This document shows, piece by piece, positions 1 through 64,000 of a stretch of 64,000 bases of DNA; the first letter of the stretch is position 1; every line of letters begins with the position of its first letter. This DNA is from a virus. The stretch lies in IMG/VR virus record IMGVR_UViG_3300028393_000021; one strand, 5' to 3'. A program made the translations under genes and the position numbers. The notes under the pieces were generated by a model. The model worked only from the letters and a program-made list of their open reading frames with translations. It was not told the origin of the DNA and searched no databases.

Positions 1-1371
1 ATCCTTGCATATATTATGAAAATTTATCATTTCCGGAAATGTATTTAAAAAATCAGTGCCCCTTCGTGTATCTAATTCATTAAACCAATTATAGAAATCC
101 TTACGTCCTTCATCTAGCTTATCATCATCATACGTAGTTGTTGCCATATAATCGACCACTCTTCTAAACTTTTCAAACTCCACGGATGAAAACTTGTTGG
201 GATTAGAGTCATCTAAATTGTCTTCCATAAATTTTAAACTATCATGCATGTATGGCATAAACTCGTCTTTGGGTAGAATATTCATATCGTATTGCAATGG
301 TTCTTTTAAGTACGGTGTATCAAACCTAACCATTTGTGGTTGATCAGTTTTGTTATATGGATTATATATTCTTCGCCACTCTAGTATTTTAACCAATAAT
401 TGTTTAAATGTTGTTACACATAAAATATTAAAGGTAATCATAAAACTTATAGGTTGTCCGGTTTCTTTAAGATATGCATCAAAGTTACGTTCCCATAATA
501 TTAAATCAAGTCCAGTTCTAACATATTCCGCTCGTGGACCCCAAGTATCGATACTAGTGTACAATTTAAATCTCTTAATACTGTTAGATGCTGTGAGAGA
601 GTTAATTGACTCAATCATTTTATCTACTAATCTAGATTTAACTCCCAAGTTACTATTGATATTCAATTCAAGATTAGGCATTGGGTCTTTTTCAAGACTA
701 TCTAATAATTTCCATGTGCTGGTGTGCATCAATGGTTCGCCGCCCGTTATACGTAGAATAGATAATGTTTTACGCAGTTCTGGCCACCATTGCCACCAAG
801 CATCAACATAAGGATTTTTTTCTTCTCTTTCATATAAGTTCATCCAATCAATATCACAACGATGATTCTTTACAGTGGTAACAGGACCAAACTGTTTGAT
901 TTCATTATAAAATCTACTGCTGGCCTTGGGATGACAATATCCGCATTTGAAATTACATTCATTACCAAAACTAATTTCTACATATTCTGGATTTATATTT
1001 TGATCCCATGGGCCCGTTACAGCTTGTTTGTATCGTTCTTCGGTGAATATACTAGCAGTCTTAATATGCCTGTCACTGACATAGTCAGGGCCCATTGATT
1101 CAATATTCCAACAATATTGGCATCCTTTGGTTTTAACACCCTCTAACATCTCTTTACGTTCTAACTTCTTATGAGAAGTATTATGCAATGCACTGGGATT
1201 ATCTTTGAGTTCTTCTAAATTTATTGTGTGTGGTGCAGGATGATAACAACTATGTGTTTCACCTGTTTGTAAATATAAAGTAACATGATGCCATTTAGCT
1301 AAACAAAATGTTGGGCTTGTTTCGTTTACAATAGATATAACGGTTTTAATTCGGTGTTGTGCATTGTCCAT
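1..1371 (-). CDS. Radical SAM protein with N-terminal twitch/SPASM-like domain (runs off window edge)
   Basis: Not in ORF track because no stop in window. Hand translation from ATG at 1371: MDNAQHRIK...FCLAKWHH...HSCYHP...GCQYCW...ISFGNECNFKCGYCHP (CxxxCxxC)...ITGGEPL; open to base 1. Confidence 0.9.
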   Translation of the reverse strand, partial: MDNAQHRIKTVISIVNETSPTFCLAKWHHVTLYLQTGETHSCYHPAPHTINLEELKDNPSALHNTSHKKLERKEMLEGVKTKGCQYCWNIESMGPDYVSDRHIKTASIFTEERYKQAVTGPWDQNINPEYVEISFGNECNFKCGYCHPKASSRFYNEIKQFGPVTTVKNHRCDIDWMNLYEREEKNPYVDAWWQWWPELRKTLSILRITGGEPLMHTSTWKLLDSLEKDPMPNLELNINSNLGVKSRLVDKMIESINSLTASNSIKRFKLYTSIDTWGPRAEYVRTGLDLILWERNFDAYLKETGQPISFMITFNILCVTTFKQLLVKILEWRRIYNPYNKTDQPQMVRFDTPYLKEPLQYDMNILPKDEFMPYMHDSLKFMEDNLDDSNPNKFSSVEFEKFRRVVDYMATTTYDDDKLDEGRKDFYNWFNELDTRRGTDFLNTFPEMINFHNICKD

Positions 1372-4300
1372 TTATTGTGCCTTTATTATTTTTATGTTTG
1401 TATAAAATTCTGCAAGTTCTGGGAACGTATCTATAAATTTTTTATTCCTAATGGTATCATAGTATTCCGTGTTTTCTTTAAATTCTTGTTGTGCAATTTC
1501 ATTAACCGACGATGAATCTAACTGACTTATTACGTTTTTTATTTGATTTTTTATCATGCTATAGTTACTATCTGATAGTAAATCCATAGTTTTAATTTTA
1601 TCTAATAACTTATCTTTAATATTATTTTTAATGTCAGCATTAATAATGTTAAAACTGTAAAAATTTGGATTAATAATATTATAAAACGTTACGTTGGTTG
1701 TGTCATCAACAAAATTGTTTTCAATCATATAATCTATAAATTCTGGAATTGTATAAACATTGAACACAGATATCACAGATGAAATACCTATGAATATATG
1801 AGGGCATGATTCTTTAACTTTTTTAATATTTTGTACGATAGTTGGCCAATCGGTACCTTCTCGAATGTATTCAGCTCGACTGCCCCAACTATCTAAACTT
1901 ACGTTTAAATGAATATTGGAAAACTCTTTCCATAACTTAATTACTGATAAATTTTTAAAGGTCAACGAACTTAAATTAGAATTATATCTAATTTTTATAT
2001 TTGTATTTCCGGTATTAATCAAATATTCAAGTATTTCGTAATGTTTGTCCATTAATAAAGGTTCGCCACCAGCAAAGTAAATTTCTTTAATTCCGGTTAT
2101 ATGAGGTCTAAGCTGATCAAATAATAAATCATTATTTTTTCCTCCTGAAAAAATAAAAACTTTTTTATTTTTGCCTTGCTTGTTATCTTCAGTGGCCCAA
2201 CTAGAACTATATGTACTAGAACAGCTTCGACATTTGAAATTACAGATGTTGCTCCATCGTATGTCAAGATATTTTAATTCCATTGTTTCCAAAGATCCAT
2301 CCTGGTTTGTGTCATGTACTAAATTTATAGATTCTGAAAGATACGAGGCATTCGATGATTGTCTAAAACTATGCACATTTGCATTTTCATTTTGATAACA
2401 AGCACTACATTCATCACATTTTTTACCTGTTAACATTTTTAATCGCATTGACTTATATCGATCATTGTTCCATATTTCACTAATTGAATTTTGCTGTACA
2501 TTACCTAACGGTTTGGTATAATCTCCAATACAGCAAGGTAGTACATCTCCATCTGGGTTTGCGTAAAAATGTATCCAGGGCAGTATACAAAATGTATTGG
2601 ACTGTTTTATAGCAATTTTAAATTGTTGATTTAACCAATTGTAATCGTTGATATTACTGATCGGTTCTTGGCTCAACGCATATTTGTTACCTTGCTCTGC
2701 TCCTAATTTTGCCCATTTATAATATTCAGCTGTGACATCTGGATTTAACCATGCTTGCAATCGTTTGTTAGATTCTGCATCTTCTTTTTTAGATAACTTG
2801 GCACATTCTCTAAATGCGGTTCTCCATGTGGCACAATCAGAAGTGTTAAATTTAGTAATGTTGCTAATTTTATTGATTACTTTTAACTTTTTTGATACAC
2901 TTAATGTTAGGTCAGTACCCCATGATTTAAGATATTGTATCTTCGACTTGCTAAACAGCTTAACACCTCCGAAACCATAAGTCAAACCATTAACCGGATT
3001 TATACTATTCCAAACATAGGTGCAATCTCTATCAAATATATTTGGTTGGAAATCAAATTGCCAATCATCCAATAAGTATGCATCTCCATCAACTACATAG
3101 AACATGTCAGACTTGGCTAATTTAGCCGCTGCCTTATGTGCTTCAAATATACCAGTAACTCTATCTACTCGTTTGGCCCAAGGTGCTTTTTCTAATACAC
3201 GTTGCCAATTATCTTCAGCATTTAATTCATAGTAACTAATAAAAATAACATCTAACTGTTTGGCAATGTTAGGTAATAATGTATCAATTTGTTTTACTCC
3301 TGCTGTATCATCAATGGCTGTTGCACTTAACGCCCAAATATTAGTTTGATTAGTTATAGATCGATCCAACATCCATACATGTTCATATTTAAAATCATGC
3401 CAAGGGATAACATAATCTATATCATAACTTAATTTGGGTAAATTAGGATTATAGGTTATTTTGATAATTGGACTGACATAATCAATTATCTTAGACCCGT
3501 CAAGTTCAGTGGATACTTGTAAGGTAAATGCCCATATATCATCTTCACCATTTTGTAGGTGTTTGCGATCCAACATCCATACATGTTCATATTTAAAATC
3601 ATGCCAAGGGATAACATAATCTATATCATAACTTAATTTGGGTAAATTAGGATTATAGGTTATTTCAATTTTGGGACTAACATAATCAATTATCTTAGAC
3701 CCGTCAAGTTCAGTGGATACTTGTAAGGTAAATGCCCATATATCATCTTCACCATTTAATAAATGCTTACGGTCTATCATCCACACATGTTCAAATTTAA
3801 AATCATGCCAGGGGATAACATAATCTATATCATAGGTCATGGGCGGTAAGTTTGTATTATAGGTTATTTCAATTTTGGGACTGACATAATCAATTATCTT
3901 AGACCCATCAAGTTCAGTGGATACTTGTAAGGTAAATGCCCATAAATCATCTTCACCATTCAATAAATGTTTTTGATCCAACATCCACACATGTTCAAAT
4001 TTAAAATCATGCCAGGGGATAACATAATCTATATCATAGGCCATGGGCGGTAAGTTTGGATTGAGTATCACAGTATATTCTGGACTAATTGTGCCTATCC
4101 ATTTCCAATCTTTAGGAGCTCCCCACATGGGTTTAAATTTAATCACCCATAATCTTTTATCAGCAGAGGATATATGTTTATTATCTAAATCATATGCACA
4201 CTCGTAGATCAAATCCCAATAAGGTGGACAGCATTCATTGACATCAACACCGAGGTCAGGTAATACATCATTGAAAGATACTTCTATATCTGGAATTATA

Positions 4301-4812
4301 TATCCCATGTGTTTAGTACCTAATATATCCCCCTCAACTAGTTGACAGCTGAATACCCAAACATCCTCATCTAATGGATTAAATCTAGGATCCATGTACC
4401 ATATTAACTGGTAGTTCTTTTCCCATGGACTCGGTTGATATAGTCCGTAGGGGTTATCTTCAAACGTAATTTGTTTATCAACATCTGAATTGTAGGACCA
4501 GATTATTTTGGGTTTAACAATTTCAACCTGTTCATACCCGTGATATGGATACCAATCTTGTTTAAATATCTTAACTATCCATTCTCCCTGATAGCTAAGT
4601 ATTACACATTTCCTTGTATCAGGAATTGTATCTACATAAAACTTTAAATCAGTATCCCATTGCTCTGGAATATTATTGTTGGGGTTTATTACCCAAAATT
4701 CCTTATGCCCTTTGCCCAATCCAAACAATTGAAAATCGTAGTGTAAAGGATCGCCAGTCCATGTTATGGCTGCGACTTTTTTTGGTGAGAGTTGATAGAG
4801 GTGTTCGAACAT
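1372..4812 (-). CDS. Multidomain protein: N-terminal 68-aa repeats + glycosyltransferase-like domain + twitch/radical SAM domain
   Basis: Repeats YDIDYVIPWHDFKxEHVWM; central DVIFISY...FYVVDGDA (DxD-like); FCILPWIH...PCC; WSNICNFKCRSC (CxxxCxxC); YFAGGEPL. Confidence 0.85.
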   Translation of the reverse strand: MFEHLYQLSPKKVAAITWTGDPLHYDFQLFGLGKGHKEFWVINPNNNIPEQWDTDLKFYVDTIPDTRKCVILSYQGEWIVKIFKQDWYPYHGYEQVEIVKPKIIWSYNSDVDKQITFEDNPYGLYQPSPWEKNYQLIWYMDPRFNPLDEDVWVFSCQLVEGDILGTKHMGYIIPDIEVSFNDVLPDLGVDVNECCPPYWDLIYECAYDLDNKHISSADKRLWVIKFKPMWGAPKDWKWIGTISPEYTVILNPNLPPMAYDIDYVIPWHDFKFEHVWMLDQKHLLNGEDDLWAFTLQVSTELDGSKIIDYVSPKIEITYNTNLPPMTYDIDYVIPWHDFKFEHVWMIDRKHLLNGEDDIWAFTLQVSTELDGSKIIDYVSPKIEITYNPNLPKLSYDIDYVIPWHDFKYEHVWMLDRKHLQNGEDDIWAFTLQVSTELDGSKIIDYVSPIIKITYNPNLPKLSYDIDYVIPWHDFKYEHVWMLDRSITNQTNIWALSATAIDDTAGVKQIDTLLPNIAKQLDVIFISYYELNAEDNWQRVLEKAPWAKRVDRVTGIFEAHKAAAKLAKSDMFYVVDGDAYLLDDWQFDFQPNIFDRDCTYVWNSINPVNGLTYGFGGVKLFSKSKIQYLKSWGTDLTLSVSKKLKVINKISNITKFNTSDCATWRTAFRECAKLSKKEDAESNKRLQAWLNPDVTAEYYKWAKLGAEQGNKYALSQEPISNINDYNWLNQQFKIAIKQSNTFCILPWIHFYANPDGDVLPCCIGDYTKPLGNVQQNSISEIWNNDRYKSMRLKMLTGKKCDECSACYQNENANVHSFRQSSNASYLSESINLVHDTNQDGSLETMELKYLDIRWSNICNFKCRSCSSTYSSSWATEDNKQGKNKKVFIFSGGKNNDLLFDQLRPHITGIKEIYFAGGEPLLMDKHYEILEYLINTGNTNIKIRYNSNLSSLTFKNLSVIKLWKEFSNIHLNVSLDSWGSRAEYIREGTDWPTIVQNIKKVKESCPHIFIGISSVISVFNVYTIPEFIDYMIENNFVDDTTNVTFYNIINPNFYSFNIINADIKNNIKDKLLDKIKTMDLLSDSNYSMIKNQIKNVISQLDSSSVNEIAQQEFKENTEYYDTIRNKKFIDTFPELAEFYTNIKIIKAQ
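3361..4056. repeat. Four near-identical tandem repeats, 204-bp period (68 codons)
   Basis: Anchor aaaatcatgc at 3391, 3595, 3799 and 4003. Confidence 0.95.
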
Positions 4813-4853
4813 TATACTACTAATTATCCTAGCAGTTAATGATGTCTAAAATA

Positions 4854-7079
4854 TTATAAAATATTTGTTGGTAAGGTCACGATAGCTGTTGCGGTAGTTA
4901 TAACAGCCGTTGGCAGCATACTCACAGTTCTAATCGGTGCCCATGTAATGACTTTGTTACTGACAGCAACTGACCAAGCAGAAGCAGTGGCATTTTCAAA
5001 CACATGAGCTATTACAATTCCAGATTTTGTAGGGTTGTAATATATATTGTAATCATACACTAATGGTTGGTTATAAACCACTGTGGTACCCTGTAATATC
5101 GTGTAGCCAGTGTAACTCTTAAGGGATGCTGATATTTCACTTGTTACAATAAATTTATATTCAACCCCATCAACCAACACTGGATTGGCACCATTTGTGT
5201 TAGCTAACAATGTGTTCCCATAATATATAGTGGTATCGAAGTCATGCGATACGATACCGGCCCAGAATGATTCAATTTGTGTAGATGGATACACTGGGTT
5301 AGGATTAAATGGTACACCGGGCGGTAGTGGTGGAGTTACGGGCGTTGGAGCGGCACTCACATTACCAATAATCATACCTTGACCTTGAACATAACCATTG
5401 GCAATTGCAGCATTATTACAACGTACAACCACAGAAAAATGTCCACCTGGGTTTTGAGCAAAATAGTTAGTAGACTTGAAGGTAAACTCAAACGTACATC
5501 TGCCAGGACCAAGATTATAATCATTTGTGGTTGTGGAGGTCAGTTCATAATAATCGAGTGCGGGGCTATTATTATTAAATGCCCACGATGATGAATCCAC
5601 AGTTACTCCATTTGGAACAATCGTGGGCAGTGATGAAGACAAAGTTGGTACTAGACTATCAAATCCTCTAAACAATAGTGTTCTTGTACCATCACCTAGG
5701 GGTCCTGAGTTTAATTGAGAATACCGGCCGTTGATATCCGAATTAGAATAATAGTATAATGCTCTGGTTAAATTTTTTAAGGTAGCATCAAATTCTGCAT
5801 TTCCACTGAGTTCTCTTAGATTGTTTAACGCTATGGTTATATTACCTCGTCCATCATGATTAACAATAAACATAGATTTATATCCCGGACTTTGCTCATA
5901 TCCAAAATATTGCTCGTAATTATAACCCTCAGTGGTTTTTCTAATATAATTCGGAACAATATCGTTGTCAAGTGACCCACTTAGGTAGGTATAACTATAT
6001 TCGGTTAACACAAAACTCCAAACATTGGCCCAATACGGGAATTTAAGATTGGAACTTCTTGCTCTATAACTCAAATTATTTACATCAACTAGGTTATAAC
6101 CTCCTTGGTCATATCGAGAGGCATAATCTCCCCCCATACCAACTCCAATGGTTAATATACGTTGATCATTGATAGTATCAAGACTCATTCCAATAATACT
6201 ATTATAACTCGAAGCGGGACTGACCCAACTGGCTAGATTGTTATATTTTAAATAATCAATGTCAACATAGCTGATATTTGTTATAGTTTTGGTTCCTAAA
6301 AATTGACCCGATTCTGATACCGACACTGTTAAAGTAGACCGGTATGTGCCTGTGTTATTGTTTACTAGGTCAGGATTCCAAACTATATGAATAGTATTGA
6401 CTGTGCCTGTGGTCACTGACCAGCCGGGATCACCCGATATACTGGTATTAAATGTTAAATTTGTACCAGTATATGTTACCCCATTCGTACGTTTATTAAG
6501 TATGATATCAGTTGAATTGGTTTGACCCAAAATTGTAGTATATGTGACAAATGTACTGTTCGATGCCACAATGTTTTCATCATTGCTGATACTTTGATAC
6601 GTATTGACTTGATATTCAGGATTTTGTGCATTGGAAAAGAACACAAGGCTGTTGATATATTCACCGGGTGCAATTGCTGTATAGGAAATTAGAAATGATG
6701 CAGTTGTACCCGCTAACAAAGTGACATTTGTACCACTGATGAGACTTTGAGCCACTGTTCCATAAAATTTTGGAATAATAACACGGCTTTTTACCAATGA
6801 ACATGTAAAATCAAAACTGGTTAGAGTAATAGTGGTTCCACCGTCATTGTATAATATTAAATTTTGTATATCAGATTCATCTCTTGGAGAAGAAACAAAC
6901 GTTACCGGGGTAGATACTCTTAACACACCATAATTAGCCACAGGTGCTGTTAATGTTGCTCCGTCAAGAGTCAATGTAGTGGCAACCACAGCAGGTGGTG
7001 GACAATATATAGAAGCAGTGGAATTTGTTGCACCGACAGCACTTTTTATTTTTATGTTTACAGCTACTTGAGTTGCCAT
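4854..7079 (-). CDS. Putative virion structural protein (Ig-like, beta-rich)
   Basis: 741 aa, Thr/Ser/Asn/Gly-rich; N-terminal segment resembles Ig-like folds. Confidence 0.55.
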   Translation of the reverse strand: MATQVAVNIKIKSAVGATNSTASIYCPPPAVVATTLTLDGATLTAPVANYGVLRVSTPVTFVSSPRDESDIQNLILYNDGGTTITLTSFDFTCSLVKSRVIIPKFYGTVAQSLISGTNVTLLAGTTASFLISYTAIAPGEYINSLVFFSNAQNPEYQVNTYQSISNDENIVASNSTFVTYTTILGQTNSTDIILNKRTNGVTYTGTNLTFNTSISGDPGWSVTTGTVNTIHIVWNPDLVNNNTGTYRSTLTVSVSESGQFLGTKTITNISYVDIDYLKYNNLASWVSPASSYNSIIGMSLDTINDQRILTIGVGMGGDYASRYDQGGYNLVDVNNLSYRARSSNLKFPYWANVWSFVLTEYSYTYLSGSLDNDIVPNYIRKTTEGYNYEQYFGYEQSPGYKSMFIVNHDGRGNITIALNNLRELSGNAEFDATLKNLTRALYYYSNSDINGRYSQLNSGPLGDGTRTLLFRGFDSLVPTLSSSLPTIVPNGVTVDSSSWAFNNNSPALDYYELTSTTTNDYNLGPGRCTFEFTFKSTNYFAQNPGGHFSVVVRCNNAAIANGYVQGQGMIIGNVSAAPTPVTPPLPPGVPFNPNPVYPSTQIESFWAGIVSHDFDTTIYYGNTLLANTNGANPVLVDGVEYKFIVTSEISASLKSYTGYTILQGTTVVYNQPLVYDYNIYYNPTKSGIVIAHVFENATASAWSVAVSNKVITWAPIRTVSMLPTAVITTATAIVTLPTNIL

Positions 7080-7091
7080 TATTGATCCTTA

Positions 7092-8324
7092 TTATGCACC
7101 ACCACTGTTGGTGATGTTGGCGTAATCGTTTGCAGCAGCCTCGGCGGCAGCAGCAGCAGCGGCGGCGGCGGCGGCAGCAGCGGCGGCAGCAGCGGTGGCA
7201 GCAGCGATGGCAGCATCTGCTATAGCGGTAGCAGCAGGGGCGTTGCTTGCAGCCAAATTTACTGGCGTAGGGGCCGGAACATAGTTATCGTACCAATATT
7301 GGGCAAATGCAGCACCTTCGACCGGACCAGTAATTAAAGGACCGTCAAATGTAGCAGGATCTAAATGTAATAAAACTGTTATATACCACGTTCTAAACTG
7401 TTGTCTAACTAGATCTTTATTAGCTGCATACGCTGCATCAAGGGCCACTTGTACTGGATCTACTGGTGGAGGTGGTGTTGGGGGGCCAGAGGTATTACCA
7501 CCCGGGCCAGTGACGAAAGGACCAATGACAACAATGTTGCTTGCAGTGTTAGAGGCGGTGGTGCTGGTGGTGGCAGTGGTCTGCGTGTTTTGATACGTTA
7601 TTGTAAAATCCACAATATTTTCCTCAGCGGATTTCACAGCTACCACACTGATACGCAGGGTACCACTGGAGTAATTTCGAGTCACTGTGCTGCCCGATAC
7701 AAAATTACTACGATAATATTTGAACTGTTGATCAGGTGTGCTGGCAATATAGTTGAGCCAATTGGCCCACTCAATATCAAGGTCATTGGCTCCACTGCCT
7801 TCATAACTGGGCGACCAAGCAATATAATTACCATTGTTGAAATAATATCGTGCAATTAGAGCCGTGGACCAAGCAGCTCTGACCTGGTGAGTTATGATAC
7901 TGGTACCATTGGCACCCCAGGCCGAGGTGCGTGTGCTACTGGTATTGACTGAATACACAATGGTGCTTTCGCCAGTGTGTTGAAATTGATTGGGATGACA
8001 GGTATATCTATTGATCAAACAATAATCCACCATGGCCTTGATTTGATTGTAAAACACAGCCTTGATCACATTACTACTAGTGGATATGTTGGACACAGTG
8101 TTGGTACTGGTGACCAAATTACTGATGTGTGTGTACACACTACCCACATTCCTTAACAAAGTATTGGCTTGATCTGCACTGATTATACTGCCGGTTATTG
8201 TGGGGCTGACCACGCTGATCCCATAACCATTCTGACCTATACTTCTTATATCAGCAGCGATACTTTGAATAGCATTGAAATCAGAACTTAATGCTAGGGT
8301 TCCTGAAGTGGTTGGTAGTGACAT
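7092..8324 (-). CDS. Putative virion structural protein with Pro-rich linker and poly-Ala tail
   Basis: 410 aa S/T-rich ORF; TATAAATA 5 nt upstream of ATG. Confidence 0.55.
   Translation of the reverse strand: MSLPTTSGTLALSSDFNAIQSIAADIRSIGQNGYGISVVSPTITGSIISADQANTLLRNVGSVYTHISNLVTSTNTVSNISTSSNVIKAVFYNQIKAMVDYCLINRYTCHPNQFQHTGESTIVYSVNTSSTRTSAWGANGTSIITHQVRAAWSTALIARYYFNNGNYIAWSPSYEGSGANDLDIEWANWLNYIASTPDQQFKYYRSNFVSGSTVTRNYSSGTLRISVVAVKSAEENIVDFTITYQNTQTTATTSTTASNTASNIVVIGPFVTGPGGNTSGPPTPPPPVDPVQVALDAAYAANKDLVRQQFRTWYITVLLHLDPATFDGPLITGPVEGAAFAQYWYDNYVPAPTPVNLAASNAPAATAIADAAIAAATAAAAAAAAAAAAAAAAAEAAANDYANITNSGGA
7132..7254. repeat. GC-rich GCN trinucleotide tract encoding poly-alanine
   Basis: gcggca/gcagca/gcggcg runs; 16 consecutive Ala in the translation. 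Confidence 0.9.
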
Positions 8325-8413
8325 ATCAGTATTTATATCTAGATTTCTTATCCCGGTTATAGTATAATATTAAATATGTTGATAACCAACTACAACCAAG
8401 GAACATACCATCA

Positions 8414-9172
8414 ATGACCAACAAAAAATTAGGCATCATCCAAACTAGAGGGCTGGGCGATATAGTACTGGCCCTACCCATTGCACTACATTATCGAGAA
8501 CAGGGCTACGACATTTTCTGGCCCATAACCGATACGTGGGTGGAACAAATGAACCACTACGTGCCCTGGATCAAATGGATACCCGTGCCCCAAGATTCCG
8601 GAGCTTTCTTCTACGATATCCCCATGCAACGTTTGAAGAATTTTAAATGCGACGAGATACTGTGCTTGTACAATTCACTGACCGGACACCCTGAATTTGC
8701 TGAAGAACCCTACTTCCAATTCACTACGTTTGATCAATACAAATATACCAAGGCGGGCGTGCCGTTTCTGGACAAATGGCGCTTGAACGAATGTATTACA
8801 CGTGACCCCGAGAGAGAACAGACCCTCTACGATAAAAAAGTTAAAAATCCCAACTATATAGTCACCCACTTGACCAGCAGTCAACATACTGTACCCTTTG
8901 ATACTAGTATTGTACCCCCAGATTGGGATATAATAAACATAGACTCAGATGGCTATATATTTGATTGGCTTAAAATTATTGAAGGCGCTCAGAGCATAGT
9001 TATGACTAACTCAGTGTTTGCTAACATGGTTGATCTACTGAAAATAGGCGATGACAAATACTTTATACCCTTGCATCATCTGAACTGGAGCCCAACGTTT
9101 GGCACAACATGGCAGTGGCTGAACAACACAGAACCCTCACAATGGCAAAAAAGTATTACTGCCCAGAGCTAA
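8414..9172 (+). CDS. Glycosyltransferase, GT9 (heptosyltransferase)-like
   Basis: N-terminal IIQTRGLGDIVLALP resembles the GT9 (I/L)GD motif. Confidence 0.6.
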   Translation: MTNKKLGIIQTRGLGDIVLALPIALHYREQGYDIFWPITDTWVEQMNHYVPWIKWIPVPQDSGAFFYDIPMQRLKNFKCDEILCLYNSLTGHPEFAEEPYFQFTTFDQYKYTKAGVPFLDKWRLNECITRDPEREQTLYDKKVKNPNYIVTHLTSSQHTVPFDTSIVPPDWDIINIDSDGYIFDWLKIIEGAQSIVMTNSVFANMVDLLKIGDDKYFIPLHHLNWSPTFGTTWQWLNNTEPSQWQKSITAQS

Positions 9173-9182
9173 TGTACACTGT

Positions 9183-9743
9183 CTAAGACGCCCACGAGAA
9201 TAACACATTCTTTGGGCTATCTAAGGCAGCATAAGATCCAATGCTACTAATGGTACTGGGCTTTGAGGCTAGATCCTTGAAACTACTGACCCTGAACTTT
9301 TCCCACTTACTATATCTACCCGTGTTCTCATTGTACTTGGTGCGTAATAGATGCTGGTTACTTTCCCCATACTCGCGTAGATCCTCCCAATGAGCTTTGG
9401 GTAAAAAGAAATAATCTAATTCCTCACGGAACTCATTGTATATCACTGCACGTATATCCCCAGCTTTGGGCGTGAGAGTCTTTCGACTGAGTATGTTACC
9501 AATTACTGCTGTGCGATCATGACGTCTACATGTGCCCGTTTTGGTGTCACTGAAATCACTATTGTCATAATGGTTTTCATCAACAAACTCATATTCCCCT
9601 ACCCTACACATGGCCACTTCCACTATATGCTCTACATTGTAATGACGCCAATTGGCTAATATAGTGCTTAATTGCCCGGGAAGAGCATACTCAGGTAAGT
9701 GAGCATGAGCTATGTCTTGAAGTATCCGTTGATGTTTGTTCAT
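9183..9743 (-). CDS. Hypothetical protein (likely start MNKHQ at 9743)
   Basis: ORF track 9183..9875; first 44 codons overlap non-coding-looking repeats. Confidence 0.55.
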   Translation of the reverse strand: MNKHQRILQDIAHAHLPEYALPGQLSTILANWRHYNVEHIVEVAMCRVGEYEFVDENHYDNSDFSDTKTGTCRRHDRTAVIGNILSRKTLTPKAGDIRAVIYNEFREELDYFFLPKAHWEDLREYGESNQHLLRTKYNENTGRYSKWEKFRVSSFKDLASKPSTISSIGSYAALDSPKNVLFSWAS

Positions 9744-9811
9744 AGTACATAGTATAAGATCACTTACACGTACAGAACAATCAACTTGACAAACATACAT
9801 TTCCACTGTAT

Positions 9812-9891
9812 ACAAATACCCCGCTGTAGCACTATAAGAGATTAGCTGTGTGCGTGAACTATATACACTATACACAAATACCCCGCTGTAG
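9812..9891. repeat. Two exact 18-bp direct repeats acaaataccccgctgtag
   Basis: Copies at 9812-9829 and 9874-9891. Confidence 0.9.
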
Positions 9892-10213
9892 GGGTCCCCT
9901 TTAAGGGTCCTCTGGACGCAGTGAAAGGTTGAGATTTATTGGGGAGGGCAGGGGTATTACTGAGGTTTGAGGTGAAAACCATTTTACGATAGCCTCCAAA
10001 CCCCACAGTGCTCCATTCTAAATCTACCCTAAAAAACGCAGAACCCCACCGTGAAACCAGGAAATTTGGTAGGAAATCCCCAAGAATTTGTGGAGTTTTG
10101 CTCCTTTTCTGTGAGTAATTTGCCACATAGTCAATTGCTCGCTGAGGGGTGCTCACTGTATAATAAGTACTTGGTTAGAGCATTGGACTCCACTCTAGAT
10201 AATAAATAACTAT

Positions 10214-10858
10214 ATGAATCACTGTATATACTGTAGTAAGGAAATTAATAGCACACGCTCAAAACAGCAGCACGAACTTCGCTGTAAGCATAATCCACAG
10301 GCTATAGTAGTTAAAGCATCATACGGCATGTTAGGCAAACAAGGAAGAAATCAATATTCAAAAGCAAAGGATGAAGGAAGACAGGAACCAAAACAGACTT
10401 CCGAATCTAGGGCTAAAGGATTAGCAACTAAAATTAGAAATGGAACTCTAACTCATACTGAAGAATCAAAAAAGAAATTATCCGACTCTATGAAACGGGC
10501 TGTACTGAAAAACCCCGCAGCATATACCAGCAGTAACCGAGGACGAACCAAACAAATCATAGTTGACGGAGTTAAACTACAAGGGCAATGGGAAGTTGAC
10601 TTTTATAAATGGGCAACTGTTGAAGGATTAGCGCCGAAAAAGGTTGAACAAGGGTTTCCCTATATATGGAATGATAATGAACACGCATACTTCCCGGACT
10701 TTTATATTCCCAGTCTGGACATATACGTAGAAGTTAAAGGTTACGAAACCGACCGTGATCGGGCCAAGTGGTTGCACTTCCCTTATAAGTTGTGTATAAT
10801 AAAAGCTAAGGAAATAAAACAAATCCGTACGGGTAGTTTTAGAGGGTTGGTAGCTTAG
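10214..10858 (+). mobile_element. Free-standing homing endonuclease-like gene (Zn finger + NUMOD3-like + PD-(D/E)XK)
   Basis: CIYC...HELRC; HTEESKKKLS; PDFYIP...YVEVKG. Stop codon lies inside the tRNA. Confidence 0.7.
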
Positions 10859-10920
10859 TGTCCTAAAGCAGTGTTCTCATAAAGCATTGATCGTGGGTTA
10901 GAATCCCACCCAACCCACCA
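10844..10920 (+). tRNA. tRNA with CAU anticodon (elongator Met or Ile2), CCA encoded
   Basis: Full 77-nt cloverleaf: acceptor GGGTTGG/CCAACCC, D stem GCTT/AAGC, anticodon loop CTCATAA, T stem GTGGG/CCCAC, A73, CCA. G1-C72 pair argues against an initiator. Confidence 0.92.
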
Positions 10921-10954
10921 TAGTGTATATAGTGTATATAGAGTATAAACCGTA

Positions 10955-11190
10955 AACGCAATGATAAGCATAACCGATGAGAAGAGGGGCCGGAAGCCCG
11001 AGTATATCTCCTTGCTGTGCTGAGTAGGAATCGTAGATCCACGTTAGTTGCGTTGAATCAGTGACCGTACCCTTCCGGTGGTCGAGGCTAGTGTATTAAC
11101 TTACGCAGGAACCAGCTGATCGGGGGATTATCCTGAAACTCGCGGAGATAATCCACTGATTAATAGGACTCAAATGGGTCCTATTATCTT
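10955..11190 (+). ncRNA. Candidate structured ncRNA of unknown family
   Basis: No ORF; nested stems aacgcaa/ttgcgtt, aatcagtg/cactgatt, ggattatc/gataatcc, gacc/ggtc; ends in hairpin taataggac/gtcctatta plus T-rich tract. Confidence 0.55.
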
Positions 11191-11193
11191 TTT

Positions 11194-11301
11194 GAACCTT
11201 TTACTACGTAGAATCGACTTATTGATCTGATAATGCGTTTGCGGCCTCTATACGCATTATGAGATAATATTATCGGTCGGTTTCTCTGTAGTAAAAGGTT
11301 C
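11194..11301. repeat. Long imperfect inverted repeat (about 108 nt)
   Basis: gaaccttttactac (11194) pairs perfectly with gtagtaaaaggttc (11288-11301); inner ataatgcgt/acgcattat. Confidence 0.85.
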
Positions 11302-11305
11302 GTGT

Positions 11306-11602
11306 TTAACTACAAGCGTATTGACGAGCGGGGATTAACTTATTATCCTCTATATACTTTAATACTGTATAAAAGTGTTCTCTGGGTAATGTATCCTGCC
11401 GCATAATATTATCATGCAACTGTGCAGCATTTAGAGTATTATTAAACACTTGTAGTGCAGCAGCATTATGAGTAATATCATCTGCACACATTTTAAACAT
11501 AATAAAGTCCGTTTCATTTTCATCATAAAACGCTACAGTATTAACAAGTGGGATCATTAACTTATTAATAGCTACTGCATGTTGTGTCATTTGCTTGCTC
11601 AT
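11306..11602 (-). CDS. Hypothetical early protein, paralog of 12024..12323
   Basis: Shares HAVAINKLM, FKMxADDI, PREHFYTVLKYIEDN with the paralog; SD aaggaa upstream. Confidence 0.8.
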   Translation of the reverse strand: MSKQMTQHAVAINKLMIPLVNTVAFYDENETDFIMFKMCADDITHNAAALQVFNNTLNAAQLHDNIMRQDTLPREHFYTVLKYIEDNKLIPARQYACS

Positions 11603-11620
11603 TTTGGTTCCTTTTTAAAA

Positions 11621-11881
11621 TTAAACAAACTCAATATTATTTGTACGCAATTGTTGTTTTACAATTTGTACAATACGTTCTTTATCTTTTTGCAATGTTT
11701 TATATACTATATCACCGCTAACATAATCACATTTTTTTTGTGTAGGAAATACATGTACAGTATCTCCATTATCATTTTGTTTTGTATGTACATTAAAGGC
11801 AACTATAATCTTATATAGTTCCGTTTTTTTATTGTACATTAACTTGGCTTTAGCAAGTGTATTAACTGCTTGTGCAAACAT
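11621..11881 (-). CDS. Hypothetical early protein (86 aa, MFAQAVNT...)
   Basis: SD aaggag 5 nt before ATG at 11881; promoter TTGACG-17-TACAAT at 11935-11907. Confidence 0.75.
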   Translation of the reverse strand: MFAQAVNTLAKAKLMYNKKTELYKIIVAFNVHTKQNDNGDTVHVFPTQKKCDYVSGDIVYKTLQKDKERIVQIVKQQLRTNNIEFV

Positions 11882-12023
11882 GTCAGCTCCTTTGTAGTGT
11901 AAGTGTATTGTAACACCGTTTTGGAGTGCCGTCAAGTGTGGCTTTATATACACGGTCATAGTGTAGGGGGATTGACAAAGTGGCAAAAGTGTTGTATAAT
12001 ACATTTTTAACAGAAAGTAAACA

Positions 12024-12323
12024 ATGCGTAAAGTAACTCGAGCCCATGCTGTAGCAATTAACAAGTTAATGCTGCCTCTCATTAATACTGTTTGCGGCTA
12101 TTTTGACCCCACAGATAATGACATCGATTTGTTTAAAATGTACGCAGACGACATTGCACATAATGTTGCTGCATTATGTGTGTTCAATAGCACATTAGAC
12201 GCTAGTGTATTACACAATAATATTATGTTACAGGATACTAGCCCGCGTGAGCATTTTTATACAGTGTTAAAGTATATAGAAGATAATGCGTTAATTAATG
12301 CTAATGCATTTTGTTGCAGTTAA
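12024..12323 (+). CDS. Hypothetical early protein, paralog of 11306..11602
   Basis: Clear sequence similarity to the paralog; promoter at 11972-12000. Confidence 0.8.
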   Translation: MRKVTRAHAVAINKLMLPLINTVCGYFDPTDNDIDLFKMYADDIAHNVAALCVFNSTLDASVLHNNIMLQDTSPREHFYTVLKYIEDNALINANAFCCS

Positions 12324-12483
12324 ACACAGCACAAAGGCCCTGCTTGTTGTAGGGTCTTTGCCTAGGTGCTGTTGTGCATTTACAACAAAAGACCCTACAA
12401 AAAATAAGTTATTGACAAGTGTGTAAAACTGCGTTATAATACACACATACGTTGCACAGTGTAGCGTATAAAAAGGAACTAAA

Positions 12484-12948
12484 ATGCAAGCAATTAATAC
12501 ACAAACAGTTAAACAGTTTATTAATAACGTAACAACAGAGGGCTTTTTGTTTATTATAGATGTTAATAAAACATTTACTACAGCAGGTGACGGTTACTGG
12601 AGCGACGTTGCAAAAGATGTATTTGTTACTAGTATTGGCATGTATATTAGCACAGAAAACGAAGCAGACGAGGGCGAGGAAGCTATGTACTGCGACGGTG
12701 ATTTAGCAGTTAATTATACAGAAGCTACATGGGATAATGCTGTAGACGGATTAATTTATACTGACAAAGCATTTTTAGCACAAGTAAAAGAGTTTTTAAT
12801 TGCACAGGGCTTTAATGCAGAAGCAGTTAATGACATTACATATAGCGAGCAGGGTATGCAAGATAATGAGCGTGTTAGTTGCGATGCATATGCGTTTGCA
12901 GATTATATGCGTACTATTAGTAATGCTGCTATTATTATTATAGATTAA
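12484..12948 (+). CDS. Acidic hypothetical early protein with no Pro and no TC/CC dinucleotide
   Basis: SD aaagga; promoter 12412-12440; 154 aa. Confidence 0.8.
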   Translation: MQAINTQTVKQFINNVTTEGFLFIIDVNKTFTTAGDGYWSDVAKDVFVTSIGMYISTENEADEGEEAMYCDGDLAVNYTEATWDNAVDGLIYTDKAFLAQVKEFLIAQGFNAEAVNDITYSEQGMQDNERVSCDAYAFADYMRTISNAAIIIID

Positions 12949-12955
12949 TAGCATA

Positions 12956-12986
12956 ATAGCACAGCGTATTAACTACGCTGTGCTAT
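12956..12986. other. Perfect 13-bp hairpin after 12484..12948, followed by a second hairpin (gccctac/gtagggt) just before the next -35
   Basis: atagcacagcgta-ttaac-tacgctgtgctat; no U tract. Confidence 0.75.
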
Positions 12987-13065
12987 AGCCCTACAGTGTG
13001 TAGGGTCTTTGGTTGACAATTTAGTAAAACCCTGTTATAATACAGTTATACACTAGGAGCACACA

Positions 13066-13395
13066 ATGCAAACACACATTTCAGAGACCAGGGAAGCTGG
13101 CTTCTTTGCTTATGCCGCAATGAGGGATGCTCGTATGCGTAACGAAGCAATGAAAAGCACCTACAGTGATTCAGAACGTGTACGAGCAGAGCGTATGCGT
13201 GTGGGACTAGAGTGTGTTTACCGTAGTAAAGAAGTACACATAAACTACCGTAAAAAGTTCATTGCGGTAAAACTTAGTAATGCAATTGTCAGAGACAGGG
13301 CTTCTGTAGCAGATTTAGAACGTTTTTATGCACTAGAGGGCATAAGCAAAGAAATTACGCCCCAAGCAATTATATACAGAATCCCCCGTCATTGA
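13066..13395 (+). CDS. Hypothetical early protein
   Basis: Promoter 13013, SD aggag. Confidence 0.75.
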   Translation: MQTHISETREAGFFAYAAMRDARMRNEAMKSTYSDSERVRAERMRVGLECVYRSKEVHINYRKKFIAVKLSNAIVRDRASVADLERFYALEGISKEITPQAIIYRIPRH

Positions 13396-13443
13396 TTAGG
13401 GTCTTTGGTTGACTGAGGGATAAAACCCAGTTATAATACACAT

Positions 13444-13629
13444 ATGATAAAAACATACGAACGAACAGCGATCCTACTGTTGAAAGGCCAGCCCAAGGCC
13501 AAGACGCGGGGGCGGGTGATACATGGCAGATTTATCTTATTCTATGAGAGTCTGCACCGTACTCCGCAGAGTCGTGCGTGGCGCCGGTTCATAAAGATGC
13601 GGGAACGGGTTGACATTTTGGTAAAATGA
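13444..13629 (+). CDS. Hypothetical basic protein, predicted leaderless
   Basis: ATG 6 nt after TATAAT; no SD. Confidence 0.6.
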   Translation: MIKTYERTAILLLKGQPKAKTRGRVIHGRFILFYESLHRTPQSRAWRRFIKMRERVDILVK

Positions 13630-13644
13630 TTGTATAATACACAC

Positions 13645-13848
13645 ATGAACAAAGAACTTGCAACCCTAGAAAAATTATTGGCCAGTCATGATTGGTATCA
13701 CCAATACTGTGACGACTATAGTGCATACAAGCGAGGAGAGGACGAATGGTACCGTATCAACGTAGAACAACGGCGTTTGATCAATGAAAACTTGGTTTCT
13801 TCAGAGGAAATCCAAGCATTAACTTCCAAATACAGGCCTATCAGGTAA
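13645..13848 (+). CDS. Hypothetical protein, predicted leaderless (MNKELATL...)
   Basis: ATG 6 nt after TATAAT (13633-13638). Confidence 0.7.
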   Translation: MNKELATLEKLLASHDWYHQYCDDYSAYKRGEDEWYRINVEQRRLINENLVSSEEIQALTSKYRPIR

Positions 13849-13891
13849 AAAAACGGTTGACAATAAATGGACATTGTGCTATAATACATTT

Positions 13892-14116
13892 ATGAAATCA
13901 AAAATCTTTATTGTTCAACGTGACAACGACAAGTATTTTAAGCAGAAACTGCCTACATGGCGCAATGGTTTCTGTGAAATAGTCCGTAATGTCACTATTG
14001 AAAAGGACCCACACGACATCTACCAAGATGGCGAGTGGGGCTACATCACAGTTTATGGCCGTAAGATTTATGTCACTAGATCTGGCACTGAATTTGCTTT
14101 TGAAATTCGTGGCTAA
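13892..14116 (+). CDS. Hypothetical protein, predicted leaderless (MKSKIF...)
   Basis: ATG 6 nt after TATAAT (13880-13885). Confidence 0.7.
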   Translation: MKSKIFIVQRDNDKYFKQKLPTWRNGFCEIVRNVTIEKDPHDIYQDGEWGYITVYGRKIYVTRSGTEFAFEIRG

Positions 14117-14155
14117 AAGGTTGACATTTTGGTAAAATGATTGTATAATACACAT

Positions 14156-14500
14156 ATGAACAAAGAACTTGTACCCCGTAAGAAGCGAGTTGACCGCAAT
14201 CATATAATATATGAGCTTGTAGTCAATGGGCTCAACTACATTGGTGTCACTGCCAAGACTGAGACCACTGTATTGAAGAGCGTTCGTGCTCGAGCTGCCA
14301 AGCACTTCTACCGTGCTAAGACTGAGAACAAGGATTGGTTATTGTGCGAAGCTTTACGTTCTTTGAATGACAAGAGCGAGATAGAGATTCGTGTGCATGA
14401 AGTTATACGTGGCAAGGCGGCTGCTCACAAGCGGGAAGTTGAGATCCGCAGAATGATTAACCCTGCGCTGAACACGGACATTCGCGGTGACTTGACATAA
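14156..14500 (+). CDS. GIY-YIG-like small nuclease, predicted leaderless
   Basis: IIYELVVNGLNYIGVT, then R...H and downstream E; ATG 6 nt after TATAAT. Confidence 0.6.
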   Translation: MNKELVPRKKRVDRNHIIYELVVNGLNYIGVTAKTETTVLKSVRARAAKHFYRAKTENKDWLLCEALRSLNDKSEIEIRVHEVIRGKAAAHKREVEIRRMINPALNTDIRGDLT

Positions 14501-14547
14501 CGGTCAAAAGGCGCTATAATACATACTTAAACAACAAAGGAGCAGAA

Positions 14548-14829
14548 ATGAAACAAGACTACACTCTTTACATCTACAAGCGGGATCGTCGTTGCAAGGC
14601 TGGCGAACGCTTGTTCTCCACCACAGTGTGGCCCGGAATGGATCGGGATGGGATGAATCGCACTGTGACAGAGCTGTACCCCTTGTACAAGGCCACAGAG
14701 GGATGGCGTATGGAGTTCCATCCTGTGATGAAGACTGTGAAGAACTTGATGTCGGGGCAGGAGGTGCAGATCCGACATGACACACCTCGTTCATGTGATC
14801 CTTCAAGTGAACTCTATTGGAGCATGTAA
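14548..14829 (+). CDS. Hypothetical early protein
   Basis: Promoter 14492, SD aaggag. Confidence 0.75.
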   Translation: MKQDYTLYIYKRDRRCKAGERLFSTTVWPGMDRDGMNRTVTELYPLYKATEGWRMEFHPVMKTVKNLMSGQEVQIRHDTPRSCDPSSELYWSM

Positions 14830-14895
14830 AGACCCTAGTGGTTGACAGGGTTATTAGAACTGTGTTATAATACACTTACATTAAAAGGAGTTGCT

Positions 14896-15060
14896 ATGTT
14901 TTACAGTCATGATGAGTACAATGGACAAGTTGACGAGTTAATGAGTAACGAGCGTTATAGTTTTGCAGAGGCCTGTGCCATAGTGCAATATCGCATGGAG
15001 CAGGACCAGCAGGAGTACAATGACTGGCTTGATGGGAAAGCCGTTGAGACTCAAGTTTGA
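14896..15060 (+). CDS. Hypothetical early protein (MFYSHDEY...)
   Basis: Promoter 14842, SD aaggag. Confidence 0.7.
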   Translation: MFYSHDEYNGQVDELMSNERYSFAEACAIVQYRMEQDQQEYNDWLDGKAVETQV

Positions 15061-15095
15061 AGTTATAATACATACATCGCAACAAGGAGCACACT

Positions 15096-15179
15096 ATGAC
15101 AGACTTTCAAATGTGGATGACAGTGGCAGTGATTGTAATCATCTTTGCGGTCAAGGTTTGGATCCTCACTAAAATCTAA
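15096..15179 (+). CDS. 27-aa hydrophobic peptide
   Basis: MTDFQMWMTVAVIVIIFAVKVWILTKI; SD aaggag; TATAAT at 15064. Confidence 0.6.
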   Translation: MTDFQMWMTVAVIVIIFAVKVWILTKI

Positions 15180-15188
15180 GGAGATAGC

Positions 15189-15524
15189 ATGAACATTCAA
15201 GACATCAACAAGGCCATACTGTTTGGCACATTCACTAACAACGAACTCACCAGTGTCATTGATGCTGTGAAGTTTGCTCGAGCACGTCTTACAGAGAAGA
15301 CCAAGCGGAGTCTGCGTATAGGTGACAATGTGACTTTCGACAGTGCCAAGCAGGGTCGTAACATCACTGGTGTAGTGATGAAGATTGCTATCAAATATGT
15401 CACAGTCAAGACAATTAGCGGTCTGTGGAAAGTGCCTGCGAACATGTTGACATTGGTGCTGGATGAGGAATGGACTCCAGACAATGCAGACTTCTGCGAT
15501 CCAGGCTCACGTCATCACTATTGA
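15189..15524 (+). CDS. Hypothetical protein with KOW/SH3-like segment
   Basis: LRIGDNVTF...GVVMKI...VTV; SD aaggag. Confidence 0.65.
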   Translation: MNIQDINKAILFGTFTNNELTSVIDAVKFARARLTEKTKRSLRIGDNVTFDSAKQGRNITGVVMKIAIKYVTVKTISGLWKVPANMLTLVLDEEWTPDNADFCDPGSRHHY

Positions 15525-15581
15525 GGGGTTGACACATTGGTAAAACCGTGTTATAATACACTTACACAACAAGGAGTTAAT

Positions 15582-15764
15582 ATGTTTGAAAAAGACCCCC
15601 GAGAGTTTGCTTTAGATCTTGTAGATCAAGGTATGATAGATCCTATGATGTTATTGACTGCGGCCCTTAACTGGATGAGTCATGAAGAAGTACGCGACAT
15701 GCTGGACGCTAACGAATTGAGCCCACGTTTCAGCGAAGAAGAGAACGAGGAGGACACAGAATGA
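15582..15764 (+). CDS. Hypothetical acidic protein
   Basis: Promoter 15529, SD aaggag. Confidence 0.7.
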   Translation: MFEKDPREFALDLVDQGMIDPMMLLTAALNWMSHEEVRDMLDANELSPRFSEEENEEDTE

Positions 15765-16141
15765 CACGCTATTACGACACCATTGTAGCATTTGAGCGAG
15801 ACGGCTTTGACATCATTGTGGACAAGACCTATGAAGACATGCACCCCAGGGACAGCTTCGATGACAGCTGCCACGACGTTGACGAGATCTGCAAGGACAT
15901 TGATAACGGGCAACTCGAATGGTTCATGTTGCGAGTACGTGTACTCGTTGAAGGGCTCGAGTTGGGCAGTGCCTACCTCGGGGGATGCCTATACGAAGAC
16001 CCCAAAGAGATCCTTACTGACGGGACTGCCGAAGACTTCATTGCTGAGGCTATGACTGAAGCCAAGAGCAAGGTCTACAGTATGTACAAGCGGTTTCAAG
16101 AGTTGAGCTTTAATATTGACGCAGAAGGCATTAATGCATGA
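15761..16141 (+). CDS. Hypothetical protein
   Basis: ATGA overlap with upstream ORF; SD gagga. Confidence 0.7.
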   Translation: MTRYYDTIVAFERDGFDIIVDKTYEDMHPRDSFDDSCHDVDEICKDIDNGQLEWFMLRVRVLVEGLELGSAYLGGCLYEDPKEILTDGTAEDFIAEAMTEAKSKVYSMYKRFQELSFNIDAEGINA

Positions 16142-16362
16142 AGTTAAATGAAGTACTACAGTGGACGGGCACTGTATGCATACTGGCCATGTATCTGTCG
16201 ATGAACTTCTTCCGTGAGCTGGCCCTGGATCCCGTGTTCGGACTCATGGGCGGATTGTGCTATGCCGCTTGGTCATACCGTGTGGCAAACAAGCCACAGT
16301 TGATTGTCAACGTTGTGGCAATAGCCGTATGCGTTATAGGGTTATATAACACACTCGGTTGA
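16138..16362 (+). CDS. Small membrane protein
   Basis: Three hydrophobic segments; ATGA overlap. Confidence 0.65.
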   Translation: MKLNEVLQWTGTVCILAMYLSMNFFRELALDPVFGLMGGLCYAAWSYRVANKPQLIVNVVAIAVCVIGLYNTLG

Positions 16363-16412
16363 CAGAGTGGTAAAACCACTGTATAATACATACATCGCAA
16401 CAAGGAGAAGAC

Positions 16413-16613
16413 ATGTTTACTACACAAGCCCAACAAGAGTTCAAGCAGTCACTGAAAGCATTCAACGCCGCTAAGGAAGCAGAGTATTCCTACGCATACA
16501 CCGCAGGCTACTGCGAGAGCATGGTCGTTGAGATGTTTGGTCTGCTGACAAAGAAGCAACAGAAATTATTTGCAGAGCAGATACAAAAAGAGCTTGACAA
16601 GCTGGCTGTTTGA
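16413..16613 (+). CDS. Hypothetical early protein
   Basis: Promoter 16359, SD aaggag. Confidence 0.7.
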   Translation: MFTTQAQQEFKQSLKAFNAAKEAEYSYAYTAGYCESMVVEMFGLLTKKQQKLFAEQIQKELDKLAV

Positions 16614-16648
16614 TTGTATAATACATACATACACTAAAAGGAGTTGAT

Positions 16649-16840
16649 ATGATGACAGAGCAAGAGTTTGAAACAAGGTTTGACAACTACGAGTTGGATG
16701 ACGCCTATGCAGAATACATTATGGAACGTTGCGGCGGCGACCGTGTTATTTGCAACGGTGACACACTGATCGCCGCTATGGAGGACGGCTACCTCTTTGA
16801 CAGTTTTAAAGACAGTTTGGTTGACACTCAAGCAGTTTGA
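16649..16840 (+). CDS. Hypothetical acidic early protein
   Basis: Promoter 16594, SD aaggag. Confidence 0.7.
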   Translation: MMTEQEFETRFDNYELDDAYAEYIMERCGGDRVICNGDTLIAAMEDGYLFDSFKDSLVDTQAV

Positions 16841-16875
16841 CAGTACAATATACACTTACACACTAAGGAGCAGAG

Positions 16876-17142
16876 ATGAAAGCATTGCAAGCATACGTGG
16901 ATCAGAAGAACAAGTGGAACGCGATCTTCAACGGGAAGCAGTATGAGATCGTGAGCAAGTTTGGTCGCCTGGAAGTGGCTGGTATGTTGGACGCAGACTT
17001 GAGTCCAGAGAACTTGACCTGCGATGGCGAACTGCCCCGTGCAGAGGTTGCTCGCCGCTACAAGACATTGACCAAGGCAGCACAGGAGTTGGTGCAGTTG
17101 GATCCGTCAGTTAAGATCTACGAATTCTACACAGGAGAATAA
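16876..17142 (+). CDS. Hypothetical early protein
   Basis: Promoter 16821, SD aaggag. Confidence 0.7.
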   Translation: MKALQAYVDQKNKWNAIFNGKQYEIVSKFGRLEVAGMLDADLSPENLTCDGELPRAEVARRYKTLTKAAQELVQLDPSVKIYEFYTGE

Positions 17143-17143
17143 G

Positions 17144-17356
17144 ATGAAAGCCTATGTGACCACTATCATTCGTCAGGAGTTGGAAGTGCCAGACAGTTGG
17201 GAGCGAGAGGATGTGCTGGACTTCCTGTCAGAGGTGCAATCATTCCGCACTGCCTTCCAGGGTGTGAGCAATGAAGATCAGACTGCCCGTATCATTGATC
17301 TGGGTGTTGTGGAAGAAGAGATTACTGAACTTGGTGAGGAGAGCTTCGATGCCTGA
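17144..17356 (+). CDS. Hypothetical protein
   Basis: SD aggag; starts 1 nt after the upstream stop. Confidence 0.7.
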   Translation: MKAYVTTIIRQELEVPDSWEREDVLDFLSEVQSFRTAFQGVSNEDQTARIIDLGVVEEEITELGEESFDA

Positions 17357-17427
17357 AGACCCTAGTGGTTGACAGGGTATTGAAACGGTGTTATAATACA
17401 CTTACACTGAAACACTAAGGAGCTGAT

Positions 17428-17685
17428 ATGTCTAACTACCCAAATATGAGTTACTGCATGAATGAGAACACTCTGGCAGCAATGAATCAGATTGTCAATG
17501 CAATGAACGAAGAGGGCCCGGCGTTCCTCACAGAGATGTCGCGTGATGAGAAGCGGGCATTCCAACAACTGTTCAACGTGTGTGAGGACTTCATGTCGTT
17601 GAGCGAAGAACTGCAAGAGGAAGTAGAGCGTGACGGACAGCCTTCGGAACATGACGAATGGATGTCATTTGACGCTGACTGCTAA
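17428..17685 (+). CDS. Hypothetical early protein
   Basis: Promoter 17369, SD aaggag. Confidence 0.7.
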   Translation: MSNYPNMSYCMNENTLAAMNQIVNAMNEEGPAFLTEMSRDEKRAFQQLFNVCEDFMSLSEELQEEVERDGQPSEHDEWMSFDADC

Positions 17686-17803
17686 GAGACAAGGCGTTTG
17701 GGCGGCCAGTGACCTGCCCATTGTAAGACCAATCTAATAACCCTAATGGTTGACAGGGTATTAGAACTGTGTTATAATACACTTACACTAGATAGGAACA
17801 GAA

Positions 17804-18022
17804 ATGAACGAACGAATTAAACAACTTTTAAATCAGGCTGGAATCTATCAACCTGACCGGTTTGACGCTATTGACGGAAGCAATCAAATGGAAAAGTTCG
17901 CCGAGTTGATTGTGGAAGAATGTGCCAAAGTATGCGACTTGTATGCAATGCCCGACGGCACCAGTGAAACTGCGATCATTCTCGCTTATGCTATTCGTAG
18001 GAAATTTGGAGTTGAAGAATGA
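17804..18022 (+). CDS. Hypothetical early protein
   Basis: Promoter 17750, SD agga. Confidence 0.7.
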   Translation: MNERIKQLLNQAGIYQPDRFDAIDGSNQMEKFAELIVEECAKVCDLYAMPDGTSETAIILAYAIRRKFGVEE

Positions 18023-18273
18023 TTACAGCAAAGAACGTTCGCTACATGATCGACATTCCGCTTGAGCACATGAAAGCCATTGCCTCGAACAACAAAATCA
18101 AAGGCTTGAACATCACAGGAGTAGAGTTCCTGGGCATCACCAACGGCGGGCAGTTCTGCTACACAGCAGTCTTCCAAGTCAAAGACGGGACAGACAGCAC
18201 CAAAGTATTCCTAACCTATGACCACACAGAGGATAGGGTTATTGCTGACTACCATTTGACAGAATTGGCATAA
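18019..18273 (+). CDS. Hypothetical protein
   Basis: Overlaps upstream stop. Confidence 0.65.
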   Translation: MITAKNVRYMIDIPLEHMKAIASNNKIKGLNITGVEFLGITNGGQFCYTAVFQVKDGTDSTKVFLTYDHTEDRVIADYHLTELA

Positions 18274-18310
18274 GACAGTATAATACACACATAAACAACA
18301 AAGGAACAGA

Positions 18311-18484
18311 ATGACACATCACTTAGTAATTATTGCACAGTTTGCCCGGGACAACGGGCTTACACTTACAGAAACTATAGAGTACATCGGCAATAATTAC
18401 GACGACCTAACAGAAGAGATTGTTAGCGCATATGAGGACACTTATATGGAGCTAATGCAATTTGTAGAGACCCAGACAGCCTAA
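18311..18484 (+). CDS. Hypothetical 57-aa protein (MTHHLVII...)
   Basis: Hand translation; promoter 18256, SD aaagga. Confidence 0.65.
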   Translation: MTHHLVIIAQFARDNGLTLTETIEYIGNNYDDLTEEIVSAYEDTYMELMQFVETQTA

Positions 18485-18551
18485 GGGTCATTGACAGCAG
18501 GCCCGAAACCTGCTATAATACATACTTACACAAACACACTAGGAGCACTAA

Positions 18552-18992
18552 ATGGGAACACGAAGCACTATTGCATTGGAATTCGCAGACGGCACAGTCC
18601 AGCAAGTATATTGCCACTGGGATGGTTACTTGGAGCACAACGGCAAGATCCTGTTGGAACACTACAGCGATCCGTTCAAACTGCGCGACTTGATTGACTT
18701 GGGCGACATGTCCAGCTTGGCCGCTAACATTGGTACACAACACAGCTTCAACAACCTAGTCGAAGGCGAATGCACATTCTACGGACGCGATCGCGGCGAG
18801 ACTAGTGTAAGTGCCAAGCAGTTCAAAGACATCGAGGACTATTACGCAAACGTCCAAGGCGAGGAATACGACTATATCCTCAGCATGAACTGGGAAGGCA
18901 AGGCTCAGTGGTATGTGCGACACTACGCAACTGGCGGCACTTGGATTGGATTAGAAATGGCATTTGAACAACAAGCAAAGGAAACAGCATGA
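18552..18992 (+). CDS. Hypothetical early protein (MGTRSTIA...YCHWDGY)
   Basis: Promoter 18491, SD aggag. Confidence 0.75.
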   Translation: MGTRSTIALEFADGTVQQVYCHWDGYLEHNGKILLEHYSDPFKLRDLIDLGDMSSLAANIGTQHSFNNLVEGECTFYGRDRGETSVSAKQFKDIEDYYANVQGEEYDYILSMNWEGKAQWYVRHYATGGTWIGLEMAFEQQAKETA

Positions 18993-19171
18993 GCACACTG
19001 AAAGATTTGGCCTACGATATCGAGCAACTGTATATCGACGGCTTCAACTCGCGAGCTATTGCAAACGAATTGAACTGCCCGATTGAGATTGTTCTGGGCG
19101 CATTGGAAGCAATGAATGTGGCTGATGCGCCACAAGAGGAGGAGATTTATAGTCCCTACTACGGCGCCTAA
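18989..19171 (+). CDS. Hypothetical protein, possible small HTH
   Basis: GFNSRAIANELNCP segment; ATGA overlap. Confidence 0.6.
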   Translation: MSTLKDLAYDIEQLYIDGFNSRAIANELNCPIEIVLGALEAMNVADAPQEEEIYSPYYGA

Positions 19172-19271
19172 CTCCAAATAATGGTTGACAACGTTCCAAA
19201 ATCGTTGTATAATTAAATTATGGACAGCAAGGTGCTGCTCATATTACACAGACACACATAAAGGAATTATC

Positions 19272-19682
19272 ATGTCTAAATCATTTACCCATGCAGGCGT
19301 TTCTAAACAAGACGGTCAGTTCAAAGTTCGCTTCGCCAATGATGCTCTTCGAGTCAAGGTCTTGGCCAAGAACGGTCACAGCGATATCGATATCATCGAG
19401 CTCAAAGAGCCTATGAGCAAAGAAGATGCTATTGCATTTCTAATATCCATTGACTTCGCTACACAAAACGGTGTTACCAACGCCGCAGTCCAAGCTGCTC
19501 TATTTGATGCAGTTGACAAACGGGCCGTTGCCCCTGCTAAGACCGCCAAAGTCAAGGCAGTCAAAGCAGTCAAGACCGCGCCCACAATGGAATCCATCAA
19601 GGCCAAGGCCACTAAGGCAGCTCCTAAGAGCACAGTGTCCAAAGCAGAGATTGTTGCACAGATGGAAGACGCACCCTACTAA
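19272..19682 (+). CDS. Hypothetical protein with Lys/Ala-rich histone-like tail
   Basis: AKTAKVKAVKAVKTAP...; promoter 19185, SD aagga. Confidence 0.7.
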   Translation: MSKSFTHAGVSKQDGQFKVRFANDALRVKVLAKNGHSDIDIIELKEPMSKEDAIAFLISIDFATQNGVTNAAVQAALFDAVDKRAVAPAKTAKVKAVKAVKTAPTMESIKAKATKAAPKSTVSKAEIVAQMEDAPY

Positions 19683-19771
19683 GCACTGCGGGGTATTGGG
19701 GCCAGAGTGCCCCTCTTTGGAGAACACACTATATTCATATGCTGTGTTCTCCAAAGACACTAGGAAATAAC

Positions 19772-20029
19772 ATGAGCAGACTTTCGTTATATGGCAGGCA
19801 ATGGGTGGTATTTGATGCTCAGAACAAGCAACATCGTCAGTGGTTTGCAGGGTTCCAAAAACGAAATTCTTGGAGCGATTGTCCCGTACGTTTCATTATT
19901 GATGATGAGAACGGAGACTTACTAACCATGATACAACGCCGCTTGATTGATTATTACACCGTTCGAGAATTCGGCAAAATAAAGAAACAAAAAATAGTTC
20001 AAAAAAGATTGACATTGATTAAAGATTAA
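19772..20029 (+). CDS. Hypothetical protein (MSRLSLYG...)
   Basis: SD agga directly after a 13-bp hairpin. Confidence 0.65.
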   Translation: MSRLSLYGRQWVVFDAQNKQHRQWFAGFQKRNSWSDCPVRFIIDDENGDLLTMIQRRLIDYYTVREFGKIKKQKIVQKRLTLIKD

Positions 20030-20079
20030 TGTAATATAATTGTAACTGTGCAAACAGTACAACATTAAGGAAAACAAAA

Positions 20080-20355
20080 ATGCAAACTTTAAACATCAAC
20101 AAGGGTACTAAAACCCACAAGTTATTTACAGCCCTCAAAGAGGGTGACAAGGTAACTGCTAGTCAGGCTGAAAAGCGTTTTGGTATCAAGAACGTGTCCG
20201 CTGAAGTTAGTCGCATTCGTCAAGCAGGTTTTGCTGTGTATCGTAAGAACCGCGTGGCCGGTAATCATACTCATGTGGTCGAGTATGTGATGGGCACACC
20301 GTCACGTGAGATCGTTGCCGCTGGCTATCGTGCTATGCAACTTGGTCTAGTCTAA
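20080..20355 (+). CDS. Winged helix-turn-helix DNA-binding protein
   Basis: VTASQAEKRFGIKNVSAEVSRIRQAGFAV pattern. Confidence 0.65.
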   Translation: MQTLNINKGTKTHKLFTALKEGDKVTASQAEKRFGIKNVSAEVSRIRQAGFAVYRKNRVAGNHTHVVEYVMGTPSREIVAAGYRAMQLGLV

Positions 20356-20550
20356 AAGTTGCTCCGAAGTCCTGTAGAAATACAGGCATTAAGCCCGGAG
20401 GGTAGTGTCTCCGGCAACCCCCGAAAGCCCTGCTCGTGAGAGTCGGGCTTTCTCCTATTTGCCTTTCCATTTACTAGCTGCCTTCATCCGTTCGGTTGAC
20501 AGATAAATACTTCGACGTTATAATTAAGACTCGAACAAGGAGATCAAGCT

Positions 20551-20895
20551 ATGAAAAAGATTCTTATCGCCCTAGCACTCGGTGCTACCCTAGTCAGCAG
20601 TGCCCAAGCACAATGGGATCGACATCACGGACACCACGGCGGCTATCGCGCCCAAAGTGGAGGCAATTGGATTGCACCCTTGATCATCGGTGGCATTGCT
20701 GGTGCAGTGATTGCCCGTGAGTCGGCTCCTGTGATTGTTCAACCTCAATCGGTCTATGTCCAACCTCAAGTGATTGCTCAACAACCACAAGGCTTCGTTC
20801 AATGCCCTCCAGGAACTATGCCCTTTGAACAGCGTGGATGGGTTCGCAATCCGTGGGGTCAATGGATCCAATCTTCTTATATCGAATGTAAATAA
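20551..20895 (+). CDS. Secreted or membrane protein with signal peptide and Gly-zipper-like helix
   Basis: MKKILIALALGATLVSSAQA; IIGGIAGAVIA; Q/P-rich. Confidence 0.7.
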   Translation: MKKILIALALGATLVSSAQAQWDRHHGHHGGYRAQSGGNWIAPLIIGGIAGAVIARESAPVIVQPQSVYVQPQVIAQQPQGFVQCPPGTMPFEQRGWVRNPWGQWIQSSYIECK

Positions 20896-20959
20896 CCCTA
20901 TTGGTTGACAGGTTTCTATTTTGGTGTTATAATACATACATAGACAACAAGGAGCTGAC

Positions 20960-21181
20960 ATGGGATATAAGGTTATTGCTGGCAAGGACGAGATGGACAT
21001 GATGCGTCAGAAATACGGTCCACGTAAGGGACTCGAAGGTCCGTTTAACTTCTCAGGCAGAGTGTTGTATTATGACAACATAGAGGGTGCCTACTACGAT
21101 CCAACCACTGACTTCTACGTGGAGCAGAGTGAGATGGACCTGATCAACAACCGATTGATGGAGATACTGGCCCGTGCCTAA
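20960..21181 (+). CDS. Hypothetical early protein
   Basis: Promoter 20905, SD aaggag. Confidence 0.7.
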   Translation: MGYKVIAGKDEMDMMRQKYGPRKGLEGPFNFSGRVLYYDNIEGAYYDPTTDFYVEQSEMDLINNRLMEILARA

Positions 21182-21371
21182 CATCAGAATCCATCCAGAC
21201 TTGAATCCCCTAGAGGTCATCCTGGTAGAGGATCATATGAGCAAGGTTGCTCCTTTGGTTAATGTCTACACTATGACCAAGGGCAACGATTGCATCTGGG
21301 TCTTCTACGACCACTTCAATCTCTACTATACTTTCAAAGACGGCAAGATACATGACATCCAAATTGATTAG
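21174..21371 (+). CDS. Hypothetical protein
   Basis: GTG start overlapping upstream ORF; SD ggag. Confidence 0.55.
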   Translation: MPNIRIHPDLNPLEVILVEDHMSKVAPLVNVYTMTKGNDCIWVFYDHFNLYYTFKDGKIHDIQID

Positions 21372-21560
21372 TGTTTACCAAGAGACCACAGACTTCACAG
21401 ACGGCCAAAACGGCAACCATATCTACATCTTCAAAGAACGTATGTAGGTCGTAGTGCCACAGCAATCGCCTACATCCCACGTGGTCAAACTAAAGTACAC
21501 AGATTTAAGACACCTATGAAACTGGACCTTAAAGGAAGGACATTCGAGGAAATCACTTGA
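21364..21560 (+). pseudogene. Small ORF apparently broken by a 1-nt frameshift at 21445-21447
   Basis: LISVYQETTD...NHIYIFKERM-TAG, continued in the -1 frame by GRSATAIAYIPRG...KGRTFEEIT-TGA. Confidence 0.45.
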
Positions 21561-21612
21561 CAAAGAGGTAAAACCTTGCTATAATACATACATAGACACT
21601 AAGGAGCACTAA

Positions 21613-21990
21613 ATGAGCGATTTCAAAAGCTGGGAAGAGATGAGCGTATTAGAGCAATATGGTTGCCAGTACTGGGATATGTACAAGGATGCCTACGGTG
21701 TTCGTCCACGCGGTATCGATACTTCCACTTGGACCGAGGCGGACTTTGAAGCCTCATTCGCTGATCTGGCAAAGATGATCAATCATGAAGCAGTCCTGCG
21801 TGAGGAACGTGAAGCAACGGCCATTAAGGCGTTTGAAGACCGTGTGCAGATCCTATTAGGTATGGGTGCAGATGATCGTGCTATGGCCCTGCGTTGGATA
21901 CATGAGGCAGAAGAGACTAGCGGGGACGACGAGTACCTCTGCTACACTTTGGGCTTGCCATATCGTTACTTTGTCAAGGAGACAGTATGA
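21613..21990 (+). CDS. Hypothetical early protein
   Basis: Promoter 21557, SD aaggag. Confidence 0.75.
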   Translation: MSDFKSWEEMSVLEQYGCQYWDMYKDAYGVRPRGIDTSTWTEADFEASFADLAKMINHEAVLREEREATAIKAFEDRVQILLGMGADDRAMALRWIHEAEETSGDDEYLCYTLGLPYRYFVKETV

Positions 21991-22145
21991 GTGCATGGGA
22001 GTTCGCAGAGTTCCGCATTGGACGACTGTTCCACTGCAATGGCAACGACTATATCAAACAATCAACTCGCACCGCAAGGATGCTGAGCAACGGCCGGGTC
22101 TTCTACTTTGGCCGCAAAGAGATCATTTACCCAATTGCCTATTAA
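21987..22145 (+). CDS. Hypothetical 52-aa protein (MSAWEFAE...)
   Basis: Hand translation; SD aaggag; ATGA overlap. Confidence 0.65.
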   Translation: MSAWEFAEFRIGRLFHCNGNDYIKQSTRTARMLSNGRVFYFGRKEIIYPIAY

Positions 22146-22208
22146 CCCTAATGGTTGACAGGGTATCAAAATCCTGTTATAATACATACATCGCAACAAG
22201 GAGCAGAG

Positions 22209-22439
22209 ATGATCAAAGAAGCAATCTACACTAGATTCTACGATGAACGACACGGTGGACCATACGATCGCGGTCAAGCCGACAGCTGGTATGGACGTGA
22301 ATACAATCCCCACTACTTCGTTGGTGACAGCTATTCCAGCCCACGCATCGAGTTGGCACAGATGACACCCGATGAGATCGTGGCCTATACCGCAGGCTAC
22401 ACTGACAACGAATCCAACGGCCTTCACAAGGAGTATTGA
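22209..22439 (+). CDS. Hypothetical early protein
   Basis: Promoter 22155, SD aaggag. Confidence 0.7.
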   Translation: MIKEAIYTRFYDERHGGPYDRGQADSWYGREYNPHYFVGDSYSSPRIELAQMTPDEIVAYTAGYTDNESNGLHKEY

Positions 22440-22440
22440 T

Positions 22441-22536
22441 ATGACCGCACTGATTAACCTTGCACTGGTAATGATCCTTCCACTGACGGCCTTGGGTTTG
22501 GCCATTGTCCTTGCACCCTACTTAGGAGTTGAATAA
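22441..22536 (+). CDS. 31-aa hydrophobic peptide
   Basis: MTALINLALVMILPLTALGLAIVLAPYLGVE; SD aaggag. Confidence 0.6.
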   Translation: MTALINLALVMILPLTALGLAIVLAPYLGVE

Positions 22537-22745
22537 TGAACGATAACGATAAGAACAACCTCTTGTTCCTGATGACTTTGGATCCGAAATCCCTCAAGGC
22601 TTGGTACATCCAATCGGACGAGGATGACCGCCTGTATGCTGAAGAACTCATGGCGCAGGCACATCTAATCGCAATCGACGCCCGTGTGGCACAGATGCAA
22701 CAGTTCAAAGAAGCCAAAAAAGTTCTTGCTCAATTCGCACTTTGA
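22536..22745 (+). CDS. Hypothetical protein
   Basis: SD aggag; TAATG overlap. Confidence 0.7.
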   Translation: MNDNDKNNLLFLMTLDPKSLKAWYIQSDEDDRLYAEELMAQAHLIAIDARVAQMQQFKEAKKVLAQFAL

Positions 22746-22780
22746 TCGTATAATACATATATCGCAACAAGGAGCACTAC

Positions 22781-23158
22781 ATGGCCAAGACACTTAAAGA
22801 CATTGACAGCAACAAACTGGGCGACTACCTAGAGGACTACTGCAACGAGAGCTTGAACAAGAAGCTCCGCAAGTTCCTAGTTCTAGATAGCCCTAGCAAC
22901 ATAGAAGACATCCTGGACAAGGCCGACATAACAGAGGTTGAAGACATAGACGTCCGAGTGGGCATTGCTGTGGCAGAAGCTACCTTGTTGGAAGTTAACC
23001 GGGCGCTCAAAGCACAGGGCATCGACTTCGAGTTCCGCCGCTTCGATATGGCAGAATACGATACCTATATGTTAGTGAACACTAAGGAAAACCTTAAGGC
23101 CACGGCAGAACGAGTGCGGGGCACTCGACGCATGTACGGGCAAGCGGCACCTTTCTAA
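22781..23158 (+). CDS. Hypothetical early protein
   Basis: TATAAT at 22749, SD aaggag. Confidence 0.7.
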   Translation: MAKTLKDIDSNKLGDYLEDYCNESLNKKLRKFLVLDSPSNIEDILDKADITEVEDIDVRVGIAVAEATLLEVNRALKAQGIDFEFRRFDMAEYDTYMLVNTKENLKATAERVRGTRRMYGQAAPF

Positions 23159-23225
23159 AGACCCTACTAGTTGACAGGGCTTTGAAAAGACGTTATAATA
23201 CATACTTAAACAACAAAGGAACACA

Positions 23226-23357
23226 ATGACTACAGTACCTAAACCAATCCCATCCAGCACCGGCGGCGTTATTACCTACACCCCGACCGGACTGATCCAC
23301 TCCGCAGGCAAAGCCTACTCAGGTAAGATTGCCCAACAAGAAGCCAAAGGCAAGTGA
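23226..23357 (+). CDS. Hypothetical 43-aa protein (MTTVPKPI...)
   Basis: Hand translation; promoter 23171, SD aaagga. Confidence 0.6.
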   Translation: MTTVPKPIPSSTGGVITYTPTGLIHSAGKAYSGKIAQQEAKGK

Positions 23358-23563
23358 TGGACAAATTCATTACAGCCATCGGAGCCACAGTGGTCGTCGT
23401 AGGTGGCTTGATCCTACTGAGCCTGGTCCTGTCACTGCCTGTGATGTGGCTGTGGGACTGGCTGATGCCTACGATCTTCGGACTCAAAGAGATCACCCTG
23501 TTACAGGCATGGGGTTTGAACTGCCTGTGTAGCCTGTTGTTTAAAAACCACATCAGCAAATAA
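23357..23563 (+). CDS. Small membrane protein
   Basis: Two hydrophobic helices; TGATG overlap. Confidence 0.6.
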   Translation: MDKFITAIGATVVVVGGLILLSLVLSLPVMWLWDWLMPTIFGLKEITLLQAWGLNCLCSLLFKNHISK

Positions 23564-23621
23564 CTGTTGACAAACCGGTAAAACCTTGTTATAATACAAG
23601 CATAGCAACAAAGGAAACACT

Positions 23622-23807
23622 ATGAAAAACCCAATTGGCAAGTTCAACATGTTCGCAACTCCAGACAGTGTGGATGCACTCTGCGCTCGTATTGAGCAAC
23701 TGAGCGGTGCCGAGCGTACTATTGCATATACATACGCCGCAATGATGATGAATCTTTGTTCGGAAATGGTCAACAAAGAGATGCAAAAAGACTTGACAGA
23801 AGTTTGA
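23622..23807 (+). CDS. Hypothetical early protein
   Basis: Promoter 23567, SD aaagga. Confidence 0.7.
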   Translation: MKNPIGKFNMFATPDSVDALCARIEQLSGAERTIAYTYAAMMMNLCSEMVNKEMQKDLTEV

Positions 23808-23851
23808 AACAGTGTTATAATACATACATGTTAAACAAAAAGGAAACTAAG

Positions 23852-24199
23852 ATGGAACTCACAGCACAACAAGTCCAAACTATCGTTAACGATGCAATGA
23901 CTTCAGCCGCAGAAGCCGCCAAGCGTGAACTGGCCAAATACGGCGATCGCGATTGCTGTGGCTTTGCTTGGGTTAACGTATACGACTTTAAAGGCACTAA
24001 GATCCGTGCTAACTCAAAGTTGGGCAAGGCATTGATTGCCGCCGGTGTACGCAAAGACTACTCAGGAGCATACTGCCTGTGGAATCCCAGCAAGGCCGGT
24101 ACACAGAGCATGGGCATCCTGGAAGCAGGGGCATATGCGGCCGCTGAGGTATTCAAAGCCGCTGGCTTCACAGCCTACGCTGGCTCGCGCATGGACTAA
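23852..24199 (+). CDS. Hypothetical early protein (MELTAQQ...DCCGFAWV)
   Basis: Promoter 23793, SD aagga. Confidence 0.7.
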   Translation: MELTAQQVQTIVNDAMTSAAEAAKRELAKYGDRDCCGFAWVNVYDFKGTKIRANSKLGKALIAAGVRKDYSGAYCLWNPSKAGTQSMGILEAGAYAAAEVFKAAGFTAYAGSRMD

Positions 24200-24266
24200 T
24201 TAGAGATAGACAGGACTTAGGTCCTGTGCTATAATACACTTTTAACACACACTAGGAACACACACT

Positions 24267-25136
24267 ATGGCTACAGCAAAGAAAGCATCCACCAAAGCCT
24301 CCACAGTACTGGAGTTTGACACAGCCGCTATCCTACGCAATGAACAGGCAGTGGCACAAGAAACAGATCAAGAGATCTTGGCCCGACTAGGCGAACGCTT
24401 TGAAATCTTGGACCAAATGACTAAGGCAGTTAAACAAGGCGATATTAGAGCTATGATCGTATCAGGACCTCCTGGTGTTGGCAAATCCTTTGGTGTTGAG
24501 AAAGTTCTGCAAAAAGCCGAACTGTTCAATACGCTAGCAGAGAAGAAACCTAAGTTTGAGATTGTTAAAGGCGCTATGAGTGCCTTGGGACTCTATGCTA
24601 AACTCTATGAGTTCAGCGGCGAAGGCAACGTTGTGGTGTTTGACGACTGTGACTCAATCCTTATGGAAGACTTGAGCTTGAACATCTTGAAAGGTGCATT
24701 GGACAGCTCCACTCGACGCTTTATTGCTTGGAACACTGACAGTCGACTACTCCGTAGTGAAGGCATTCCAGATCGCTTTGAGTTTAAAGGTGCTGCTATC
24801 TTTATTACTAACATCAAATTCGAACACGTTAAGAGCAAGCGACTTAGAGATCACTTGGACGCATTGGAAAGCCGTTGCCACTACATTGATCTGCAAATGG
24901 ATACGAATCGTGAGAAACTACTCCGTATCCGACAGGTGGTTGAACAGGGCAAGATGCTGGAACGCTTTGACTTTGAACAACTGCAAAAGGACGAACTCAT
25001 TGAGTTTGTAGAGGCTAATCAACTTAAATTACGTGAACTGAGCTTGCGTATGGTACTTAAACTTGCAGACCTACGCAAAGGCTTCCCTAATAATTGGCAA
25101 GCTATGGCCAAGACTACATGTATGAAAAGAATATGA
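24267..25136 (+). CDS. AAA+ family ATPase
   Basis: Walker A GPPGVGKS, Walker B VVVFDD, FITN sensor, SR arginine finger. Confidence 0.85.
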   Translation: MATAKKASTKASTVLEFDTAAILRNEQAVAQETDQEILARLGERFEILDQMTKAVKQGDIRAMIVSGPPGVGKSFGVEKVLQKAELFNTLAEKKPKFEIVKGAMSALGLYAKLYEFSGEGNVVVFDDCDSILMEDLSLNILKGALDSSTRRFIAWNTDSRLLRSEGIPDRFEFKGAAIFITNIKFEHVKSKRLRDHLDALESRCHYIDLQMDTNREKLLRIRQVVEQGKMLERFDFEQLQKDELIEFVEANQLKLRELSLRMVLKLADLRKGFPNNWQAMAKTTCMKRI

Positions 25137-25369
25137 ACTGGGAACGCCTAGCAGTATATGCAACCCTAGGTGTCCTATTGGATACTCTAGAGCAGGGTGT
25201 CAGCACATGGGGCTTCTGGTGTATGTTGGCCTTGTTTGTACTCAGCGATTACCTAGGCCGTAAGGCTGGATACGAAGACGGTGTGGTGCATGGTATGATT
25301 ACCTACATCAACGCCAATGAACAACAACGCCAAGACTTAGATAAGATAGTAAAAGAACACAATGACTAA
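25133..25369 (+). CDS. Small membrane protein (MNWERL...)
   Basis: ATGA overlap with ATPase stop; hydrophobic segments. Confidence 0.6.
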   Translation: MNWERLAVYATLGVLLDTLEQGVSTWGFWCMLALFVLSDYLGRKAGYEDGVVHGMITYINANEQQRQDLDKIVKEHND

Positions 25370-25637
25370 TACCTCAGCCGCTACCACATGTACTTACTTG
25401 GGCTCAAGCCTTATACCCTGCGGTTGCCCCACAGTCTACAGCAAGAGCTACTGTATAGAGCATGTAGGCCTAGTGTATAAGATAGGCTCTGCACGAGCAC
25501 GCCGTGTTAAGGACATTAAGGTGGCTGCTGCCGTGTGGGACTTAGAATCAGAGTTCAACGCCGCTGTAGAAGAACTGATACTGGAAGGCTACGACTTTGC
25601 TGAACCCACTTGGGACTGTGAGGTAGAGGAGGCCTGA
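25362..25637 (+). CDS. Hypothetical Cys-containing (possible Zn-binding) protein
   Basis: C...CGC...YCIEH pattern. Confidence 0.6.
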   Translation: MTNTSAATTCTYLGSSLIPCGCPTVYSKSYCIEHVGLVYKIGSARARRVKDIKVAAAVWDLESEFNAAVEELILEGYDFAEPTWDCEVEEA

Positions 25638-25839
25638 GGGGGGTGGCCGGCCATGGTCAGGCATGGTCGGGGGGCTAGTAAACAATTTGCTTGCCCCTTA
25701 ACTGCTAGCTAGCTTGCCTAAAATTCCCATTAATTTTAAGGTCGACCTAGACTAGATCACCAGGGGCCGAGATCTCTGGACCTATTAAAAATTGCGCTAC
25801 AATTTTTTTAGGGTTGTATATAGATTTCTGGGCACTCGC

Positions 25840-25863
25840 AAAAAAACCCGCCTCAGCGGGTTT
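25840..25863 (-). terminator. Intrinsic terminator of the OMP-like gene
   Basis: aaacccgc-ctca-gcgggttt with an A7 run on + (U run on -). Confidence 0.75.
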
Positions 25864-25880
25864 GTTCTATCTAATTTTGA

Positions 25881-26441
25881 TTAGAAATTAAACGCTAGTC
25901 CCAGACCAAATGCATTTTCTTTAATGTCTTGGTAACTCTTGCTTGCGTTCAAGTTAACTGTAACACCTTTAGCAACTGGAATACTATATGTAGCAAAACC
26001 AACTGTTTGTTTAGTGTCAACTTTTTCTGTGCTACTCACTCGAGTCTTGATCCCTACTAGGGCAAAACCTGGACCAACTTTGGCACCAGTTGTGGCACCA
26101 ATTAGTCCGTAGTTATAGCCGGTTTTAGCTGCACCGTTAAGTCCGTTGTCGTGACCAACGCCCACAAATGGAGTAACCCCTGCAAAGTTGATTTTATTGT
26201 TAGCCATTGTAGCTTCAAAGCTGTTTAACAGGCCGCCGCCGTTGATTGTAGCAGTACGGCTTTGTACGCCCAATTGATAGTCTCCAAATCCTTTACCGGC
26301 ACGGATGTATTGCGCGATACTATCTTTAGCGCCTTTTACGCCGCTAGTATTGTTAACAGTGTCAATATCAACAGACATGTAGTCTGCGGCAAACGCAGTA
26401 CCGAAAGTGGCAAGGGTTAAGATTGCTAAAATTTTCTTCAT
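25881..26441 (-). CDS. Outer-membrane beta-barrel-like protein
   Basis: Signal peptide MKKILAILTLATFGTAFA; amphipathic strands; C-terminal GLGLAFNF ending in Phe. Confidence 0.65.
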   Translation of the reverse strand: MKKILAILTLATFGTAFAADYMSVDIDTVNNTSGVKGAKDSIAQYIRAGKGFGDYQLGVQSRTATINGGGLLNSFEATMANNKINFAGVTPFVGVGHDNGLNGAAKTGYNYGLIGATTGAKVGPGFALVGIKTRVSSTEKVDTKQTVGFATYSIPVAKGVTVNLNASKSYQDIKENAFGLGLAFNF

Positions 26442-26515
26442 TTTTTAATTTCCTTTAAAGTTAATGACTTTTGTGTCATTGTACTAGTATATATGCCTAT
26501 TACACAGAGGTCAAT

Positions 26516-26542
26516 AAAAAAGGCAACCTAAGCCGCCTTTTT
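26516..26542 (-). terminator. Intrinsic terminator downstream of tmRNA
   Basis: On -: ggcggc-ttag-gttgcc followed by tttttt. Confidence 0.75.
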
Positions 26543-26544
26543 GG

Positions 26545-26882
26545 TTGTTTTGGTAATAAGGTAAGTCCTACCTCAGGGATCAGTGCTTACGCAGCAATCG
26601 CCCAAACTGAATCGTTTGCATTTAGGTTTTTTGTGTCTACGACCGGGTTACCCCAATCCTAACGGCTTCTACATTGCCGGACTGTCCATTTCATTACTCT
26701 TGACCCAATCGATCCTGTGTCAGGCCCATCATAAACATACTTCATGGATGAACCCACGTGTCACCTTGCGGTTAGAGTATGTTTATGGTGGACCTGGCGG
26801 GCACTGCCCCCGCGTCTTGAATCCTTTTCAATCTACTTCATACAGTCTTAACTCTTACTTATCACGAAGATTTTAATTTTGT
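26545..26882 (-). ncRNA. ssrA: Circularly permuted (two-piece) tmRNA; tag (A)ANDSVWAIAA*
   Basis: On -: T arm gcggg-GGCAGTG-cccgc and CAGGTCC-A-CCA (ends 26786) lie UPSTREAM of the 5' end GGGCCTG (starts 26727). Acceptor stem pairs 7/7 with G3.U70; P2a ttgggtc/gattcaa; tag ORF 26619-26587. Outer ends approximate. Confidence 0.9.
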
Positions 26883-27020
26883 AATAATATTATACACTTC
26901 GGAATAAGCATTGGTAATTTCATCCATTTGTTGTTCTGACAGTGAAGGATTTTCTTCAAGGTGAACCAGATCTTTGGCTAGATTTTTCTGTAGTTCTTCA
27001 AGTGGGTCCGGAGGGAGCAT
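26862..27020 (-). CDS. Hypothetical 52-aa protein (MLPPDPLE...)
   Basis: Hand translation; its 3' end contains a TATAAT (26894-26889) that could drive the tmRNA. Confidence 0.5.
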   Translation of the reverse strand: MLPPDPLEELQKNLAKDLVHLEENPSLSEQQMDEITNAYSEVYNIITKLKSS

Positions 27021-27074
27021 ATAAAAATCTTTTTTACGCAGGTCGCTACGCTCTTCTATATGTGGTTTCGGAAC

Positions 27075-27179
27075 TTACTTCTTCTTTTTAACAGCTCGTT
27101 TAGCCATAGCATTCAAGCTGCGTGGTTTAGGTGGTTTCTTACCTTTGAGGATTTGGCTAACTCTACGTGGGCTGGGCAT
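27075..27179 (-). CDS. 34-aa highly basic peptide
   Basis: MPSPRRVSQILKGKKPPKPRSLNAMAKRAVKKKK; SD aggag. Confidence 0.65.
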   Translation of the reverse strand: MPSPRRVSQILKGKKPPKPRSLNAMAKRAVKKKK

Positions 27180-27209
27180 ATTTGACTCCTAGTTAAAAGC
27201 TATATATAT

Positions 27210-27416
27210 TTATGATTTAAGTTGAGTCAGCACTTCGGTAATGGATTCACTAACTTCCCAAGTTCCGTGGGGTGGACAAAATATAAAAGTCACTGCATCT
27301 AAAGAACCATCTTCTCTAGGAACTGTGGCATTATGCATAGTGACTATTAGATCTTTACGGATGCAAATTGTGTTACCTTTGTGTGCCAGGTTAGCGTTGG
27401 TTAATTTTAAGTACAT
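27210..27416 (-). CDS. Hypothetical protein
   Basis: 68-aa ORF from track. Confidence 0.6.
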   Translation of the reverse strand: MYLKLTNANLAHKGNTICIRKDLIVTMHNATVPREDGSLDAVTFIFCPPHGTWEVSESITEVLTQLKS

Positions 27417-27743
27417 GAGTAATTATAACTTGGGTTAAGAAATTAATCTATATGTTTGACAAATAAATTTTCCAGCAATCTAAAATTTAGCAACATTAGA
27501 CATAAGTATGTGTATAATATAAAGATGCCATTAACCCAATGTTAATTTACATTCTAGTGTATTCGGAAGAATATTGTAATGAATTTGATGTACTAGAGTG
27601 TGCTCGTATATATCAAAAAGCCTATGGTGGAAAAATATATTCGGTTGAGTTACCAAATAACTCCAAACGCTCCAGGAAGAAAACAACATAGTTTTACCTA
27701 ATTTAATAATAAATAGTCATTATATAACACTTGGGAAATCATA

Positions 27744-28097
27744 ATGGCTATTCTAATTATCAATACTGGCTCCACAGCAAATGCAGGAAATGGCGATAGT
27801 CTACGCACAGCTTTTAACAAGGTTAATAGTAATTTTGCATATTTAGGCAGTTCTAGTCGCTCTGGTCCCCAGGGTCTTATAGGGTTCACTGGTAGTCGAG
27901 GTAATTTAGGATATACTGGTAGTGTTGGTTATACAGGTTCAGCAAGTACAGCAACTGGATATATTGGTAGTGTTGGATATACTGGATCAGCAAGTGCGGC
28001 ACGTAATGGTGGATCGGCTGCTGGCATGGCCGCGGCTGGATTTAGGCCCTGCTATTACAATCCCACAACTGGTGAGTTTGTCTACGCTAGCTCATAA
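27744..28097 (+). CDS. Small virion protein: baseplate/fibre-type N-terminal motif plus GYTGS repeats
   Basis: INTGSTANAGNGDSLRTAFNKVNSNF resembles T4 gp9/gp10-type N-termini; GYTGSVGYTGS repeats. Confidence 0.55.
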   Translation: MAILIINTGSTANAGNGDSLRTAFNKVNSNFAYLGSSSRSGPQGLIGFTGSRGNLGYTGSVGYTGSASTATGYIGSVGYTGSASAARNGGSAAGMAAAGFRPCYYNPTTGEFVYASS

Positions 28098-28110
28098 GTT
28101 TTAATCAATA

Positions 28111-28139
28111 AAAAAGCCCAGCTTATGCCTGGGCTTTTT
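28111..28139. terminator. Bidirectional intrinsic terminator
   Basis: aaaaagcccag-cttatgc-ctgggcttttt between convergent genes. Confidence 0.8.
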
Positions 28140-28318
28140 CATATGCTCTCAAAGCTAACTGTCTAGCTAACCATAATCTAAATTTTACGTGATCACTTAG
28201 ACCTTCATCTTCGTGATCACATGTATTATCACATGGTACTAGAGTCGGGCGACGATATGCAATATGAAGATTGAGCTCGTCAACTGCATCATAGTCGCTG
28301 TCGTCTATTTCCCCTGGA

Positions 28319-28546
28319 TTACTTCTTTGCAGGTTCAGCAGTTTTTGCTGCGTCCTTGATAGCAGGTGCTTGACTTTTGACAGGCGCAGTTTCAGCCTTC
28401 TTTTCTACTTTGCAATTCTTGTCTTTAACAGGATCACATTTTGCTGGAGCGGCTAGTGTAGCAGGAGCAGCAGGAGTCTTAGCAGGCTCCGCAGCAAAAG
28501 CGGATACTACAAATAATGATGCAATAAGAGTGGCGATAGTTTTCAT
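28319..28546 (-). CDS. Small secreted Ala/Pro/Lys-rich protein
   Basis: Signal peptide MKTIATLIASLFVVSAFA; SD aagga. Confidence 0.7.
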   Translation of the reverse strand: MKTIATLIASLFVVSAFAAEPAKTPAAPATLAAPAKCDPVKDKNCKVEKKAETAPVKSQAPAIKDAAKTAEPAKK

Positions 28547-28625
28547 TTTAAGTTTCCTTTAGGTTAATGAAATTTATGCTTGACATTAATGTCTTGCATA
28601 CGTATATAACGCGATGGAAGACCAT

Positions 28626-29312
28626 CTAGTTTACAAGAATTTTATTAATTTTACCCAAAGCTACATAGCTATCATGTTGCTCATTCAAAGATAGTATTGA
28701 TATATTAAAATATTGAAACATTTGTAAAATGAGTTGATTATCAAACACATGCTGATGTAAGCAACGGTTTTCAATATTCTTCAAAGAACGATTTACAAAG
28801 TTCAAAAAGGTTCCGGCTGCTGGATCCATCGGTAGATCATGTAATTTCAATATCTCTTCCAAATGTGTAAGATCCGAGTCGTCAACATTATTATTCAAAT
28901 CTTCAAGCAGATGGTTAAATGTAGTAACTGGGCGATTGTGATCAAAGTTACTTTCTTTTTTTGGTAATACTAAAAATAAAGAACCACCAGGTTTGAGAAC
29001 ACGTATCCATTCTTGAATTGCTTTAAATGGATTAGCTACATGTTCTAAATTGTGCGATGATAACACTAAGTCGTAGCTGTTATCCGCAATAGGCTGTAGG
29101 TCAGTGGCTTCGCAAATATAAAGATCACCGCTCTGACCGTGTCCGTAATGGTATTGGCCTTTACCTACATTTTGATGTTGTTGCCAAACAGTATTGGCAC
29201 TGAAATTTACACCGTCTAGTGAACTAATTGATTGATAAATTTCGTGCAGCCCCCAACTAGGACCGCCAATCTCTATAGCTTTCATTCCACGGCAATATTC
29301 TTGATATGTCAT
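28626..29312 (-). CDS. Class I SAM-dependent methyltransferase
   Basis: IEIGGP motif I variant; YDLVLSSHNLEHV; RVLKPGG. Confidence 0.85.
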   Translation of the reverse strand: MTYQEYCRGMKAIEIGGPSWGLHEIYQSISSLDGVNFSANTVWQQHQNVGKGQYHYGHGQSGDLYICEATDLQPIADNSYDLVLSSHNLEHVANPFKAIQEWIRVLKPGGSLFLVLPKKESNFDHNRPVTTFNHLLEDLNNNVDDSDLTHLEEILKLHDLPMDPAAGTFLNFVNRSLKNIENRCLHQHVFDNQLILQMFQYFNISILSLNEQHDSYVALGKINKILVN

Positions 29313-29358
29313 ATACCCTATATTTACAATGTCAATTAATGACCAACGGGGATTGTGA

Positions 29359-30048
29359 TTACTGTATGCTCAATTCCTGATCATGCAAGTTTCCAATTAA
29401 ATGCATGAGTTTTTCTACTATTTTGCTGTTACGCAGGGTCTTGTATACCAGGTTAGGAATCCCTAGTTCTCCGGTCTGTTTTAGACCTAATTTGCGGTAA
29501 TCTCGTAGCATTTTCATTACTTTTCTAGCAATTTTGAGGTCGTTTGCTTTCAGAGCGTGGCCCATGACTACTGACCAGATTTTACTCATACGTAATACTT
29601 CATCAGTATCAATTTCTTCTGTTTGCTTTACGGGTCTAGTTTTCCAATCATGTGTACCGATACTATAACTTGCACTAACTGCTGGATGATCGATATCTTC
29701 TATATAAAGTTCTACGGGTATTCCGTGTATGGTTATGTTGTATTGTTTTTTGTACAATAGTCGTTTAGCATCGAATAATTCTGCTGCTTCGCGATCACAT
29801 TGTATTGTTTTAAAATCTACAATGATATGTAAATCTAAGTCGCTGTGCTTTGTATAGTAAAAACTAACTTGCCCGCCGGTTATTACTAGATCGCTGACCT
29901 TAATAGGAACGCCGACATATTCAATAAAATCTTTGGCAATTTTTATCAAAGCATTGTTTACCTCAGATTTTAGTTTATCCCCGTTCCATACCAATGGATT
30001 GAGAGTATCATGTGATTTGAAGCCGAGATTGAATTCTGGAATATGCAT
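29359..30048 (-). CDS. Pol beta-superfamily nucleotidyltransferase
   Basis: ITGGQVSFYYTKHSDLDLH (GS-like plus DxD); later VELY; likely start MHIPEF at 30048. Confidence 0.7.
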   Translation of the reverse strand: MHIPEFNLGFKSHDTLNPLVWNGDKLKSEVNNALIKIAKDFIEYVGVPIKVSDLVITGGQVSFYYTKHSDLDLHIIVDFKTIQCDREAAELFDAKRLLYKKQYNITIHGIPVELYIEDIDHPAVSASYSIGTHDWKTRPVKQTEEIDTDEVLRMSKIWSVVMGHALKANDLKIARKVMKMLRDYRKLGLKQTGELGIPNLVYKTLRNSKIVEKLMHLIGNLHDQELSIQ

Positions 30049-30102
30049 CCAGATATTTATCATGTATGTTTGATTTAAAATAACTATTAGTTAAATATAA
30101 TT

Positions 30103-30666
30103 ATGATTGAACAAACATATCAGGGGTATCTGCTTGCATCGCATCCTAAACGTGTAGATCCGTATCTTAGAAGAAGCACAATGCTAATTATGGAACATAG
30201 TCTGGGTGGTGCCATTGGATTACAAATTAATAAAAATTACAGTAATCTTACCCTAAAAAGTGTTATGGAAAATGTAGGGTTATCATTACCCAATGCACAA
30301 GATTATCCATTGTATAATGGTGGACCCATACACACAAATAGAATTCATGTTGTACATACGCTTGATTGGTATAGTCCCACTACAATGAGAATAAATGATA
30401 AAATTGGCGTTAGTAAAGATATAAGTGTACTAACTGCACTGGCAAATAATGAAGGACCAGAGTATTTTAGAACCATAGCAGGTTATACCAAATGGTTACC
30501 AGGGCACTTAGATGGTGAGATTATAGGTGAAGACCCCTGGTCAATTAATCACTCATGGACATTTATCCCTGCAGATGTCAATACATTATTTGGACTTGAC
30601 GACATCGATCAATGGCATAGGGTAATTTCTGAAAGTGGGAGGATACAAGTCTCCCACTGGTTTTAA
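30103..30666 (+). CDS. yqgE: YqgE/AlgH (DUF179) family protein
   Basis: LLASHP...GAIGLQIN...YNGGP...GYTKWLPGHLDGEI...W. Confidence 0.8.
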   Translation: MIEQTYQGYLLASHPKRVDPYLRRSTMLIMEHSLGGAIGLQINKNYSNLTLKSVMENVGLSLPNAQDYPLYNGGPIHTNRIHVVHTLDWYSPTTMRINDKIGVSKDISVLTALANNEGPEYFRTIAGYTKWLPGHLDGEIIGEDPWSINHSWTFIPADVNTLFGLDDIDQWHRVISESGRIQVSHWF

Positions 30667-32111
30667 TCGCGTTCGCTATTTAATCCAGCAAGTATAGTCC
30701 TAATATCCCCTACCTTAGAACCCTTGTTGAATTTGTTAATACCTATTCCCTGAGTAGGATTTACGTCTGTTATTTCTCCAGTATCAGGATGAGTAGTAGT
30801 CGAAACAACACTAGTTCTTTTCAATCCATTATATATACTATTTGATTTGTTGCTTTGCTGGCTAAGGCTTGAGTCTTGTTCATCTTCACCAAGATCACTA
30901 ATACGCAATGTTTCTAGGTTAAATTCTAATTCAACTTTTTGTCCAACTCCACTACTTGAACGTGTCTTCATAAACTGTATTTGATAACGTCCGCGTTCTT
31001 TCATAGCTCTACTGGTAAAGATACCTATCACATTATCTGCTGTCATAATCTTACTTAATCCACCTGAGATATGACTGTGATCAAACTCGATTTCCTCAAC
31101 TGCACTACGATTTAACTGACTAGCAGTTACAGTAATGCATTGTGTTTCCATGGCTAGATTTCTAATCTCTTCTGATACATACTTGTCTTTAACAAACAAA
31201 TCACTTGGACTGACTTTAACACTTAATGGCATCATTAAATCTAAGTAATCAATAAGAAGTACATCGGGTTTACATCCTTTCTTTACTTGATATTCTTTCA
31301 AATATGCACGTATATCATTACAGTTCTTACCTGATGGCATATACTTAACTTGTAAGTTGCCTGACCTCTTACCGAGAACTTTAACTTTTAATTCTACATC
31401 GTCAATGTTCTTAAAGATCTCTCTAGTTCCGATTCCTGTGGTCATAGAATCTAAACGCATAGCAACTAGCCCTTCACTTAACTCAAATGTTAGATATAAC
31501 ACATTTAGTCCTGCCATGGCCCAGTTTACGCCTAAATTTGCCAAGAACAAACTTTTACCACCTCCCGATCCTGCACAGAATATATTCAGTTCACCTCTAT
31601 TAAAACCACCATATAACTTACGATCAATGCTGGGCCAACCTGTGCTAATTTGACCATTACCATCTTTAAGTTTAGTAAGACGTGCTCTAGGATCTTCAAA
31701 GTAATCCGTACCCATATCCTTATTCAGTGATATCTGTATAGCATCTTTAATTAGTTTTTCTACAGGACCGTAGTCGCCTTTTTCCAACAAGTCTGCGCTA
31801 TCTAAAATAGCTCGCTCAAGACCCTTGTGTCGACTAAAGTTTTCAAATTCATCCATTAGCCATTCATAATTTTCTTTGGGTAATACCACTGGTTTTAGAT
31901 CTATGCCAACACTGGCATTAACAATACTTGCTTCGGGCATGACTTTATATTCATCAACATACTGGTTAATGAAATCGGCAGTATCTCTCAGACGTTGATC
32001 AAAATTAAGAGGATCAAAAATGTTTTGGCAACGTGCAAATGTTTCGCCATTGCTCATAAACATTTCTAGATATAACTTTTGTATATCATAATTATAATTT
32101 GGTTTAGTCAT
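30663..32111 (-). CDS. gp41: DnaB-like replicative helicase (T4 gp41-like)
   Basis: Walker A AGSGGGKS; YLTFEL; LLIDYLD; TASQLNR; IQFMKTR. Confidence 0.92.
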   Translation of the reverse strand: MTKPNYNYDIQKLYLEMFMSNGETFARCQNIFDPLNFDQRLRDTADFINQYVDEYKVMPEASIVNASVGIDLKPVVLPKENYEWLMDEFENFSRHKGLERAILDSADLLEKGDYGPVEKLIKDAIQISLNKDMGTDYFEDPRARLTKLKDGNGQISTGWPSIDRKLYGGFNRGELNIFCAGSGGGKSLFLANLGVNWAMAGLNVLYLTFELSEGLVAMRLDSMTTGIGTREIFKNIDDVELKVKVLGKRSGNLQVKYMPSGKNCNDIRAYLKEYQVKKGCKPDVLLIDYLDLMMPLSVKVSPSDLFVKDKYVSEEIRNLAMETQCITVTASQLNRSAVEEIEFDHSHISGGLSKIMTADNVIGIFTSRAMKERGRYQIQFMKTRSSSGVGQKVELEFNLETLRISDLGEDEQDSSLSQQSNKSNSIYNGLKRTSVVSTTTHPDTGEITDVNPTQGIGINKFNKGSKVGDIRTILAGLNSERD

Positions 32112-33102
32112 AGAGTGATTGTAATTTTTTCTTTAATAGTTGTATTTTTATCTCGTTTAATTCTCTGTAATGTAATATTGTGAATAATGTATATATTCTC
32201 CCATACTTTGCTACAGCATCTGCTACATCTTTAACATCATTCCAGGGCGGTACGCTAACAGCCCAACCATGCGTTAGTGCTGCTTGGATTAATTTTAAGC
32301 CGGCCTTATCTCTATCAGGAACAACTATCACCTGTTTGCCTAGAGCATTAATTCTAGCGCATTGGGTTTCATTTGGTTCATTATGCATGATTGCAACACC
32401 ATCTATGCCTATTGCATCAAATTGTCCTTCAACTACTATTGTATATTCTCTGTTATTTTTTTGACGGTCTATATTGAATACATATCCTGATTGAGCATCT
32501 GTTAGATACTTAGGTTTCCCTTCGGTAATCTTTCTACCAGTATAACCAACTATCTTACCATCTTGATAAAATGGAATTATTACTCGATCAACGTATCCAG
32601 GTGCAGGACTCCACATCCAATTATACCAGTCAAGTTCCATACCTCGACCTATAATGTATTCGACTACCTTACCTATATCTTCTCCAATATCAGGTAAATG
32701 GGCAGTATTGATCCACTCCATTACCGTCATTGTACCATCCGGTAGAGGTCGTTCTTCCAATGTAAATGTAATTGTTTTTTTAGAAACAGGTTGATCGTCT
32801 TTGAGTTTTAGTGCTATCAATCCAAGTTTAGAAATTTCATTGTCTGATAACCCTAACCATTTAAACAAACTTTTGGTATTCTTAGTTAGTAGATGTCCGG
32901 GTGTCCACCCTGCCTTAAAATTACAATTAAAACAATGATATGTCCAACCACCCTTGACTGTTAACAGTATGCCGCCCCGTTGCCGTGTATCTTTACTATT
33001 ACCAGTATGTATGCAACAGGGCGCATTAAAGCTAGCCCACCCACTTGGAGTGTTTTTTCTTTTTGGTAATAGTGCTAACAGGGCATCCTGTATTTCGTTC
33101 AT
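32104..33102 (-). CDS. gp61: DNA primase (T4 gp61-like)
   Basis: Zn-binding C..H...HCFNC; TOPRIM VVEGQFDA and PDRD. Confidence 0.9.
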   Translation of the reverse strand: MNEIQDALLALLPKRKNTPSGWASFNAPCCIHTGNSKDTRQRGGILLTVKGGWTYHCFNCNFKAGWTPGHLLTKNTKSLFKWLGLSDNEISKLGLIALKLKDDQPVSKKTITFTLEERPLPDGTMTVMEWINTAHLPDIGEDIGKVVEYIIGRGMELDWYNWMWSPAPGYVDRVIIPFYQDGKIVGYTGRKITEGKPKYLTDAQSGYVFNIDRQKNNREYTIVVEGQFDAIGIDGVAIMHNEPNETQCARINALGKQVIVVPDRDKAGLKLIQAALTHGWAVSVPPWNDVKDVADAVAKYGRIYTLFTILHYRELNEIKIQLLKKKLQSLYD

Positions 33103-33110
33103 GCACTATT

Positions 33111-33908
33111 TTAACTTCTATATAAGATTTTGTCAAGGGTTCCGGAGGTTGGAATATGGATAACCCGTACATAGGAATAAACACCCTTAAAGTTTTGATA
33201 TTTAATTCCGGATTGTCCGGTATAAGTTAAAGTTGAAATAGTACTATAATTGCCACTTGACCCCGGATTATTATCCAAAGTTCCTTGAATATAGATTGTT
33301 CCGGAATATCCTGTTAGATATAGTTGCATTGTATGCAATGCATCATTACCATTATATTCCGGATTTGCATATAAATTACCGCTATAGTATTCATAATTAC
33401 CTGTACTGGAATTAATTATACCATTAAATGTAGTAACTGATATGCTATCTTTAAGTACTGGATTTATATCATTGTTAAGATGAATTGTACCTGCCATACC
33501 GTAATATGTATCAGCATATGCAGGTGTATAACTATTATCACTATCTAAAACTTTGATCCCGTATTGATAACTAGTTCTATCTAAATCTAACGTATCGCTT
33601 TCATTAAGAGTTAGTAATGCTAATCCTTTAGTAGAAGTAGACCCATTATCGAGAACATCTAAATTTTTATTAATAATCAATCGTTGATTAATAGCATCAA
33701 ACATGCTGAATACAAATGTTTGTGTATTTGATATTCTAATTTTTTTCTGATCGCTATTCTTAAATTGTATTTGAATTTGATTTTTGATGCCTTTTTGTAT
33801 TTTTAAATCTCGTTGATACATTATTCGGTTAACTCCTACTATATTAGTATCCATATCTAATATAACGTTAATTGTATTTGGATATAAATAGATTGGTAAA
33901 TTCTGCAT
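33111..33908 (-). CDS. Putative structural (baseplate upper protein-like) protein
   Basis: Beta-rich 265 aa; ATAAATA 4 nt before ATG. Confidence 0.45.
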   Translation of the reverse strand: MQNLPIYLYPNTINVILDMDTNIVGVNRIMYQRDLKIQKGIKNQIQIQFKNSDQKKIRISNTQTFVFSMFDAINQRLIINKNLDVLDNGSTSTKGLALLTLNESDTLDLDRTSYQYGIKVLDSDNSYTPAYADTYYGMAGTIHLNNDINPVLKDSISVTTFNGIINSSTGNYEYYSGNLYANPEYNGNDALHTMQLYLTGYSGTIYIQGTLDNNPGSSGNYSTISTLTYTGQSGIKYQNFKGVYSYVRVIHIPTSGTLDKILYRS

Positions 33909-33929
33909 AAGGTATTTATTTTAATTACG

Positions 33930-34307
33930 ATGAAAGATCAATTTCAAGAAAAATTCCCGTTTATTTCCTGTGTACAGTCTAATGAAAAAGAATATGTAGG
34001 CATTATTATCAATTTTGATAATGTTATTGCCAGTATATATGACATATCAATGATGTTAGATGAACAAACAAAAATAGCATTCTTAGAATTAGGGGAAGTT
34101 TGGTGGTGGGAAAGTAACCGCAGAATCCCTATCAATATTTTTCTTAAATCAGAAATGCAATCTTTTAAATCATTTATTAAAACATTCAATGCTAAAGAAG
34201 CATTGTTAGTTTTTGGCCCTGTTGTTAATTTAAGTGAAATTGCAGAAAAAAGAGTTAAACGTAAGTCAATACAGTTAGTACGATCTGTTAAGAGTATCCG
34301 TAGCTGA
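33930..34307 (+). CDS. Hypothetical protein
   Basis: 125-aa ORF from track. Confidence 0.65.
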   Translation: MKDQFQEKFPFISCVQSNEKEYVGIIINFDNVIASIYDISMMLDEQTKIAFLELGEVWWWESNRRIPINIFLKSEMQSFKSFIKTFNAKEALLVFGPVVNLSEIAEKRVKRKSIQLVRSVKSIRS

Positions 34308-34872
34308 GTTTTTCACAGATTAGATTCAACTGCACTACAATAACACTGGCATAAGAAACAGCATGGGCCTTCTTAAAGAAATAGGAATCTTCAGTTTTAA
34401 TCCATATTTCATCTTTGATAGCATGGAAACTTTTTTCCTTGCATATTGGGATGAGATGTTTTTTCCCAGGTCTGATCATGGCAAGGACCATGGCTAATTC
34501 AATAATACTTGTGGGTTTTAATTGAGCAAGTAAGTTATGATATCCGCTAATGTGAAACAATTGATCACATATCTCTTTCTCATACAGTAAATCCCACAGT
34601 GGCTCTGTGTTAAGTAAATAGGTTAGCTGTTCTTCATTCTTAACATCTTTATATGCTGTGACATTTAGAAAATCTATTTTAAAATATCCACGGTCTTCGG
34701 CAGATTTATAATCGATACTAGCAGTGCCTGTTAGTGGATTGTACGGAATAGCATGACAATACACTCCGGTATTGTGCTTTTTAAAAGTTCCGTTATCATC
34801 AATCATCGCAGGGATATGCCGAATTAAATCAAGCACAGTTTTTCTATCAGGAAAGTCAATATCTATGTCCAT
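34288..34872 (-). CDS. Minimal DNA polymerase III alpha (DnaE)-like catalytic fragment
   Basis: MDIDIDF; KHNTGVY; YFKIDFLN; FKKAHAVSY match DnaE palm/finger motifs; only 194 aa. Confidence 0.8.
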   Translation of the reverse strand: MDIDIDFPDRKTVLDLIRHIPAMIDDNGTFKKHNTGVYCHAIPYNPLTGTASIDYKSAEDRGYFKIDFLNVTAYKDVKNEEQLTYLLNTEPLWDLLYEKEICDQLFHISGYHNLLAQLKPTSIIELAMVLAMIRPGKKHLIPICKEKSFHAIKDEIWIKTEDSYFFKKAHAVSYASVIVVQLNLICEKLSYGYS

Positions 34873-35378
34873 TATATTTGTCTAACCTCTACTCCGGATT
34901 TTTCGAGGAATTTGATACCCGAATCATCTCTATAGTTTTCATTATACCATACACGACTAATGCCTGACTGAAAAATGAGCTTGGCACATTCCATACAAGG
35001 ACTGTGAGTAACAAATAAATCAGCCCCAAGACCACTGTTGTTAGACTTCGCCAATTTTGCAAGGGAGTTTGATTCAGCATGTAATACCTCTGGTTTAGTT
35101 TTTAATCCGTATCGGACATCTCGTTGGGCACCTTCGTGCCAGCCTTCGTAAGGATATATGACATCAAACTCTTCGGGGTCAAGCCAACCCCCTGCACCTT
35201 TATCCCAAACTTTGTCTTCACATTCGTTATCCCATCCCGCTGGTGTGCCGTTATAGCCGTAGCTAATGACACTGTCATCTTTGACAATGACAGCACCGAC
35301 TTGGAGTCTTTTAGCGTGACTAAGTTGGGCTGTGCGTTTTGCCCAATCCATATAAAGTTCAATAAATTTTTGTTTCAT
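34872..35378 (-). CDS. cd: dCMP deaminase
   Basis: VGAVIV...GYNG; HAE; PCMECAK. Confidence 0.92.
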   Translation of the reverse strand: MKQKFIELYMDWAKRTAQLSHAKRLQVGAVIVKDDSVISYGYNGTPAGWDNECEDKVWDKGAGGWLDPEEFDVIYPYEGWHEGAQRDVRYGLKTKPEVLHAESNSLAKLAKSNNSGLGADLFVTHSPCMECAKLIFQSGISRVWYNENYRDDSGIKFLEKSGVEVRQI

Positions 35379-35426
35379 TTAATTTCCATCCATGTTGCTC
35401 ACAAAAACTTTTTATATTTTCCATAC

Positions 35427-36122
35427 TTATTTTATACCTGCCTCGTTTAAAATTTCATTCACTAATAACACATCAGCAGGAGATTCTTTAAATTTCTTCA
35501 ACCAAAATTTAATATCAAAGGCCGGAGAGATCATAGCCAATTGTTCGTCATTCATTTTACTAACCATATCTTTACCCGAGGCTGAATTTAGTATTACCCA
35601 AGAACTAACTCTACCATTTAATACATCATATACTGCTTTATTCAAACTAACTTGTGAAAAGTATTGTGTAAATTCTATACTATGCTCATCGCCCCATTCC
35701 ATCATAGTTTGTAATGTACGTTGTACAGCACTTTCGACGGGCTCTAACTTTAATGTTTCAAACAGATATTGATCATACAATTCATCTCGGCACCAGTGAT
35801 CTAACTTAACTCCGCTCTTGATTACAAAGTCAATAAATTTAGTTGGATATAAAGGACTTACATTATTAATAAAACTTCCAAATTTTACAAATGCATTGTA
35901 ATAACTGCTATCCGCAAATTCATTATAATTTTTATTTTTTTTGGCATTTTGTGTTAGTTGCCAAAAACGATTAAATGCCATGAAGCCTGCTTGTACACGT
36001 TTCTCATCTTTTTGTAAAGCTCGCCTTTTTCGTTCACACATATGCGCCACGAGAGTTTTTTCTTGCATAAAACTCTTGTTACACCATATGCAACTATGTG
36101 GTTGACTTACTAATGCAATCAC
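35427..36122 (-). CDS. Hypothetical protein with N-terminal Zn finger
   Basis: CIWC...HMC. Confidence 0.65.
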   Translation of the reverse strand: MIALVSQPHSCIWCNKSFMQEKTLVAHMCERKRRALQKDEKRVQAGFMAFNRFWQLTQNAKKNKNYNEFADSSYYNAFVKFGSFINNVSPLYPTKFIDFVIKSGVKLDHWCRDELYDQYLFETLKLEPVESAVQRTLQTMMEWGDEHSIEFTQYFSQVSLNKAVYDVLNGRVSSWVILNSASGKDMVSKMNDEQLAMISPAFDIKFWLKKFKESPADVLLVNEILNEAGIK

Positions 36123-36610
36123 TCGTATTCTTTACGTTGTTTTTTATCAAATCCCATACCGTCTAACAACTCATCTTTTTCAGTGTCAGTCATTAACTTA
36201 GCCAATAGTTTAACGTCTTCAATTTTATAACTAGGATGAAGTTCTGCCAACAACTTCTCAATTTTATTAAATTCTTTTTTAAGTGCAGGTAGATATGGAT
36301 GATACGTTTTGACTCCGGCACCAACTGCTGCATATAGTTGCCACAATAATTTTTCGTTATCTTTACCTAAACTAAAATAGTTTTTATTTACTAATTCGTT
36401 GGTACGTTCTATAAACCATTCTTGCAAGTCACTATCATTAGAGTCAACATTACTAACATAGCGCATTAGTATATATGGACTAAATTCTTTTAATTCTGCC
36501 GTAGACAGATTGTCGTAGAAGTCGTAATTCTTATTATCAACCGCAGATAGTACTCGAGATATATCGAGTTCTCTTTTCTTTTTAGGTTTACTTGTCTTTG
36601 CGGTTGCCAT
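36119..36610 (-). CDS. Possible clamp loader small subunit (gp62-like)
   Basis: FSPYILMRYVS...TNELVN...L pattern; replication-cluster context. Confidence 0.4.
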   Translation of the reverse strand: MATAKTSKPKKKRELDISRVLSAVDNKNYDFYDNLSTAELKEFSPYILMRYVSNVDSNDSDLQEWFIERTNELVNKNYFSLGKDNEKLLWQLYAAVGAGVKTYHPYLPALKKEFNKIEKLLAELHPSYKIEDVKLLAKLMTDTEKDELLDGMGFDKKQRKEYE

Positions 36611-36845
36611 ATGTTTTTTCGTAGTGATCTGTTAGATAGTATGTTACTTTAACACGTTCTAAAGCTGCGTGTAAAGTGGGATTTGTTTCGGCCGCACGTC
36701 TTATATTTCCCCATAGTTTTCTCTCCATTATATCATCATGCAGTGATTTTTTCTTTTCACTTTCAGAATGCAACGTACGATCAATAGAGCCGGCCTCTCT
36801 GACATAAACAGTTTTGCCGTTGTCCGGACTTTCAAATATTGGCAT
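36588..36845 (-). CDS. Hypothetical protein (MPIFESPD...)
   Basis: Overlaps upstream stop. Confidence 0.6.
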   Translation of the reverse strand: MPIFESPDNGKTVYVREAGSIDRTLHSESEKKKSLHDDIMERKLWGNIRRAAETNPTLHAALERVKVTYYLTDHYEKTYGNRKDK

Positions 36846-37348
36846 TACCAGCACCTCGTATAATCCACTAGTTCACTTTGACGACTGACTTCTTTGACAA
36901 AATATGCACAAACAGGTTTAGCGCCTGACTCTAATGGAGTGCATAGTAGCTGTCCAGGTTTCATTTTTGGAAAATACCATTTAACATCTTGATAGATATC
37001 AACTATATCAATATCGTGAAACTCGGGTCTAAACCCAGATATTGGATTAAAGCAAAATGTTCTAAAACCTCTATCATTAAGACTAGTTAGCGGCAATACT
37101 TCCATTTCGGGCCCTGCAGGATCACCCACAATAGTACACCAATCCAGCGGCATAGTAAGGTCGTATGGTCCAATTTTTAATACAGCAGCGGGGCCTGTAA
37201 AACTTTCTAAAAAGATCAAAGGTATAAAAAAATAATCTGGATTTTTATTATCACTATTATCTAGTACAGAAAATCTCAAATCTTCATCTACTTCTTCGGG
37301 TAGATCATTTAGGAAGAATACTTTATTTTCTAAGGTTAGTATTTGCAT
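36845..37348 (-). CDS. Hypothetical protein
   Basis: 167-aa ORF tightly packed downstream of uvsW. Confidence 0.65.
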   Translation of the reverse strand: MQILTLENKVFFLNDLPEEVDEDLRFSVLDNSDNKNPDYFFIPLIFLESFTGPAAVLKIGPYDLTMPLDWCTIVGDPAGPEMEVLPLTSLNDRGFRTFCFNPISGFRPEFHDIDIVDIYQDVKWYFPKMKPGQLLCTPLESGAKPVCAYFVKEVSRQSELVDYTRCW

Positions 37349-37349
37349 G

Positions 37350-38801
37350 TTAATATTTTACTTTTTGTATTGCGAAGTCATATTTGGCTTCTTTATAAAA
37401 CCGTTTTCGTTCAGTTAAATGTCGTTTAGCATATTTAGATGCTGCTGTTATGTCCCAGATCTGGACGAAGTCTTTGTCGTCTGCTTTTCGAATGCCACGC
37501 CCAATACTTTGTATAACTCTAACAAAGCTCTTTCCGGGCTCCAAAAGAACCAGATTAAAAATACGAGGAATATTAATACCCACAGCGGCCACACCAAAAG
37601 TCGCCACAATAATCTTGTTATTAGCTGTTTTAATTTCATCATATTCTTCTTTTCTATCTTTGGTTTTGACTTCACCTGAAACAAATACTGCCTCTGGTAT
37701 TTGTTCAATTATGAATTTTCCCGAGTCAATTCTATTAACTAGAACTAACGTATTTCCTGATGTTGCAATATTTCGAATCATATTACTGATATATGTCATC
37801 CGTGTGCTATCAGTAACAAGATATTTTAATTCTTCTGCATAACTTCCAAACTCTTTCCACTCTGCGGTTTGTACAACATTTACATGACAATTACTTAATA
37901 CGCCTTTTTCCTGTAACTCGTGTGCAGATATATGATGAATAACATCTCCTAAACTTGCTCTCAATGCTTGGTATTCGTGTTCTGCTTTTGGAATAGTTCC
38001 AGTTAGGCCCCATCGAATAGGTGCATTTGACAAGTTGTGGGTTAATAATTTCTTTAATACATCAGCTTTGGCCATATGTACCTCATCGACTATTACAGTA
38101 TTAACACCGTCAAGGAACTCAGCTAATGACAATAATTCTTCATCATCGTGTGATTTTTTATCTAAAATATTTAGACTTTGCCAAGTACATATAGTGTGTG
38201 TTTTGTTGAGATCTTTTCTATCTCCATAATACACACCTACATCAAGTTTACAATTAACAAAGTCTTCTTCGGTTTGTTCTACTAAACTTTTGTTAGGAAC
38301 AATAGTTATTGTTCTGCCATATTTTTCACATATTTTTGATAATGTAGCAGTGATAATAGTTTTACCTGCACCTGTGGCAACTTCTTGTAGACATTGTGGA
38401 TTTTTTAAGAAATTATTTACAACATCACATTGATAATCACGCATACGGATAGGTTTGCCTTCCATGATATGCCCTTTAGGCCAGCATAGATCACCCCAAA
38501 ACTCTTCAGTGATTTCTGGAAATTCTAATGGTGGACTAGTTCGTTGATCGCTTACTTCGATATAATAATTTTTACTTTCTAAATATTCTAGCACAGGTCC
38601 AAGCATACTAAGATATGTAGTTCCACCTAATCCAAAGAAACTAATACTGCCATCCCAACGACCTAACTTATAACTAGGTCTAAAACGAGCAGTGGGATCC
38701 TCGTATTTGAATTTTTTGACCAATGCTTTACGTGTGTCAAGATCTAAATTTTCAATCTTAACATTTACCTCGTCTTTAATAACAATTTTACAGGAGGCCA
38801 A
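37350..38801 (-). CDS. uvsW: SF2 DNA helicase UvsW
   Basis: RDYQ; ATGAGKT; VDEVH; GLTGT; QSIGRGIR. Confidence 0.92.
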   Translation of the reverse strand: MASCKIVIKDEVNVKIENLDLDTRKALVKKFKYEDPTARFRPSYKLGRWDGSISFFGLGGTTYLSMLGPVLEYLESKNYYIEVSDQRTSPPLEFPEITEEFWGDLCWPKGHIMEGKPIRMRDYQCDVVNNFLKNPQCLQEVATGAGKTIITATLSKICEKYGRTITIVPNKSLVEQTEEDFVNCKLDVGVYYGDRKDLNKTHTICTWQSLNILDKKSHDDEELLSLAEFLDGVNTVIVDEVHMAKADVLKKLLTHNLSNAPIRWGLTGTIPKAEHEYQALRASLGDVIHHISAHELQEKGVLSNCHVNVVQTAEWKEFGSYAEELKYLVTDSTRMTYISNMIRNIATSGNTLVLVNRIDSGKFIIEQIPEAVFVSGEVKTKDRKEEYDEIKTANNKIIVATFGVAAVGINIPRIFNLVLLEPGKSFVRVIQSIGRGIRKADDKDFVQIWDITAASKYAKRHLTERKRFYKEAKYDFAIQKVKY

Positions 38802-39960
38802 TCTTATTCACCTTTTTTGATTTAATGTTAATAACATTATTATGCCATTGTACAAAATTTTTAATTGAATGATGTATATTATAAAAATTAAAATTTATAA
38901 CAGAATTAAAATGAATATTCTTTTCAATTATAGGTTTAGGAATTTTGCCACTAACAAATACAACTTTTGTATTAGCATGGATTGGAGAATTTAATTTATT
39001 TTCTTTAATAAATTCATTAAATTTTTCACCAGTTTCTTTGGGTAATCTAAACATTACACTAATGTCTTCATTGGCAATATTATTAGTTTTTAAAAAATTC
39101 AATGATACTTTTAATTTTTCTAATTCAGTTCCACCGGGTATTACAAACAATGTAGGTGTCATATTTATTATGATATCATTCAATGAAGTTAGCGTGTCTT
39201 CTTCCAACTCGATTGCCTCCATTGGGTCAGTTTGTAAAAACTTTTTAGTAAAATCACTGGCCGATTGCCATTCAGCAGTGTTTGCTATATGATCGTCCCA
39301 GGTAAAAATGCCCAATCGTCTTGCATAGAATAAAGTTTCTATAACACTAAAACCAGTTGGTTGTTTAATATAATCTGAAATATTTACAAATTTTAAATTT
39401 CTGCCTTGGGATACTACCATAGGTATATATCTGTCCATATTGTTTTTAATATCTGCAATTTGCTTTTGATATTCTCTAAATTCTTCGTAAACTATAAAAT
39501 TATCTTCGTCTGCAATTGCACTCACACATAACAATGTTTGTTCAGTTAATGCAAATTCCCAGGTCTTTTCAGTGGGATTCCAAGTTACATAATTACAATT
39601 ATGTTTTTCTTTTCTAATCTTGTTTACTATAGTCTCATTATACGGAAATTTAACTCTAATTATTTTACCATACGTTTCATGAGCAATAATGCTTATGCTT
39701 TTAATATTATTAACAATCCTGTGTTGAGTTCTAAATTTGGGACTATCTAAAAATGTTGTTATATCTTGATGTAGTATAGTGTTTAAATTTATCAATTGTT
39801 TTTTTAAAATCTTAACGGAAAGCGATCCTTGCTTTTCGCTTAACCCTAATCCCTTGACTATTTGACTGGACAAACTTGATATCAAGTTTGAATCATAGGA
39901 ATTCATAGTCGCAATCTGCGGACTAGTAAACAATGCAAGAATTATATCTTCAATATACAT
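38788..39960 (-). CDS. Hypothetical protein
   Basis: 390-aa ORF between uvsY and uvsW. Confidence 0.65.
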   Translation of the reverse strand: MYIEDIILALFTSPQIATMNSYDSNLISSLSSQIVKGLGLSEKQGSLSVKILKKQLINLNTILHQDITTFLDSPKFRTQHRIVNNIKSISIIAHETYGKIIRVKFPYNETIVNKIRKEKHNCNYVTWNPTEKTWEFALTEQTLLCVSAIADEDNFIVYEEFREYQKQIADIKNNMDRYIPMVVSQGRNLKFVNISDYIKQPTGFSVIETLFYARRLGIFTWDDHIANTAEWQSASDFTKKFLQTDPMEAIELEEDTLTSLNDIIINMTPTLFVIPGGTELEKLKVSLNFLKTNNIANEDISVMFRLPKETGEKFNEFIKENKLNSPIHANTKVVFVSGKIPKPIIEKNIHFNSVINFNFYNIHHSIKNFVQWHNNVINIKSKKVNKIGLL

Positions 39961-40008
39961 AATAAAATTATAGCATCAAACAAAAAGGAGAGCAAGTCTC
40001 CTTGTGTT

Positions 40009-40464
40009 TTAAAGAACAATATCTTCTAGACCGGCTGCTCGAAGTTTAATGATATTACTCAATTGCCATTGTTTAATATCTAAACCTTTAATAATGCCCA
40101 GCCATTGATTGCGTAGTAGTGCAAACTCATTGATAATCTTTTCCATATCCACAACATCTGCTTCGCCGTCTACATACTTCTCAACGTCTCTACTGCTGAG
40201 TGCCCGTTGATAGTTTTCTAAATATTTCTTAAAAGTTTTAGAACGTAGTCGACGTAGTTCAATGTTAAGATATTCTAAGATACCTTCAATTTCTTGAAGT
40301 TGATTAAATCGATAAGCAACTAGACCCGGCAAAGCAGCAGAAGATTTTTCCACGTTGCCGTGGATGGTAACCTCTGCTCTTGCTTGTTCTAATTCAAGGT
40401 AATAGTAATCGATACAACCCGGCAAGTGAGCAATATCCTTGCTTACTTTGCTGTACCATTTCAC
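40009..40464 (-). CDS. uvsY: Recombination mediator UvsY
   Basis: Helical; RDVEKYVDGE; KGLDIKQWQLSN; downstream of uvsX. Confidence 0.8.
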   Translation of the reverse strand: MKWYSKVSKDIAHLPGCIDYYYLELEQARAEVTIHGNVEKSSAALPGLVAYRFNQLQEIEGILEYLNIELRRLRSKTFKKYLENYQRALSSRDVEKYVDGEADVVDMEKIINEFALLRNQWLGIIKGLDIKQWQLSNIIKLRAAGLEDIVL

Positions 40465-40466
40465 AA

Positions 40467-40712
40467 TTAATCCTCGTCTTCGTAATAATCATCTTCAGCA
40501 TCATGCTCATCAATTTCGTTGAATTCATCAAGAACTAGTTTGATAGCAGAGTCAAGATGGGGGTCAAACCCCATTACCGCCTCTAATACTTTAACGGATA
40601 TATCTTGACCGACTAAAAAATCAACGTAATGATTTGCTGCGGTTTCACGATTCTTTTCAGGCATATAATCCTTAAAAGTATCCCATACACCAATAATTAA
40701 ATCTTCTTCCAT
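40467..40712 (-). CDS. Hypothetical acidic protein
   Basis: 81-aa ORF. Confidence 0.65.
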   Translation of the reverse strand: MEEDLIIGVWDTFKDYMPEKNRETAANHYVDFLVGQDISVKVLEAVMGFDPHLDSAIKLVLDEFNEIDEHDAEDDYYEDED

Positions 40713-40713
40713 T

Positions 40714-41772
40714 TTATGCTTCCTCTGTTTCTACTGCCTCTACAGGCACAATAATAGTATCATCCCATTCGGCCATGATTACAGTTAATCCATCTTTTTC
40801 ATTACTATTCCATGCTTTACGAAATTGTTTAATAATCTCACCGTCTTTAGTTGTATAAACAAGACTGTTGCCTTCTTTCTTCAACTTTCCCCTGGCTTCA
40901 AACAAATCAACTAACCCACTAAATGGACTCATACCTGTTGAATACGGAATTTCAACTTGTACGCTTTCAAAAGGTTTAGAATAACGTGTTTTCATGATTT
41001 TACAAGCACTACGAATACCGTTTACAGTAGTAGTTTTATTACCATCTTCGTCGGTTTTAAGTTTTAATTTACGCATTGCTACTACAATAGAGCTAGCGTA
41101 AATGAAACCTTGTCCACCTGAAATCTTATCATCTGGATCAAACATGTCTTGTGATGCATAAGTGTGATTTGTACAAATCATACCCACATTCCACGAGCCG
41201 AACATATTTACACAATTACGAACAAGACTAGTAAGTGCTTTAGGTTTACGGCCCATATCACCCTTCATCTCACCTGCTTCAAACTGATTTACATCAGTAG
41301 GTGTTAACAACATACCCAGAGAGTCAATGACAAACAGAATCTTTGGACGAGATTCTTCTGGCATAACTTTGTACTCTTTCATAAACTCAGATATAGTTTT
41401 TGCTACATCGTCAATCATGGCCATGTTGAGTTTAAGTAGTTTGTCGTCACTGGTATCAACACCTAAATCTAGGAGCCATTTTTCGTCAAGGGCGTTTTCG
41501 CTATCAACTAGGATAACGTAAATTCCTTGTTCTTGAGCATGACGAATAATGTTGCCGGAACAGATATAACTCTTTCCGGCACCACTTTCACCTGCAAATA
41601 CCGTTACCTTACCCAAAGGAACTCCTTTGAAGAAGTCCCCCGAGATAAGATAGTTTAGAGCATAATTGCCGGTGCTAATCCAGTCTGTTGGGTCATTAAA
41701 TCCTATACCAAGTCCATCAATGCTTTTAGTAATGCTTTTTCTAAACTTGCTAATATCAAAAGCCTTTCCCAT
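40714..41772 (-). CDS. uvsX: RecA-like recombinase UvsX
   Basis: AGESGAGKS; VDSENA; FVIDSLG; SGGQG. Confidence 0.93.
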   Translation of the reverse strand: MGKAFDISKFRKSITKSIDGLGIGFNDPTDWISTGNYALNYLISGDFFKGVPLGKVTVFAGESGAGKSYICSGNIIRHAQEQGIYVILVDSENALDEKWLLDLGVDTSDDKLLKLNMAMIDDVAKTISEFMKEYKVMPEESRPKILFVIDSLGMLLTPTDVNQFEAGEMKGDMGRKPKALTSLVRNCVNMFGSWNVGMICTNHTYASQDMFDPDDKISGGQGFIYASSIVVAMRKLKLKTDEDGNKTTTVNGIRSACKIMKTRYSKPFESVQVEIPYSTGMSPFSGLVDLFEARGKLKKEGNSLVYTTKDGEIIKQFRKAWNSNEKDGLTVIMAEWDDTIIVPVEAVETEEA

Positions 41773-41783
41773 AATCTATCTCC

Positions 41784-42767
41784 TTAGCTTTTTTGACGAT
41801 TGCGAATCATTGCGATGATATCGGCTGCTCTGCTAGATGCGTCACCACCAGCACTTTCTACTTTCGGAGTAGAGGGTGCAAATGTGGGAATGTCATCTTC
41901 ACTAATATCAGTTGTTGGAGCAGGCGCAGGCGCAGGAGCCGCCTTAGCTGTAGGTGCCGCAGTATCGTTATCACGACCGCCAAATCCTGCCGGTTTGAAG
42001 TATTGACTCCAACGAGCTGGATCATATGCTTCACCATCAACACTGGCTTCAAACATTTCTTTGATAGCTTTTAACTCTACTTCACCAGGTTTCTTAGGAA
42101 GAAAGTCTTTTAGACTAAACAAATTATATTGCTTGATGGCTGCGTTTTCTGTTTCGCCTAATGCACGTTCACGGCGCGACCAAGTGCTGGTAGAATAATC
42201 AGCATACCCACCTTTAGAAGTTTTAGCAATCTTAAAATCTAAACCGCGAACAAAGTCAGTGGGCATTTCTTCAATTTCACTATCCATTAACGCATTCTTA
42301 ACAATGTTAAAAATTTGACTACCAATAATAAATCGACGAATTGGATTCTCAGGTGTCTTACCTTCTTCTTGGTATTTGCTGTCAACTACAAAGCCTTGGA
42401 ACAAGTAAGATTTCTTTTTCCAGTACTTACGACCCATCTCTTCCAAAGATTTATCTTTGAACCATGGACGCACTTCTGTTAATACTGGACATGTCTCGCC
42501 CCACATTTCCATACATGGAACTTGTACAGTGACAGGTTTGGAATTTGTTTCGCCTTTAATACCAGCAAACGGCAATTTGATCATTGCACGTTCAATCCAG
42601 AAAAAAGTATTGCTTGAATCACCGTCAGGTAAGAAACGAACCGTTGCGGTTTGTCCTTCTGCGATATTCCAATGGGGGTAAATTGCGTTGTCTCCGCCGG
42701 ATGCGCTTCCGCCGTTTTGTTGAGATGATGCTTGAAGTTTTGCGCGAATTTCAGCTAAAGTTGCCAT
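41784..42767 (-). CDS. gp32: Single-stranded DNA-binding protein (T4 gp32-like)
   Basis: TVRFLP; C....CP; KKSY; GLDFKI; acidic tail. Confidence 0.9.
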   Translation of the reverse strand: MATLAEIRAKLQASSQQNGGSASGGDNAIYPHWNIAEGQTATVRFLPDGDSSNTFFWIERAMIKLPFAGIKGETNSKPVTVQVPCMEMWGETCPVLTEVRPWFKDKSLEEMGRKYWKKKSYLFQGFVVDSKYQEEGKTPENPIRRFIIGSQIFNIVKNALMDSEIEEMPTDFVRGLDFKIAKTSKGGYADYSTSTWSRRERALGETENAAIKQYNLFSLKDFLPKKPGEVELKAIKEMFEASVDGEAYDPARWSQYFKPAGFGGRDNDTAAPTAKAAPAPAPAPTTDISEDDIPTFAPSTPKVESAGGDASSRAADIIAMIRNRQKS

Positions 42768-42769
42768 AA

Positions 42770-42872
42770 TGTTTTTCCTTAATAAATGTTATATTATGCC
42801 TCTTCTTTAAAGCCAACTGACTAAAAAGAAAAATGTGTGCATACGATTAAGTATACACACATCTATTTATAC
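42770..42872 (-). promoter_or_regulatory. gp32 leader: TATAAATA promoter, two hairpins, then A/U-rich stretch before SD
   Basis: On -: atgtgtgtatac-ttaatc-gtatgcacacat; ttcttt..agtc-agtt-ggct..aaagaa; aagga SD. Confidence 0.6.
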
Positions 42873-42902
42873 ACACAACCTAAAAGGCTGCAATAATATG
42901 GT

Positions 42903-45167
42903 TTATTTTGCCAATCCGGCTAACTTCATAATGCTTTCAAGTTCAAATGATTCTTTTGGTAATCGTGGGCTACTCCAAACTTTGGCGCCCGAATCTTTAT
43001 TTTTTTGGTCGATTGATTTTTTTGCTAAGTCCTGACCTGGTTGTTTTTGCTTTCGAATATATGCTGGAACATTAACTGGATCTACGCTATCTTCTTGTGC
43101 ATTTTTAAGTTTACCTGTGCGCTCTAAATCTTTCAGCATGTCAATACGATCACGAACTCCAGCAATGCCTGGTTTGATAGCATGAGCAGCCATACGTTGT
43201 TGATATGTTGGATTATCGGCATGTTTCATTGTGGTATCATATTGATGACTGTGTTGAGGATTATTCTCTTCCATTTCAGGTTGACCCATGCCTTCTACTT
43301 TTTGTTTAATATTGCCTACTAGTTCCATCATTCTTGCTAATCCGTCGTCTTGGTGACCGTTAGCAACTTTGCCATGCTTTTGGTGCCATTGCTGTGTTAA
43401 TTTTTCCATGAATGTTCTTGCCATTTCGCCTGCTTGCTTGCCAGCTTTCTCGCCAAACTTTTCACTAATTTGTTTTTCTACATCAATAACAATACCCTCC
43501 TCTCCACGGAATGGGCCCACGGATTCGTTAGATGCATTATAAAAACTTTTAACAATTTTAGCTACTTCTTGTACCATGCTGCCCTTACTACCTTCTGCTA
43601 CTGGTTGTTCGGGTGCTGCTGGTGCTGCTGGAGGTACTTCAGGTGCAGCTGGAGGTGCTTCGCCCCCTTCCATACCCAATGCTGCCAACAATGCTGGATT
43701 ATTTTCTTTTGCCCATGATTGAAATAATTGAATAGGAGTTGCTCGAATTTCCTCATCTCTGCCTTGTTCGTCGTGTAATGATGTTTCAAATTCATCAAAA
43801 TTTGGTAATTCTACTAGACCTAAATCAGGATTACTAAAGAATGCATCTGCTGCTGTAGAATCTAATTCTGGTCCTTGCTCGCCTTGTGGTAATGCTTCAA
43901 TTGCTGCTTTTAAATTATTAAGTTGGTCAGGTGTAAGTGTGCCTTTTTCTGTTGATTCGGCCCACTCTTCAAATTTTTCAAATCCTTCTTTTGGCATTGC
44001 CTGTTTTGCTAAATGCTTTGCTCTGGACTGACCGCCGTGATCAGCGCCGTCGGAACCTTTTGTGTCAGTAGATGTGTCATCATCTTTTTCACGGGCATCT
44101 GCTTCGTCGTCTGTTTCCCATGGACGAGCACCTTCTTCTACATATTCTTCAAGGTCAACGGTATTAGCCTCACGCATGATGCTATGTAGTAGTGGAAAAA
44201 ATCCAACTAATTCTTCTTGGAAATTTGTTTGTGTAAATTTACTCTTGTAATCTTCTAATGTTACTGCGTCGAGGACCATTTCATCTGTTGCTGGTTCCAT
44301 GCCTGAATTATCAAAATCTTCTTTCCATGATTGGTAATGATGGCGTTTGCCTAATGCTGCTACTCGTGCCTTAAGTTCGTTCATGTGGCCTATGGCTCGT
44401 TCCGCAATTCCATGTGCATCGGCGTGCAATGAACTACGTTGTATGTGTCGTTGGAATTCACCCAACGCTGCAATGTTTTCACTCATTTTAATGATTGCTT
44501 TGCCTGCTGGATCATGTGGAATACCGCCATGATCTACGTGTTGTGCCATTGCAAACGCACCTGCTGTGTGTATAAATGGATATTTAAAACGCTCGCCGTC
44601 TGAATTTTGTATAAAAATTGCTTTGATATTTTTACTTTGGCTACGAGCGCCTGGATATGTTTCTGCTACCTTATTTGCGTGACGTACAATAACTTCTGTC
44701 TTGCCCTGTACGGCGCGGCTAGTCTTGCTAGAACTTTTTTGATTCCAGCGTGATTCGTTCATAGTTGTCATATCTAGGTCTTCCTTGGGGCCTTGTGTTG
44801 CGGCCAAATGTTGAAAATCATTTTTGTCGAGATGTGTTTTTGCAATATCTCTAGTATCAAATCTTAACAATCTTCTCATTGAAAATAGTCGCATTTCTTT
44901 GAGAAAATTGTACCACATTTTTCTAGCAGGGTCATCTTGATTTTCGGTAATGCCCTGACTATAATAAACTTTTAAACTTCCTGCGTCATTTAAACTGATG
45001 CTAACTCTGCCTAGATTAACACCCTCATTAATAAAATCAAAATCAAAGAATCTTGCTTCTGCTGGATCAATAGTAACCGCACCAGTTTCGTCACCCATTT
45101 CTAGATTTTGAAAACGACTACGAATTTTATCGAATAAATCTTGAGATATTAGTTGTATGGCTTTCAT
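42903..45167 (-). CDS. Large hypothetical protein, probably head-associated
   Basis: 754 aa, acidic low-complexity linkers; ATAAATA 6 nt before ATG; next to terminase. Confidence 0.55.
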   Translation of the reverse strand: MKAIQLISQDLFDKIRSRFQNLEMGDETGAVTIDPAEARFFDFDFINEGVNLGRVSISLNDAGSLKVYYSQGITENQDDPARKMWYNFLKEMRLFSMRRLLRFDTRDIAKTHLDKNDFQHLAATQGPKEDLDMTTMNESRWNQKSSSKTSRAVQGKTEVIVRHANKVAETYPGARSQSKNIKAIFIQNSDGERFKYPFIHTAGAFAMAQHVDHGGIPHDPAGKAIIKMSENIAALGEFQRHIQRSSLHADAHGIAERAIGHMNELKARVAALGKRHHYQSWKEDFDNSGMEPATDEMVLDAVTLEDYKSKFTQTNFQEELVGFFPLLHSIMREANTVDLEEYVEEGARPWETDDEADAREKDDDTSTDTKGSDGADHGGQSRAKHLAKQAMPKEGFEKFEEWAESTEKGTLTPDQLNNLKAAIEALPQGEQGPELDSTAADAFFSNPDLGLVELPNFDEFETSLHDEQGRDEEIRATPIQLFQSWAKENNPALLAALGMEGGEAPPAAPEVPPAAPAAPEQPVAEGSKGSMVQEVAKIVKSFYNASNESVGPFRGEEGIVIDVEKQISEKFGEKAGKQAGEMARTFMEKLTQQWHQKHGKVANGHQDDGLARMMELVGNIKQKVEGMGQPEMEENNPQHSHQYDTTMKHADNPTYQQRMAAHAIKPGIAGVRDRIDMLKDLERTGKLKNAQEDSVDPVNVPAYIRKQKQPGQDLAKKSIDQKNKDSGAKVWSSPRLPKESFELESIMKLAGLAK

Positions 45168-45179
45168 ATAAGTTATTTA

Positions 45180-46766
45180 TTAGTAATTTGAAATATAGAT
45201 TGGCATGGGCATAAGGAATTCATCTTCGCGTTCTTCTCGCATTTTATCATAAATTGCAGGATCCCATTCTTGCAGCACTAACGCCATACGTATAGCTAAT
45301 AACATGCCACTAACTAGATCGTCATGTGCGCCTACTTTTGCTTCAAAACTAGTGCCTTTTGCAATAAATGTCTTGAGTTCGCTAATTAAAGGTTTAGAAT
45401 GTATACGCATTCTATTGCTTTCTACCATGTGCTTTAGTTTGGCACATGCGTTAATTTTGCTAGAGTTAGTAGTGTTAAACCCTTTGCGGAAACGTCGAAC
45501 ATGTCCTTTTTTGATTGGTTCACTTAAAAATAATCCAGGGATGCTTTCTTCGCCAATTTCCTCAATAGACACTAATGCTGCTTCACCTATTGAATTATTT
45601 TCAACGCTATAGTATATACTGGATTGTACACCTTTTGCTGCACATTCGTCGTTGATAAAATTACATAAATCTCGCAAAATTCTCACTTGACCCTGTACAG
45701 TGGTTAGATTATGTTGCCATTCTGCAACTTGTTCCATGCTTGGAATTTCAATAATTTGTATAGCAGCAGGATCACCTCCTGTGCCCAAGCTAGGATCTAA
45801 TGCTACTAGATATGTATTCATTGGATCAATTTTCTTATACCAACGGGTTTGTCCCATTAACACTTTGGGTTCATCTCCTGTCATTGCAGCTAGTGTGATA
45901 CTGTTAATCAATGTTTCGTCAAATATTAAGAATTCACAATCATGCTCGCGCCTAAAGCGTTCTTCCCCAATACGACTACGTTCGGTGTTTGCCCATTTTT
46001 CATCTCGCTCTGGATGCTCGCTCCAAAATGCTCTAAATGGAAAGAATCCATTTTTACCTACATCTGTATCATTACCAAATTCATCAAATCTATAATTAGC
46101 TTCTTTCCAAATTTGTGCAAATTGGTCTTCATCACTATTAGGAGTACTGGTGATAATAGCTTTACCACCAGTTGCCAGTGTGGGCGAAATACTGGTCCAG
46201 AATTCAGTGGCAATGTTTGGCTCAACAAATGCAAACTCGTCTGCGTATAACAGTGATAATGACATACCACGGCCTGTTGTCGGTGTGGTAGTCTGTGCTA
46301 CTATACGACTACCATTATCAAATTCTATACTTTGTTTATTATAGCTAGTTACTCCGCATCTAATATGATTGGCACATAATTCGTATGCATATCGAACACG
46401 TTGCATAATTTCTTGAGCACCTGTGTATTTGTGTGCCGCTACAAGAATAGTACTATCAGGTACAAACATTGCATACCATAATAAATATCCTGCTGCGGTA
46501 GTTGTCTTTCCTGTCTGTCTTGGTAATAAATTTACATTGAATCTATGATTATGATAACTGTCAATTAATCTACGTTGATACTCAAACGCCACATACTTTA
46601 GTTTTCCTTTAACAGGATGTTGAATAAAGAAAAAATTGTCAAGAAAGTAGTGAGGCCCGGTAATACTATCCGTGCATTTTAACAAATCTTCAATATCTTT
46701 CTCAGTATACTTTTGTGTAATATGAGCAGTTTTGACTAATTTGTTATCAAGGGTTTTGTTTACCAT
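45180..46766 (-). CDS. gp17: Terminase large subunit
   Basis: LLPRQTGKTT; LYADEFAF; ITSTPN; ALDPSLG; HDDLV. Confidence 0.95.
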   Translation of the reverse strand: MVNKTLDNKLVKTAHITQKYTEKDIEDLLKCTDSITGPHYFLDNFFFIQHPVKGKLKYVAFEYQRRLIDSYHNHRFNVNLLPRQTGKTTTAAGYLLWYAMFVPDSTILVAAHKYTGAQEIMQRVRYAYELCANHIRCGVTSYNKQSIEFDNGSRIVAQTTTPTTGRGMSLSLLYADEFAFVEPNIATEFWTSISPTLATGGKAIITSTPNSDEDQFAQIWKEANYRFDEFGNDTDVGKNGFFPFRAFWSEHPERDEKWANTERSRIGEERFRREHDCEFLIFDETLINSITLAAMTGDEPKVLMGQTRWYKKIDPMNTYLVALDPSLGTGGDPAAIQIIEIPSMEQVAEWQHNLTTVQGQVRILRDLCNFINDECAAKGVQSSIYYSVENNSIGEAALVSIEEIGEESIPGLFLSEPIKKGHVRRFRKGFNTTNSSKINACAKLKHMVESNRMRIHSKPLISELKTFIAKGTSFEAKVGAHDDLVSGMLLAIRMALVLQEWDPAIYDKMREEREDEFLMPMPIYISNY

Positions 46767-46780
46767 ACTGTTATTTAATG

Positions 46781-46808
46781 AAAAAAATAGCCTCCGAAGA
46801 GGCTATTT
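46781..46808 (-). terminator. Intrinsic terminator
   Basis: aaatagcctc-cgaa-gaggctattt with A run on +. Confidence 0.75.
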
Positions 46809-46823
46809 GGATTACCTTTAAGA

Positions 46824-47573
46824 TCACTTACGACCTGCGGCTGCTTTTCTTTCCATTTCTTTTTTACCGTATTTGTCACGACCAATTTTAGCGGCTAGCC
46901 CAGCTGGGTTAGTGACGCCTTTTTGATGGCTCAATGTTTTTTCTAAATTTTTAAATTTAGATTCTTCAACAAATTCTTTATATTCAGCCATTAGTCTATC
47001 TTCTGTAGAGAATGATTTCGGCATGTTACCGTCCATTCTGTCTCCAGCATCAGCAGGTCCAGACTGATCATGATTTTGTATGCCGCTATCAACCATTGCA
47101 TCTTTAGAGGAAGGAGGAACATTTGTTGGGTTATCTCCACTATTACTGTACATTCTTTCTTCGTCGGTTTCTCTTTCATCACCCATACCGTGACTGTCGT
47201 CGCCGTGATCATCAGTATTCATTGGATTTAATTTGTCAATCATGGACCGCATATCAGTGGTTGAATCACCGGGTTCATTAACTGGTTCTAGTGCTAGAAC
47301 TTCGCCGTCCGGTGGCTCGTTACCCATTGGTTCTTCTTGACCATATTGTTTAACACCAGCAAGTTGCATGATAGTAGCCAGCATGTTGCTAAGTTCTTCA
47401 CCGCTACCTGCTGTCATATTAATACTAGCTGGCATTGGAGGACGCTCAGACATGCTGCCCATCATACCCATTTCGGGCATAATACCACATTCTTCTACTT
47501 GTTGATTTTCTCTTAGAGTAGGGCTGCGGCTATCTAGTTCAGCTAACCGTTTCATTACGTCGATCATTTCCAT
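46824..47573 (-). CDS. Hypothetical acidic/Met-rich protein, probable internal head protein
   Basis: 249 aa low complexity with a basic C-terminal motif. Confidence 0.55.
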   Translation of the reverse strand: MEMIDVMKRLAELDSRSPTLRENQQVEECGIMPEMGMMGSMSERPPMPASINMTAGSGEELSNMLATIMQLAGVKQYGQEEPMGNEPPDGEVLALEPVNEPGDSTTDMRSMIDKLNPMNTDDHGDDSHGMGDERETDEERMYSNSGDNPTNVPPSSKDAMVDSGIQNHDQSGPADAGDRMDGNMPKSFSTEDRLMAEYKEFVEESKFKNLEKTLSHQKGVTNPAGLAAKIGRDKYGKKEMERKAAAGRK

Positions 47574-47574
47574 A

Positions 47575-48189
47575 TTATTTGTTCCTTCTTATGTCTGGGC
47601 CATTAAATTTTAAAAGGCTTGTTGTATTTGCTTCGGTGTCAGTGTTGAATTTAGCAACACCTTCAGTAGCAGTAGGGATTACTTCGCCACGTTCTTTTCT
47701 TTGTAGTTTAAGAATATCATTTAGTTCTTTAACAAATCCTGTATTATATTTGTCACCATAGTAATCTTCAAATTGAGGACTACCGGCTTCGGCATAAGTA
47801 GGATCATCTAATAACGCACCAGTACGAGGATTTGCTTCAACATGTTGATATTCTTCGCTAGGCTCATTAGGGCTACGGACTACTAAATTTTGTTTGTTTA
47901 CACCTAATTCAGCTGATAGATATTCAGTTAACTCATATTGTGTTGTTGGGTAATCTAAGGTAACTTCGTAAATACTAACTTCGCAATTTTTTACTTGTGG
48001 AAAATCCAAAGGTACTGATTGAATAGGAGTCATCGACTTTTTCAAATTAACCACTTCATTAGCAATAGTATATCGCCCTAAAAGTTGCTTCATTGAATTT
48101 TCTTTATCAGCACTAAAATCTCCAGCAATTTTAATACGGAAATCGTACTTTTTTACAGATTCGGTTAGATGTTGTTTAAATGATTTCAT
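47575..48189 (-). CDS. Hypothetical protein (late gene)
   Basis: MKSFKQHLTES start; ATAAATA upstream. Confidence 0.65.
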   Translation of the reverse strand: MKSFKQHLTESVKKYDFRIKIAGDFSADKENSMKQLLGRYTIANEVVNLKKSMTPIQSVPLDFPQVKNCEVSIYEVTLDYPTTQYELTEYLSAELGVNKQNLVVRSPNEPSEEYQHVEANPRTGALLDDPTYAEAGSPQFEDYYGDKYNTGFVKELNDILKLQRKERGEVIPTATEGVAKFNTDTEANTTSLLKFNGPDIRRNK

Positions 48190-48195
48190 AATGTA

Positions 48196-48678
48196 TTATT
48201 TATCCATATTTTTTAATTTTTGCAGTATACTATTTCGATCTGTTACTATATATCCTTCGCCATCAATGGTTCCACCATCCCCGTTAGGATTATGTTTTTT
48301 ATCAATTGCTAACTTTTTAATTTGTAAATCGATCATTTTTAATTTCTTATCGATTTTGTTAGTTTTTGCAGTAATAGCAGCATTCATCATTTGAGCTGCT
48401 ACTTCAAACATACGGGATCCGTATCTTGCCTCTACATTCATGCCTAAATCCATTAAATCATCGTAGGCTGCTTCTGCCTTGGCGGCTAATGCATCTAATT
48501 CGCTATCAGCCATATCACCTAACCCGACTACTCGGGGTAATGCTGCTGAAATTTTATCAAGTTCTTCAAGTTTGTCCTGTAAATTAATTGTAGGGACCGG
48601 AGTAGCATCTACAGATTCTGCATTAATTATTTCCTCTGTAGATTCAATGTTTAATAAATCTTCTAATTTTTTCGTCAT
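48196..48678 (-). CDS. Hypothetical helical protein, possible small terminase
   Basis: Likely start MTKKLEDLL; coiled-coil; position between gp4 and gp17. Confidence 0.4.
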   Translation of the reverse strand: MTKKLEDLLNIESTEEIINAESVDATPVPTINLQDKLEELDKISAALPRVVGLGDMADSELDALAAKAEAAYDDLMDLGMNVEARYGSRMFEVAAQMMNAAITAKTNKIDKKLKMIDLQIKKLAIDKKHNPNGDGGTIDGEGYIVTDRNSILQKLKNMDK

Positions 48679-48682
48679 AATC

Positions 48683-49129
48683 TTACTTATTCCGTTTTCC
48701 AGGATTATGGAAAATATCTCCCTCGTTAATGATTCTAAACTTAATACCTTTTTGACTGCACCATTTAGCCGCCGAGGCCCATTTAGCTTGATTTTTAACA
48801 AACTGTGCTTGATTATATGGATTTTTACCCACTTTTTCTTTTAATGTTTGATTAGCAGGTTTTATTTCTATTACTTCAACATGAGTTTTCATAGTCTTGT
48901 CAATATAAGAAATTAAGAAGTCCGGAACATACACAGTAGATTTACCAGTTAATGGATCTCTATATGGAATTTTTATACTTTCACTAGCCCATTGTTGTAC
49001 TGATGGATTGTTATCACAGAACAGCATAAACGTATATTCCCAAGAACTTCTATATCTAGGCAATCCGTGCCCTATATATTTTTCAGGGTTTTTTACACTA
49101 TATACACCCTGACTAAATTTTAAACTCAT
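48683..49129 (-). CDS. gp4: Head completion nuclease (T4 gp4-like)
   Basis: YRSSWE; WASE; YVPDF; IEIKP. Confidence 0.88.
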   Translation of the reverse strand: MSLKFSQGVYSVKNPEKYIGHGLPRYRSSWEYTFMLFCDNNPSVQQWASESIKIPYRDPLTGKSTVYVPDFLISYIDKTMKTHVEVIEIKPANQTLKEKVGKNPYNQAQFVKNQAKWASAAKWCSQKGIKFRIINEGDIFHNPGKRNK

Positions 49130-49497
49130 AGCGGAAGTATAATTCTAGAGATTTCAGGATTTATGTCTGCGGTATGTGCATATCCAAGATTACTGGTCTT
49201 AAATCTATTGTAATTTAAAATTTCAGATACTAACCCTGACAATTGAACATCATCTAGGCCCTTTAATGTATCTAAGATTTGCATAGGGTTGTACCCGTCG
49301 GATTTAGCTTGACGAATAATAGTAATAGCAATTGATTCAGCCGCTACTTCACCAAACGATCTATGGGTAAAATATCCCTTCATTGCTGCTAATACTGAAG
49401 CATTTATTTCAAGTGGTAATGAATAGTATGCATCAAATGCTTGTACAGTCTTTTCTTTAACACTGTCAACTGGTAGGTTTGAATAATTTTGGTTCAT
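49126..49497 (-). CDS. Hypothetical protein
   Basis: 123-aa ORF. Confidence 0.65.
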   Translation of the reverse strand: MNQNYSNLPVDSVKEKTVQAFDAYYSLPLEINASVLAAMKGYFTHRSFGEVAAESIAITIIRQAKSDGYNPMQILDTLKGLDDVQLSGLVSEILNYNRFKTSNLGYAHTADINPEISRIILPL

Positions 49498-49499
49498 AT

Positions 49500-50681
49500 T
49501 TAATTTCTAGGAGGAAATATAAGTGCTGCTGGATTTGCTCTAATAGTTCCATTAACACCTGTGTTAAATGCTTTAAAAATATTAATGCCAACCCCGCCCG
49601 GTAATGTAAATATTCCTGTTTGGTTTTCTGTATTTGGTGGGGACGCATATTTTCCCGGGGAAGTTTTTGTAACTGAACCTAATACTCCGCTAGCAATATT
49701 ATATGTGTCGGCTTTCTGTCTAGTGATGCCATTGACATTAACATAATTTTTAGCAAGTATAGATACAATATCTAGTAATGCATTACTACTTTGATTACTT
49801 CCGCCAATTTTTCCATAGGCGCGAGCCCTTTCTCTTTTATCAAATGGAGAATACGGTTTTACTGCATTAGGAAATACTCGTTGCGTACCATTTGGCGGAC
49901 GGAGGCCCGTATTAGTTGTGACATAGGCTGAACTGTTTTGATAATTTCCTCCAATTTGGAGAGGACTAGGATCCTTGTCGTAAAATATATCACTAAATCC
50001 TTGAGATGCAGGGTTATCTTGAATTGTTCCGTAGTTATATATTACGCTTTCATAAGCAACGGTCATTCTATTTTGTTGAATTTTATTGCCTTCTGCTTGA
50101 TTTAAGTTATCATGTTGCCACTCTGAAATTTTAGGATTTACTAAAGTAATTTGCGTATAATTTTGTTGATGTAATGTATATATATCTATTGAATTAAAAA
50201 ACGGAATACCAACTCCTGCATTATATATTCCGTATGTATTATCTACATCACTATATTTTGTATTTTCAAAGGCCCCATTTATTGCAGATGCTTCATCTGC
50301 AAAATAATAATCGTAATAATTCATCCATAGTTTATTGATTATATCATTGTTATCATCATGAAATTCAACATTAACAGGAGTATATGTTAGTTTGGTTGAT
50401 ACTACTGTTTTTCTATTATATTGATTTAATGTTTCATTAATAACTGTAAATTTTGGAAGGTCTATTTTTTTAACCAGTAATCCTAGGTTGCGTATATGTT
50501 TTTCCTTCCAATCACCGTCCGGAATTGCGTTCGGATTCATATTAAAAACTATATAATATAAAAATCCAACTTTAGGAGCATAGCCATAATTATTATCTAC
50601 GTATAATCGACTAGCATGTTGGTAGTCTTTTAAAATGGTCGGTCCGGTCCGTCCCAGATATTGATTTAATTTATTTGCCAT
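49500..50681 (-). CDS. Tail tube-fold protein (baseplate tube initiator, gp54/gp48-like)
   Basis: VKKIDLPKF...VEFHDD...MTVAYE tube-fold pattern; adjacent to tube gene. Confidence 0.6.
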   Translation of the reverse strand: MANKLNQYLGRTGPTILKDYQHASRLYVDNNYGYAPKVGFLYYIVFNMNPNAIPDGDWKEKHIRNLGLLVKKIDLPKFTVINETLNQYNRKTVVSTKLTYTPVNVEFHDDNNDIINKLWMNYYDYYFADEASAINGAFENTKYSDVDNTYGIYNAGVGIPFFNSIDIYTLHQQNYTQITLVNPKISEWQHDNLNQAEGNKIQQNRMTVAYESVIYNYGTIQDNPASQGFSDIFYDKDPSPLQIGGNYQNSSAYVTTNTGLRPPNGTQRVFPNAVKPYSPFDKRERARAYGKIGGSNQSSNALLDIVSILAKNYVNVNGITRQKADTYNIASGVLGSVTKTSPGKYASPPNTENQTGIFTLPGGVGINIFKAFNTGVNGTIRANPAALIFPPRN

Positions 50682-50700
50682 AGTAATATTTAGTCAAATA

Positions 50701-50728
50701 AAAAGCTCAGGTTTTAGGCTGAGCTTTT
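50701..50728 (-). terminator. Intrinsic terminator after tail tube gene
   Basis: aaaagctcag-gttttagg-ctgagctttt. Confidence 0.8.
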
Positions 50729-50746
50729 TAATTGTTAAGTTAAAGA

Positions 50747-51397
50747 TTAACCTGTACTTAACCCCTGTGCGCCATATGGACGTACAACTCTACCCACGTC
50801 TAGACCAATTCCGCTAGCTGCGCCGCCGGGTCCTTCTAATTGAATTGCGTTATCATATGTAATAGTCAATGCAATATCCATTGGATTAGTTGCATCGGCA
50901 TAATCACCGCCTTGATACACTGCTTGTTTAATATAGCATCCCAAGAATTCAAAACTTTCAAGTGTAACTGGTTCAAATGCACCATTGCCACCGTCAAGTA
51001 TCTCAACTCTCATTCTAAATTTATAATCAATACCAGATGCTGCACCACTTTGTTCAAAAAAGTCAAACTGTTTCTGCATTTGCTCGCCAACTTTGCGGCT
51101 AACAATACCAGATGCATCATCACGCACTGTTAGCTTGGCATCTTGAAAACTATGCTTACCTAGAATTTTAACTGTACTGTTGTATACAGGAAGTTTAATC
51201 TCATCAAATGAAATGTCAGGACGGCTAACATTCATAACCTGTTTTGTTAACTCTGTAGACGGAGTACCTGCCACACCAAAGCTATCTAAAGTAACTCTAA
51301 AACGAAACTTTAATTTTGGCATCAACAGGCCCTGTGAGCCTGCTGCTTGACTGCCTGAAATTGGTACTGTAAATCTACTTAAACTTGCGATTGGCAT
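50747..51397 (-). CDS. gp19: Tail tube protein
   Basis: FRFRVT; RPDISF; LTITYD; directly downstream of sheath. Confidence 0.85.
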   Translation of the reverse strand: MPIASLSRFTVPISGSQAAGSQGLLMPKLKFRFRVTLDSFGVAGTPSTELTKQVMNVSRPDISFDEIKLPVYNSTVKILGKHSFQDAKLTVRDDASGIVSRKVGEQMQKQFDFFEQSGAASGIDYKFRMRVEILDGGNGAFEPVTLESFEFLGCYIKQAVYQGGDYADATNPMDIALTITYDNAIQLEGPGGAASGIGLDVGRVVRPYGAQGLSTG

Positions 51398-51429
51398 ATA
51401 AATGCTCCTTATTCTTTATTATTTACCTA

Positions 51430-54420
51430 TTATTTGCCTGCTGCAATTTCACCAGTATTTTTCAATCTTAGTGGAATATATATAAATTCAACAGCTTTGA
51501 CCGGTTCAATGGCAATATCAAGATATAACTCATTACGATCAATCCTTGCAGGAGTATTATTAGTTGTATCACAGACAACTACAAAATCATACAAACCGCG
51601 TTGTCCCACTAACTCAAGCATTAAACTCTCAGCCGCTGCTTTGATTTCTCTACGTGTTTGTACATCATTGGGTTCAAACAAATATGGTCTTGCAAGAACA
51701 TCTAGTTGTTTACGTAAGTAGCAAACTAATCTTGCGACATTAATCCTATCTAATGAACTTGCATTCTTAGCACGAGTGCGTTGTCCGTAGGCTACAATTC
51801 CTACTCCTGTTAATGTTGCAATTGGGTTAATTGCAACTGCAGGATCTTGCAACACATCGCGCAATGCTTGATGTAGTGCAGTAGCTTTGAATTCGCCTTC
51901 ATTAGTAATATAACCAACTGATGTAGCATTATCTACTCCACCGCGACGTGTTCCTGCCGGAGCAAACCACGGGTAGCTTTTTGCATCGCTGTTAATGATA
52001 GTACGCAACATCATATGGCTCGGTGGTACAACAATTTTATTACCTGTATTATCTGTAGTGTATCCACTTGGATAATACATGGCCATGTATTCATCATACG
52101 AAACTGCGCCAACATCATCGTTGTCTAATGCCATATTAGTATTTAGGCCCCATTCTCTCAATGCTGTTCCAGTTGGTGCTAGTCTAAACGGTGTGTCACC
52201 TAATACAAAAGCAGTAATACCTCGATCAGTATTAAATGCTACCATATTAGCAATAGCTTCTGGATATCCAGGGCAAGCAATTAAGTTAAACCCTAGCGTA
52301 TCTGTATCACGAATTGCACTGTTAGTGTCAATTAATTCTTTCAATGCATTAACTACTTGTGCTCGTTGTGCTGATCTTCCAAATTGTGGGCCGCCATCTG
52401 CTGCTGTTGGATATTGTGAAACCCAACGATCGGTATAGTATCCAGACATTACTGCATTACTTTGTCTTGCGTTTTGTGCATTAGTATTAATATATCCTTG
52501 AACATATTTCTTAATGTTAAAACCACTACGGCGAGTATTCCATAAACGCATACCTTTTGGATATAGCGCAGGATCAGGAGCATCCGGATCTAAGTAATTA
52601 GATATTAGTAATTTTTGTGTAGAATCAGGATTGACGTTGTTACCAGCACCGCTCCAACGAGCATCAGCAAATAGCCATCCGCTAGGTGTCGATTGATCAG
52701 TAGTGTCCTGTTTAACCCAGCGTTTACCAATAGCTAATGTAGAATTATAAACATAGATATTTCTACCATACATGTCTATATCGCTGGTGTCAATCCAAAT
52801 ATCACCTGTTACCAATGCGGTACCGTCGCTTTGACCTGTTGCATCATCTGGTATAGTTGCACTAACAATAGGACCATTAGGGTCACATGTAGTAAAACTA
52901 GTATTATATCCTACCCATGTAGTACCGTTGTGATATAAAATATCAACTTCATCTACTACGCTGCTATACCATAACGTACCGTCTGCAGGAGTAGTATATG
53001 GTGCCATACTAGAAGCTTCATATGCTAAAGGTTTCCAATTTGTTGCAATAAATGCAAATGCGGTTGACCCAGTATAATAGTCACCCGTTGGTGCAGTATA
53101 AAGATTTGCAGTACCAGTTAATGTCGAAACATTATATGCAGTAAATCCCATTAACGCCAATGGAGTATTTGTATTATCAAACAATTCAATTTGGCCGCCT
53201 GCAGAATGAGTCATTGTTAATACGTTAGTATTTGCATCCCATGTTGCACTTATATATACTAGCCCTTGTGCTGCTAAAGCTGCGGGAATCAACGAACCCA
53301 AGGTTGTATTGGTATTTGCAGTATTAATTGTAACTGCTTTAGTAGTTCCCCATACGTTGGTTAAATTACTTTCTCTAATATTGAACGTATAATTAGTTCC
53401 TGAAGTAGCAATAGTAGCGGTTGATAAACCCGTAATAGTAGTTGCGCCAGCTGATGCTTTCCTCCACAGTTTAAAATTAGCTGTATCTAGTGAAGTGTGA
53501 TTAGGATTTAGTTCAATGAACAGTGTACCTGGAAGAATAGCTTTTCCACCAGTTGAATCAAGCGTGTACGATGCAGTCCTAACGCTATCATATATGGGTG
53601 CAGTTACACTAACCCATGATTGACTTGCACTATTAAATAATTTTACTTTCCAATTTGCACCAGCAGCTGGAGTAGTGGTTATTATCCAAACACTACCTGT
53701 CGGTGTAAGATTTGTATACGTAGGGTAACTAAAATGTGGGCTTATAGTAACTAGTTTGTCAGAATTTGCACCAAAATTGTCTTGTACTATACTCCATACT
53801 GTTGCTGATTGCTTGTAGTATAATTGGTTACTATTGGCATTAGTAACAACTATGCAATAATCGCCTTGTATACCAATTGACGCAGCAGGAGCACTGCCAT
53901 TAAAACTATTGGCAGGAGAAGTGTCATCTAACACAATTGGAGTTTTAGAACTAAATGATACTGTAGAAGAATTCCATTCTTTAACACCATATACCGTAGC
54001 TGCGGTATCAACCCAATAGGTTCCACCTACCGGTGCTCCTTCTGGGGCTTCGCTTGTTGGAACAAGTTTTTTTAAATTTAAATCTGCACGTACTATATAA
54101 GCACGTGAACTTACACCTAACGAACTATATGCTGCTTGAAGCCCGTATTCGTTTAATTCATTACCATGTAATGGATTACTACTCTGATCTGTATAAAACG
54201 TTGGCGTACCAAATGTATCTGTTAGATCACGTTGGCTAGTAATTAACCAAACTTTGCCTGCATTAGCGGCGGTTGTTCCAAGGGCAACGGTACCGCTAGG
54301 ATTAATTTTATCTTGTGCTGATGCTACAAATATTAACGGCACCGTTCCTGGTGCAGACGGTGTATAAAAACTCTCGTCAATAACGGTTACTTGTACGCCT
54401 GGTGATTGCAATATTGCCAT
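51430..54420 (-). CDS. gp18: Contractile tail sheath protein
   Basis: LQSPGVQVTVIDES; PWFAPAG; LDRINVARL; EFIYIP; SD aggag. Confidence 0.95.
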   Translation of the reverse strand: MAILQSPGVQVTVIDESFYTPSAPGTVPLIFVASAQDKINPSGTVALGTTAANAGKVWLITSQRDLTDTFGTPTFYTDQSSNPLHGNELNEYGLQAAYSSLGVSSRAYIVRADLNLKKLVPTSEAPEGAPVGGTYWVDTAATVYGVKEWNSSTVSFSSKTPIVLDDTSPANSFNGSAPAASIGIQGDYCIVVTNANSNQLYYKQSATVWSIVQDNFGANSDKLVTISPHFSYPTYTNLTPTGSVWIITTTPAAGANWKVKLFNSASQSWVSVTAPIYDSVRTASYTLDSTGGKAILPGTLFIELNPNHTSLDTANFKLWRKASAGATTITGLSTATIATSGTNYTFNIRESNLTNVWGTTKAVTINTANTNTTLGSLIPAALAAQGLVYISATWDANTNVLTMTHSAGGQIELFDNTNTPLALMGFTAYNVSTLTGTANLYTAPTGDYYTGSTAFAFIATNWKPLAYEASSMAPYTTPADGTLWYSSVVDEVDILYHNGTTWVGYNTSFTTCDPNGPIVSATIPDDATGQSDGTALVTGDIWIDTSDIDMYGRNIYVYNSTLAIGKRWVKQDTTDQSTPSGWLFADARWSGAGNNVNPDSTQKLLISNYLDPDAPDPALYPKGMRLWNTRRSGFNIKKYVQGYINTNAQNARQSNAVMSGYYTDRWVSQYPTAADGGPQFGRSAQRAQVVNALKELIDTNSAIRDTDTLGFNLIACPGYPEAIANMVAFNTDRGITAFVLGDTPFRLAPTGTALREWGLNTNMALDNDDVGAVSYDEYMAMYYPSGYTTDNTGNKIVVPPSHMMLRTIINSDAKSYPWFAPAGTRRGGVDNATSVGYITNEGEFKATALHQALRDVLQDPAVAINPIATLTGVGIVAYGQRTRAKNASSLDRINVARLVCYLRKQLDVLARPYLFEPNDVQTRREIKAAAESLMLELVGQRGLYDFVVVCDTTNNTPARIDRNELYLDIAIEPVKAVEFIYIPLRLKNTGEIAAGK

Positions 54421-54518
54421 TCTACTGTCTCCTATATGGATTACTCAATATATTTAGCAGACTTGATAAAAAATTGCCGGTTGATAAATAGGAAAAAGGG
54501 AATCAAAAAGGGCGTACT

Positions 54519-54854
54519 ATGCGAAATTTATGTAAAATATGTAAAATAAGACCAGTTGCTATAAACTATTATAAAGAAGGAAAAACTTTTTATAGATCAA
54601 AGTGTGACCACTGCGCCAGTCAACGTAAGGAAGGAATCCCATTGTGGAGTAAATCAGGTTACAAAAAGAAAAACACATGTGACAAGTGTGGTTATACTTC
54701 TAAATACTTAGAACAATTTAATGTGTTCTATGTTGACGGTAACCCTGTTAACTGTAGATATGCAAATTTAAAAACCGTATGCGCTAATTGCCAATGCATT
54801 TTATATAAATTAAAACTACCCTGGAAGCAAGGTGACCTAACTCCGGATTTTTAA
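54519..54854 (+). CDS. Zn-finger/HNH-like protein
   Basis: CKIC, CDHC, CDKCG, N..TVCANC. Confidence 0.6.
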   Translation: MRNLCKICKIRPVAINYYKEGKTFYRSKCDHCASQRKEGIPLWSKSGYKKKNTCDKCGYTSKYLEQFNVFYVDGNPVNCRYANLKTVCANCQCILYKLKLPWKQGDLTPDF

Positions 54855-55525
54855 AGTAAATCAAGAGCAATTCGTGTGGAAAATGGCAACTCTATACTAG
54901 GCGATAATATCTCGTTGAGTTGCTGGCATAATATATCTATAGTTGAATTATTAAGTACAACATAATCGATATCTTCGCCAACCCAAGCAGTTTCACTTGC
55001 ATGTATGTTATTTTCTTTAAGCCAATTAATTGCCGAATTAACTCCCCGATTTGCTTGTATTGCAATATCATACCAATGAGGGTTAACTCCGCGTTCTACA
55101 CATATAATTGTGCCTCCTTGTTTTTTAATTGCTTTTATCTCATTAGGAAATCTTACATCACTAATGACAATATCATCGGTTGTGTTTCGAAGTTTATTTT
55201 CTACACTGGCAATCCATATATCATCATGAAATCCGTGTCTGCATACTTCTGTGCCCCAGTGTTGTAAAATCCAACGAGGGGTAAGAGTTGGCATGTTTAA
55301 ACGTTCTGCCCACCATGGATCAACTTGCTCACGCCATTCGCGAGCTTCTTTAGTTCGACCTTCTAGCAGAATTCTATCCCAACCAAATACTGCTGCTACA
55401 GCATCCTTTAGTGTGTTAGCAAAACTATCGCGCCTAAATTCGTGTGTATTGACCAAATAGTCTGCGGCTGTATCTTTTCCACTACCTATAAATCCCACAA
55501 ATCCAATTATTGTATTTTTAGACAT
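54851..55525 (-). CDS. gp1: Deoxynucleoside monophosphate kinase
   Basis: GFIGSGKDT; PRWILQHWGTE; ISDVRFPNE; HASE. Confidence 0.9.
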   Translation of the reverse strand: MSKNTIIGFVGFIGSGKDTAADYLVNTHEFRRDSFANTLKDAVAAVFGWDRILLEGRTKEAREWREQVDPWWAERLNMPTLTPRWILQHWGTEVCRHGFHDDIWIASVENKLRNTTDDIVISDVRFPNEIKAIKKQGGTIICVERGVNPHWYDIAIQANRGVNSAINWLKENNIHASETAWVGEDIDYVVLNNSTIDILCQQLNEILSPSIELPFSTRIALDLL

Positions 55526-55590
55526 TATATTACCCTAATTTTTACTATGATAACATATTTTTTTTATATTATCAACTATTTTTCTACCAT

Positions 55591-56319
55591 TTAAGAAAGA
55601 TTGGTTTTATCTTCTGCAATTAAATCTTCGAGAAAACGTGCCGTATCATAGTGATAAACATTAGTATTTGCCATATGATATGTTTGGGGATTATTTAAAC
55701 TTATCCAATCTTCAAATGCCCATCTATATTCTCTAGTACCAGGCCATTTATGCTCAACTGTATATTTTGATGAATCAATGGGTTCAGGCAAAGTGTTAAT
55801 ATAACTGGACGTTGCCCACCAAATATTACCACTGACAGTTAATTTAGAAATATCTTTAACACCTACTAGATCAATACTATTGTTTTCTAATATATCAACA
55901 CATTTTTTCCATCGGTCAACGGAATAGTAATCTAAAATTTGGCGCCAGCAATTATTAGTAATACTGGAATGTCCTATACCTTTACTATGAGTATACAATA
56001 CAAGAGTACTATCATCTAATAAACAACGATCATATAAGAATTTTAAAGTTTGTCCTTCATATATATTATTAGGTTCTGAAGTATCACGTATATCAAGAAT
56101 GTTGATAAAAGGATATCTAGTATTAATATATGATTTTATATCTTTTCCAAAATTACCAAAATCTAAATATATTGGCATAGTAATGCACATATTAACTTTA
56201 GCAATATTAACTAACCCTGAAGAGCGCAATCGGGCAACATGATCGTCTATCCACCAAGTGGATAATGCTCGCCTCTCATCTGGAGGAATATATAAATGAT
56301 AAAAAATTTCAATGTTCAT
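55591..56319 (-). CDS. Hypothetical protein, possibly glycosyltransferase-like
   Basis: YTHSKG, GNIWWA motifs; no firm family call. Confidence 0.4.
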   Translation of the reverse strand: MNIEIFYHLYIPPDERRALSTWWIDDHVARLRSSGLVNIAKVNMCITMPIYLDFGNFGKDIKSYINTRYPFINILDIRDTSEPNNIYEGQTLKFLYDRCLLDDSTLVLYTHSKGIGHSSITNNCWRQILDYYSVDRWKKCVDILENNSIDLVGVKDISKLTVSGNIWWATSSYINTLPEPIDSSKYTVEHKWPGTREYRWAFEDWISLNNPQTYHMANTNVYHYDTARFLEDLIAEDKTNLS

Positions 56320-56366
56320 ACAATAATATTATAATATATTATAATTTATCGTATATAAAATTGTGA

Positions 56367-57125
56367 TTAGCCTATAATGAATGTAAGCGGGGTCCCGCCA
56401 TCTTTGTAGTTCACTAGATCTAATTCTAGTGTTTCAATTTCAGCCTTACCTTCAGTTTTTAATGCTGTGCCATTTAATGAAGTACCGCCGGTTGGGCTAG
56501 CAATTTGATTAAATTTTTCACGAGCTTCACCTAACATTAGTTTAGCGGTAGCTAATGAATAATCTTTTAACCATTGATTAGCAAATGGGTCTTGCAATAA
56601 ATTAAAATCTGGTCTATAGTTAAACAACCATAGCATTATTTCTTCTTCACCTCGGGGACGTTGGAATAATGTTAGTTTTTTGGTAGTTTTATTGAATGTA
56701 AAATTAATATCACTACCAAACATCTTACCTACTTGTTTTTGGTAACTAGCAAATGCATAATATGTGGCTAAACCGCCCATGTTTGAACTTGCTAACAGAT
56801 AAGTATTTGCATATGCAAGATTGAACGGTTCGGTGATCGAACCTCCCATACCTCCACCACTTCTACTGCCAATATTACGTCTGTAAATTTGTCGAACATT
56901 AGTAATTTCTTGCGGTAATATATAATCGTTTTGATCTTCGACCATGGTTAAAAAACCAAAACTTTCTTCTACAGCATTACTACTACGCTGGCGGAATTTG
57001 TTTAATGCTCGATCAATAGCAATATTATAATGGGCAGGATCTAATTCTATATCGATCATACCATCACCTAGCATAAGTTTGCAGTAATCTATTACTTTTT
57101 GGCGTTCGTTTTCATTCTCTGTCAT
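56367..57125 (-). CDS. gp13: Neck protein (T4 gp13-like)
   Basis: IDYCKLMLG; WLKDYSLA; LNGTALKTEG. Confidence 0.8.
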   Translation of the reverse strand: MTENENERQKVIDYCKLMLGDGMIDIELDPAHYNIAIDRALNKFRQRSSNAVEESFGFLTMVEDQNDYILPQEITNVRQIYRRNIGSRSGGGMGGSITEPFNLAYANTYLLASSNMGGLATYYAFASYQKQVGKMFGSDINFTFNKTTKKLTLFQRPRGEEEIMLWLFNYRPDFNLLQDPFANQWLKDYSLATAKLMLGEAREKFNQIASPTGGTSLNGTALKTEGKAEIETLELDLVNYKDGGTPLTFIIG

Positions 57126-58317
57126 ACTGATATTTATCTAAAAAATATTGTTCAGTACTATTGATAACTTGATTTATATAGTCTGTTTTAGATTTTAAGT
57201 CCTGATAAATTTTTTGATTATATGTTACCATTTCTTGCCATTTATTGAAATATTTTGATTTGTCTGAATATATCCAACTAATTAATGTTTGATGAAATAT
57301 ATCAAATCTTTGAAAAGGATCTATGATGCTATCATATTCTATATCTAAAAAGTCAACCACAAATCCCCAACTTTGTAATTTAGCCATTAATCCAGGCTGT
57401 CCTAACACCATAAGTGGATGTCCGATTGCTAATGGTCTAAGTGATTTTTCTGTGATAAATAATCCGTTTTCACTAAAGAATGTTTCAGTGCTAATAGTAA
57501 GTAAAGAATTTAAAAAAATATTAAAATTTAAGGTATTGCCAAGACTAGATAGTGTCATATCTTCTATATCGACTATTTTAGGATAATTTTCTCGTAATAA
57601 AAGTCGATATGTAACTTCATGGCAATTAACATGTGTGGGAAACATAGTATGATATTGTTCTCGATTAAAAAAGGTGCCGCCTGATACTATACCAGTTGAT
57701 AATATATTATTTTTTGCTAACATGTATAAATGATCAGTTCTATGGGGCCGGTGGGACCGGTTAAGACTATTAAACAAATAGTCAGCATCTTTATTAAAAA
57801 TTGGAGTATTTAACTTATCCCAATTAACTCCCCACTCTAATCCCTGAAGAAACTCTATCCATGGAATTTGGTTATTTGTTTGACACCAATCTATATATTC
57901 TTGATTACAGTTAAGATTACCAGTAACTATTAAAATACTATATTTAGGTAAAGCAAGTTGATGTATTGAGTCTGTTAAGGATTGAAATGAATCTGCAACT
58001 TCGTTAATAAAACTATCTCCTTCTATAGTTGATAGAATTAATATTCTTAGTTTTTGTTCTTTAACGCCTGTAATTACATGGGAAGGAATATGATCAATAA
58101 TATTAATAGACTCAGGAACATAATCTAACTTATTAGCCCATTGATGGGTATGAGTACTGACTTCTATAGGCCACAATCCGGGTTCGGAATAATCAGAACT
58201 AATTACACTTGTTATTGGTAAGAGTTTAGAAATTAAACGGTCTTGCGGTCTTACTGATTTAATTTGTGCAATATGGCTTAAATTAACTTCTAATGTATGA
58301 TCAAAGTATGCTTTCAT
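57112..58317 (-). CDS. Hypothetical protein, possibly glycosyltransferase-like
   Basis: ISTETFF...ITEKSLRP motif recalls GT10-like C-termini. Confidence 0.4.
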   Translation of the reverse strand: MKAYFDHTLEVNLSHIAQIKSVRPQDRLISKLLPITSVISSDYSEPGLWPIEVSTHTHQWANKLDYVPESINIIDHIPSHVITGVKEQKLRILILSTIEGDSFINEVADSFQSLTDSIHQLALPKYSILIVTGNLNCNQEYIDWCQTNNQIPWIEFLQGLEWGVNWDKLNTPIFNKDADYLFNSLNRSHRPHRTDHLYMLAKNNILSTGIVSGGTFFNREQYHTMFPTHVNCHEVTYRLLLRENYPKIVDIEDMTLSSLGNTLNFNIFLNSLLTISTETFFSENGLFITEKSLRPLAIGHPLMVLGQPGLMAKLQSWGFVVDFLDIEYDSIIDPFQRFDIFHQTLISWIYSDKSKYFNKWQEMVTYNQKIYQDLKSKTDYINQVINSTEQYFLDKYQYDRE

Positions 58318-58364
58318 TAAAACCTCTAAAATTTAATAACAATATTTACCTGATAAATAATACT

Positions 58365-59555
58365 ATGCCAAGACTTTCCCTATACCGTCCTGAAAAGGGC
58401 AACGATTTTAGATTTTTAGACCGTGCCATTAATGAACAATTTCAGGTCGGTGGCACTGATGTATATCTGCACAAATATCTTGGTGTAGTAAATCCACTTG
58501 AGGGTGAAAGTTCTCCAAGTAAACCAGCTAATGTTAGTGAGCAAGGAGTATTAGGAATACAAGATGTATTGTTCATGGAAAATCGTGATCGACATTACGA
58601 CCCTGATGTTTATGTCATTAGAGGAATTTATACACTAAGTGATTTAGATTTTAATCTAAGTCAATTTGGGTTGTTTTTAAACAATGACAATATTATGATA
58701 ACCTTTCATCTTCGAGGCACATTTGATTCTATAGGTAGAAAAATTGTAGCCGGTGATGTTATTGAACTTCCGCATCAAAAGGACGAATATGCCTTGGACG
58801 AAGATGCATTAGTTGCATTAAAAAGATTTTATGTTGTATCCGAAGTAACTAGACCGGCTAACGGGTATAGTCAAACATGGTATCCACATTTACTTCGTGC
58901 AAAATGCAGCCCATTAGTTGATACACAAGAATTTAAAGAAATTCTTGATAGTGATAGTGGCGCAGGCGATAATAGCACATTGCGAGATTTGTTATCAACT
59001 TATCAACAGAACATAGACATTAATGATCAAGTTATAGCACAGGCAAGAGAAGACGCAAAACTTAGCGGGTACGACACCAGACAATTTTATGTAATACCAA
59101 CAGCAGAAGGCGGATTGTCCCAACTTTCTGATGTGTCAAGTGATTTAATTGACATAAGTTCTACATTAACTAATTCTAGTGCTGTGTTAGTAAGCCCTAC
59201 TAAAAATTATTATGTTGGATATTTGACAGGAGATGGCATTCCACCGGATGGTGTACCGTATAGTTTTGGCATTTCATTCCCACTATCTGCTATAAACGGT
59301 CAATTCTTTTTAAGAACAGATTACTTACCTAATAGACTATTTAGATATGATGGTAAACATTGGATTAAATATGAAGATAACGTAAGGATGACCACTAGTA
59401 CGTTAGGTGAAACTCAAACTAATGATCCATTATTAGTACGTAGAAAATTAAAAGCAAGTTTTGTTAATAATACAACAACTTCAACTATAGGTGGTCAAGT
59501 TGTTCAAGAACGCCAAGCACTAAGTCAGGTATTAAAACCTAAAGCAGATAACTAA
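58365..59555 (+). CDS. gp14: Neck / head-closure protein (T4 gp14-like); likely start MPRLSLY at 58365
   Basis: IQDVLFMENRDRHYD; LSQFGLFL; GDVIELP; ATAAATA 5 nt before ATG. Confidence 0.75.
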   Translation: MPRLSLYRPEKGNDFRFLDRAINEQFQVGGTDVYLHKYLGVVNPLEGESSPSKPANVSEQGVLGIQDVLFMENRDRHYDPDVYVIRGIYTLSDLDFNLSQFGLFLNNDNIMITFHLRGTFDSIGRKIVAGDVIELPHQKDEYALDEDALVALKRFYVVSEVTRPANGYSQTWYPHLLRAKCSPLVDTQEFKEILDSDSGAGDNSTLRDLLSTYQQNIDINDQVIAQAREDAKLSGYDTRQFYVIPTAEGGLSQLSDVSSDLIDISSTLTNSSAVLVSPTKNYYVGYLTGDGIPPDGVPYSFGISFPLSAINGQFFLRTDYLPNRLFRYDGKHWIKYEDNVRMTTSTLGETQTNDPLLVRRKLKASFVNNTTTSTIGGQVVQERQALSQVLKPKADN

Positions 59556-59556
59556 T

Positions 59557-60120
59557 ATGTACATTTATAAGTTTACTCATCTAGAGACTAATAGATGCTA
59601 TATAGGTCAAACAATACAGAACCCTAATCAACGGCGATTAGAACACATTGCAGATAGTCGATATACAACAAGAGTATATCATTTTCATAATGCTATAAGA
59701 AAATACGGAATAGATGCATTTTCATTTGAAGTTATTGCAGAGGCTAATTCTTTAGAGGAATTAAATATTCTTGAAGAAAAATATGTAGAAGAATTTGATT
59801 CTATTAATAATGGATTTAATATTAGACAAGCCGGCGGCAACAAATTGCATTCGGAAGAAAGTAAAAAAAGAATGAGCGATGCTCAAAAAACAGCACATGC
59901 CAGAAGAAAAATCCAAGGAACAGATACCTGGAAAAGAAAAGACGGCGGCCCTATGAAGGGAAAGTCCCATCCAAATAAGGGTGGAACTTCTGCTAATAAG
60001 GGTAAAAAATTAGGCATGACTTGGGAAGAAATATACGGACCAGAAATTGCTAATGCAAGAAAATCAGTAATGGCTGAGAGAGCACTTGCTCGTAAACAAC
60101 TTAAGGAGGCTTCGGTTTAA
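59557..60120 (+). mobile_element. GIY-YIG homing endonuclease with NUMOD3-like repeats (Seg-like)
   Basis: MYIYKFT...CYIGQT...R...H; NGFN; HSEESKKRMS. Confidence 0.85.
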
Positions 60121-60135
60121 CACCGTTGTACTAAA

Positions 60136-61533
60136 TCGGATTATTTTTATGATGGGCAAGTACGCAGATACGTGACCCAGTTTATTCAAATTTTAAGCAA
60201 CTTTGCTTACAAAGATGCCAAGGGACAGTTGGTTCGTGTACCTGTTCGATACGGAGATATGACTAGACAAGTTGGGCAACTACTTAAAAAGAACAGCGAA
60301 AATACCATACCAAGTGCGCCATTTATTGCATGTTATATTAAAGATTTGCAATATGACTTAACTAGACTGCAAGATCCTACATTTATTAGTAAAGTAAACA
60401 TCAGAGAAAGAGCATTTGATGAAACTACTCAAGAATACTTATCAACCCAAGGAAATAATTATACTATTGAACGTATAATGCCAAGCCCATATAAAATATC
60501 ATTTTGTGCAGATATATGGTCAACTAATACTGAACAAAAATTACAAATTTGGGAGCAATTGGTTGTATTCTTTAATCCAAGTTTTGAAATACAAACTACC
60601 GATAATTATGTTGACTGGACTAGTTTAAGTAGCATAACTTTAGATAATCAAGTTTGGACTAGTAGAACCATACCACAGGGTGCAGCGGAAGATATTGATA
60701 TAATGACAATAAATTTTCATGCACCTATATGGATCACGCCACCAGCTAAAGTTAAAAAATTAGGAATTATTACAAAAATTATTTCTAATATATTTTCTCA
60801 AACTGCACAAGGTACAATTGCTTCAAAATATAGTGATAAAGATGCAACTGATATGTTTGCTGACATAAGTCCAGATACAACCGTTACTGTTACACCTGGA
60901 AATTTTGACTTATTGGTACTTAATAACACAGCACGACTAATACATGCTAACGGTTTAAACGATGGGCTTGATCTAGGAAATCCGACTAATTCAGCAGCAT
61001 GGGCATCAATATTAGATATGTATCCTGGACAATTTAGAGCAGGACTAAGTCAACTAAGATTTACTCAAGCAGCAGGTAATGATATTATTGCGTATATTAG
61101 CCTAAATCCAACCGATGAAAAATCAATGATTTTAAGTATGGATCAAGATACAGTACCTACTAATACTGTAGTAGCTGGTAGAGGTACAGTAGATGCAGTT
61201 ATCAATCCCGAGACGTATATACCGCATAATTTAGTAGTTGGAACCCGATATTTAATATTAGAAGATATCAATATTAATACATTATATGGTACTGCTGGAT
61301 ACGACGGGCCAGAAGCCTGGAAGAATGCAGATACATCTGATTTTCAAGCACATGCAAATGACATTATAGCATGGAACGGGTCTCAATGGAATGTAATACT
61401 CGATTCTACCACTAATAAGACAATAACTTATATAACTAACTCATATACAGGAACACAATACAAGTGGACAACTTCCTGGAGTAAAAGTTATGAGGGAATT
61501 TATTCAGCAAGTTTATGGCGATTGCTTCTTTAA
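60136..61533 (+). CDS. gp15: Tail terminator / sheath stabiliser (T4 gp15-like); start codon unresolved
   Basis: VPVRYG; PSPYKI; EQKLQIWEQ..F.P. In-frame SDYFYDGQVRRY precedes the GTG at 60172 but has no ATG. Confidence 0.75.
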   Translation, partial: SDYFYDGQVRRYVTQFIQILSNFAYKDAKGQLVRVPVRYGDMTRQVGQLLKKNSENTIPSAPFIACYIKDLQYDLTRLQDPTFISKVNIRERAFDETTQEYLSTQGNNYTIERIMPSPYKISFCADIWSTNTEQKLQIWEQLVVFFNPSFEIQTTDNYVDWTSLSSITLDNQVWTSRTIPQGAAEDIDIMTINFHAPIWITPPAKVKKLGIITKIISNIFSQTAQGTIASKYSDKDATDMFADISPDTTVTVTPGNFDLLVLNNTARLIHANGLNDGLDLGNPTNSAAWASILDMYPGQFRAGLSQLRFTQAAGNDIIAYISLNPTDEKSMILSMDQDTVPTNTVVAGRGTVDAVINPETYIPHNLVVGTRYLILEDININTLYGTAGYDGPEAWKNADTSDFQAHANDIIAWNGSQWNVILDSTTNKTITYITNSYTGTQYKWTTSWSKSYEGIYSASLWRLLL

Positions 61534-61955
61534 ATCAAATTGTGTGTAGTGGAGGATTATTTCTCGCAAAAGAAACTGGCAGATTTTTGTTTTTGTTACG
61601 TACACAAGGTAAAACTGCAGGAACATGGGGATTTGTTGGTGGAAGAAAAGAACCCAATGATATTACACCATACGATGCATTAACTAGGGAAATACATGAA
61701 GAAGTAGGTAAAACGCCTACTATTAAAAAAATAATTCCATTAGAGTTATTTGTTAGTAACGATCAAAATTTTCAATACAATACATATGTATTATTAATAG
61801 ATCGTGAATTTATTCCAACATTAAATGAAGAACATTCAGGGTATGCATGGTGTAATTATGACTCTTACCCTAAACCGTTACATCAAGGTGTAAAGTCATC
61901 TTTGTCTAATAAAATTATTAAAGCTAAATTAGAAATTTTATTAGATTTAATTTAA
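61515..61955 (+). CDS. NUDIX hydrolase
   Basis: GG...E.....ALTREIHEEVG Nudix box. Confidence 0.88.
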   Translation: MAIASLNQIVCSGGLFLAKETGRFLFLLRTQGKTAGTWGFVGGRKEPNDITPYDALTREIHEEVGKTPTIKKIIPLELFVSNDQNFQYNTYVLLIDREFIPTLNEEHSGYAWCNYDSYPKPLHQGVKSSLSNKIIKAKLEILLDLI

Positions 61956-62603
61956 TACATCTGTATTAAATGCAAATGTTCCAAGGTGATGCAATTCTTG
62001 GCTTATCATAGTATCTATTTTGATTGAATATCCTGCTGCTGTTATTTTTTGACAAAGATACATGTCTTCGCCTAAAAAATCATTCGAAGAAGGCGTCCAT
62101 TGGAAGTCAAACCATGGTTTGCTTAATTCTTTAAATATATCTGTTTTAATTAAAAAACATCCCATACCTACACCAGCAACTGGAACTAATTCATCCTGTA
62201 CATCAAATGATAATGGGTTTTCCCAAGCACCTATTTTTTCGTACGCTACACCCTTATACGGCTTTTGCCTACGGACATAATTGCCCGCAACTATAGGTTT
62301 GTTATGTGCTAGCAATCTAGCTGCTGTGGTTGCAGGAAATACCATATCACTATCTAACCAAAGCATATAATCAGCATTTAATTCTACTGCTTGAGTTGCC
62401 AATCTTTCTCGTTGGGTTAACAAAATTGTGCTGGCATCCATAAACACATGGGTGTCTATGTTGTTCATGGTATTAAATTTAACGAGTTCAGTTAATGCTA
62501 GAGCATGTGCAGAATGTAACGTATCTCTGCAGGGAATTAACACAGCTAATTTGCTTTTCTTTGTTGACCAACTACTGGAAGAAAATACTGATTTGTTTTT
62601 CAT
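61947..62603 (-). CDS. Glycosyltransferase family 2-like
   Basis: VLIPCRD; WLDSD; GEDMYLC. Confidence 0.75.
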   Translation of the reverse strand: MKNKSVFSSSSWSTKKSKLAVLIPCRDTLHSAHALALTELVKFNTMNNIDTHVFMDASTILLTQRERLATQAVELNADYMLWLDSDMVFPATTAARLLAHNKPIVAGNYVRRQKPYKGVAYEKIGAWENPLSFDVQDELVPVAGVGMGCFLIKTDIFKELSKPWFDFQWTPSSNDFLGEDMYLCQKITAAGYSIKIDTMISQELHHLGTFAFNTDVLN

Positions 62604-63064
62604 GTGCCTGCGACATCTCTACTAAGGGTTTCGCCTTTAATTACCAATCCGTGAATCGCATTGATTAAATCTTGGGTACGTTTTGCACATAGTATAAAGT
62701 CACTCGGGCTAAGTTTGCAAGCGGTATTCATAGTCTCAAAACTTATTTTTTCTCCAGTTAAAATTTCAATAGCACTTATTCTAGCTAAATTTTCAATAAA
62801 TGAAATTCTATGGTCTTCGTCGGTGCTATCCGATAATTCTAAACATTCATCTTCATCTAAATCTTCAAGAAGTTCTAACAAATATCCTAATTCTTCTTGC
62901 TCGCTCGGAGTTCTTTTGATTATTTGTAATGATTGTATTCTAATTAGAAAATTAGATAATGTTTTGAGATTTGAAGTTCTGTCGTAGTATACAACCGAGT
63001 CTAGTTCCCATTTGCTAACTGTTTTTAGTTTAGATAATACGTTATCAATTTGTGTTATTTTCAT
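62600..63064 (-). CDS. Hypothetical protein
   Basis: 154-aa ORF. Confidence 0.6.
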   Translation of the reverse strand: MKITQIDNVLSKLKTVSKWELDSVVYYDRTSNLKTLSNFLIRIQSLQIIKRTPSEQEELGYLLELLEDLDEDECLELSDSTDEDHRISFIENLARISAIEILTGEKISFETMNTACKLSPSDFILCAKRTQDLINAIHGLVIKGETLSRDVAGT

Positions 63065-63066
63065 TA

Positions 63067-63291
63067 TTAGTATCCATACGGAGTTGTTTTGCCGCCGAAT
63101 GTAGCTGATATCGAAATTGATGTTCCTGTGCTCTTTGCACCAAAATTATATCCTAATGAAGCACTTAATCTTATGTCTTTACCACCTGCAGGAGACGGGC
63201 CTAACCCGGCAGAATTTGGAACATAGTTAGTAAATGCTTGATTAACTTGTCCAAATGATATTTGTGATCCTGTTGCTGGTAATGTTGCCAT
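63067..63291 (-). CDS. Small virion-type protein
   Basis: MATLPATGSQISF...; TATAAATA upstream. Confidence 0.55.
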   Translation of the reverse strand: MATLPATGSQISFGQVNQAFTNYVPNSAGLGPSPAGGKDIRLSASLGYNFGAKSTGTSISISATFGGKTTPYGY

Positions 63292-63349
63292 ATTGGGTTC
63301 TGCGGCCTTCTATTTATATTGTGGTATCTGTTATATTTATAAAACTGAT

Positions 63350-64000
63350 TTAGTATGATGGATACCATTTATTGGTTCCTCCGTCAAACGTCATAATTAA
63401 TGCTTTACTGATTACCGCAGTAGAGGCCAATGCAACATTTCCACTAGTACTAATAGTCCACAGGCCCGTTGGTATTAACGTAAGTTGACCGCTGGAATAC
63501 GATATTGGGCTAGGAGCAACAATTGTATTAATTGTTGTACTACCGGATACAAATGTTATGGCATAAGTTGGACTAATTGTACCGGTACTAGCAATAGTTG
63601 GTGCATTGCTACCTCGTGCAATTAAATTAACAACTAGTCCGCCTTGAACACCAACACCTCCAGTCACAGCTAGGGCGCCGCCTGTGGTACTTGTAGAAGC
63701 ACTGGCATTTGTAATAGTTAAAGCATTACTAGTGCTAGTTGGAAAACTACCTGCACTACCCCAATAACCTTGAGCACCTTGACTACCGGTATATCCCAAT
63801 ACGCCAGTTGCAGTACTTGCTGCGCCTGCACTACCGGTATATCCCAATACGCCAGTTGCAGTACTTGCTGCGCCTGCACTACCGGTATATCCCAATACGC
63901 CAGTTGCAGTACTTGCTGCGCCTGCACTACCGGTATATCCATTACCTCCAGTTGCACTAATAGTAACAGTAGTACCCGATGTAGATACTGATATACCAGT
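63350..64000 (-). CDS. C-terminal part of a fibre-like protein with GYTGS repeats (starts beyond window)
   Basis: Frame is open to base 64000 (TGISVSTSG...); the track start at 63895 is internal. Confidence 0.75.
   Translation of the reverse strand, partial: TGISVSTSGTTVTISATGGNGYTGSAGAASTATGVLGYTGSAGAASTATGVLGYTGSAGAASTATGVLGYTGSQGAQGYWGSAGSFPTSTSNALTITNASASTSTTGGALAVTGGVGVQGGLVVNLIARGSNAPTIASTGTISPTYAITFVSGSTTINTIVAPSPISYSSGQLTLIPTGLWTISTSGNVALASTAVISKALIMTFDGGTNKWYPSY
63782..63940. repeat. 48-bp tandem repeat (GYTGSAGAASTATGVL), three full copies plus partial
   Basis: actaccggtatatcc at 63782, 63830, 63878, 63926. Confidence 0.95.

What the first reader, a model, noticed from the sequence alone, without database searches (positions are those of the whole stretch)
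11608..12989. Gene cassette purged of TC/CC on the sense strand (GA/GG on the template strand), polarity flipping at a divergent promoter
Seen: from 12396 to 12989 (594 nt: promoter, leader, a 154-aa gene and its hairpin) the + strand has no TC and no CC. By hand count about 82 Cs are all preceded by A or G; rough odds under independence are about 0.56^82. The protein has no Pro and all Ser codons are AGY, so the constraint shapes amino-acid choice. GA and GG are common on the same strand, so the bias is strand-specific. Left of the back-to-back promoters (11907-12000), 11608-11922 has only 1 GA and 3 GG on +, the same purge on the minus sense strand. The two paralogs are partly purged. From about 13060 composition is ordinary. 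Known: some phages hypermodify G in GA/GG contexts (preQ0 at GA and GGC in CAjan); DarT ADP-ribosylates TNTC in ssDNA; palindromic restriction sites containing GA or GG need a TC or CC on each strand. Inference: these are first-expressed genes whose template must lack a modifiable GR site so host RNA polymerase can read it, or whose displaced strand or mRNA evades a YC-directed defence. I know of no description of this pattern, but could not search.
Basis: partly seen in the sequence, partly recalled or inferred. Interest (0 to 1): 0.88.

Follow-up and report, generated by a model that had tools for sequence, protein, structure and literature searches.

The report
Phage early message without pyrimidine-C
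One early gene of an uncultured freshwater giant phage, from its transcription start to its terminator, is written without a single TC or CC on the message strand, and natural selection keeps it so in dozens of diverged relatives, which points to something in the infected cell that reads pyrimidine-C steps in single-stranded nucleic acid and has not been identified.

Summary
Window 12395-12989 (595 nt) has no TC or CC on the + strand; the next longest such run in 64 kb is 163 nt. All 82 C follow A or G.

It is not chance or codon usage. In 53 of 80 metagenomic homologue loci the gene has zero YC (3,591 C), at a median 62% nucleotide identity. C-ending codons are preferred after a purine (GGC, GAC, AGC) and absent after a pyrimidine. 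C-starting codons follow G or A 450 times out of 458.

The ban follows the transcript. YC is tolerated in the promoter spacer (-17 to -25) but never from -12 to the terminator stem.

The 154-aa product is very acidic, lacks proline and has no known fold or family.

What reads YC is unknown. My ranking:
- An enzyme that cuts or modifies single-stranded mRNA at single YC sites, with the product as its antidote: 0.40.
- Escape from termination factor Rho, whose primary sites bind 5'-YC: 0.25.
- DNA-level readers: about 0.2.

The scan has noted the same ban in other giant-phage early regions. I found no publication.

The parts
12395..12989 (+). Run without any TC or CC on the + strand (595 nt). 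It holds the promoter, leader, gene and first 3' hairpin.
   Evidence: It contains 82 C, all after A or G.
12412..12440 (+). Sigma-70-type promoter: TTGACA at 12412-12417, a 17-nt spacer, TATAAT at 12435-12440. The predicted start is near 12447.
   Evidence: 12 of 12 matches. Relatives tolerate YC in this spacer but never from -12 onward.
12447..12469 (+). Stem-loop at the very 5' end of the predicted transcript. It has no YC, and the GA/GG steps that would need a YC partner are absent from its stem.
   Evidence: -8.8 kcal/mol. The same leader hairpin recurs in relatives.
12473..12477 (+). Shine-Dalgarno AAGGA, 6 nt before the ATG.
   Evidence: Sequence.
12484..12948 (+). Gene for a 154-aa protein that is very acidic (26 D/E, 7 K/R), has no Pro and uses only AGY for Ser. 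It has zero YC.
   Evidence: The AlphaFold2 model has pLDDT 90. No family or fold match was found.
12956..12986 (+). YC-free 13-bp hairpin in the 3' untranslated part, just before the terminator.
   Evidence: It is conserved in L002, L015, L016, L018 and L023. In L004 and L025 a hairpin of this kind, followed by a T run, serves as the terminator.
12988..13012 (+). Intrinsic terminator: an 8-bp stem of the form GCCCTACA...TGTAGGGT, then CTTTGG. It holds the first YC after the gene.
11907..11935 (-). Leftward promoter of the divergent pair (TTGACG, 17 nt, TACAAT).
11621..11881 (-). 86-aa gene that is nearly purged on its own sense strand (4 YC at three places). A homologue lies upstream of the 154-aa gene, in the same orientation, in L044.
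11306..11602 (-). 98-aa paralogue, mildly depleted (13 YC, YC/C 0.28).
11972..12323 (+). Rightward promoter (11972-12000) and the 99-aa paralogue (12024-12323), mildly depleted (4.3 YC per 100 nt).

Best explanation
The cassette encodes a message built to survive an activity that acts on single YC (UC or CC) steps of single-stranded RNA. That activity is most likely an endoribonuclease or an RNA base-modifying enzyme of a host defence, or of the phage's own host shut-off.

Because the mRNA has no YC between its 5' end and its terminator stem, it is the one message that stays intact and translatable while the activity is on. Its 5'-terminal hairpin and its YC-free 3' hairpin protect the ends. 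Its acidic 154-aa product probably neutralises the activity or its trigger. This is an antidote whose message is immune to the poison.

Shown:
- The ban exists.
- It is kept by selection on the dinucleotide, not on codons.
- Its limits coincide with the transcript.
- It applies with equal strength to every part of the transcript.

Inferred:
- It acts at single sites.
- The product counteracts it.

I put about 0.65 on the wider claim that the transcript is what is read. That figure is the sum of this reading (0.40) and the Rho rival (0.25).
For: 1. Selection on the dinucleotide.
- In 33 distinct purged homologues (median 62% nucleotide identity), NYC codons number 4 of more than 2,100 codons with a pyrimidine at position 2.
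- GGC, GAC, AGC and TGC are the preferred synonymous codons.
- C-starting codons follow G 282 times, A 168, T 1 and C 7.

2. Transcript limits.
- At least 10 loci carry YC in the -35/-10 spacer at about -17 to -25. None carries one from -12 to the ATG.
- Downstream, the first YC is in or next to the stem of the terminator that ends the unit.
- Where the purge runs on into downstream genes, the internal terminators have lost their CCC arm.

3. Uniform strictness.
- There is no relaxation in the last 100 nt or in the 3' untranslated part.
- The 99 residual YC in 23 partly purged homologues are spread evenly (bins 21, 25, 22, 7, 24).
- A ratio of about 4 NYC to about 970 NYT means that even the first YC is selected against. 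That fits a reader that acts at single sites.

4. Message armour.
- There is a hairpin at the 5' end and a second, YC-free hairpin upstream of the YC-bearing terminator. After a cut in the terminator the message would still end in a hairpin.

5. Gene-specific.
- Neighbouring early units with the same 12/12 promoters have ordinary YC. The need therefore attaches to this product, not to early transcription as such.

6. Precedents.
- CmdT, an anti-phage enzyme, ADP-ribosylates A in GA dinucleotides of single-stranded RNA and blocks translation (PMC11618068).
- ACA-less messages are translated in cells that express MazF, and T4 Dmd is an early antidote to the RnlA RNase (PMC5408214).

7. Gain and loss.
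- The purge is absent from some family members: L029, L069, L075, L076, L079, L081, L104-L106 and Xanthomonas phage BUDD. This would be expected of a reader that not all hosts have.

8. An RNA-library contig of a lake metatranscriptome covers 12460-12929 exactly. This is only a weak hint of expression.
Against: - I know of no RNase or RNA-modifying enzyme with YC specificity, and I found none encoded in the window.
- The product has no family, fold or defence-related match, so 'antidote' is pure inference.
- The ban holds across homologues down to about 43% amino-acid identity, presumably on different hosts. That suits a universal factor such as Rho better than a sporadic defence.
- The boundaries cannot separate the RNA from the non-template DNA strand of the transcription bubble.
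- Internal hairpins are themselves YC-free, so pairing does not seem to protect. That is a little odd for a strictly single-strand-specific enzyme.
- In locus L099 two sibling cassettes ban both YC and GA/GG, even in the -35 box and the ribosome site. At RNA level this needs a second reader of the CmdT type, or read-through transcripts.
Confidence: 0.4

Rival explanations
1. Rho-blind transcript. Each primary binding cleft of the hexameric termination factor Rho binds one 5'-YC dinucleotide. A nascent RNA without any YC cannot anchor Rho. The unit is then transcribed to its end even if ribosomes lag behind. The product might be needed before the phage has dealt with Rho, or might itself act on Rho.
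For: - The specificity matches exactly: UC and CC are banned and C after a purine is free. Rho's primary clefts bind 5'-YC (PMC12360218; PMC5314796).
- Removing single YC steps lowers Rho termination and Rho ATPase in vitro.
- The ban follows the transcript and flips with the direction of transcription.
- All genes of this phage are purine-rich on the sense strand (mean 55%).
- Deep conservation, and recurrence in other giant-phage groups, suit a universal host factor.
- Two earlier agents of this scan also named Rho. That is not independent evidence.
Against: - Rho needs several spaced YC over 60-90 nt, so the first one or two should be nearly neutral. Yet most lineages hold exactly zero.
- YC in the last 100 nt and in the 3' untranslated part cannot cause premature termination, but they are banned as strictly. 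There is no 5'-to-3' gradient.
- About 30 neighbouring early units with the same promoters have ordinary YC density.
- T rises in purged genes (22.8% to 26.4%), and the cassette's purine share (57%) is not exceptional.
- The both-strand ban in L099, which removes the ribosome site and GA from the -35 box, is not explained.
Confidence: 0.25
2. Non-template DNA strand. While RNA polymerase reads the unit, the sense strand is exposed as single-stranded DNA. A YC-directed enzyme would hit it there. Candidates are an APOBEC-like deaminase followed by uracil excision, an ADP-ribosyltransferase, or a dC-specific single-strand nuclease. Units transcribed before the enzyme is neutralised must lack YC on that strand.
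For: - The ban starts at about -12, the upstream edge of the open complex, and ends where transcription ends.
- YC is the context preferred by AID/APOBEC-type deaminases, and partial TC depletion is a known viral footprint (PMC7449416).
- A DNA-level reader explains most simply the both-strand ban, promoters included, in L099.
Against: - Damage to the non-template strand does not stop expression of that gene, so the gene-specific ban lacks a reason.
- Other units with equally strong promoters are not purged.
- The CCC arm of the final terminator is exposed in the bubble like any other site, yet it is tolerated.
- The only deaminase in the window, 34872-35378(-), is of the dCMP-deaminase type.
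Confidence: 0.12
3. Template-strand guanine mark. G followed by a purine is modified, either by the phage (7-deazaguanine type) or by a host enzyme. A marked G in the template hinders the host polymerase. A gene that must be read at once therefore has no GA or GG on its template strand.
For: - A lesion blocks transcription only on the template strand, which gives a natural reason for a one-strand ban that flips with gene direction.
- A both-strand ban (L099) would be DNA that cannot be marked at all.
I did not check them.
Against: - No DpdA/TGT, QueC/D/E or FolE-like gene was seen among the scanned ORFs of the window.
- About 30 other host-type early promoters drive genes with ordinary GA/GG on their template.
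- The 3' untranslated hairpin would not need the ban.
- From general knowledge, 7-deazaguanine changes the major groove and not base pairing, and such DNA is readily transcribed.
Confidence: 0.08
4. Mutational decay rather than selection. Repeated C-to-T deamination at YC on the exposed strand has simply erased the sites.
For: The loss is uniform over the whole transcribed stretch. T is somewhat higher in purged genes.
Against: - In four-fold families the lost C-ending codons are replaced mainly by A-ending ones. For Ala, T3 is 0.34, against 0.52 predicted by C-to-T decay. For Thr it is 0.30 against 0.61.
- Codons before a C-starting codon end in a purine 450 times out of 458. That is a choice, not a decay product.
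- Pro is absent from 118 of the 120 closest homologues.
- The terminator keeps its CCC.
Confidence: 0.05

Closest known systems
Rho utilisation: 5'-YC recognition by Rho's primary binding sites, and Rho-avoiding purine bias of coding strands (PMC12360218, PMC5314796, PMC13323073)
   Same: The dinucleotide is the same (pyrimidine followed by C). It is read on the nascent RNA. The effect is strand-specific and follows the direction of transcription. Composition is shaped by avoidance.
   Different: Known Rho avoidance is a genome-wide shift of a few percent in purine content. Here the ban is absolute, confined to one to five genes, as strict at the 3' end as at the 5' end, and absent from neighbouring units with the same promoters.
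CmdTAC defence: CmdT ADP-ribosylates A in GA dinucleotides of single-stranded mRNA (PMC11618068)
   Same: It is an anti-phage enzyme that reads a dinucleotide in single-stranded RNA and stops translation. It shows that such readers exist.
   Different: The dinucleotide differs: GA is common in this message. No phage message written without GA is reported in that paper. No CmdT-like gene is linked to this phage.
Messages without toxin cleavage sites (ACA-less mRNA in MazF-expressing cells) and T4 Dmd, the early antidote to the RnlA RNase (PMC5408214)
   Same: A message that lacks the recognition site is the only one translated while the RNase is active. A phage early protein neutralises a host RNase.
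   Different: The ACA-less case is engineered and concerns a three-base site. Dmd's own message is not known to be site-free. No YC-specific RNase is known.
APOBEC3 footprint in animal viruses (PMC7449416)
   Same: TC (and CC) are depleted in viral genomes as escape from an enzyme that reads pyrimidine-C in single-stranded DNA.
   Different: That footprint is partial and found genome-wide or in broad regions. It is not an absolute ban bounded by one transcription unit. No bacterial anti-phage counterpart is established.
Restriction-site and short-motif avoidance in phage genomes
   Same: Selection removes a short word that a host factor reads.
   Different: Restriction avoidance concerns 4-8-base, mostly palindromic sites and both strands. 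Here a two-base word is removed from one strand only, at the cost of amino acids.
Acidic early anti-defence proteins (Ocr and ArdA DNA mimics, barstar-like RNase inhibitors; own knowledge)
   Same: A small, strongly acidic early phage protein with its own strong promoter.
   Different: There is no sequence or fold similarity to any of them. The function is untested.

Membership tests
Rho-evading (rut-free) transcript | No 5'-YC in the single-stranded nascent RNA | tested here: met
   Zero YC from the predicted start (about 12447) to the terminator stem at 12988. The same holds in 53 of 80 homologue loci.
Rho-evading (rut-free) transcript | The constraint should be weak for isolated YC, and where Rho cannot cause premature termination (last ~100 nt, 3' untranslated part) | tested here: not met
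   The ban is uniform up to the terminator. The 99 residual YC in partly purged homologues are evenly spread. NYC to NYT is about 4 to 970.
Rho-evading (rut-free) transcript | G over C and purine excess beyond the genomic background | tested here: inconclusive
   G-C skew is +0.26. Purine share is 57% against a phage-wide mean of 55%. T rises in purged genes.
Rho-evading (rut-free) transcript | The effect depends on Rho (bicyclomycin or rho mutants), and the host has Rho | not testable with these tools
   The host is unknown. There were no hits in the species genomes.
Site-free message that escapes an RNA-targeting defence enzyme | The recognition word is absent from the whole message, untranslated parts included | tested here: met
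Site-free message that escapes an RNA-targeting defence enzyme | An enzyme with that specificity is present in the host or the phage | not testable with these tools
   The host is unknown. No RNase or ADP-ribosyltransferase was recognised among the scanned ORFs of the window.
Site-free message that escapes an RNA-targeting defence enzyme | The product counteracts the enzyme | not testable with these tools
   No family or fold match for the 154-aa protein.
DpdA / 7-deazaguanine DNA modification at GA or GG | The phage encodes DpdA (TGT family) and a preQ0 pathway | tested here: inconclusive
   None was seen among about 50 ORFs scanned in the 64-kb window. Roughly two thirds of the genome lie outside the window, and the longer related contigs could not be searched.
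DpdA / 7-deazaguanine DNA modification at GA or GG | All genes read early by host polymerase should share the template-strand ban | tested here: not met
   Early units 13066-25637 have 7.7 YC per 100 nt on the sense strand and the same consensus promoters.
APOBEC-type deaminase footprint | Lost YC is replaced by YT | tested here: not met
   Ala and Thr families shift to A-ending codons. Observed T3 is 0.34 and 0.30, against 0.52 and 0.61 predicted.
APOBEC-type deaminase footprint | A polynucleotide cytosine deaminase is present | tested here: inconclusive
   The only deaminase seen, 34872-35378(-), matches dCMP deaminases (4p9c at 1e-32, T4 Cd 1vq2). Host genes are unknown.
Restriction-site (palindrome) avoidance | The word is avoided on both strands | tested here: not met
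   GA (30) and GG (18) are ordinary on the same strand.
DNA-mimic anti-restriction proteins (Ocr, ArdA) | Fold or sequence similarity | tested here: inconclusive
   Foldseek against the PDB gave nothing below E = 0.36. VIA-align gave a best Z of 3.6. There was no Pfam or PHROG hit. Only the net charge (-19) is alike.

The most novel reading that the evidence does not exclude
Freshwater bacteria, or these giant phages themselves, carry an undescribed enzyme that cuts or chemically marks single-stranded RNA at pyrimidine-C steps. A family of small acidic phage proteins is its antidote. The genes for these proteins have been rewritten by selection, down to amino-acid composition, so that their own messages are immune. 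With CmdT (GA) as the only described case, and with the both-strand and other dinucleotide bans seen elsewhere in this scan, this would mean that dinucleotide-reading attack on mRNA is a general arm of phage-host conflict that can be read directly from phage sequence.
Probability: 0.35. Interest if true: 0.9.

Novelty: new variant of a known kind. Interest (0 to 1): 0.8.

Why it matters
- A two-letter word removed from a whole transcription unit, at the cost of proline, four of the six serine codons and free codon choice, and kept so in relatives as far as about 43% protein identity, is one of the strongest sequence-level signs of selection one can see without an experiment.
- It shows that something in the infected cell reads pyrimidine-C in single-stranded nucleic acid with large effect.
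The rule would also be of direct use for designing termination-proof genes.
- If it is a nuclease or an RNA-modifying enzyme, an unknown immune mechanism and its inhibitor family are marked out by sequence alone.
- In either case the purged genes point to the proteins a phage needs first.
- The test is simple: recode the gene with silent YC and see what fails.

Tried and rejected
- **Chance or composition.** Rejected by resampling and by conservation.
- **Codon usage or tRNA supply.** Rejected. C-ending codons are preferred after a purine, and the ban also holds at codon boundaries and in untranslated parts.
- **Function of the 154-aa protein.** PHROGs, Pfam and PADLOC gave no hits. Foldseek against the PDB, VIA-align wide and the ESM Atlas gave nothing usable. 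BFVD gave only uncharacterised viral proteins. JGI names two homologues 'restriction endonuclease Mrr', but Pfam and fold searches give no support for that name.
- **Binding to Rho.** Complex prediction with E. coli Rho returned 'no answer'. I do not use it as evidence either way.
34872-35378(-) is a dCMP-deaminase type. Rejected.
- **Whole-genome search for modification genes.** No genome is held for the window. The long related contigs are not searchable.
- **Host identification.** No relative was found in the species genomes.
- **Cultured model.** The homologue in Xanthomonas phage BUDD is not purged. There was no DNA match in the phage collection.
- **Reads.** Only assembled contigs were available, so there is no start, end, strand or modification information.
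- **Position at a genome end.** Many related contigs end within 0.4-6 kb of the gene. In this genome, however, the gene lies tens of kb inside its contig (offsets). The early region is repeat-rich and variable among strains, so I read the contig ends as assembly breaks.
- **Sunlight damage.** UV photoproducts at TC/CC would matter on the template strand, which is the wrong strand. Oxidation of G in GG/GA is a low-frequency event and cannot give an absolute ban. Both are considered from general knowledge and dropped.
- **DarT1.** It has no consensus motif.
- **Rfam.** No family matched.
Full report
**What is there**

The window comes from an uncultured freshwater giant myovirus.
- The large terminase is 54% identical to that of Pseudomonas phage PA5oct. 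The window also has a tail sheath, gp32-, UvsX- and gp15-like genes and a DnaB-type helicase. The runs that hold the DNA are freshwater metagenomes.
- From about 11.9 kb an array of small rightward genes begins. Nearly every gene has its own consensus promoter (TTGACA, 17 nt, TATAAT).
- The second unit has this layout: promoter 12412-12440; predicted start near 12447; a hairpin at the very 5' end (12447-12469); AAGGA; a 154-codon gene (12484-12948); a 13-bp hairpin (12956-12986); an intrinsic terminator (12988-13012).

- From 12395 to 12989 there is no TC and no CC on the + strand. The stretch has 82 C, 41 after A and 41 after G. GA (30) and GG (18) are ordinary.
- The next longest YC-free run in 64 kb is 163 nt, and no other 300-nt window reaches zero.
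- Left of the divergent promoters, the 86-aa gene 11621-11881(-) has only 4 YC on its own sense strand.
- The two paralogues are only about 40% depleted.
- Resampling synonymous codons with the phage's codon usage gives 18 ± 4 YC, never fewer than 4 in 20,000 trials.

**It is kept by selection**

- The protein has 629 metagenomic relatives. Of the 120 closest, 118 have no proline.
- I fetched DNA for 11 + 80 + 80 loci.
- In 53 of the 80 metagenome loci the gene has zero YC among 3,591 C. This is so for 51 of the 57 loci at 50% identity or more. Twenty-two loci have YC-free runs of 1,000 nt or more, up to 1,541 nt, spanning three to five small and mostly acidic genes.
- These phages have 42-49% G+C against 38% here. 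The purged genes are a median 62% identical in DNA, with 450 of 651 aligned columns variable.
- Codon use shows the unit of selection. After a purine at codon position 2, C is the favoured third base (GGC 52%, GAC 71% of Asp, AGC 66%). After a pyrimidine it is absent (GTC 1, GCC 1, ACC 1, ATC 0, TTC 1, CTC 0).
- Codons that start with C are preceded by G 282 times, A 168, T 1 and C 7.
- The lost C-ending codons of Ala and Thr are replaced mainly by A-ending ones, not T-ending ones. That speaks against plain C-to-T decay.
- The ban has been gained or lost. Among relatives below 50% identity, some are fully purged (L087, L091, L123, L141). Others are ordinary (L104-L106, L121, L155, L162, L163, and the cultured Xanthomonas phage BUDD).

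**The ban follows the transcript**

- Upstream, at least ten loci carry YC inside the promoter spacer at about -17 to -25. None carries one from -12 to the start codon.
- Downstream, the first YC is the CCC arm of the terminator, or, in another terminator design, the last CC of its 3' arm. In L004 and L025 the terminator itself is YC-free.
- Where the ban runs on into the next genes, the internal terminators have lost their CCC arm and the next promoter's spacer is YC-free as well.
- So what is free of YC is the RNA, or, indistinguishably, the sense DNA strand exposed while polymerase passes.
- A lake metatranscriptome contig covers 12460-12929 exactly. That is only a hint of expression, since DNA carry-over cannot be excluded.

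**The product**

- The AlphaFold2 model is confident (pLDDT 90, pTM 0.86), but it has no relative among solved structures. Foldseek gave no match below E = 0.36, and the best VIA-align Z was 3.6.
- No Pfam, PHROG or PADLOC family matches.
- Net charge is about -19.
- The other genes inside long purged runs are also small and mostly acidic, and also without families.

**Who reads YC?**

I considered readers at three levels.

*(a) Rho.*
- Its six primary clefts each bind one 5'-YC (PMC12360218; PMC5314796). Single YC mutations lower termination in vitro. Rho avoidance has just been shown to drive coding-strand purine bias (PMC13323073).
- The match of specificity is exact, and I reached this idea before finding that two earlier agents of the scan had too.
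- Several results fit poorly, though:
  - The ban is as strict for the first YC as for later ones.
  - It is as strict in the last 100 nt and the 3' untranslated part as at the 5' end.
  - Residual YC in partly purged genes show no gradient.
  - Some 30 neighbouring early units with identical promoters keep ordinary YC (7.7 per 100 nt).
  - The cassette's purine share (57%) barely exceeds the phage mean (55%).

*(b) An enzyme acting at single sites of single-stranded RNA, a nuclease or an ADP-ribosyltransferase.*
- This explains the uniform strictness, the end-protecting hairpins and the second YC-free 3' hairpin.
- It explains the restriction to a few genes through the antidote logic, and the patchy distribution among lineages.
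- CmdT (GA in ssRNA, PMC11618068) proves that such dinucleotide readers exist. ACA-less messages with MazF, and T4 Dmd with RnlA, are functional precedents (PMC5408214).
- Its weakness is that no YC-specific enzyme is known.

*(c) DNA-level readers*, acting either on the exposed non-template strand or on G in GA/GG of the template.
- They gain some support from locus L099.
- They fail to explain why only these units are purged, and why the CCC of the final terminator is tolerated.
- For the template idea, I saw no modification genes in the window.
- The phage's one deaminase is an ordinary dCMP deaminase.

I therefore commit, with modest confidence, to (b). Rho is second.

**A related oddity that bears on the mechanism**

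In L099, 2-5 kb downstream of a one-strand-purged homologue, two cassettes (8855-9346 and 10237-11023) lack both YC and GA/GG, that is, on both strands.
- Their predicted proteins (101 aa and up to 226 aa) have no Asp, Glu, Gly, Trp or Pro.
- Their ribosome sites lack GGA, and their -35 boxes read TTGCAA or TTGCGC instead of TTGACA.
- The only YC and GA/GG in some 3 kb sit in repeated palindromic hairpins of the form TCGCACGTGC...GCACGTGCGA.
- Either a second RNA-level reader of the CmdT kind acts here, or one reader acts on DNA.

**Novelty**

I found no paper that describes a strand-specific dinucleotide ban bounded by a phage transcription unit. The search covers open-access papers and bioRxiv only. 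The scan itself has noted the same YC ban in early regions of other marine, pond and freshwater giant phages. It is a recurrent natural phenomenon and not a peculiarity of this genome.

Noticed in passing
L099:8855-9346 and L099:10237-11023: Two cassettes lack TC, CC, GA and GG together, on both strands. Their predicted proteins (101 aa and up to 226 aa) have no D, E, G, W or P. There is no GGA ribosome site, and the -35 box reads TTGCAA or TTGCGC. The only YC and GA/GG in about 3 kb are in repeated palindromic hairpins TCGCACGTGC...GCACGTGCGA. The 101-aa protein weakly resembles winged-helix (MarR/HTH_27) domains, below threshold.
   Followed up: partly
window:11879-11924, and L044:2343-2657: The left arm (86-aa gene plus paralogue) is inverted compared with relatives, where the 86-aa homologue lies upstream of the 154-aa gene on the same strand. 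Contigs of related strains in two DNA runs join 11879 and 11924 to 17430-18019 on opposite strands. The divergent promoter is therefore a recombination breakpoint.
   Followed up: partly
window:1-4812 (-): Two adjacent large radical SAM proteins. One is cut by the window edge (at least 457 aa). The other is 1,146 aa with a SPASM/twitch domain (NF033640, E = 4e-118). This is unusual cargo for a phage, and the substrate is unknown.
   Followed up: partly
window, all genes: Every gene class of the phage is purine-rich on the sense strand (mean 55%). That is as strong as the bias a 2026 paper ascribes to Rho avoidance in Bacillus subtilis.
   Followed up: partly
L024, L027, L035, L042, L047, L049 (downstream of the homologue's stop codon): In many relatives the next promoter sits inside an 11-bp perfect inverted repeat (AGCACAGC...GCTGTGCT). 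The -35 box lies in the loop and the 3' arm ends at the -10 box. A conserved TAGGGTTATT lies before it and has lost its pairing partner.
   Followed up: no
L082, L087, L091 (about 45 nt before the stop codon): In several otherwise fully purged distant homologues the only YC is one conserved CCN (Pro) codon near the 3' end.
   Followed up: no
window:10214-10858 (+) and window:59557-60120 (+): Two homing-endonuclease-like genes: phrog_15137, with a weak endonuclease I-like match, and a GIY-YIG SegE-like gene. The first sits just left of the purged module.
   Followed up: no
window:30103-30666 (+): An AlgH/YqgE-like (DUF179) gene, a bacterial family of unclear function, lies among the replication genes.
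   Followed up: no
window:12484-12948: The best structural relatives in BFVD are uncharacterised viral proteins (M1HTR4 at 42% identity, TM 0.81-0.92; A0A1J0F9Z3). The family therefore reaches beyond this phage group. I did not examine their DNA for the ban.
   Followed up: no
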